A stretch of 32,000 bases of DNA, taken from contig NZ_RSDW01000001.1 of the NCBI RefSeq assembly GCF_003945235.1, positions 840,001-872,000 of the forward strand. The letters are read 5' to 3'. Positions within the stretch are counted from its first letter, which is position 1. Each line of letters begins with the position of its first letter. The position numbers and the translations under genes are program-made. Source of the DNA: Edaphobacter aggregans. Its GTDB lineage: Bacteria; Acidobacteriota; Terriglobia; Terriglobales; Acidobacteriaceae. Positions 1-32,000 of the stretch are shown here, in pieces. The notes under the pieces are model-generated. The model was given only the letters and a program-made list of their open reading frames with translations, was not told the origin of the DNA and did no database searches.

Positions 1-1
1 A

Positions 2-552
2 TGGCGAACCCTCAACACCGACTTCTCCAATTACTATCTGACCCGCGCTTCGACACAGCTTCCGTGGCGGCGGATAGTCCTCATCAACGTGTTTGAAATG
101 TCTTTCCTACCGAACGGAGATCTCATATTCACCGCAAGCTTAGGGAGACGGCCAGGCTTATTCACCACCGATCAGGCAGGAAGCATCAGATCCCTCGGCA
201 TGGATGACGGTCGCTATCCTTCCGTCTCGCCAGACGGCCATTGGCTCGCATCCAGCCACCTGCAGAGCGGAAACTAGAATCTTTGGCTCCGCAATCTGGA
301 CGGGCGGCCAAACGCACAGATTCACCGCCCCCCTGCAACAATATCGAACCCACCTGGACCACCGACTCGCAAACCTTGATTTACGCCAGCGACTGCGGGC
401 GAGCCCTTTGGTTTACCATACTTTGCAGACGCAACATCAACGGCGACAGTCCGGATTCGCATACTAAATCTGCAGAGACCTCCGCTGCCGAAGTTACCGC
501 ACCGAACCACACCATTCCCGTCGCCCTTGACTCCACCCCAATCCGCCATTAA
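2..552 (+). pseudogene. 3' portion of a TolB/WD40-like beta-propeller repeat gene, disrupted by an in-frame TAG at 275-277 and a frame change around 296-330
   Basis: Frame 2 is open from the window edge (..FLPNGDLIFTA..RYPSVSPDGHWLASSHLQSGN*) and continues NLWLRNLDG after the stop. The TAG sits where this repeat type normally has Trp (SGNW-x-LW), consistent with TGG>TAG. The family-like continuation CNNIEPTWTTDSQTLIYASDCGRALWF is in frame 1 and ends at TAA 550-552. Confidence 0.5.
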
Positions 553-741
553 GCTTTAAGCAATGGCGATTCTCCGCACCTTGCGCTCCTCAGCCTGTCG
601 CATGTGTTGTTGCGACCCTGTGCGCCGTCGCCTTTGCCTCGATTCGTAGACTTCCAAGTCCCGAACATCCCAGCAAAGTCACACAGCGCCCACCTACCCA
701 GTGGGCCTTTCTTATTTCTGGCCGACCCAAAGGATTCCATC

Positions 742-2466
742 ATGTCCACCACACCAGCACCGGTAGTCAAAGAAACCAAGGCCCAGCGCTCCGAACGCCT
801 CAAGCTCGCCAAAAATCCCTGGGAAGCCTGGGACGAGGTCCGCGAGTTCGCCCGCAACGGCCGCGACACCGTACTGCCCGAATGGACCGGCCTCTACTTC
901 AAGTGGTGGGGCGTCTACACCCAGGGCGACGGCCTCGGTGTCACCGGCGGAGCCAACGGCGAAGGCAAAGCCACCGAGTTTTTCATGATGCGCATCGGCC
1001 TCCCCAACGGCATTCTCACCAGTGAGCAGACCCGCGTCATCGGCCAGCTCACCAAAAAGTACGCCCGCAACCTCGCCGACATTACCACCCGCCAGAACAT
1101 CCAGCTCCACTGGCTCACCCTCTCCGGACTCGTCGAAGTAGTCGACGCCCTCACCGCCGTCGGCCTCTCTCCCAAGGGAGCCTGCGGAGACGTCGTCCGC
1201 AACGTCACCGGCTGCCCCCTCGCTGGACTCGACCACACCGAACTCATCGACTCCAGCCCCCTCGCCGTCGAAATCGCCCACCACCTCACGGCAAACCCGG
1301 AGTTCTACAACCTCCCGCGCAAGTTCAAGATCTCCGTCACCGGCTGCCCCGTCTGGTGCACCTACCCCGAGATCAACGACGTAGCCCTCACCGCCATCAA
1401 GCGCACCGTCGATGGCAAGGAAGAGATCGGCTACACCCTCCGCGTAGGCGGCGGCCTCTCCACCGAGCCCCACATCGCCGAGCGCATCCCCGCCTTCATC
1501 CCGCAGGACAAGGCCCTCGAAGTCGTCACCGCCGTAGTCCGCATCTTCAAGGAGCAATCCGAGCTCCGCGAAAACCGCACCCGCGCCCGCATCAAGTACC
1601 TCTTCATGCGCCACGGCTGGACCGCCGAATCCTTCCTCGTCGCTCTCGAAGAAAAGCTCGACTACAAACTCGATCCCAACCCCGCATCCGCCGACACCGT
1701 CCCCGCCGACATCTACCGCGACCATGTCGGCATCACGTCGCAGCGCCAGCCCGGTCTCTCCTCCGTCGGAGCCTCCGTACTCAACGGACGTCTCTCAGGC
1801 GACCAGCTCATCGCCCTCGCCGACCTCGCCGACAAGTACGGCAACGGCCAGCTCCGCGCCACGATCGGCCAGAACATCCTCATCGTCAACGTCCCCGATC
1901 GCGAGACCGCGGCCCTCGTCATCGAGCTCAACACCCTCAACCTCCACGTCGACGTCTCGGCCTTCTGGCGCGGCGCCATCGCCTGCACCGGCACCGAGTT
2001 CTGTAAGCTCGCCATCGCCGAGACCAAGGGCTTCAACAAGTGGCTCGTCAACGAACTCGAAGACCGCCTCCCCGGCTTCGACCAGCAGATCCGCCTCCAC
2101 GTCACCGGCTGCACCAACTCTTGCGGTCAGCACTGGATCGCCGACATAGGCCTGGAGGGCAAAAAAATCAAGAAGGACGGCCAAATGGTCGACGCCTTCT
2201 TCTTCTGCGTAGGCGGCTCCGTCGGCAAGTACGCCCGCCCAGCCCGTCCCCTCGGCTACCGCGTAGCCGCCACCGAGGTCCCCGACGCCATCGAGCGTCT
2301 CCTCACCGGCTACCTTGCCGTCCGCACCCCCGGCGAAGACCTCCGCTCCTACTTCGACCGCACCACCGACGACACCCTCCGCGCCCAGCTAGCCGGAGCC
2401 ATCATCGATCCCGTCGAACGCGACGCCCCACCCGTAGGAGCAGGCCACCTCGCCCCCGGCGAATAA
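742..2466 (+). CDS. sir: ferredoxin-dependent sulfite/nitrite reductase hemoprotein (NirA/Sir family)
   Basis: The 620-aa ORF has siroheme/4Fe-4S Cys motifs: C-x5-C in ACTGTEFC and C-x3-C in GCTNSC. Siroheme biosynthesis genes lie downstream. I chose ATG 742 (MSTTPAP..), which has AAGGA 8 nt upstream, over the GTG 604 used in the track. Confidence 0.9.
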   Translation: MSTTPAPVVKETKAQRSERLKLAKNPWEAWDEVREFARNGRDTVLPEWTGLYFKWWGVYTQGDGLGVTGGANGEGKATEFFMMRIGLPNGILTSEQTRVIGQLTKKYARNLADITTRQNIQLHWLTLSGLVEVVDALTAVGLSPKGACGDVVRNVTGCPLAGLDHTELIDSSPLAVEIAHHLTANPEFYNLPRKFKISVTGCPVWCTYPEINDVALTAIKRTVDGKEEIGYTLRVGGGLSTEPHIAERIPAFIPQDKALEVVTAVVRIFKEQSELRENRTRARIKYLFMRHGWTAESFLVALEEKLDYKLDPNPASADTVPADIYRDHVGITSQRQPGLSSVGASVLNGRLSGDQLIALADLADKYGNGQLRATIGQNILIVNVPDRETAALVIELNTLNLHVDVSAFWRGAIACTGTEFCKLAIAETKGFNKWLVNELEDRLPGFDQQIRLHVTGCTNSCGQHWIADIGLEGKKIKKDGQMVDAFFFCVGGSVGKYARPARPLGYRVAATEVPDAIERLLTGYLAVRTPGEDLRSYFDRTTDDTLRAQLAGAIIDPVERDAPPVGAGHLAPGE

Positions 2467-2536
2467 TTTTCAAACCGACATCTGTCATCGAATTGAATAG
2501 CCTGCTTGCTATCATCAAGTTCGTTAGCAAGTTCCC

Positions 2537-3460
2537 ATGAAATTTATCTGCCTATTTTCTCTCCTTCTCTCTGCTTTGGGCTGTAACAACCGCATAACGA
2601 GTGCGCACGTACTTAGCTCAAATCATGCGACCACCTCGACCGTGAGCACGGGAAAGGAGGGAGATGCAGTATTTCCTGTCGTCGATAATGGCAAGTTTTA
2701 CGTCCTTCCCGATTACCACGCAGACGACGAGAAGGCTGTAAACCTGACGCTAACCGAACACATCGTGACCCAGGTTCGCACTGATCAGGAGTGCTGTTCT
2801 TCCGAGATAACGTTGACAGAATCGATCAACGACAAACCCACGTGGATCTTGAAAAAGAAAGCGACCCGCGCCGACATGTTCGATCGTTTCTACCGAACAG
2901 TCTCTCCAGGATGCTGCGGTTCCGCGACCCGCTATGCCTATTTTGATCTCCTTACCGGGAACCAGTCTTATATCGCCACAGAACCAATCGCATCTCTGGG
3001 ACTCGTAGGGAGCTTCACACTCTCGCGCTATCTCGCTCTTAACCGTTTGAGTGAGCCAGGTGACGAGTTGTTCGTCCTTCAAATTCAGTACGGTCCGCAA
3101 TCCGGCCCGAGCCAGATCGCATACCTTACCCGTTCTGGCGAAGACATTGCAGCCGACTCCACCACCGTGCAGTACTTCAAAGACGGAAAACTCGAACCAA
3201 GCACAATATCGGGGCAGGACGGAACATTTCCAATTGATTTCATCCTGTTCCCTCCCGGATATCCGTCCAATACTCATGTCTCCAAAGACGATATAAACGG
3301 ATTGTCATTCGTACTCAATGTAGAGGGCAGCCATCTCATTAAAATTCCCTTGATCAAAGACCATCTCGACTTCAGTCACGCCGTACTTCCAAAGGGCTTC
3401 CAGATTAGCGAAGCTTTGCCTGCTGGCTTCGAAAAATATCTTCAGGAAATTCGTCAATAA
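2537..3460 (+). CDS. hypothetical lipoprotein (signal peptide ending LSALGC)
   Basis: The 307-aa ORF has an N-terminus MKFICLFSLLLSALGCNN that resembles a lipoprotein signal with a lipobox Cys. It contains two CC pairs (QECCSSE, SPGCCGS). I recognise no family. GC and codon usage are visibly lower than in both flanking genes. Confidence 0.6.
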   Translation: MKFICLFSLLLSALGCNNRITSAHVLSSNHATTSTVSTGKEGDAVFPVVDNGKFYVLPDYHADDEKAVNLTLTEHIVTQVRTDQECCSSEITLTESINDKPTWILKKKATRADMFDRFYRTVSPGCCGSATRYAYFDLLTGNQSYIATEPIASLGLVGSFTLSRYLALNRLSEPGDELFVLQIQYGPQSGPSQIAYLTRSGEDIAADSTTVQYFKDGKLEPSTISGQDGTFPIDFILFPPGYPSNTHVSKDDINGLSFVLNVEGSHLIKIPLIKDHLDFSHAVLPKGFQISEALPAGFEKYLQEIRQ

Positions 3461-3866
3461 CCGTCCCTTGTCTCTTCTGCGAGGGGTGCCCCACTGGCGC
3501 ATACAAATCTTTTCTAACCCAGCCCCTCTGCACCCACACCTTGTAACTCCTGTCAAGCCCCCAAACTCTAGTCCATCACAAATCCCCAACAAAGACGTAC
3601 CCTTCCTCACCCCACAAACTTTGCCGAATCACCCTCATTCAACTCGTACAATAGAAGTAGCTACCAAGACAGCGAAGAATCGGAGGCTCCGCTGTCGACC
3701 ACCCATAACTACCCTGAATCGAATACTTTGCAGAACACGGACCCAGTAAAATCAGGACTTCCAGACCTGAACCAACTCGAAACCCAGACTTAACTATAAT
3801 ATTTAGAATACTTTACGCGAAAGCAAGGGGATGGGGCACCCTGTCCATCCAAACCGGAGAACCAAG

Positions 3867-4511
3867 ATGAGCCTCTTCCCGATCTTCCTAAAACTAACCG
3901 GCCGCCCCTGCATCGTCATCGGCGCAGGCCACCTCGCCGAGTCGAAGATCGAGTCCCTCCAGGCTGCCTCCGCCAGCATCACCGTCATAGCCCCGCAAGC
4001 CAGCCAGCACATCCTCGACTGGGCCGCATCCAGCGAGATCCAATACCACCCCCGCCCCTACCAACAAGGCGATCTCGCAGGAAATTTCCTCGTCGTAGCC
4101 GCCACCAACGATCCCGCCGTCAACCGAGCCGTCTTCGCCGAAGCCACCGAAAAAGGCGTCCTCTGCAATGCCGTCGACGACCCCCCCTTCTGCGACTTCT
4201 ACTTTCCTTCCGTAGTCCGCCGCGGAGACCTCCAGATCGCCATCTCCACCGCCGGAGCCAGCCCCGCCCTCGCCCAGCAACTCCGCAAAGACCTTAACAC
4301 CCAACTCCCCCTCGACCTCGGAGACTGGCTCACCAACCTCGGGAACCTCCGCCGCGAAGTAGTGGCCGCCGAACCCCTCAACGAATCCCGCCGCCTCCTG
4401 CTCCATCAGCTAGCCCAACGCGAAGTCTGCGGCTACGACCAGTGCCCCTCCCGCCAGCTAGCCCGCGAACACGCCCGCACCAACCCAATCCAACTCGAGA
4501 AAAAATCGTGA
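3867..4511 (+). CDS. siroheme synthase N-terminal-type protein (precorrin-2 dehydrogenase / sirohydrochlorin ferrochelatase, CysG-N/Met8-like)
   Basis: MSLFPIFLKLTGRPCIVIGAGHLAESKIESL is the typical CysG N-terminal Rossmann motif. ATG 3867 is preceded by GGAG. The stop overlaps the cobA start (GTGA). Confidence 0.85.
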   Translation: MSLFPIFLKLTGRPCIVIGAGHLAESKIESLQAASASITVIAPQASQHILDWAASSEIQYHPRPYQQGDLAGNFLVVAATNDPAVNRAVFAEATEKGVLCNAVDDPPFCDFYFPSVVRRGDLQIAISTAGASPALAQQLRKDLNTQLPLDLGDWLTNLGNLRREVVAAEPLNESRRLLLHQLAQREVCGYDQCPSRQLAREHARTNPIQLEKKS

Positions 4512-5242
4512 GCACCGAAGCCCAACCCGGCACCGTCTATCTCGCAGGAGCAGGCCCCGGCGATCCTAATCTCCTCACCCTCCGCACCGTCCAACTCCTT
4601 CAAACCGCAGACGTCATCCTCCCCGACGACCTCGTCACCGACGAAATCCTGGCCCTCGCCAGCCCCACAGCCGAGATCATCCCAGTCGGCAAACGCTGCG
4701 GCCAGCCACGCATCACGCAAGCCGGTATCCACGCCCTCATGCTCGAGCACGCCGAGAACGGCAGCTCCGTCCTGCGCCTCAAATCCGGCGACCCCCTCAT
4801 CTTCGGCCGCGCCAGCGAAGAAATGGCCTTCCTCCGCGAGCACAACATTCCTTTCGAGATCATCCCCGGCATCACCGCAGCCTTCGCTGTAGCGGCCACC
4901 CTCCAGACCCCCCTGACCGATCGCAGCGCCGCCTCAAAACTCATCCTGGCCACAGCCCACCATGCTGCCGGCAAACTCGAAGTCACCCCCAAGTGGACCG
5001 GAGCCTTTCCCGAGGACGCCACCCTCGTCATCTACATGCCCGGCCGCCACTTTCGCGCCCTCGCCGACGATCTCATCGCCTCCGGCATCGCCCCCGAAAC
5101 CCCATGCGTAGCCGTCAGCAAAGCCACCACCCCTCAAGAAAAAGTGCACGCAACCACCCTGCACCAACTCACCGACGACGCCGTAGGCCCGGCCCCAGTC
5201 GTCCTCCTCATCGGCCACGCCATCCAGCCGCTCACCACCTGA
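4508..5242 (+). CDS. cobA: uroporphyrinogen-III C-methyltransferase
   Basis: VYLAGAGPGDPNLLTLR is the SAM-dependent tetrapyrrole methylase signature. GTG 4508 overlaps the upstream TGA (4509-4511), which suggests translational coupling. Confidence 0.9.
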   Translation: MSTEAQPGTVYLAGAGPGDPNLLTLRTVQLLQTADVILPDDLVTDEILALASPTAEIIPVGKRCGQPRITQAGIHALMLEHAENGSSVLRLKSGDPLIFGRASEEMAFLREHNIPFEIIPGITAAFAVAATLQTPLTDRSAASKLILATAHHAAGKLEVTPKWTGAFPEDATLVIYMPGRHFRALADDLIASGIAPETPCVAVSKATTPQEKVHATTLHQLTDDAVGPAPVVLLIGHAIQPLTT

Positions 5243-5260
5243 CAACGCAAAAACGTGGCC

Positions 5261-7095
5261 TCAGTGATGCTCTCTCGGAACAGCCGCAGCACGCCCAACC
5301 GTGACGCTGACCGGCGCCGACGCTGCACCTTCTCCATTCGAATTCGAAGCGGAACCACAAAATACGTAGTCCCCTTCTCCGCCGGAATCCCGGTAAACCC
5401 AGGCGAAGTCAGTCCACTAACAATCGTCTGAAACGGCCCATTCGCGCTGGTCGAAGCTGCAACCCGATACGTCCGCGCCCCCGCAACCGCAGCCCACGTC
5501 ACAGAAACCGCATCATCCGCAACATCGGCACTCACCCCCGCAGGAGCCCCAACCCTGAGCCCACCTGGCAGCAGCCCATACACACAAAACTGCCCAGTTC
5601 CGACATTCTCCGTACCAAAACTTGCAAGATAAACCTTCCCATTCGCAATCGTTGGCGGAGCCATCTTCGAATAATTGCCGCAGTCATCATGCACCGGATT
5701 CTGCAGCGAGTTCCAAAGCTCCCGCTGAATATCATCCGCATCGTAAGCATGCAGAACGCCCGGCCTCGACTCATGCCACGAATCCCCCGTCGCATGAATC
5801 GCCGCCCACAAAATCCCATCCCTCGAACCATTCGCCGACAGCGACAGCATCGCCCCGGGATGCCCTTCGTTCACCTCCGGACGCGTCATGACAGGAGTCT
5901 CTTCAAGCCTGCCCCCCGTCAACCGATACACACGAGCCTTATCCCGCTGCCCCCACACAAAGAGCAACTCGCCCCGCTTGGCACTCTTCCAATACACAAG
6001 GCTATGTAGATGCGAAGCCGTCGCCTGAAAGTGCTGCACCGCATGCTCATCACCGAGATGCCCAAGCGCACCCGTATTGAGCACATAGAGCACGCCCTCT
6101 TTACCGCCTCCCATGACAAGCCGTGTGCCCGGAATCAACGTAGCTCCAGACGAATTGAGATCGATGTCCTTCTCATCCAGAAGCTCATGATTAGTCGGCG
6201 TAAACCAATCGAGAAGCTTCAACTGCGGATCGAATTTAAGAAAGCTCTCGCTGAAATTCGCCGCACCATCCCAGTTACCATTGCCGGTCACAGCATAGAT
6301 ATTGCCCTGCTCATCAACTGCCGGAGCCTGCCCCGACTGCCAGATGCTCGCACCCTCACCCGTTGGAGACGTATTAAAAACCGCCGTCTGTTGCAGCGAC
6401 TTCGCATCATAAGCCATCAGGAAGCCGTGATACGGTCCCTTATCGCAGTGCGACGCATACCCAACAACCACCGAACCACCCGTAAGCAACAGAGCAGGAC
6501 GCTGATTCTGCAGCAACGCATCGAACCCCGGAGCCGCAATTACAACAGGACTATTCGCAAGATCTGCTCCCGTCGCAATATCCAACGCATGAAGCCTCTG
6601 GATAAAGCCATCTCCCACCCTCGTCAACGCCACCACATACAGCGTCTCACTCTCCACATCAATCACCGGCGTGCCGATAATCCCCATCTTGCCATTGATG
6701 TCGAGACACCCGAACTTCGCATCATGCAGATTCGCCGGCGTGCCAAAGTTCACATGCCAGATAGGCGCAGCCGCACTCTCATCATTCGCATCGAAAGCAT
6801 AGACGCTGTTATTCACCGTCGTCACATAGACAACGTCATGCGTACCACCAATCTTCACGTTCGACACATAAAGCGGCTGGCCATAGACCTGATCATCGAC
6901 AACGCGCTTGAACAGCATCCCAAACTGCTTCACATTCACATTCGCAGGAGTAAGCACTGTCTCCTGGAGATTAGCTCCCGTCCGCAGTCTGTCATTGTGC
7001 TGCGTGAGAACGTTGACTTGCCCCCATCCCGAAGAAGACGCCATCCCCACCGTTGCAAAGACAATCAGCCCACGCCAATAGCGCTTTAGATTCAT
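5261..7095 (-). CDS. secreted PQQ-like/BamB-like beta-propeller protein with a C-terminal fibronectin-III-like domain; the 3' end appears frameshifted
   Basis: The protein has a signal peptide (MNLKRYWRGLIVFATVGMASSSGWGQ) and propeller-type repeats (VVYVTTVNNSVYAFDA, LYVVAL, IYAVTGNG). The FN3-like end reads ..VTWAAVAGARTYRV..GTTYFVV. After about 5350-5358 the family-typical ending SASNSNGEGAASAPVSVTVG..HH* is in another frame and stops at 5261-5263. The track ORF instead runs on to 5134, overlapping cobA. Confidence 0.75.
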
Positions 7096-7244
7096 TCTCT
7101 TTCCATCTCCATTCCCAGCGCGTCAAGGCCCCCGCACGCCAGAAAATTATAGCTGCGCTTATCGCCTTTCCTAACCTTTCCGCTCATCCATACCAACCAT
7201 TCGCCGATAAGGAAAAGAGCAGCGATCTAAGGAGACCGAAAAGC

Positions 7245-7748
7245 GTGAGCCTGGAATTGATCGACGAAACAATACAGAGTGCCTTCCTCTCACCCATCAC
7301 CGACACCGCAACCCTCGATCAGAGCGTCGAAGAGGTTCTCGGCCTCATGCTCGGCGTCCCCGTCAGCGTGGCTGAAAATACCGTCGCCGAATCCGACTCA
7401 GTTACCCTAACCGCTGTCATCGGCCTCGCCGGAGCGCTCAGCGGCGCCTATACCGTTCTCGTCCCATCAGAAGCCGCGATGCAAATGACGGCCTGCATGG
7501 CTGGCATCGAGATTACCTCCGTCGACGAGACCGTCATCGACGGCCTGGGCGAGATCACCAACATGCTCGCAGGAGCATGGAAATCCAAGATCGCCACCCT
7601 CAATGCCGCCTGCCTCCTCTCGGTTCCCACCGTCGTCACCGGCACCCAGTACGAGGTTCACAAGCGCACCTCTTCCTTCCGCCTCTCTCGCAGCTACCGA
7701 TTCAACGATTCGCTCTTCACTGTCAGCATCTATGGCGAAAACCCATAG
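7245..7748 (+). CDS. CheX-like (chemotaxis phosphatase family) protein
   Basis: The pattern ..VIGLAGALSGAYTVLVP..DGLGEITNMLAGAWKS..LSVPTVVTG matches the CheX-family layout. GTG 7245 has AAGGAG (7229-7234) 10 nt upstream, so the longer track ORF from 7053 is unlikely. Confidence 0.75.
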   Translation: MSLELIDETIQSAFLSPITDTATLDQSVEEVLGLMLGVPVSVAENTVAESDSVTLTAVIGLAGALSGAYTVLVPSEAAMQMTACMAGIEITSVDETVIDGLGEITNMLAGAWKSKIATLNAACLLSVPTVVTGTQYEVHKRTSSFRLSRSYRFNDSLFTVSIYGENP

Positions 7749-7800
7749 CTAAAATGACACGGCAAGCTCCTTCCTTCGTTGTAATCACCCACCTCCAAAA

Positions 7801-7829
7801 TTGACACCGGACGAGCAGCGGCGCATGAT
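7801..7829 (+). promoter_or_regulatory. candidate sigma70-type promoter (TTGACA, 17-nt spacer, CATGAT)
   Basis: TTGACA lies at 7801-7806 and CATGAT at 7824-7829, about 75 nt upstream of ATG 7905, in the intergenic region. Confidence 0.3.
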
Positions 7830-7904
7830 GATTTTGTCCTTGCGACCTCTTCGTCGGACCGACCGGCCCCCTGACAAACAATTCAGTTTCAGGAGCGCGT
7901 CCAC

Positions 7905-8642
7905 ATGTATCGAGACACCGCACGAATCTATTCCGTCCAACCCACCGCTAGCGCGCCCCAAGCCAATAAAGGTCGCATTCTTCTGATCGCCGCTACAGTT
8001 CTTGCAACGACCGTGCCTGCAATCGCACAAGCAGGCGGAGATCTCCAGCAGAAACTAGCGGCAGTGAAACAATCGGCTGCCGAGAACCAGCAAAAGCTGC
8101 ACAAATATCAATGGACGGAGACCACCCAGCTAAACCTCAAAGGCGAGGATAGACCCCCGACTCAATCGATGTGCCAGTACGGCCCTGACGGGAAGGTACA
8201 GAAGACCCCCATGAGCGCCCCGCCACCACCGCCAACCGGAGGGAGACTCAAGCAGAGGGTAGTCGAGAAGAAGAAAGAAGAGATGAAGGATTACATGGGA
8301 CAGGTAAAGACCCTGCTCGCCATGTACGTCCCGCCCGATCCCCAGCGCATGCAACAAGCCTTCCAATCCGGCAAAGCCTCACCTAGGGGCGCGGGAGGAA
8401 TCATATTCAAAGATTACGCTCTACCCGGCGACCAAATGACGATCTCTTTTGACCCTGAGGCTAAGAAAATCAGCTCGGTGAACGTCAACACTTACATGGA
8501 CGATCCGAAAGACATCGTCACACTGGCAGTACAGTTCGCCCAGCTGCCCGACGGCACCAACCATGTACAACAAAGTGTTCTAGACGCGACCGCCAAGCAA
8601 CTCAAGGTGACAACCACAAACACCAACTACCACCCAATCTGA
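7905..8642 (+). CDS. hypothetical secreted protein
   Basis: The 245-aa ORF has AGGAG (7891-7895) 9 nt upstream of the ATG. There is a hydrophobic signal-like segment ILLIAATVLATTVPAIAQA and a poly-Pro stretch (SAPPPPPTGG). I recognise no family. Confidence 0.7.
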   Translation: MYRDTARIYSVQPTASAPQANKGRILLIAATVLATTVPAIAQAGGDLQQKLAAVKQSAAENQQKLHKYQWTETTQLNLKGEDRPPTQSMCQYGPDGKVQKTPMSAPPPPPTGGRLKQRVVEKKKEEMKDYMGQVKTLLAMYVPPDPQRMQQAFQSGKASPRGAGGIIFKDYALPGDQMTISFDPEAKKISSVNVNTYMDDPKDIVTLAVQFAQLPDGTNHVQQSVLDATAKQLKVTTTNTNYHPI

Positions 8643-8726
8643 GCCTATTGACATCCATCTCTCAACCAGATTTATCCGCAGTCGCCTCCAATGGAAGCAC
8701 CGGTGCAGACCGATGTTAAGCCCTCA

Positions 8727-8741
8727 TCTCTGCTAGCATCG
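8727..8741 (+). promoter_or_regulatory. conserved 15-mer CTCTGCTAGCATCGA (extended -10-like TGnTAnnnT) just upstream of gltX
   Basis: An identical 15-mer recurs at 18806-18820 upstream of kdsD. Both copies end 13-15 nt before the start codon. Confidence 0.3.
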
Positions 8742-8754
8742 AAGTTTGGCCACC

Positions 8755-10248
8755 ATGATGACTAGCACCAGCACCGAAGCCCCCATCCGCGTCCGCATAG
8801 CCCCCTCCCCAACCGGCGATCCACACGTCGGCACGGCCTACATCGGCCTGCTCAACTACATCTACGCTCGCCAGCGCGACGGCAAATTTGTCCTCCGCAT
8901 CGAGGACACCGACCGCACCCGCTTTGTCCCCACCTCCGAGCAGATGATCTTCGACTCCCTCCGCTGGCTCGGCCTCACCTGGGACGAAGGCCCAGACGTC
9001 GGCGGCCCCCACGGCCCCTACCGCCAGTCCGAGCGCACCGAAATCTATCGCGAGCACGCCAACATCCTCCTCGCCAACGGCACCGCGTACCGCTGCTTCT
9101 GCACCGCCGAAGAGCTCGAAGCCGTCCGCAAGCAGCAAACCGCCGCCAAGCTTCCCCCACGCTACCCGGGCACCTGCCGCCTCCTCACGCCCGAGCAGAT
9201 CGCCGCGAACGAAGCCGCCAACAAACCCTTCGTCATCCGCCTCGCCGTGCCTCCACGCGCCAACGACTCCACCGCCTCCACCACCTTCCGCGACGAACTC
9301 CGCGGCGACATCACCTTCGACCATAACAACGTCGACGACCAGGTCCTCATGAAGTCCGACGGCTTCCCCACTTATCACCTCGCCAACGTCGTCGACGACC
9401 ACCTCATGCAGATCACCGACGTCATCCGGGCCGAAGAGTGGATCTCCAGCACCCCCAAACACGTCCTCCTCTACAAAGCCTTCGGCTGGCAGCTCCCTCG
9501 CTTCTGGCACATGCCGCTCCTGCGCAATCTGGACAAGTCAAAAATCTCCAAGCGCAAAAACCCCGTCTCCCTCATCTACTACCGCGACTCGGGCTACCTC
9601 CCCGAAGCCATCATCAACTTCCTCGGCCTCATGGGCGGCGGCATGCCTGCCGACATCAACGGTGGCACTGAGCAATTCACACTAGCCGAGATGGTCGAGC
9701 ACTTCGTCTTCACCAACATCCGCCTCGGCGGCCCAGTCTTCGACCTCACCAAGCTCAAGTGGCTCAACGGCGAATACCTCCGCAAGCTAACCCCCGACCA
9801 GTTCTACGCCGAGCTACGCAAAACCGTCCTATCCGACGCCTACCTCAGCCACATCGCGCCCCTCATCCAAACCCGCATCGAAACCCTCGCCCAATTCGGC
9901 GACCTCACCAGCTTCTTCTTCCGCGACGACGTCCTGCCCTCACAAGAAGTCTTCCTGCCCAAGAAGCGCACCCTCGAAGAGACCATAGCCTTCGCCACCG
10001 ACCAGCTAGCCGTCCTTGAAGCCACCGACTGGACTCATGAAGCTCTCGAGCCCGCGCTTAAAAAACTAGGCGAAGAAAAATCCTGGTCCGTCAAAGAAAA
10101 CTTCATGCTCCTCCGAGCCATCATCACCGGCAGCACCATGTCCCCACCACTCCTTGAAAGCATGATCGTCTTCGGCAAAGCCCGCAGTCTCGACCGCGTC
10201 CGCCGCTTCCTCGATGCGCAGAAGAAACAAGCCACGCAGAAGAAGTAG
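8755..10248 (+). CDS. gltX: glutamate--tRNA ligase
   Basis: The protein has a class I aaRS HIGH-type motif (PSPTGDPHVGTAY) and a KMSKS-type motif (KISKRK), with full-length GltX-like organisation. The track start at 8746 is TTG. ATG 8755 or 8758 is more likely. Confidence 0.95.
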   Translation: MMTSTSTEAPIRVRIAPSPTGDPHVGTAYIGLLNYIYARQRDGKFVLRIEDTDRTRFVPTSEQMIFDSLRWLGLTWDEGPDVGGPHGPYRQSERTEIYREHANILLANGTAYRCFCTAEELEAVRKQQTAAKLPPRYPGTCRLLTPEQIAANEAANKPFVIRLAVPPRANDSTASTTFRDELRGDITFDHNNVDDQVLMKSDGFPTYHLANVVDDHLMQITDVIRAEEWISSTPKHVLLYKAFGWQLPRFWHMPLLRNLDKSKISKRKNPVSLIYYRDSGYLPEAIINFLGLMGGGMPADINGGTEQFTLAEMVEHFVFTNIRLGGPVFDLTKLKWLNGEYLRKLTPDQFYAELRKTVLSDAYLSHIAPLIQTRIETLAQFGDLTSFFFRDDVLPSQEVFLPKKRTLEETIAFATDQLAVLEATDWTHEALEPALKKLGEEKSWSVKENFMLLRAIITGSTMSPPLLESMIVFGKARSLDRVRRFLDAQKKQATQKK

Positions 10249-10278
10249 CTCTCTCGCTATCACTCCAGCAGTCAAAAC

Positions 10279-10306
10279 ATAGCCCCGGGAGCGAGCCTGG
10301 GGCTAT
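10279..10306. terminator. hairpin between the convergent gltX and aldo/keto reductase genes
   Basis: ATAGCCCCGGG-agcgag-CCTGGGGCTAT forms an 11-bp stem including one G-U pair. There is no clear U-tract. Confidence 0.4.
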
Positions 10307-10324
10307 CTCATAAGGTCACTTCAC

Positions 10325-11278
10325 TCAAGCTACGTTCTCGATCAGGTACGCCTGAATCTCCGCGAACTCCTCCTCCGAAAGCCGGAACGTAGCCGCAGGA
10401 ATCACGCCCTCGACCTGCTTCGCATTCCGTCCGCCGACGATCGCCGCGGTCACCGCGGGATGATGCAGCGTCCAAGCAATCGCGATGACGCCCGCGCTCA
10501 CTCCATGACGCTTCCCAATCTCGCCGATGAAGTCCGCCACGGCAAGGTTCCGCGACAGCAGCGGCTCCTGGTAGTTCTTGGCATTGCGGCGGAAGTCGTC
10601 CTGGGGAAAGTTCGCCACGCGCTCCTTCGTCATCGCTCCAGTCAGCAAACCCGAGTGCATAGGAGCGTAGTTGATCACCCCAACGCCGTTCTTCTGGCAA
10701 AACGGCAGCACCTCAGCCTCAATCGCGCGGTTCAGCATCGAGTATGGCGGCTGGCTCGACGTAATGGGAGCGATCTTCATCGCCCGTTCCATCTGAACAA
10801 CACTGAAGTTTGAGACGCCAATCCAGCGCACCTTGCCTTCCCTCCGAAGATTGGCCATCACGCCCCACGCCTCTTCGATCTCTTCGTCCGGCTTCGGCCA
10901 GTGCATCTGGTACAGGTCGATCGTCTCCACCCCAAGCCGCCGCAGACTATCCTCACACTCGCGCCGAACCTGCTTCAAATCATTCGACACCTCACGCTTT
11001 TCGTTCCACACCAGACCGCACTTCGTGAACACATACGGGTTCTGTGAGGCCATCTTCAGCGCGCGCGCAACAACCTCCTCCGAGTGGCCAAGACCGTACA
11101 CGGCAGCCGTATCGATCCAGTTGATCCCTAGATCCAGCGCCTTATGGATCGCCGCAATCGAATCGTTATCGTCCTGCGGTCCCCACGCAAACTGCCAGTC
11201 ACCCCCGCCGATCGCCCATGCTCCAAATCCAATCGGCGTAAGCTTCATATCGGAGTTGCCAAGCGTCTTCTTTTCCAT
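10325..11278 (-). CDS. aldo/keto reductase family oxidoreductase
   Basis: The 317-aa protein carries LGINWIDTAAVYGLGHSEE and other AKR-type motifs over its full length. Confidence 0.9.
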   Translation of the reverse strand: MEKKTLGNSDMKLTPIGFGAWAIGGGDWQFAWGPQDDNDSIAAIHKALDLGINWIDTAAVYGLGHSEEVVARALKMASQNPYVFTKCGLVWNEKREVSNDLKQVRRECEDSLRRLGVETIDLYQMHWPKPDEEIEEAWGVMANLRREGKVRWIGVSNFSVVQMERAMKIAPITSSQPPYSMLNRAIEAEVLPFCQKNGVGVINYAPMHSGLLTGAMTKERVANFPQDDFRRNAKNYQEPLLSRNLAVADFIGEIGKRHGVSAGVIAIAWTLHHPAVTAAIVGGRNAKQVEGVIPAATFRLSEEEFAEIQAYLIENVA

Positions 11279-11416
11279 ATCTTCATTTTAGAAGCTACAG
11301 TCGTGGGACTTTAGACTTGTTCATCATCTATTAACCCTCTATAACCTCGAGCGTCGATTGAACTCCCTCCATCAACGGGTTTAAAATCCCGTTGAACAAG
11401 CCCATGGGAGGTTCCC

Positions 11417-11584
11417 ATGCCTCACTACGAATACTTCTGCAAAGTCTGCAACAAAACATTCACCCTAACCCTGCATATCGCCGAACACGACGCCGAAAAT
11501 CCCGCCTGCCCGCATTGCGGCAGCCACAATATAGAACAGCGCTGGTCAACCTTCTCCGCCGTCACCTCACGAAAGAGCGCCTGA
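11417..11584 (+). CDS. FmdB-family zinc-ribbon protein (55 aa)
   Basis: The ORF is not in the supplied track because it is under 60 aa. It translates to MPHYEYFCKVCNKTFTLTLHIAEHDAENPACPHCGSHNIEQRWSTFSAVTSRKSA. It has paired CxxC motifs, the typical M-P-x-YEY-x-C start, and GGGAGG 5 nt upstream of the ATG. Confidence 0.75.
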   Translation: MPHYEYFCKVCNKTFTLTLHIAEHDAENPACPHCGSHNIEQRWSTFSAVTSRKSA

Positions 11585-11710
11585 GCCAACGGCACTAGAG
11601 CCGCCGCCTTCGCTTCGTTGCAAACTTGTCACTCTCCCGTCACGTCCCAGCAACAACCGCCAGCTAGCCTCACCTCGCAGTCGACTTCAACTCCAAGCGA
11701 GGCTCTCCCC

Positions 11711-13783
11711 ATGGCAACTGACCGTCGCACATTCCTGCAACTCCTCTCCACCTCCGCCCTCACCGCCGCCTTCCCCGCAAGCATCGCCCGCGCGCTCTCC
11801 ATCCCCGCCAACAACAGCACCGGCACCATCAACGACGTCGAGCACATCGTCTTCATGATGCAGGAGAACCGCTCCTTCGATCATTACTTCGGCACCCTCC
11901 GCGGCGTCCGCGGCTTCGGCGACCCTCGCGCCGTCACCCTCCCCTCCGGCAATCCAGTCTGGTACCAGCCCAATGGCGGCAGCAACTACGTCCTTCCCTT
12001 CCACCCCGGCGCGCCTAACCTCGGCCTCCAGTTCCTGCAAGACCTCGCCCACGACTGGACCACCACACATGCCGCCTGGAACGAGGGCAATAACGATCAG
12101 TGGGTCCCGCAAAAAGGCACCACCACCATGGCCCACCTCACCCGCAGCGACATTCCCTTCCACTACGCCCTCGCCGACGCCTTCACCGTATGCGACGCCT
12201 ACCACTGCTCTCTCCTCGGCCCCACCGACCCCAACCGTTACCACATGTGGACAGGCTGGGTCGGCAACGACGGCAAAAACGGCGGTCCCGTCATCGACAA
12301 CGCCGAAGCCGGCTACGATTGGTCCACTTATCCCGAACTCCTCGAAAAAGCCGGCGTCTCCTGGAAGATCTATCAAGACATCGGCGAAGGCCTCGACGCC
12401 AGCGACTTCTGGGGATGGACCGGCGACAACCCCTACATCGGCAACTACGGCGACAACTCACTCCTCTACTTCCACCAGTATCAAAACGCGCCGCAGGGCT
12501 CGCCCCTCGCCGAAAAAGCCCGCACCGGTACCAACATCCTTAAATCAGGCACACTCTTCGACATCTTCAAACAGGACGTAAGCAGCGGCAATCTCCCACA
12601 AGTCTCCTGGGTCGTCGCGCCCGAGTCCTACACCGAACACCCCAACTGGCCCGCCAACTACGGCGCATGGTACGTCTCCCAGATCCTCGATATCCTCACC
12701 GCCAACCCCGATACTTGGAGCAAGACCGCCTTCTTCCTCATGTACGACGAGAACGACGGCTTCTTCGACCACATGCCTCCCCCCGTCCCGCCGTCGTCCA
12801 GCGCCCAGGGCAAATCCACCGTCCCCATCACCAACGAAATCTTCGAAGGCAACTCCGAGTACCCCGCCGGCCCCTACGGCCTCGGCCAGCGCGTTCCCAT
12901 GGTCGTCATCTCTCCTTGGAGCAAAGGCGGCTACGTCAACTCCGAAGTCTTCGACCATACCTCACTCATCCAATTCGTCGAAAAGCGCTTCGGCGTCAAA
13001 CAGCCCAACATCACCAAATGGCGCAGAGCCGTCACCGGAGACCTCACCTCTGCCTTCAACTTCACCTCACCGAACGCCGCCACCGTACCGCTACCCAGCA
13101 CCGTAGCCTACGTCCCACCAGACAACGCACGGCACCCCGACTACATCCCCACCCCACCCACCGACCAAGCCATCCCAATTCAGGAGTCGGGAACGCGACC
13201 AGCCCGAGCCGTCCCCTACGTTCTCAACGCCCAAGGAGAGGCCGGCTTCCTAAACCAAACCTTCCGCATCGACTTCAACAACATCGGCAAAGCCACCGCC
13301 GTCTTCCACGTCCGCTCCGGCAACGCCCAAAACGGCCCATGGACGTACACTTTAGAACCCGGCACCCTTGTCTCCGATCGCTGGAAGCTTCAATCCACCC
13401 AGGGCGTCTACGATCTCTCCGTCTACGGTCCCAACGGCTTCCTACGCGTCTTCAAAGGAAGCACCGCCAGCACCGATAAAGCGAATCTCGAGATCACCAC
13501 CCTGTACGATGCCGTCCGCTCCCGCGTCACCCTTGAGATCGTCAACCGCGGCCCCGCCTGCCAGTTCACCGTCTTCGACTCCTACACTGGCGAAACAACA
13601 ACGCACACACTTAAAGCAGGCGACACCATCTCAACCCACTCGCCACGAAAACAGTTCTACGGCTGGTACGACTTCACCATCGAAGCCAGCTCCGACACTA
13701 CCTTCCAGCGCCGCATCGCAGGCCACGTCGAAACCGGAGAAGACAGCATGACCGATCCTGCTATCGGCACAATCCGCCTGTGA
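11711..13783 (+). CDS. phosphocholine-specific (non-haemolytic) phospholipase C family phosphoesterase, Tat-exported
   Basis: The twin-arginine signal is MATDRRTFLQLLSTSALTAAFPASIARA. The phosphoesterase motif is IEHIVFMMQENRSFDHYFGTLRGVRGFGDP. At about 690 aa with a duplicated C-terminal domain, it matches the PlcN-type layout. The start is placed at ATG 11711. Confidence 0.9.
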   Translation: MATDRRTFLQLLSTSALTAAFPASIARALSIPANNSTGTINDVEHIVFMMQENRSFDHYFGTLRGVRGFGDPRAVTLPSGNPVWYQPNGGSNYVLPFHPGAPNLGLQFLQDLAHDWTTTHAAWNEGNNDQWVPQKGTTTMAHLTRSDIPFHYALADAFTVCDAYHCSLLGPTDPNRYHMWTGWVGNDGKNGGPVIDNAEAGYDWSTYPELLEKAGVSWKIYQDIGEGLDASDFWGWTGDNPYIGNYGDNSLLYFHQYQNAPQGSPLAEKARTGTNILKSGTLFDIFKQDVSSGNLPQVSWVVAPESYTEHPNWPANYGAWYVSQILDILTANPDTWSKTAFFLMYDENDGFFDHMPPPVPPSSSAQGKSTVPITNEIFEGNSEYPAGPYGLGQRVPMVVISPWSKGGYVNSEVFDHTSLIQFVEKRFGVKQPNITKWRRAVTGDLTSAFNFTSPNAATVPLPSTVAYVPPDNARHPDYIPTPPTDQAIPIQESGTRPARAVPYVLNAQGEAGFLNQTFRIDFNNIGKATAVFHVRSGNAQNGPWTYTLEPGTLVSDRWKLQSTQGVYDLSVYGPNGFLRVFKGSTASTDKANLEITTLYDAVRSRVTLEIVNRGPACQFTVFDSYTGETTTHTLKAGDTISTHSPRKQFYGWYDFTIEASSDTTFQRRIAGHVETGEDSMTDPAIGTIRL

Positions 13784-13796
13784 ATCATCCCAACTC

Positions 13797-13833
13797 AAAA
13801 AAGCGGGCGCGATATGCGCCCGTCTCTTTTTTT
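13797..13833. terminator. bidirectional rho-independent terminator
   Basis: The sequence is AAAAAA-G-CGGGCGC-gatat-GCGCCCG-tctc-TTTTTTT. It has a perfect 7-bp GC stem flanked by an A-run and a T-run, and sits between convergent ORFs. Confidence 0.7.
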
Positions 13834-13848
13834 GGGACCAGACCAAGC

Positions 13849-14136
13849 CTATGCACTAATCCTGCGCCTAAGAGTACCCGCCAATCCAACCAGGCCCGTA
13901 CCCATCAAAATTAATGAACCCGGTTCCGGGATTGGAGCGAAGTCCCCATCCACTGCCATGCCCGAGGCTGAGTCGCCGAGCTTCACACCCGCAAGCGAAT
14001 CGCCTACCAGGTACCATAACCCACAGCTGTTGCTGAACTTACGAGACACCTGCGCAGTTTCCCGATATCCTTTCAACGTCGAGCAACACCCGTACTTCAG
14101 GGCTGCATGCTCAGCACGACCTTCATCTCGACTCAC
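13849..14136 (-). CDS. short ORF ending in a PEP-CTERM sorting domain, possibly a gene remnant
   Basis: The C-terminus ..FAPIPEPGSLILMGTGLVGLAGTLRRRISA* shows a PEP motif, a TM helix and an Arg cluster. There is no N-terminal signal peptide, and the 5' end overlaps the RBS and start of the divergent DUF899 gene. Confidence 0.35.
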   Translation of the reverse strand: MSRDEGRAEHAALKYGCCSTLKGYRETAQVSRKFSNSCGLWYLVGDSLAGVKLGDSASGMAVDGDFAPIPEPGSLILMGTGLVGLAGTLRRRISA

Positions 14137-14151
14137 TCAAAGGAGAACGGA

Positions 14152-14862
14152 ATGGCCGACAGCACTACCCTCATCCCAGCAACCGAATTGGCAGCAAAAA
14201 ACAAAGCCCACTTCCCTAACGAAAGCAGTGAATATCGACAAGCGCGCAACGCCCTCCTCGCCGAGGAGCTCGAACTCCGCCGTCACATCGAACGAGTCGC
14301 CGCGCTCCGCCGTGCCCCTCCCCATGGCGGCACTGTGCCCGACGACTACCCCCTCGAAAGCGAGTATGGCACCGTCCGCTTCTCCGACCTCTTCGGCGAC
14401 AAGCAGACTCTCGTCATTTATAGCGCCATGTTCGGACCACAACGCAAGCGCCCCTGCCCCATGTGCACTACCCTGCTCACCTCATGGGACGGCACAGCAA
14501 GGAACCTTCGCGAGCGCGTCGCTCTAGCTGTCACTGCCCGTTCGCCCATCGAGCGCCTCCTCGACTTCAAAAAAGAACGCGGCTGGCAGAACCTGCAGCT
14601 CTATTCAGACACAAAGGGCGACTACACGCGCAGTTACGTCAGCGCCGAAGATGCGGACATGCCGGCCGTGAACATCTTTACCCGTCGTGATGGCACGATC
14701 CGTCATTTCTGGGCCGCCGAGATGAGCGGCGACACAGCCGACCCCGGGCAGGATCCGCGTGGAGCTCCGGACATCGACCCCTCCTGGACCGTCCTCGATC
14801 TCACACCCGAGGGCCGCGGAGCCGATTGGTATCCAAAGCTCGAATACACCCCAACCCACTAG
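14152..14862 (+). CDS. DUF899-family thioredoxin-fold protein
   Basis: The features ..NESSEYRQARNALLAEELELRRHIE.., the CPMC motif and a C-terminal ..WYPKLEY are typical of DUF899 as I recall it. AAAGGAG lies upstream of ATG 14152. Confidence 0.85.
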   Translation: MADSTTLIPATELAAKNKAHFPNESSEYRQARNALLAEELELRRHIERVAALRRAPPHGGTVPDDYPLESEYGTVRFSDLFGDKQTLVIYSAMFGPQRKRPCPMCTTLLTSWDGTARNLRERVALAVTARSPIERLLDFKKERGWQNLQLYSDTKGDYTRSYVSAEDADMPAVNIFTRRDGTIRHFWAAEMSGDTADPGQDPRGAPDIDPSWTVLDLTPEGRGADWYPKLEYTPTH

Positions 14863-14885
14863 CTGCACCGAATTGATACAGATCG

Positions 14886-14924
14886 GATACCCCATCCTTT
14901 GCGTTTTTGCAAAGGGTGGGTATC
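14886..14924. terminator. long imperfect hairpin downstream of the DUF899 gene (terminator- or REP-like)
   Basis: GATACCCCATCCTTTGC-gttttt-GCAAAGGGTGGGTATC forms about 16 bp with one bulge and one G-U pair. It starts 24 nt after the stop codon. Confidence 0.4.
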
Positions 14925-15032
14925 GAACCGCGACGGAAAGTCGCACTCCCCGTGAAATCGTATCCTTGTAAATCTTCCCGTCTTTCATAATCACCACGAA
15001 GTTCGTAGCCGGATCCCCAGCTTCATAGATGC

Positions 15033-15055
15033 AAAAAAAAACGGTCGTACCGACC
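15033..15055 (-). terminator. rho-independent terminator of the aminotransferase gene
   Basis: The minus strand reads GGTCG-gta-CGACC-g followed by a run of nine T, 14 nt after the stop at 15069. Confidence 0.5.
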
Positions 15056-15068
15056 TACCCGAGAAACC

Positions 15069-16250
15069 TTACCCATTCCGAAACATCTGCTTAATCCCCC
15101 GCAGAGCCTGTCGAGTCCGCTCCTCGTTCTCAATCAGCGAGAACCGGACATGACCATCACCATGCTCACCAAACCCAACACCCGGACTAACGGCAACCTT
15201 AGCCTCAGCTAACAGCTTCTTCGAGAACTCAACCGACCCCAGCGCCCGATACTGCTCCGGAATCTTAGCCCACGCAAACATCGTGGCCTTCGGTAAGTCC
15301 ACGGGCCAACCCAGCTTATTCAACCCCGGCACCAGAACATCCCGCCGGGCCTTGTAGTTGTCGCGAATCTCAGCGACACAATCCTGCGGCCCTTCCAGCG
15401 CAGCAATCGAAGCCACCTGAATCGGCGTAAACGTCCCATAGTCGAAGTAGCTCTTGATCCGCCCCAGCGCCCCGACCAGCTTCTTATTTCCCACCATGAA
15501 GCCGACGCGCCACCCCGGCATGTTGTAGCTCTTCGAAAGCGTAAAAAACTCAACCGCAATATCCTTCGCCCCCGGAACCTCCAGGATGCTGGGCGCGCGA
15601 TAACCATCGAACACAATGTCGGCATATGCCAGATCATGCACGATATAAATTCCGAGTTCCTTGCAAAGAGCAACAATCCGCTCAAAGAAAGGAAGCTCCA
15701 CACACTGCGCCGTAGGATTCGCCGGAAAGTTCAGGATCAGCAACTTCGGCCTCGGCTCCATGCGCGGAAGCTCATACTCCAGCGCAGCCAGCACCTGATC
15801 CGCACAAGCATCCGGCACCGGAATACTCTGCACCTTCGACCCCGCAATCACCGGCCCAAAGATGTGAATCGGATAACTAGGATTCGGCACCGCAACAGTA
15901 TCCACATCATCGAGTACCGCAAGACAAAGATGCGCAATCCCTTCTTTCGAGCCGATCGTCACAATCGCCTCGGTCTCCTGATCGAGATCGACGTTATAAC
16001 GCGTCTTGTACCAGTTGCAGATCGCCCTGCGCAGCCGCGGAATTCCTCGCGAAAGCGAGTAGCGATGCGTCGCCGTCTTCTGCGCGGCCTCAATCAGCTT
16101 GTCGACAATAGCCTTCGGAGTAGCACCATCAGGATTCCCCATCCCGAAGTCGATAATGTCCTCGCCCCGCTTCCGAGCCGCAGCCTTCAACTCGCTCGTT
16201 ATGTTGAACACATACGCCGGCAGCCGTGTCAGCCTTCTAAACTCGTCCAT
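15069..16250 (-). CDS. alaC: class I/II PLP-dependent aminotransferase, AlaC (glutamate-pyruvate aminotransferase)-like
   Basis: [54 protein letters not shown] closely follows the E. coli AlaC/YfdZ N-terminal pattern from memory. The PLP-lysine context is [13 protein letters not shown]. The start is placed at ATG 16250. Confidence 0.9.
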
Positions 16251-16342
16251 CGCGTCCCGCTTGCCCCCAACCAAGTCTCAATCCATCATGCCATCATCGG
16301 CCGAGCAAAACTCCACACGTGCCTCACTCGACATCACCCAAA

Positions 16343-16831
16343 TCACTTCGCCGTAAACACCACCTGCACCGGCAGACTCTTCGGCGGATAGCAAGCCGCA
16401 TGATCGCAAGCCTGATACTTCAGCACCCCATCCACCGTATGCTGCCCAGCCTCAGCCACCACCGGTACCTTCACCGTAAATGCGCCCGAGTAAACATCCA
16501 GCTTCTCCGAAGGGTCAAAGCTGAAGCTGTAACTCGTACCCGCCGGATACTCAACCGCACCAACCTTCACTCCATCGACAGGCTTCATCGTCACCGCCGT
16601 AGGAATCAGCAGCTCGGACTTCGGCGTATGCGAGTTCACATGAAACCCATCCATCACTCGAAAGTTCAGCTCGACGACACTCTTCGCCCCAGCCTTCAAA
16701 GTCTGAGGCTCAGCAGCAAAAGACACATACTGTTTCGGCTTGGCGGCAGGAGCATCCAGACTCCCAATCTGAGCCACCAGCGTCCCCGAACCCAAAATCA
16801 ACCCCGCCAGCACGACACCAAACCGCATCAC
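16343..16831 (-). CDS. secreted stand-alone DsbD N-terminal (alpha) domain-like protein
   Basis: The protein has a signal peptide (MMRFGVVLAGLILGSGTLVAQ) and the motif LKYQACDHAACYPP, which resembles YQGC..CYPP of DsbD-alpha. The start (GTG 16831 or ATG 16828) overlaps the TlpA stop. Confidence 0.8.
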   Translation of the reverse strand: MMRFGVVLAGLILGSGTLVAQIGSLDAPAAKPKQYVSFAAEPQTLKAGAKSVVELNFRVMDGFHVNSHTPKSELLIPTAVTMKPVDGVKVGAVEYPAGTSYSFSFDPSEKLDVYSGAFTVKVPVVAEAGQHTVDGVLKYQACDHAACYPPKSLPVQVVFTAK

Positions 16832-17487
16832 TGCCCCCCCGCCGCAACCTGCTTAGCAGGGGTGCCCGCAGAACTACCCGAAGCAATCGTCTTCTTGATA
16901 TTCGCCTCGATCTCGTCCTTCGTCCCCAGCCCCGCGGTCACTTCCACCACCAAACCATTCTTGTCCACATAAAACGACATCGGCAGAACTTCCAAGCCGC
17001 CGTAAGCCGTCTGAACCTTTCCATCCGTCAGCAGAATCGGATAGCTCACACCCGTCTTATGCGCCACCTTGGCGATCACGTCCTTGCCCGCATCGACATC
17101 ATCGGCAAGCCCGAGAATCTCAAACCCCTGCCCCGCATACTGCTTCCGGAACTCCTCAAACCAAGGCATCTCCACCTTGCAAGGCCCGCACCATGTCGCC
17201 CAGAAGTTCACCAGCACCGGACGCCCCTTGTAGTCGCTCAGCGAGACCTTCTTTCCCTCCAAACTCGTCAGCGCAAACCCAGGCGCCGCCTTCCCACGCA
17301 GTTGCGGCTCCTCGCCTTCGACAGTCGACTGCCCACTCTGCGCCGCCTTATCCGGAATCAACTCGACCCTGTTCTGCTGCGCCCGCTGCATCGCGAGCTT
17401 CCGCTCCCGCAGGTTATGCCAACCCGCCCACAACAGCATCGAAATCCCAACGACGATCAAACCAAGAAACAGCGCACTCCGCTTCAC
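16828..17487 (-). CDS. TlpA/ResA-family membrane-anchored thiol:disulfide oxidoreductase
   Basis: There is an N-terminal TM anchor and the thioredoxin active site FWATWCGPC. The start is GTG, with GGAAGGA upstream. Confidence 0.9.
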   Translation of the reverse strand: MKRSALFLGLIVVGISMLLWAGWHNLRERKLAMQRAQQNRVELIPDKAAQSGQSTVEGEEPQLRGKAAPGFALTSLEGKKVSLSDYKGRPVLVNFWATWCGPCKVEMPWFEEFRKQYAGQGFEILGLADDVDAGKDVIAKVAHKTGVSYPILLTDGKVQTAYGGLEVLPMSFYVDKNGLVVEVTAGLGTKDEIEANIKKTIASGSSAGTPAKQVAAGGQ

Positions 17488-17660
17488 TTTGAGAATCCTT
17501 CCGGCCAGCTCCGAATAAGCTCGAAGAGCCCGCCCACGGCTTCCACTAGTCTATCGCCTTTCGGACCTTCGCCATGTCGGACACCCCGTATCTGCTTGAC
17601 GAGCCTTCCCCCCAGGCAGATACTTCTCCAAATTCATCTCCCATTTTGCGAGGCAGGTCC

Positions 17661-18560
17661 ATGAATGTGCAGTCCGCAATCAACGCAGGCCTCTTCGTTC
17701 AATTTGTCGCAAACACCTGGCAGGATGCCACCGGGAAAAACGCCGACCTCGACGACCGCCCTATCCTAAACACCACCGGCCAGCCCATCATCCCAGGCAA
17801 AAACTACACCGTTCTCAAGACCCTCTACGCCTGCGACCTCGCCACCGATATCCATCCAAACCGTCCATGCGACGACGGCTGGAAGACCATGGGCATCCTG
17901 GCCACAAACGACAACGACCCCAACGATGTCTTCATCGCCATACGCGGCACCCTTACCATCTGGGAGTGGATCCAGGACGTAAAATTCTTCCCAAAACCTT
18001 TTTCCAATGTCACCGGCAGTGGACTAACCGAAGACGGCTTCACCGACATGTACCAATCGTTCTCCCTTAAACCATCCGCCAATCCAGGAGTCTTCATCAA
18101 CGATCTGATCGCGCTTATCCCGGCGCAGGCGACAGTCACCGTTACAGGCCACAGCCTCGGAGCAGCCATCGCCACCCTCTTTGCGCTTGACCTCGCCGCC
18201 CACTCCAAATTCCCACTCACGGTCTATACCCTCGCCAGCCCCCGCGTAGGCGATCTCACATTCCACAATGTCTTTGACTCCACAATCCTCAATGCCTTCC
18301 GAGTCGTCAATCGGCTAGATATCGTCCCCAAAACACCTCCGCCCCCTTTGTACATTCACGTGGGCGACGAGAGCGAACTCGTTCCAAAAGGACAAGTGAG
18401 CCCAACCATTCCCTGCGAGCACCATCTCACGACCTATCTCAACCTGCTCGCCACCGAAATAGGAACACAAGCCAGCTATCCCATCGAGGCTGATTGTGTA
18501 CCAGGAGCAAAAGCTATCCCCCTGACAAATCCCAGAGCATCGACCCCCGCTCAAGTCTGA
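17661..18560 (+). CDS. class 3 lipase (alpha/beta hydrolase)
   Basis: The nucleophile elbow is VTVTGHSLGAAIATLFALDLA, and the downstream RVVNRLDIVP is typical of the Lipase_3 family. ATG 17661 has GAGG 7 nt upstream. The alternative ATG 17574 has no SD. Confidence 0.8.
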   Translation: MNVQSAINAGLFVQFVANTWQDATGKNADLDDRPILNTTGQPIIPGKNYTVLKTLYACDLATDIHPNRPCDDGWKTMGILATNDNDPNDVFIAIRGTLTIWEWIQDVKFFPKPFSNVTGSGLTEDGFTDMYQSFSLKPSANPGVFINDLIALIPAQATVTVTGHSLGAAIATLFALDLAAHSKFPLTVYTLASPRVGDLTFHNVFDSTILNAFRVVNRLDIVPKTPPPPLYIHVGDESELVPKGQVSPTIPCEHHLTTYLNLLATEIGTQASYPIEADCVPGAKAIPLTNPRASTPAQV

Positions 18561-18805
18561 CCCGCAGTTCAAAAATGAACCTGGCCCTCCTAGCTTCGGG
18601 CACATTGAAAATGTGAAACAAAAACTGTTTGATTTTCTGCCCCTGAGCGTAGCGAACGGAGAAGACCCCCGTATTTCGCTTTGTCTTTGCTGTCGTTCGT
18701 TCCTTGGTTCTCTAGATCAACCAAATTTCCTCTAGCCTCGGGCCTTCTCTTCAAGCTCCACGAATCACCACCTTCAACCATCGAACCCAATCGCCCCTAC
18801 ACCCG

Positions 18806-18820
18806 CTCTGCTAGCATCGA
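18806..18820 (+). promoter_or_regulatory. second copy of the 15-mer CTCTGCTAGCATCGA, upstream of kdsD
   Basis: It is identical to 8727-8741 and ends 15 nt before ATG 18836. Confidence 0.3.
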
Positions 18821-18835
18821 CATGGTCCGGTAACC

Positions 18836-19852
18836 ATGTCCAACACACCCGCCAACCCGGCAGACCCCCTTCTCCCCTCCGACTTCGTCCGCATCGAAGT
18901 CGCCGCCCTCAACGAGCTAGCTCTCCGCCTCGACGGCCCCATGCTCGCCCCCTTCACCCAGGCCGTCAATCTCCTCCTCCGATCCGCCATCACGCAGAAC
19001 CGCATCATCGTCACCGGCATTGGCAAAAGCGGCATCATCGCTCGCAAGATCGCAGCCACCCTTCGCTCCACCGGAACACCTGCCCATTATCTCCACCCGG
19101 CTGACGCCCTCCACGGCGATCTCGGCATGCTCTCCCGCGGCGACACCGTCCTCGCCCTCTCCGCCAGCGGCGAAACCGAGGAGCTCCTACGCCTCCTTCC
19201 CCTCCTCAAGCGCCTCGCCGACAAGCTCATCACCCTCTGTGGCTGCGCCACCTCTACCCTCGCCCAAGCCAGCGACATCACCCTCGACACCAGCGTCTCC
19301 GTCGAAGCCTGCCCCCTCAATCTCGCCCCCACAGCCTCCACCACCGTCATGCTCGCCCTCGGCGACGCCCTCGCCCTCGAAGTAAGCCGTCGCCGAGGCT
19401 GGAAGGCCGAAGACTTCGCCGAACTCCACCCCGGAGGCCGCCTTGGCAAACGCCTGGCCCGCGTCCGCGACCTCATGCACTCCGGCGATGCCCTCCCGCA
19501 AGTCTCCCCAGCCACGCCCATGCCCCAAGTCATCTACGAGATGTCCCGCAAAAAACTAGGCATGACCACAGTCCTCTCTATCGAAGACAGCAACGCCGGC
19601 CAACTCCTCGGCATGATCAGCGACGGAGACCTACGCCGCCTCCTCGAGCGCGACGGCCCCCACGCCCTCGAGCGCACCGCCGGCGAGATCATGAACCCCA
19701 ACCCCCTCACCATCGACGCGAACGCCTTCGCCTCCTCGGCCCTCGCCCTCATGGAAGAAAAGAAAATCACCTCGCTGATCGTCACCACCCCCAACGGCCA
19801 AGCAGAAGGCGTCCTGCACCTGCACGACCTCTGGACCCTCGAACTCATCTAG
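18836..19852 (+). CDS. kdsD: KpsF/GutQ-family arabinose-5-phosphate isomerase
   Basis: The protein has a SIS domain (VTGIGKSGIIARKIAATLRSTGTPAHYLHPADALHGDLG) followed by two CBS-like repeats. Confidence 0.9.
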   Translation: MSNTPANPADPLLPSDFVRIEVAALNELALRLDGPMLAPFTQAVNLLLRSAITQNRIIVTGIGKSGIIARKIAATLRSTGTPAHYLHPADALHGDLGMLSRGDTVLALSASGETEELLRLLPLLKRLADKLITLCGCATSTLAQASDITLDTSVSVEACPLNLAPTASTTVMLALGDALALEVSRRRGWKAEDFAELHPGGRLGKRLARVRDLMHSGDALPQVSPATPMPQVIYEMSRKKLGMTTVLSIEDSNAGQLLGMISDGDLRRLLERDGPHALERTAGEIMNPNPLTIDANAFASSALALMEEKKITSLIVTTPNGQAEGVLHLHDLWTLELI

Positions 19853-19922
19853 AGCCGACACGATTCGCAAGAGCGAATTCAATCCATGTGCGGTGCTAGG
19901 CTAGGATGGAAGCCCCTTGCCC

Positions 19923-21176
19923 ATGAACGAAACAGTACTGATTCATCTCTCTGGTCCAAATCAACCGGGACTTACCGCGGTCCTGACCGCAATTCTGGCC
20001 AATTACCATGCCTGTGTGCTTGATATCGGGCAGGCTGTTGTCCATGAAACGCTTGTCCTTGGCCTTCTCATCGAGATCCCGCCCGACAATCTTCTCCACC
20101 TTCAAAACGCTCTGGTTGAAAAATCCAGTGAGTTGAACCTGCAGGTCAGTTTCAAGCCTGTAAGCAAATCAGATCTGGAGCATTGGATCTATTCGCAAGG
20201 AAAGGATCGCTTCATCATCACCATTCTCGGACGAGCGATCTCCGCGAACCATCTTGCCCGGGTGAGCGCCATCATCGAGGAGCATGGCCTGAACGTGGAC
20301 CGCATCGAACGACTCTCCGGAAGGAGATCGCTTGCGGTGCATAGCTCCAAATCAAATGCTTGTGTCGAGTTGCATGCGAGCGGAAATGCTACTTCCGAAG
20401 CCTCCATGCGAGCCGATTTTCTTGCGACTGCCCATGATCTGCGAATTGACATCGCCTTCCAGCGTGAGAGCATCTTCCGTCGCAACCGTCGCCTCTTCGC
20501 CTTCGACATGGATTCCACATTGATCCAGGGCGAAGTCATCGACGAACTAGCAAAGATGGCAGGAGTAGCCGATAAGGTGGTGGCTATTACCGAATCAGCC
20601 ATGCGCGGCGAGATCGAATTCCAGGAGAGCTTCAGACGGCGCGTATCGTTGCTGCGCGGACTTCCAGAGCAGAAGGTGCATGAACTACTGGGGACGATTC
20701 CTCTGGTCGAGGGAGCAGAGCAGTTAATTAGCACGCTCAAGTTGCTTGGTTATAAGACGGCAATCCTATCGGGAGGCTTCACTTTCTTCGCCCGGAATCT
20801 ACAGCAGCGCCTGGGAATCGACTATGTATTCGCCAACGAACTGGACATCGTCGACGGTAAGGTCAGCGGGCAAGTCAAGACCGAGATCGTGGATGGTGCA
20901 CGAAAGGCCGAATTGTTGCGCCAGATTGCCCGCAAAGAGAATATTTCGCTCGAGCAAGTGGTTGCAGTAGGCGACGGGGCCAACGATCTCCCCATGCTCG
21001 GAATAGCAGGAATGGGCATCGCCTTCCGGGCAAAACCCATCGTTCGGCAAACAGCTGGCCATGCGGTCTCGTTTCTGGGACTGGACAGCCTGCTCTATTT
21101 GATCGGGGTGCGAGATCGGGATTTTGATGAATTTCTATCGACTTCTCTCGAGAGGAGGGATTCATTCCAAACATAA
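19923..21176 (+). CDS. serB: phosphoserine phosphatase with an N-terminal ACT-type regulatory region
   Basis: The HAD motifs are FAFDMDSTLIQGEVIDELA and VGDGANDLPML. An N-terminal extension of about 190 aa resembles the long SerB forms. ATG 19923 is preferred over TTG 19917. Confidence 0.9.
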   Translation: MNETVLIHLSGPNQPGLTAVLTAILANYHACVLDIGQAVVHETLVLGLLIEIPPDNLLHLQNALVEKSSELNLQVSFKPVSKSDLEHWIYSQGKDRFIITILGRAISANHLARVSAIIEEHGLNVDRIERLSGRRSLAVHSSKSNACVELHASGNATSEASMRADFLATAHDLRIDIAFQRESIFRRNRRLFAFDMDSTLIQGEVIDELAKMAGVADKVVAITESAMRGEIEFQESFRRRVSLLRGLPEQKVHELLGTIPLVEGAEQLISTLKLLGYKTAILSGGFTFFARNLQQRLGIDYVFANELDIVDGKVSGQVKTEIVDGARKAELLRQIARKENISLEQVVAVGDGANDLPMLGIAGMGIAFRAKPIVRQTAGHAVSFLGLDSLLYLIGVRDRDFDEFLSTSLERRDSFQT

Positions 21177-21615
21177 GCATTTTGTAATCAGCATTATGCC
21201 AATGCTCATTTGAGATATGCCTCCACTTTGACTCTGGTTTACGGTCCCGGCTTCGCTTCCCGTCGCGACGGCTCTTCCGGAGCTCTGCCAAACCCCGCGA
21301 ATCACCCCCTGCACTTTAATTACGTGTCCGAAGATGTCCAATTTCCGCTCATTGATCTGCGACTACACGCCACTGTTCCTCAAGGACGCCGCCGTTGCAG
21401 CCATTTGCATCTACCCCTTGACACCGCGATAAAGAACTCTGTAATTTCCCTCCTGCCACTTGTTGTCCGCTGGGCGTGATCCGAATCGACGTTCAGTTAC
21501 CCGGGCCCTTTGCTAGATGGTCGGGACAGGGCAAGGTCCTCATCTCCTCTGAGTTTTCTTCTTCTCCCTTCGATCGCGTACCTGCGTGAGGAAGGCTCCT
21601 GTCAGGAGGAACGAA

Positions 21616-22350
21616 ATGAAAGCGTTCAAGTTGCGAGAGCTGATGATCCATGTGCAGCCAGCTATTCCATGTAATTTGCCAAACACAATAATCTGCCAAG
21701 CAGCCTGCTCCGTGGTGGCAAACACCGTAATCTGTCAGGCAGCCTGCTCCGTGGTGGCAACGGCATGCCATCCTTGCACGGCTGTACACACCTGCGCCGG
21801 CTGCAGTGTAGTTGCCTGCACTGCACATCCGTGCAGCGCCTTTGCATGCAGTGCCAATGCATGCAGCGCTTTCCCGTGCAGCGCACATCCCTGCAGTGCC
21901 AATGCATGCAGTGCGTTTCCATGCAGTGCTCACCCGTGCAGCGTTAATGTGTGCAGCGTTCATCCGTGCAGCGTTAATGTGTGCAGTGCAGTCGCTTGCA
22001 GTGCTGCCGTTGCATGCAGTGCTCGGGTCTGCACCGCTGCAGTAACTGTGATCTGCAATGTCCCTGCAAGCATCTGTGGGGCAGTAACTGTAACTCCGCC
22101 GATCGACATCGATCCTGGCGGTCCAGTGGAATCGATAGCCAACCTCGCAGCGCTGAAAGCACAGCTCAAACAGCAACTCGCCGCTGTTGAAGAGCAGGAA
22201 AAATCTGTCGGAGAAAGTCTGAAGCCTCAGACCGTCGCCGAAGTCGATGACCTTCAGGCAAAGCTGCAAGGAGCTATAGAAGAGCTAAAGGCTCGTCGCG
22301 CCGAACTTGAGAAGCAGGAAAAGAGCAAAGGAAAGGAGCCTGCAAAATAA
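21616..22350 (+). CDS. 244-aa Cys/Ser-rich pentad-repeat protein with a C-terminal charged helical tail; candidate RiPP (lanthipeptide-type) substrate
   Basis: AGGAGG (21604-21609) lies 6 nt upstream of ATG 21616. There are 26 Cys between residues 19 and 154, with 13 consecutive [S/T]-x3-C pentads. Repeat copies differ only at synonymous sites in this frame. The gene is on the same strand as, and 52 nt upstream of, the two enzyme genes. Confidence 0.75.
   Translation: MKAFKLRELMIHVQPAIPCNLPNTIICQAACSVVANTVICQAACSVVATACHPCTAVHTCAGCSVVACTAHPCSAFACSANACSAFPCSAHPCSANACSAFPCSAHPCSVNVCSVHPCSVNVCSAVACSAAVACSARVCTAAVTVICNVPASICGAVTVTPPIDIDPGGPVESIANLAALKAQLKQQLAAVEEQEKSVGESLKPQTVAEVDDLQAKLQGAIEELKARRAELEKQEKSKGKEPAK
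21682..21759 (+). repeat. tandem 39-bp in-frame duplication (NTIICQAACSVVA / NTVICQAACSVVA)
   Basis: Units 21682-21720 and 21721-21759 differ at 4 of 39 nt: three synonymous changes and one Ile/Val change. Confidence 0.9.
21805..22032 (+). repeat. 15-bp-period coding repeat array ([S/T]-x3-C pentads) with 45-bp and 30-bp higher-order units
   Basis: The array encodes SVVAC TAHPC SAFAC SANAC SAFPC SAHPC SANAC SAFPC SAHPC SVNVC SVHPC SVNVC SAVAC, then SAAVAC and SARVC. The 45-bp units 21850-21894 and 21895-21939 encode identical peptides with 8 third-position differences. Confidence 0.9.
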
Positions 22351-22402
22351 AAGGAAAAGAATCAGTTAAATCATCGGCCAACGGGCCACTTGGAACCTTC
22401 TG

Positions 22403-23623
22403 ATGGATGGCGGCCGTAACAGCACGAGTGTTGTTCCCCTGCGCGACATCCTGGCGGCGAACTTCTGCGCCAACCGGGAATACACACTCGTCTTGTTTGA
22501 CCGCCTTCCTTCCGATCAGCAGGAGCTTCTCCGCGATCTGACCAAAGATCCTGAGTTTTACGGCGTACTCCTTCCGCCCTCAAACACACAGCGCAAGCCC
22601 AAATCCACATGTCAGAGCACGGCTCTGCTTCTCTACTCTCTGATGGAGCCTGGTCCCATTCCCGCCTACGTCCAGGCCACACTTGGTGCCAGTGCGAATC
22701 AAGCTATCGCCGAGCTCGTCCTCGATGAGGTCCTCATGATCGAGCACGAGGGTGCATTTGTCTGCGGCAGCGCAGCCTACGATCTTCTTTACAGCGAGCC
22801 ACATTCTCACCAAACCCCTACCGCGCTCTCCGATCTCACACGCAGCGCTCTCGAGTACGGGCAGATGCTCGGCCTCGAAGATCCCACTATGCTCTCCGCG
22901 CGCCTCTACGCCTACAACCGCGTTCCTTTATCCCCTCGCTGGAAGCGCCTTCTCCCCGATCGAGACGGCGCGGCAAAGTGGCTCGGCATCGACCGCAAAG
23001 GAGAGCTGCGCCCCCTGCTTGATGATCGATGGGAACTCATCGCTCCATCCGCCGAGATGGAGGGCTGGTTCCAATGGTCTCCGCGGTCCAAACCGCCCCG
23101 CAACGGGGACACCGAAACAGGCTACAAACTTTACGTAAGCCCCACCCCCGAGGTCACGCAACAAGCCTTCAAGGCCGTCGTCGACTGCCTTGCCAACTCC
23201 GAAGCCTACCACTTTAAAGCCGGCGACGATGGATATGGCCTGCTCCGCCCCGATAAGATCGTCCTCTACTTCCGAAGCTTCGCCGCCCTCGAGAAAGTCG
23301 CACACAGCATCGCCGAATGCCTTCCCGGCTGCCCGGCCCAAGGGGTGCCCTTCACGGCCGCCTTCAACGGCAGCAGACTTCTCTCCTGGGGGGTTGATCC
23401 CCCTCGCCAAAGCGGCGTTCTCGCGTGGCAGGAGCGTGAAAGCTGGCGCCTTTGGATCACCAACCGCATCGCCGTCGCCATGATCGCTGCCAGCCAATCC
23501 CAGAATGGCCGCCTCGCTCCGTGGCGTTTTGCCCTCGAACGTCTTCGCCTCGATGCAATCGACACTGACACCTGGACGCCACTCGCAGCATTTGGACACG
23601 CACCTGCAATGGAGGCGAACTAG
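22403..23623 (+). CDS. 406-aa protein of unknown family; candidate stand-alone lyase/adaptor of the operon
   Basis: The ORF is intact and ends 2 nt before the next start. It carries YKLYVSP (res 241-247) and FKAGDDGYGLLRPDKIVLYF (res 271-290), which I associate from memory only with HopA1-type / lanthipeptide lyase-type domains. There is no obvious SD at ATG 22403. Confidence 0.8.
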   Translation: MDGGRNSTSVVPLRDILAANFCANREYTLVLFDRLPSDQQELLRDLTKDPEFYGVLLPPSNTQRKPKSTCQSTALLLYSLMEPGPIPAYVQATLGASANQAIAELVLDEVLMIEHEGAFVCGSAAYDLLYSEPHSHQTPTALSDLTRSALEYGQMLGLEDPTMLSARLYAYNRVPLSPRWKRLLPDRDGAAKWLGIDRKGELRPLLDDRWELIAPSAEMEGWFQWSPRSKPPRNGDTETGYKLYVSPTPEVTQQAFKAVVDCLANSEAYHFKAGDDGYGLLRPDKIVLYFRSFAALEKVAHSIAECLPGCPAQGVPFTAAFNGSRLLSWGVDPPRQSGVLAWQERESWRLWITNRIAVAMIAASQSQNGRLAPWRFALERLRLDAIDTDTWTPLAAFGHAPAMEAN

Positions 23624-23625
23624 CC

Positions 23626-32000: not shown

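Follow-up and report, generated by a model that had tools for sequence, protein, structure and literature searches.

A Cys-every-fifth repeat protein of Edaphobacter aggregans as the probable substrate of a split, three-activity lanthionine synthetase

Rings A and B of nisin have S-x3-C and T-x2-C spacings, and a ring begins one residue after the Cys of the preceding ring. In class IV systems such as that of VenL and venezuelin, a single LanL polypeptide carries an N-terminal OspF-like lyase domain and a Ser/Thr kinase upstream of a zinc-type LanC cyclase. Class V enzymes, such as CaoK-CaoY for cacaoidin and LxmK-LxmY for lexapeptide, pair a stand-alone HopA1-like lyase with a stand-alone APH-type kinase and act without LanC. 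Known lanthipeptides have a maximum of seven bridges, as in geobacillin I and elgicin, and the usual rule is that a Cys bridges to a Ser/Thr at least three residues upstream (PMC11251773).

The DNA analyzed here is a window of 32,000 nucleotides from the soil Acidobacterium Edaphobacter aggregans. It contains an operon of three genes on the same strand, separated by gaps of 52 and 2 nt, which encode a Cys-rich precursor, a 406-aa lyase and an 813-aa kinase-LanC fusion. Translation of the full-length precursor gene (21616-22350, plus strand) gives 244 aa plus a stop codon, and sequence inspection located a Shine-Dalgarno-like AGGAGG (21604-21609, plus strand) with the ATG at 21616 lying 6 nt downstream. 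In the alignment, this start leads into an N-terminal motif common to all orthologues. RefSeq annotates only 22048-22350 (plus strand), as the 100-aa hypothetical protein WP_125484011.1, and because this entry begins at an internal GTG the Cys array falls outside the annotation. The full-length protein was not found in the protein collection with any of three candidate starts; the precursor has 25 direct homologues, in which the termini are conserved. A search of the window against Rfam gave no RNA family, and a promoter and terminator scan of 21100-27200 returned no plus-strand site, with counts not above those of shuffled controls.

The precursor consists of the N-terminal motif, a core rich in Cys, Ser and Thr, and a C-terminal helical hairpin. 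The motif MKAFKLRELMIHVQP (21616-21660, plus strand; family consensus MKSFKLKDLMIQVQP), defined by orthologue alignment, lacks Ser, Thr and Cys altogether, and precursors from distant cassette loci begin with the same motif; judged by its sequence, it is a candidate recognition segment. The 137 residues bounded by the outermost Cys (19-155) include 26 Cys, 25 Ser+Thr and 6 His, and the first Cys, C19, has no Ser/Thr upstream. AlphaFold2 gave no fold for the core, with block-mean pLDDT below 50 for residues 12-33, 35-37 and 39-159. The C-terminal hairpin (22123-22329, plus strand; helices at residues 170-201 and 207-238), defined by AlphaFold2 and the alignment, reached block means of about 74-93 and is the best-conserved region of the precursor, its domain being found by phmmer in 422 clusters at 50% identity. 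The protein also contains a conserved DPGP linker, near which the product might be cleaved. Known lanthipeptide precursors are far smaller, and here conservation is highest at the C-terminal end; both points count against the substrate role proposed below.

Two kinds of repeat are present in the core. Two 39-bp units (21679-21756, plus strand) encode (P/A)NT(I/V)ICQAACSVV and differ by 3 synonymous changes and an Ile/Val change, with an extra Pro/Ala change at the boundary when the unit is taken to begin one codon upstream. The Cys-every-fifth array (21805-22032, plus strand) starts with 13 back-to-back [S/T]-x3-C pentads, SVVAC-TAHPC-SAFAC-SANAC-SAFPC-SAHPC-SANAC-SAFPC-SAHPC-SVNVC-SVHPC-SVNVC-SAVAC, which are residues 64-128 (residue 64 being encoded from nt 21805). 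SAAVAC and SARVC extend it to residue 139, which ends at nt 22032. If TCAGC (residues 59-63) is included, the strict run is 14 pentads from 21790. Tandem Repeats Finder reported periods of 15, 30, 45 and 60.

Within the array, two 45-bp units (21850-21894 and 21895-21939, plus strand) encode the identical 15-mer SANACSAFPCSAHPC and differ at 8 nucleotides, all of them synonymous third codon positions, so that 8 changes fall on about 9 synonymous sites and none on about 36 non-synonymous sites. Read in four of the five other frames, the same differences alter 8 residues, and in the fifth they alter 3 residues and place a stop codon in one unit. Each of 20 orthologues has 10-16 uninterrupted pentads with the profile S/T, A/V, N/H/V/F/R, P/A/V, C, and their indels are whole pentads. 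Between orthologues, pN/pS comes to about 0.4 for the core and about 0.15 for the C-terminal domain; these ratios are given rather than a proper dN/dS because orthologue dS was saturated (pS about 0.75-0.9). The third-position synonymous differences, together with orthologues in pentad register, therefore show that the array is genuine, that this frame is translated and that selection acts on it. A preliminary description of this DNA had reported the 13 pentads and the two 45-bp units with 8 synonymous differences, both of which re-translation reproduced exactly, as well as the 39-bp duplication with 3 synonymous changes and one Ile/Val change, to which we add the boundary Pro/Ala change. Its view of a translated, selectively maintained peptide repeat is borne out by the pN/pS of the core, the frame-specific synonymy and a register that is kept while repeat number varies, and the frame-breaking indels it had named as a refutation are absent from all 20 orthologues.

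The second gene (22403-23623, plus strand; WP_125484012.1, annotated as hypothetical) encodes a predicted stand-alone phospho-Ser/Thr lyase of the LanY/HopA1-like type. Only fold comparison was informative for this protein. Sequence searches of Pfam, NCBIfam and the PDB, the last by the single protein and by a 50-sequence profile, were not; Pfam RamC_N matched weakly (E = 0.034) and Pfam HopA1 did not match, which leaves the likeness to class V at the fold level. The AlphaFold2 model (pLDDT 82, pTM 0.80) gave Foldseek E-values of 3e-7 with HopA1, 1.7e-6 with LxmY (9dk1_B), 3e-5 to 1e-3 with class III lyase domains and about 1e-3 with OspF/SpvC. The best 23 PDB fold matches were all HopA1, LxmY (from the lexapeptide dehydratase LxmKY), class III lyase domains or OspF/SpvC/VirA, at moderate similarity (TM 0.37-0.55). 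All 50 homologues have K242, K272, R282 and Y289, and the spacing of the last three equals that of K219, R229 and Y236 in CaoY (+10, +17; PMC9486802). From residue spacing rather than structural superposition, these four are the putative catalytic residues. The lyase family comprises more than 2,000 clusters at 90% identity.

The third gene (23626-26067, plus strand; WP_125484013.1) starts 2 nt past the lyase stop codon. Its product matches Pfam Pkinase (8.6e-20) and LANC_like (2.8e-26), and APH at only 1.6e-6. The Hanks-type Ser/Thr kinase domain (residues 143-386; 24052-24783, plus strand) has K154, E171, H249-x-D251, N256 and D275-F-G, and the LanC-like cyclase domain (residues 450-811; 24973-26058, plus strand) has GAAH620G, WC684NG and LC728C729G. 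The catalytic residues of both domains are conserved in 67 of 90 relatives. In the cyclase, the catalytic H620 and the zinc ligands C684, C728 and C729 are present, and the zinc motif is CCG rather than CHG, a form described as ProcM-like (PMC13509491). The N-terminal 140 residues are unassigned. The match to NCBIfam LanL (NF038150) reached 131.6 bits against a cut-off of 650 and was limited to model positions 233-804, and thus the lyase part is missing from the fusion. With scores this far below the curated LanL cut-off and that for LanKC, the enzymes count against a split synthetase.

Class III LanKC (NF038151) was rejected as a model for the fusion at 81.1 bits against a cut-off of 575, the zinc ligands being retained and the labionin motif S-x2-S-x(2-5)-C being absent from the array. 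This motif is impossible there because a Cys stands between every two Ser, and a Ser:Cys ratio of 1:1, with a cyclase that retains its zinc ligands, led to the rejection of labionin chemistry. Class VI (LanKCb, from streptococci) was set aside as distinct from the cassette.

The gene order precursor, lyase, kinase-LanC recurs across unrelated neighborhoods and was found at no fewer than 287 loci of species-representative genomes, mostly Acidobacteriota; related cassettes also occur in two Bacillus isolates. In more than 40 loci the precursor has kept its reading frame together with both the N-terminal motif and the C-terminal domain. Comparison of neighborhoods showed no conserved protease, transporter or immunity gene, so the cassette is unlike a typical bacteriocin cluster; like the unpartnered C19, this counts against the lanthionine synthetase reading. 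PADLOC returned only generic kinase matches (PD-T4-6, mad6) and no defense-system assignment. No account of the cassette or its precursors was found in the literature searched, subscription-only papers lying outside its scope.

Throughout the family, precursors share the N-terminal motif, which is followed by a hypervariable core rich in Cys, Ser and Thr, and end in either an amphipathic helix or a hairpin of helices. The repeats have periods of 3, 4, 5, 7, 10 and 11, and the pairing of Cys with Ser/Thr is kept in all of them. In 56 diverse members, Cys count and Ser+Thr count are correlated (r = 0.90) at a ratio of about 1:1, with Ser+Thr equal to or above Cys in nearly all, and C-[S/T] dipeptides number 561 where 199.5 are expected.

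Because the pentad protein is encoded directly upstream of three lanthionine-making activities, it is probably their substrate. We consider it likely that the next two genes together make a split lanthionine synthetase of three activities, with the 244-aa protein as its ribosomal substrate. From the data above we infer the relation of substrate to enzymes, the chemistry, the ring connectivity and the role of the termini as follows. First, the Hanks-type kinase in the 813-aa fusion would phosphorylate Ser/Thr in the core, after which the separate 406-aa HopA1/LanY-like lyase would remove the phosphate, leaving dehydroalanine or dehydrobutyrine. The LanC domain, with a three-Cys zinc site as in ProcM, would then join neighboring Cys thiols to the dehydrated residues. 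Within the pentads, the partner of every dehydrated Ser would be the Cys at i+4, at the spacing of nisin ring A. The outcome would be 13-15 contiguous, non-overlapping five-residue rings, with up to about 25 thioethers in the whole core. The N-terminal motif and the C-terminal amphipathic hairpin would most likely serve as leader and follower for enzyme docking. Lanthionine formation had been suggested in the preliminary description, and the gene context (lyase, kinase-LanC, conserved trio, Ser+Thr:Cys of about 1:1) backs it strongly at the level of computation.

In mersacidin, ring A is of the adjacent Cys(i)-Dha(i+1) type. Rings of this type, overlapping or longer-range bridges, or partial cyclization leaving Dha and Cys would each give a product other than a head-to-tail i-to-i+4 ladder from the same enzymes, an outcome that we regard as unlikely. 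It would agree with an array that opens with a Cys (C63) and runs past its last Cys into a Thr (C139-T140), and with a C-[S/T] dipeptide that stays constant whatever the period. The dipeptide cannot separate the two outcomes, however, because contiguous rings also create such junctions. The period-3 C-T-A cores of relatives L014 and L085 cannot use the usual spacing of at least three residues (PMC11251773), and the connectivity may for that reason be other than a simple ladder. What argues for the ladder, on the other hand, is that nisin rings A and B have S-x3-C and T-x2-C spacings, together with the perfect regularity of the array and its Ser:Cys ratio of about 1:1.

The composition of the core, with its Cys, His and recurring C-S-A-H-P-C units, would also suit a metallothionein-type metal-binding or redox protein whose linkage to the enzymes is regulatory or unrelated to thioethers. 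The lack of an AlphaFold2 fold is as expected of an apo-metallothionein, and a cassette without export or protease genes would fit as well. We nevertheless judge this quite improbable, since an entire clade of orthologues (P0014-P0020) has arrays without His, the strict Ser/Thr after each Cys and the coupling of the two counts play no part in metal binding, and a dehydratase and cyclase always follow the gene. Pfam and NCBIfam gave no match of the precursor to metallothionein or metal-binding families. A structural repeat (disulfide solenoid or pentapeptide-repeat-like beta-helix) or a non-coding or antisense-coded repeat, for which the five-residue period, a long antisense ORF (21493-22269, minus strand) and the missing RefSeq annotation of the array might speak, is hardly credible and was dropped, because Pfam, with E-values up to 10 allowed, returned no repeat family, pentapeptide or otherwise, the array has pLDDT below 50 and no secondary structure, a precursor with no signal peptide as read from its sequence would sit in the reducing cytoplasm, the 8 unit differences are all synonymous in the plus-strand frame only, and the conserved termini and frame recur at many loci.

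If the chemistry of the split synthetase is as proposed, the cassette represents a synthetase of new architecture, in which a LanY-type lyase accompanies a Hanks kinase-LanC fusion, bridging classes IV and V. The ceiling of seven rings would be at least doubled, and lanthionine formation would reach a protein of 244 residues. The family would be large and unmined, partly missed by current annotation and dominated by hard-to-study soil Acidobacteriota, and its modular repeat cores, with periods from 3 to 11, would offer a test bed for ring size and processivity of the cyclase. The proposal is directly testable, as the source strain of Edaphobacter aggregans is cultured. More speculatively, and with considerable doubt, the product might be a rod, rigid and proof against proteases, whose 13-25 contiguous thioether rings sit on a retained, oligomerizing helical hairpin. 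Such a rod would define a new class of lanthionine chemistry acting on proteins, with an intracellular or structural function (scaffold, defense or toxin element, metal or redox device) rather than that of a classical lantibiotic, and its cores would have diversified through expansion of their repeats in Acidobacteriota and in at least six further phyla.

Three features by which lanthipeptide systems are generally recognized are present: next to the precursor lie a LanC-type cyclase with its His and zinc ligands and machinery for Ser/Thr dehydration (intact kinase motifs and a lyase fold), and the precursor has a Ser/Thr/Cys-rich core with conserved sequence outside it. With class IV the cassette shares Ser/Thr kinase chemistry, a phospho-lyase, a zinc-type LanC and the placement of the kinase upstream of LanC. 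LanL is the best NCBIfam match of the fusion, yet the activities are divided over two polypeptides and the score stays below the cut-off. Whereas LanL has an OspF-like lyase domain at its N-terminus, here the lyase is a separate HopA1/LanY-like gene; the zinc ligands are retained as CCG where LanL has CHG, and the precursor is a 244-aa protein with a conserved C-terminal hairpin. A stand-alone HopA1-like lyase working with a kinase is shared with class V, but the kinase here is Hanks-type and fused to a bona fide LanC, which sets the cassette apart from that class. At the position of Arg187 in CaoY, the cassette lyase has Lys (K242), as in SpvC.

ProcM and the prochlorosins (class II) also show the CCG zinc motif and conserved recognition segments combined with hypervariable cores. 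ProcM, however, is a LanM enzyme whose dehydratase domain is of another kind, and at the N-terminus of the prochlorosin precursors stands a long leader of the Nif11 type, with a short core of few rings and neither tandem repeats nor a C-terminal hairpin. The CefA 'Cys-every-fifth RiPP peptide' (NCBIfam NF038108), compared by profile alone, shares the Cys at every fifth residue; its 65-position profile matched only the periodic residues 73-123, at 22.2 bits against a cut-off of 30 (E = 1e-4), and no mention of CefA was found in the literature searched. Compared with nisin, geobacillin I and elgicin, which have at most seven bridges, the precursor described here could hold 13-15 contiguous rings and up to about 25 thioethers.

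Translation of the plus-strand ORF at 21586-22350, which gives a Cys-rich protein of 244 residues from the ATG at 21616 (AGGAGG at 21604-21609 lies upstream), confirms the sequence observation of the preliminary description in every detail. The thirteen uninterrupted [S/T]-x3-C pentads claimed there occupy residues 64-128, followed by SAAVAC and SARVC, and the span 21805-22032 matches the translated residues exactly; the strict run becomes 14 if TCAGC (residues 59-63) is included. Tandem Repeats Finder detected periods of 15, 30, 45 and 60. The 45-bp units at 21850-21894 and 21895-21939 both encode the 15-mer SANACSAFPCSAHPC, and the 8 nucleotide differences between them are all third-position and synonymous, i.e., 8 changes in about 9 synonymous sites and 0 in about 36 non-synonymous sites. 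Read in the five other frames, these differences alter 8 residues in four of them, while the fifth has 3 altered residues and a stop codon in one unit. Likewise, the 39-bp duplication at 21679-21756 carries the reported three synonymous changes and the Ile/Val change, with a further Pro/Ala difference at its boundary.

The two 15-mer units (21850-21939) share their first 17 nt, which cover SANAC and the beginning of the Ser codon that follows. Past these, the third base differs in every non-Cys codon and all Cys codons are TGC; the whole gene has 23 TGC and 3 TGT codons. The pS of the pair, about 0.89, is above the usual saturation level. Such divergence could, in this small sample, reflect selection against repeat identity at the DNA level, avoiding slippage or recombination. 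A 258-residue antisense ORF (21493-22269, minus strand) overlaps the gene but was rejected as the meaningful frame since only in the plus-strand frame are all the unit differences synonymous; the simplest account of it is a TGC/GCN-rich repeat that lacks stop codons on its antisense strand.

The precursor starts with the motif MKAFKLRELMIHVQP, which has no Ser, Thr or Cys, continues into a core at residues 19-155, where 26 Cys and 25 Ser+Thr are accompanied mostly by Ala, Val and Pro, and ends in a charged region. AlphaFold2, run on a 25-sequence alignment, left nearly all of residues 12-159 without secondary structure, at pLDDT below 50, and predicted a helical hairpin at 170-201 and 207-238 (block-mean pLDDT about 74-93). 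A search of 5.8 billion proteins returned 25 direct homologues, which keep the N-terminal motif (consensus MKSFKLKDLMIQVQP) and are most strongly conserved in the C-terminal hairpin. In the orthologue alignment the core is variable, yet indels are whole pentads; uninterrupted runs of 10-16 pentads persist in twenty orthologues, with the profile S/T, A/V, N/H/V/F/R, P/A/V, C. The claimed selection is borne out by pN/pS, at about 0.4 for the core and about 0.15 for the hairpin, a measure of constraint reported here with synonymous sites saturated between orthologues. We conclude that the precursor sequence is translated and constrained.

The sole RefSeq call for this gene, the 100-residue hypothetical protein WP_125484011.1 (22048-22350, plus strand), begins at an internal GTG at 22048, and therefore the whole array is publicly unannotated, as are all of the first 144 residues, including the conserved N-terminal motif. 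The full-length protein was not found in a collection of 15 billion proteins with any of three candidate starts. Two homologous precursors, P0009 (138 aa) and P0317 (123 aa), appear to be truncated in a comparable way. Other precursors of this kind may also be missed or cut short by gene callers.

Directly after the Cys-rich gene, all three predicted activities for making lanthionine are encoded. Fifty-two nt downstream lies the gene for a 406-residue protein (22403-23623, plus strand), identical to the hypothetical protein WP_125484012.1 of Edaphobacter aggregans. It had no significant sequence-level match in Pfam, NCBIfam, PADLOC or PDB, and its family, which exceeds 2,291 clusters at 90% identity, is labelled hypothetical throughout. 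An AlphaFold2 model from 50 homologues (pLDDT 82, pTM 0.80) produced PDB fold matches that agree with one another: HopA1 (4rsx, 4rsw; E=3e-7), LxmY of the lexapeptide dehydratase LxmKY (9dk1_B; E=1.7e-6), class III lyase domains (E=3e-5 to 1e-3) and the phosphothreonine lyases OspF, SpvC and VirA (E about 1e-3). Residues K242, K272, R282 and Y289 are invariant and located on predicted strands. The spacing of the last three (+10, +17) equals that of catalytic residues K219, R229 and Y236 in CaoY, a class V lyase, and K242 corresponds in position to CaoY R187 and SpvC K104 (PMC9486802); we infer this putative correspondence from spacing, not superposition.

The next gene (23626-26067, plus strand) starts two nt past the lyase-gene stop codon. 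Its 813-residue product is identical to WP_125484013.1 of E. aggregans (lanthionine synthetase LanC family protein / serine/threonine-protein kinase) and contains two Pfam domains, Pkinase at residues 143-386 (E=8.6e-20) and LANC_like at residues 450-811 (E=2.8e-26). The kinase residues K154, E171, H249-x-D251, N256 and D275-F-G are present, as are the cyclase motifs GAAH620G, WC684NG and LC728C729G; CCG replacing CHG has been described for ProcM-like cyclases (PMC13509491). The best NCBIfam match, class IV LanL (131.6 bits, cut-off 650), is confined to model positions 233-804, so that a counterpart of LanL's N-terminal lyase domain is absent. Residues 1-140 (23626-24051) matched no family, the sole match being Sigma54_AID (E=0.21); they could be a docking site for the lyase or the precursor hairpin.

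The order precursor, lyase, kinase-LanC recurs in other assemblies beside differing genes (cellulose synthase, RND efflux, MacB, transposase). A scan of species-representative genomes found 287 such loci, mostly in Acidobacteriota (Acidobacteriaceae, Bryobacterales, Thermoanaerobaculia, Terracidiphilus, Granulicella), with others in Armatimonadota, Planctomycetota, Anaerolineae, Gemmatimonadota, Eremiobacterota, a Zoogloeaceae MAG and two cultured Bacillus strains. The cassette has no conserved companion gene for a protease, a transporter or immunity. The ordinary housekeeping genes that flank it in the window are not conserved with it either: upstream a class 3 lipase, a KdsD-type arabinose-5-phosphate isomerase and SerB (17574-21176), and downstream a 1,252-residue alpha-amylase-family protein (27126-30884); small ORFs at 26172-26423 and 26513-26887 matched no family. 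A hairpin HMM detected the upstream ORF in 45 of 88 loci examined, and in many of the remainder an upstream ORF still combines the N-terminal motif with a Cys/Thr repeat core and a single shorter C-terminal amphipathic helix. The hairpin alone occurs in 422 clusters at 50% identity, always C-terminally, in proteins of 57-316 residues.

Cassette ORFs in Bacillus are found at 7769-8530 and 3285-3770 of locus L060 (Bacillus sp. Xin1) and 3510-3977 of L055 (Bacillus pfraonensis 70b). That at L060 7769-8530 is a concatenated precursor; one Bacillus ORF joins at least three modules of MFRTVDLAAN, Cys/Thr core and LLSAMKDELKxALAKVEAQES. Both conserved elements flank every core in the L060 protein, which argues that both are part of the functional unit. 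Two tandem precursor genes with differing cores precede one lyase gene in L024 (2098-3900, Armatimonadota MAG; about 290-306 residues, CGACSHAxT-type repeats) and L014 (1-1140), which suggests that substrates were duplicated and diversified for one set of enzymes. An extra protein of about 1,175-1,200 residues is encoded upstream of the precursor in many loci of Thermoanaerobaculia and other Acidobacteriota (approximately 1-3600, plus strand, in L034, L037, L040, L044-L046, L063, L065, L066, L070, L074, L076, L079 and L086). It is kinase/LanC-like, with the kinase Lys changed to Glu, the LanC His and Cys ligands gone (patterns such as EDNDLSAL) and a TolB/PD40-like repeat region at the end; it is possibly a degenerate paralogue, or else a partner resembling class III.

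Family cores are hypervariable and often built from tandem repeats of differing period: 5 in the window precursor (C-S-x3), 4 in L007, L012 and L023 (C-T-x2), 3 in L014 and L085 (C-T-A), 7 in L086 (CTPTPPD, with related CTPSPP-type units in other Thermoanaerobaculia loci), 10 in L088 and 11 in L081. Among 56 members, Cys counts correlate with Ser+Thr counts (r=0.90), Ser+Thr equals or exceeds Cys in nearly every member, and C-[S/T] dipeptides occur 561 times, compared with an expected 199.5. Such 1:1 coupling between the nucleophile and the dehydratable residue at any repeat length is a prediction of lanthionine formation, whereas neither metal binding nor a structural solenoid predicts it. 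The lanthionine reading of the preliminary description is supported by independent evidence, and the precursor is probably the substrate of a lanthionine-forming pathway.

In such a pathway, core Ser/Thr would be phosphorylated by the kinase domain, the phosphate eliminated by the LanY-like lyase, and Michael addition of Cys catalysed by the three-Cys zinc LanC domain; the conserved precursor termini are obvious candidates for enzyme-docking elements. For the pentad array the simplest outcome would be one i-to-i+4 ring per pentad, each beginning one residue past the Cys of the preceding ring, giving 13-15 contiguous rings. The i-to-i+4 spacing is that of nisin ring A, and at the nisin A/B junction the next ring starts at the residue following the previous ring's Cys. 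This specific contiguous ladder is a tentative proposal, with chances slightly short of even. Known lanthipeptides have seven bridges at most, and most bridges connect Cys to a Ser/Thr at least three residues before it (PMC11251773). The S-x3-C pentads satisfy this rule and the period-3 cores of some relatives violate it, so connectivity may vary across the family.

Among known systems, class IV shares the working scheme of kinase, lyase and zinc LanC, but the cassette does not combine all three functions in one polypeptide, and its score is far under the LanL cut-off. Class V shares the stand-alone HopA1-type lyase but has an APH-type kinase and no LanC, whereas the cassette has a Hanks-type kinase fused to LanC. 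Class III was ruled out because zinc ligands are present and a labionin motif is impossible. The cassette differs from class VI, the streptococcal LanKCb, and CefA was ruled out by a score of 22.2 bits for the Cys-rich protein against a cut-off of 30. No description of the cassette was found in open-access full-text literature, an absence that applies to open-access papers. Lanthipeptide biosynthesis, the general kind to which we assign the cassette, is already known; what appears new, as predicted from the genes, is the split lanthipeptide architecture with protein-sized precursors carrying two conserved flanking elements and repeat cores.

Follow-up and report, generated by a model that had tools for sequence, protein, structure and literature searches.

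Organisation of the locus

The window, by which we mean the whole stretch of 32,000 nucleotides analysed here, carries three genes in the same orientation: a putative precursor, a two-domain protein of 406 residues, and a fusion of a Ser/Thr kinase with a LanC cyclase. The genes and their main features are as follows:

21616..22350, plus strand: putative precursor or substrate gene, 244 aa from the ATG at 21616 (the mechanical open reading frame begins at GTG 21586)
21812..22023, plus strand: tandem DNA repeats of 15, 30 and 60 nt, encoding the C-S-x-x-x pentapeptides of the precursor core
22403..23623, plus strand: lyase candidate gene, ATG start, 406 aa, two-domain protein proposed to be a trans-acting phospho-Ser/Thr lyase
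23611..23615, plus strand: ribosome-binding site GGAGG of the kinase-LanC gene, within the 3' end of the lyase gene
23626..26067, plus strand: kinase-LanC fusion, 813 aa
23626..24045, plus strand: conserved N-terminal domain of the kinase-LanC (residues 1-140)
24052..24783, plus strand: Ser/Thr kinase (Pkinase) domain, residues 143-386, by Pfam/NCBIfam
24973..26058, plus strand: LanC cyclase (LANC_like) domain, residues 450-811, by Pfam/NCBIfam

The ATG of the precursor gene is preceded by AGGAGG at 21604-21609, and its product consists of an N-terminal motif, MKAFKLRELMIHV, a Cys/Ser/Thr core of about 130 aa and a C-terminal amphipathic helix or coiled coil. This protein contains 26 Cys and 19 C[ST] dipeptides, with Cys recurring at 5-residue intervals 14 times, and Tandem Repeats Finder reports periods of 15, 30, 45 and 60 in the DNA that encodes the core.

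The original prediction had described the second gene as an orphan whose stop lies 2 nt from the start of the kinase-LanC, and had quoted several motifs from its translation. The sequence agrees in each respect: the stop codon is TAG (23621-23623), followed by 'cc' and then by the kinase-LanC ATG at 23626, and the motifs lie at residues 241-247 (YKLYVSP), 271-290 (FKAGDDGYGLLRPDKIVLYF), 314-321 (GVPFTAAF) and 327-330 (LSWG), with the codons of K242 and K272 at 23126-23128 and 23216-23218. The protein is indeed an orphan in that it has no Pfam or NCBIfam match at E<0.01, and none at threshold, and in that PGAP labels its homologues 'hypothetical protein' on both annotated plasmids that carry one. 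The gap of 2 nt and the location of the downstream ribosome-binding site inside the lyase gene suggest that the two genes are translationally coupled.

In the kinase-LanC, the kinase residues K154, H249-x-D251, N256 and D275 are invariant in 68 orthologues, with the Gly of the DFG motif present in 67 of them, and the LanC residues H620, W683-C684 and C728-C729-G are equally invariant. The zinc-ligand set is Cys-Cys-Cys (CCG), and not the Cys-Cys-His (CHG) of NisC and LanL. The NCBIfam model for LanL (NF038150) aligns only over its positions 233-804 of 851, at 131.6 bits against a cut-off of 650; since this alignment begins at model position 233, the kinase-LanC lacks the N-terminal lyase domain. 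The 140 residues that stand there instead have no Pfam or PDB match, and a PqqD-like identity, suspected by eye, was not confirmed by these searches.

Linkage and spread of the three genes

The 406-residue protein belongs to a large family, with over 2,291 members among sequences clustered at 90% identity (E<=1e-3), with 1,268 clusters at 50% identity, and with representatives in 293 GTDB species genomes. Such numbers argue that the gene is real and under selection. The family occurs in Acidobacteriota, Eremiobacterota, Gemmatimonadota, Chloroflexota, Planctomycetota, Bacillota and Pseudomonadota, and among the GTDB genomes it is found mostly in Acidobacteriota and other non-actinobacterial phyla. 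In a representative search at 50% identity, the 150 listed matches were all members of the family, with no distant relatives from LanY or LanKC among the matches listed.

Co-occurrence with the kinase-LanC gene, on which the original prediction depends, held in both directions. A kinase-LanC lies directly downstream of the lyase in 83 of the 83 testable loci seeded with the lyase, a lyase lies directly upstream in all 61 testable metagenome loci seeded with the kinase-LanC, and in a plasmid database both genes are present in the same 3 records, no record having one alone. The order, lyase followed by an adjacent downstream kinase-LanC, is fixed in nearly all of 163 loci; in a Cupriavidus plasmid the two genes are on opposite strands. 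An open reading frame rich in Cys and Ser/Thr, homologous to the precursor and sharing its leader motif, is found upstream of the lyase in 94 of 132 loci, compared with an expectation of 0.012 per locus, and the lengths of these precursors range from 58 to 280 aa. The conserved unit is therefore one of three genes: precursor, lyase and kinase-LanC.

No other gene appears to belong to this unit. Across the 163 loci we found neither a conserved protease or transporter nor a conserved gene of the LanK or LanX type. Two open reading frames downstream of the kinase-LanC (26172-26423 and 26513-26887) lack both homologues and domains and, judged by their translations, look non-coding; we do not count them as members. 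PADLOC returned only generic kinase matches (PD-T4-6 and Mad6) and none for the lyase or the precursor, so the cassette does not correspond to a known defence system.

A lyase fold and its conserved residues

The following features of the lyase candidate are referred to in this section:

22430..23047, plus strand: conserved N-terminal domain, residues ~10-215, with high pLDDT over residues 10-130
23048..23602, plus strand: C-terminal phospho-Ser/Thr lyase-fold domain, residues ~216-400, from Foldseek, weak HopA1 and RamC_N matches and hhalign to SpvC
23126..23134, plus strand: K242-L243-Y244, counterpart of SpvC K104-F105-H106 by a weak hhalign alignment, with the Lys kept and the His replaced by Tyr
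23216..23218, plus strand: K272, predicted catalytic base, counterpart of SpvC K136, CaoY K219 and ThurKC K94 (hhalign; conserved in 82/82)
23246..23269, plus strand: R282-P-D284-K285...Y289 (in LLRPDKIVLYF), predicted phosphate-binding Arg and active-site Tyr, from the spacing in CaoY

An AlphaFold2 model of the 406-residue protein (pLDDT 80.4, pTM 0.74) was compared with the PDB using Foldseek, and the best 24 matches of the full-length model were all phospho-Ser/phospho-Thr lyases (E 8e-7 to 2e-2, probability 1.00). These comprise LxmY (9dk1_B, E 8e-7), HopA1 (4rsx, 1e-6), the LanKC/LanL lyase domains of SalKC (9ugq, 3e-5), CuvL (8car, 1e-4) and ThurKC (8sam, 5e-4), and SpvC (2p1w, 1e-3), as well as OspF (3i0u) and VirA (3bo6), the earliest unrelated match having an E value of 0.09. 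The TM-scores (TMq 0.22-0.34, TMt up to 0.49) are no more than modest, since half of the query consists of a different domain. Indeed, a model of the N-terminal part alone retrieved none of the lyases, which places the similarity in the C-terminal half, whose modelled fold is that of the OspF/SpvC-type phospho-Ser/Thr lyase superfamily. Thus, the likeness to HopA1 and to the lyase regions of LanKC and LanL that had been proposed for the protein stands for residues ~216-400 and does not extend to the N-terminal half.

The N-terminal domain gave no significant Foldseek match (best E 0.39), nor any match in PDB sequence and profile searches, and it showed no detectable likeness to its N-terminal counterpart in the kinase-LanC. 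Its weak top Foldseek matches are TigE, ThcOx, MccB, McbBCD, MadB, TglHI and PqqD, which are RiPP enzymes carrying RRE domains; this is at most a hint of an RRE-like domain.

At the sequence level the signals are weak, and they lead to the families with which the original prediction had associated the motifs. Residues 218-312 gave sub-threshold Pfam matches to HopA1 in 12 of 34 family members (best 3.7e-4) and to RamC_N in 9 of 34, these being the sole recurrent ones in this region, and the isolated lyase domain matched HopA1 (PF17914) at E 0.012 and 15.9 bits, below the gathering cut-off of 22.7, and RamC_N (PF25816) at E 0.012 and 15.5 bits, below the cut-off of 27. PDB sequence and profile searches with the 406-residue protein gave no significant match, the TNFR, Dixin, GGDEF protein and TLE1 hits being chance matches. 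Rng_hyd_C was matched weakly by 20 of 57 lyase domains (best E 0.0021), and no structure of this kind is among the listed Foldseek matches.

These weak Rng_hyd_C matches, and the failure of the protein to join any sequence family significantly, might be taken to mean that the likeness of fold is fortuitous and that the protein has an unrelated role, for instance in regulation, in immunity or as an accessory to export. We regard this as very unlikely, and already disfavoured by our results, since all 24 of the top Foldseek matches come from a single functional superfamily with probability 1.00, independent weak sequence matches converge on the same two families, the Rng_hyd_C-like structure is missing from the listed Foldseek matches, and the position of the gene beside the kinase-LanC is the same in nearly all loci. 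Concerning one of these families, we know of no demonstrated lyase activity for HopA1 itself.

The profile-profile comparison with SpvC (hhalign, probability 9-12%) is also weak, and it pairs K242 with K104, Y244 with H106 and K272 with the catalytic base K136. The extension of this alignment to D201, R213 and R220 of SpvC, obtained in global and low-stringency modes, is unreliable, and for the C-terminal residues we infer equivalences from spacing: R282, R349 and the nearly invariant R355 may correspond to the R148/R213/R220 pocket of SpvC. In 82 sequences from at least 7 phyla, K242, S246, K272, R282, D284, K285, D332, R349 and R380 are invariant, position 244 is Tyr in 81 and Phe in one, and Y289 is present in 80. 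The intervals between K272, R282 and Y289 (+10, +7) are the same as those between K219, R229 and Y236 of CaoY, residues that have been validated by mutation (PMC9486802). The general-acid His of SpvC (H106) and ThurKC (H67) is absent, with Y244 at the aligned position; the same His is missing from LanY enzymes, which are active lyases all the same (PMC9486802).

The missing His could also be explained if the protein were a non-catalytic adaptor or chaperone, in which a degenerate lyase fold and the N-terminal domain hold the precursor or stabilise the kinase-LanC, elimination being spontaneous or taking place in the kinase-LanC. The weak matches of the N-terminal domain to RRE-bearing RiPP enzymes would fit such a role, as would the finding that LxmK and LxmY stabilise one another (PMC12141560). 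We nevertheless consider it improbable: the counterparts of the catalytic Lys pair and of the Arg are invariant across phyla, which would not be expected if the fold were degenerate, no region of the kinase-LanC is lyase-like, and LanY enzymes are active without the His (PMC9486802).

Proposed pathway and known lanthionine synthetases

We therefore favour, with a probability of about 0.85, the view that a split lanthionine synthetase is encoded here, with the 406-residue protein as its phospho-Ser/Thr lyase subunit; from sequence and model, the cassette is best described as a class-IV-like synthetase with a LanY-like lyase in trans. In the proposed pathway, the kinase domain of the 813-residue protein would phosphorylate the co-encoded Cys/Ser/Thr-repeat precursor at its many Ser/Thr residues, and the C-terminal domain (residues ~216-400) of the lyase would remove the phosphate by beta-elimination to give dehydroalanine or dehydrobutyrine. 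K272 would take the alpha-proton while K242 polarises the carbonyl and assists in phosphate binding, the leaving group being held by R282 and probably by R349, with Y244 standing at the position of the usual His general acid. The zinc LanC domain, with its Cys-Cys-Cys site, would then add adjacent Cys thiols, which in the precursor of the window could produce up to ~19 Ser(i)-to-Cys(i+4) thioether rings that abut one another. Residues ~10-215 of the lyase, which form its N-terminal domain, probably dock it on the kinase-LanC, bind the precursor, or both.

This proposed lyase shares features with three groups of known enzymes and differs from each of them: (i) The LanY lyases of class V lanthipeptides and thioamitides (LxmY, CaoY, SprH3 and TvaD/ThoD; HopA1, PF17914) likewise stand alone beside a separate kinase-bearing protein, include the best structural match of our model (LxmY, 9dk1_B), have in CaoY the identical spacing of catalytic Lys, Arg and Tyr, and also lack the general-acid His (PMC9486802). 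However, an invariant Lys (K242) is found here where CaoY has an Arg (R187), and the 406-residue protein falls below the Pfam HopA1 threshold and has an additional conserved N-terminal domain of ~200 aa. The partners differ as well: while LanY works with an APH-type LanK (PF01636) and LanX, the kinase here is of the eukaryotic Ser/Thr type and is fused to a zinc LanC. [quoted passage not shown] By contrast, our lyase is encoded by a gene of its own at all loci examined and is not part of a fusion, has Tyr for the His and scores below the RamC_N threshold. (iii) The type III effectors OspF, SpvC, VirA and HopAI1 also share the fold (E ~1e-3), and the equivalents of K104 and K136 are aligned and invariant, but the 406-residue protein is not a secreted effector, has no MAPK-docking motif, carries Tyr in place of H106 and has as its proposed substrate a co-encoded peptide or protein.

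The last group raises a further alternative. OspF, SpvC and HopAI1 target kinase activation loops (PMC9486802), and our protein is always encoded beside a kinase; it might then regulate that kinase domain, or another kinase, by irreversibly stripping an activating phospho-Thr, as OspF and SpvC do on MAP kinases. We give this reading only a slight chance, because the protein is structurally closest to RiPP lyases (LxmY, LanKC/LanL), the LanC partner depends on dehydro-residues for which the cassette has no other source, and the co-encoded substrate is rich in Ser, Thr and Cys.

Lanthipeptide classes are defined by how the dehydration and cyclisation activities are packaged. With the 406-residue protein as a lyase, the cassette would join class IV parts (a Ser/Thr kinase and a zinc LanC) to the logic of class V (a separate HopA1-like lyase) and would add a new domain to the lyase. 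A rule based on kinase plus LanC would presumably call such loci 'class IV' and leave the dehydration step unexplained, and the lyase assignment completes the pathway on paper. In class VI lanthionine synthetases the lyase domain is truncated. The LanKC-b enzymes of streptococci belong to this class (He et al. 2023, as cited in PMC12328550). These enzymes, like our cassette, depart from the full lyase-kinase-cyclase architecture, but they do so as a single polypeptide that makes miniature peptides, whereas here the lyase is separate and of full size and the precursors have 58-280 aa. In a literature search outside subscription-only sources we found no paper describing an architecture of lyase, kinase-LanC and precursor.

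The three-gene cassette is very probably a widespread, uncharacterised lanthionine-forming system, and its precursors point to thioether-ladder proteins for whose size no RiPP precedent is known. More tentatively, and with the odds somewhat against it, the cassette could represent an unrecognised class of lanthionine machinery, composed of a LanY-like trans lyase with its own recognition or docking domain and an N-terminally extended, three-Cys kinase-LanC, in which substrates of 58-280 aa acquire a ladder of up to ~20-30 consecutive thioether rings between the N-terminal motif and the C-terminal coiled coil. Since the cassette is not accompanied by a conserved protease or exporter, the product may remain cross-linked as a 'lanthi-protein', possibly serving soil bacteria of many phyla in a structural, redox or metal-related capacity. 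The K-x-Y active site lies between those of LanKC/LanL (K-x-H) and LanY (Arg, no His), and it bears on the evolution of these lyases and on the identity of the residue that protonates the leaving group. With Paenibacillus peoriae HS311, Bacillus paramycoides, Bacillus pfraonensis and Cupriavidus oxalaticus X32 as cultured hosts, the pathway can be tested directly.

Gene layout and the fold of the putative lyase

The original prediction had placed an ORF with several distinctive motifs directly before a kinase-LanC gene, and had left its product without a common family. These observations stand: YKLYVSP (residues 241–247), FKAGDDGYGLLRPDKIVLYF (271–290), GVPFTAAF (314–321) and LSWG (327–330) all lie in the 406-aa product, which had no match at E<0.01 in Pfam and NCBIfam and none in a sequence search of the PDB. 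The features of the cassette, composed of precursor, putative lyase and kinase-LanC genes, are as follows.

21604–21609, +: AGGAGG of the precursor gene
21616–22350, +: putative precursor gene, 244 aa
22403–23623, +: putative lyase ORF, ATG start, 406 aa
23611–23615, +: GGAGG within the 3' end of the lyase ORF
23621–23623, +: lyase stop codon TAG, separated by 'cc' alone from the next start
23626–26067, +: kinase-LanC gene, ATG at 23626, 813 aa (Pkinase 143–386; LANC_like 450–811)
23626–24045, +: N-terminal 140 aa of kinase-LanC
25675–25677, +: C684 of kinase-LanC
25807–25815, +: C728-C729-G730 of kinase-LanC

A GGAGG inside one ORF with the next start close by is a layout typical of translational coupling. 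The genes flanking the cassette in the window are housekeeping ones (sulfite reductase, siroheme synthase, GltX, phospholipase C, KdsD and SerB).

The protein had been likened to HopA1-type domains and to the lyase regions of LanKC/LanL enzymes, and structural comparison bears this out. When an AlphaFold2 model of the full-length protein (34-sequence alignment; mean pLDDT 80.4, pTM 0.74) was compared with the PDB by Foldseek, every one of the best 24 matches was a phospho-Ser/Thr lyase, and the first unrelated match, directly after them, had an E-value of 0.09.

Phospho-Ser/Thr lyases among the best 24 Foldseek matches (protein; PDB entry; E-value)
LxmY, class V lexapeptide dehydratase; 9dk1_B; 8e-7
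HopA1; 4rsx / 4rsw; 1e-6 / 8e-6
SalKC, class III; 9ugq; 3e-5
CuvL; 8car; 1e-4
ThurKC, class III; 8sam; 5e-4
SpvC; 2p1w, 2q8y; about 1e-3
OspF; 3i0u; 2e-3
VirA; 3bo6; 3e-3

Residues 1–215 modelled alone (pLDDT 78.7) matched none of the lyases, so the lyase fold is that of the C-terminal half. Sequence profiles point weakly in the same direction: the isolated C-terminal domain matched Pfam HopA1 (E 0.012, residues 235–312 on profile positions 21–100) and RamC_N (E 0.012, residues 218–272 on positions 17–66), and among 34 family members 12 matched HopA1 (best 3.7e-4) and 9 RamC_N, all under the gathering thresholds, by which the protein belongs to neither family. Weak matches to Rng_hyd_C, the C-terminal domain of aromatic-ring hydroxylases, occurred in 20 of 57 lyase domains (best E 0.0021); they are probably noise, no such structure being among the listed Foldseek matches.

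The N-terminal half is conserved over residues about 10–215 and confidently modelled over 10–130, with no significant match by Foldseek or by sequence. Its weak Foldseek matches (E 0.4–7) are mostly to TigE, ThcOx, MccB, McbBCD, MadB, TglHI and PqqD, which are RiPP enzymes with RRE domains, and on the strength of this pattern a hypothetical RRE-like role in substrate binding or docking may be considered.

Predicted active-site residues

We compared the family profile with SpvC, taken from plasmid pSLT, by hhalign. Weak by statistics (probability 9–12%, E about 0.003), the match recurs with two alignments; in its exact register, G-Y-K242-L-Y244-V-S falls on G-D-K104-F-H106-I-S of SpvC, and H-F-K272-A-G on K-W-K136-V-T. 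The catalytic base of SpvC is K136, and activation of the substrate falls to K104 (PMC9486802; PMC10604976). Furthermore, K272, R282 and Y289 are spaced by +10 and +7, identically to K219/R229/Y236 of CaoY, which were validated by mutation (PMC9486802). Nine residues (K242, S246, K272, R282, D284, K285, D332, R349 and R380) are invariant in 82 sequences from at least seven phyla, with tyrosine at Y244 in 81 and at Y289 in 80 of them; the earlier choice of K242 and K272 as mutagenesis targets is thus well founded. By their spacing, D332, R349 and R355 may correspond to D201, R213 and R220 of SpvC; a longer hhalign alignment beyond the K136 region was tried and dropped as unreliable.

The protein could instead be a non-catalytic adaptor or an OspF-like regulator of the kinase, or the fold match could be fortuitous. 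Three points count against all of these readings: the counterparts of catalytic residues are invariant, the best structural matches are phospho-Ser/Thr lyases, and LanC needs dehydro-residues, for which the cassette offers no other source. Supported as it is by fold, conserved residues, linkage, the co-encoded putative substrate and the partner's lack of a lyase domain, the view that the 406-aa protein is the phosphate-eliminating subunit has in our estimate a probability of about 0.85.

The kinase-LanC partner and the proposed pathway

In the 813-aa partner, K154, H249-x-D251, N256 and D275 of the kinase, as well as H620, W683-C684 and C728-C729-G of LanC, are invariant in 68 orthologues, 67 of which have the DFG glycine; from these residues, the kinase should be active and the cyclase zinc-dependent. 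The NCBIfam LanL model, which the system fails (131.6 bits; cut-off 650), is covered at positions 233–804 of 851, indicating that this kinase-cyclase lacks the lyase domain found at the N-terminus of class III/IV enzymes. PADLOC returned generic kinase matches only. The zinc ligands form a Cys-Cys-Cys set ('CCG'), whereas the usual LanC set is Cys-Cys-His; the former occurs in the highly promiscuous ProcM-type LanM enzymes and is linked to high reactivity. The conserved N-terminal 140 aa matched nothing in Pfam or the PDB and show no sequence relation to the N-terminal half of the lyase. The domain recurs in Cupriavidus oxalaticus as a fusion with a 2OG-Fe(II) oxygenase, whose gene adjoins that of the lyase (L086:8393–9466, −); this suggests a portable substrate-recognition module and, in that lineage, an extra tailoring enzyme.

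Co-occurrence of the two genes, absence of which had been named as grounds for rejecting the lyase role, held in both directions. A kinase-LanC orthologue lies downstream in 83 of 84 loci found with the lyase, the exception (L079) ending 125 nt past the lyase gene; the gap is roughly 10 to 130 nt in most, with an outlier of about 1.2 kb (L020). Conversely, 80 metagenome loci were recovered by kinase-LanC alignment (36–91% identity), and in each of the 61 that extend 1,250 nt or more upstream, a lyase homologue directly precedes the kinase-LanC gene; most shorter contigs with appreciable upstream sequence hold a lyase 3' fragment. In the plasmid database, three records contain full-length kinase-LanC; the lyase is present in each of these and nowhere else. 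In Cupriavidus about 1 kb separates the two genes, which lie on opposite strands, adjacency being kept and operon order not. When ORFs of at least 100 aa were clustered over 163 loci, only the lyase, kinase-LanC and the upstream ORF were conserved, and no protease, ABC or other transporter, or immunity gene was common to them. The flanks change with every lineage. Such surroundings are unusual for a RiPP cluster.

In the proposed pathway, the kinase domain would phosphorylate core Ser/Thr residues of the precursor, the C-terminal domain of the 406-aa protein would eliminate the phosphate (K272 serving as the base, the substrate being held by K242 and R282, and Y244 standing where the acid would be), and the LanC domain would add Cys thiols. 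From the C-S-x3-C-S register of the window precursor, abutting Ser(i)-to-Cys(i+4) rings are predicted. By analogy with the lyase-kinase heterodimers CaoKY (PMC9486802) and LxmKY (PMC12141560), we infer that the two proteins may form a complex.

The system is very probably a class-IV-like synthetase in split form, whose LanY-like lyase would act in trans and is proposed to work as LanY and LanL-type lyases do. It differs from known systems in several respects: (i) LanY has Arg at the SpvC K104 position, whereas this family keeps the Lys of OspF/LanKC/LanL; (ii) LanY and this family both lack the His general acid, this family having a near-invariant Tyr; (iii) LanY is without the extra domain and has a different kinase partner; (iv) LanKC/LanL have His in place of the Tyr, and here the lyase is a separate polypeptide; (v) class VI (streptococcal LanKC-b) has a different architecture. 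A kinase-plus-LanC rule would presumably flag such loci as 'class IV'; the BGCs of one peatland survey included 73 assigned to class IV lanthipeptides (PMC13642348). We found no description of the cassette in the openly accessible literature, to which the search was confined.

Precursors, distribution and composition

The precursors may be more surprising than the split synthetase. That of the window comprises an N-terminal part (MKAFKLRELMIHV), a core encoded by 15-nt tandem repeats and a C-terminal amphipathic coiled-coil-like helix (LAALKAQLKQQLAAVEEQE...); it has 26 Cys, 19 Cys-Ser/Thr dipeptides and a Cys every five residues 14 times running, and known lanthipeptide precursors are far shorter and less repetitive. 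Others of this type are at L001:9282–9950, L007:4190–4969 and L077:4156–4974. Of 132 loci, 94 have a homologous ORF (F-x3-[DE]-[LV]-[MLATV]-x2-[VILD], at least 3 Cys, at least 40 aa) upstream of the lyase, where chance would give 0.012 per locus. Both termini are conserved across genomes, including the N-terminal motif FKxxDLM, unlike the hypervariable cores (CTPSPPD, CYASGGG, CTACSAC or CASHPxLTPCY repeats; 58–280 aa). In Paenibacillus peoriae HS311 (L085:3858–4610, NZ_CP011513.1) the entire unit (helix, MFRTVDLAANV motif, CGITCLASCG core, helix) occurs in three tandem copies; this may be a multi-unit precursor, or one unit's C-terminal helix may serve the next. Four loci from Thermoanaerobaculia and a related Acidobacteriota MAG (L025, L029, L035, L081) encode, upstream of the lyase, short precursors of 85–112 aa with 4–6 copies of a Pro-rich C-T-P-S/T-P-P-(D) repeat, quite unlike the C-S-A-x-P repeats of the window; reconstitution would be simplest with these as substrates.

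More than 2,291 homologues of the 406-aa protein were found; all that bear a name are 'hypothetical protein', as is the plasmid homologue in PGAP on both annotated plasmids, and none has a precomputed Pfam domain. A C-terminal-domain profile search yielded 1,268 clusters at 50% identity (E≤1e-3), 808 of them at E≤1e-30; the matches listed are mostly of 380–420 aa with the domain at about 210–400, and shorter ones look like fragments. Scanning one genome per GTDB species gave 293 positives, including many Acidobacteriota classes, Eremiobacterota, Gemmatimonadota, Chloroflexota, Planctomycetota, Armatimonadota, one Rhodomicrobiaceae MAG and cultured Bacillus strains, and the gene is on plasmids of P. 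peoriae HS311, Bacillus paramycoides and C. oxalaticus X32. The nearest relatives of the window protein (77–92% identity) are, where named, Acidobacteriaceae MAGs.

The plus strand is strongly C-rich to about 20 kb (GC skew −0.2 to −0.35; 1–20000 compared with 20000–32000), a codon-usage effect: GC3 is about 0.8–0.84 and GC3 skew about −0.65 in the housekeeping genes of the first 20 kb, intermediate in the lyase and kinase-LanC genes (0.70, −0.41) and much weaker in the precursor, serB and an amylase-like gene (0.53–0.60, −0.1 to −0.2). The contrast may stem from how strongly the genes are expressed or from a separate history of the cassette. After kinase-LanC, about 1 kb of lower GC (26068–27125; 0.505) holds only ORFs 26172–26423 and 26513–26887, whose translations look non-coding, and, on the minus strand, two hairpins that resemble terminators.
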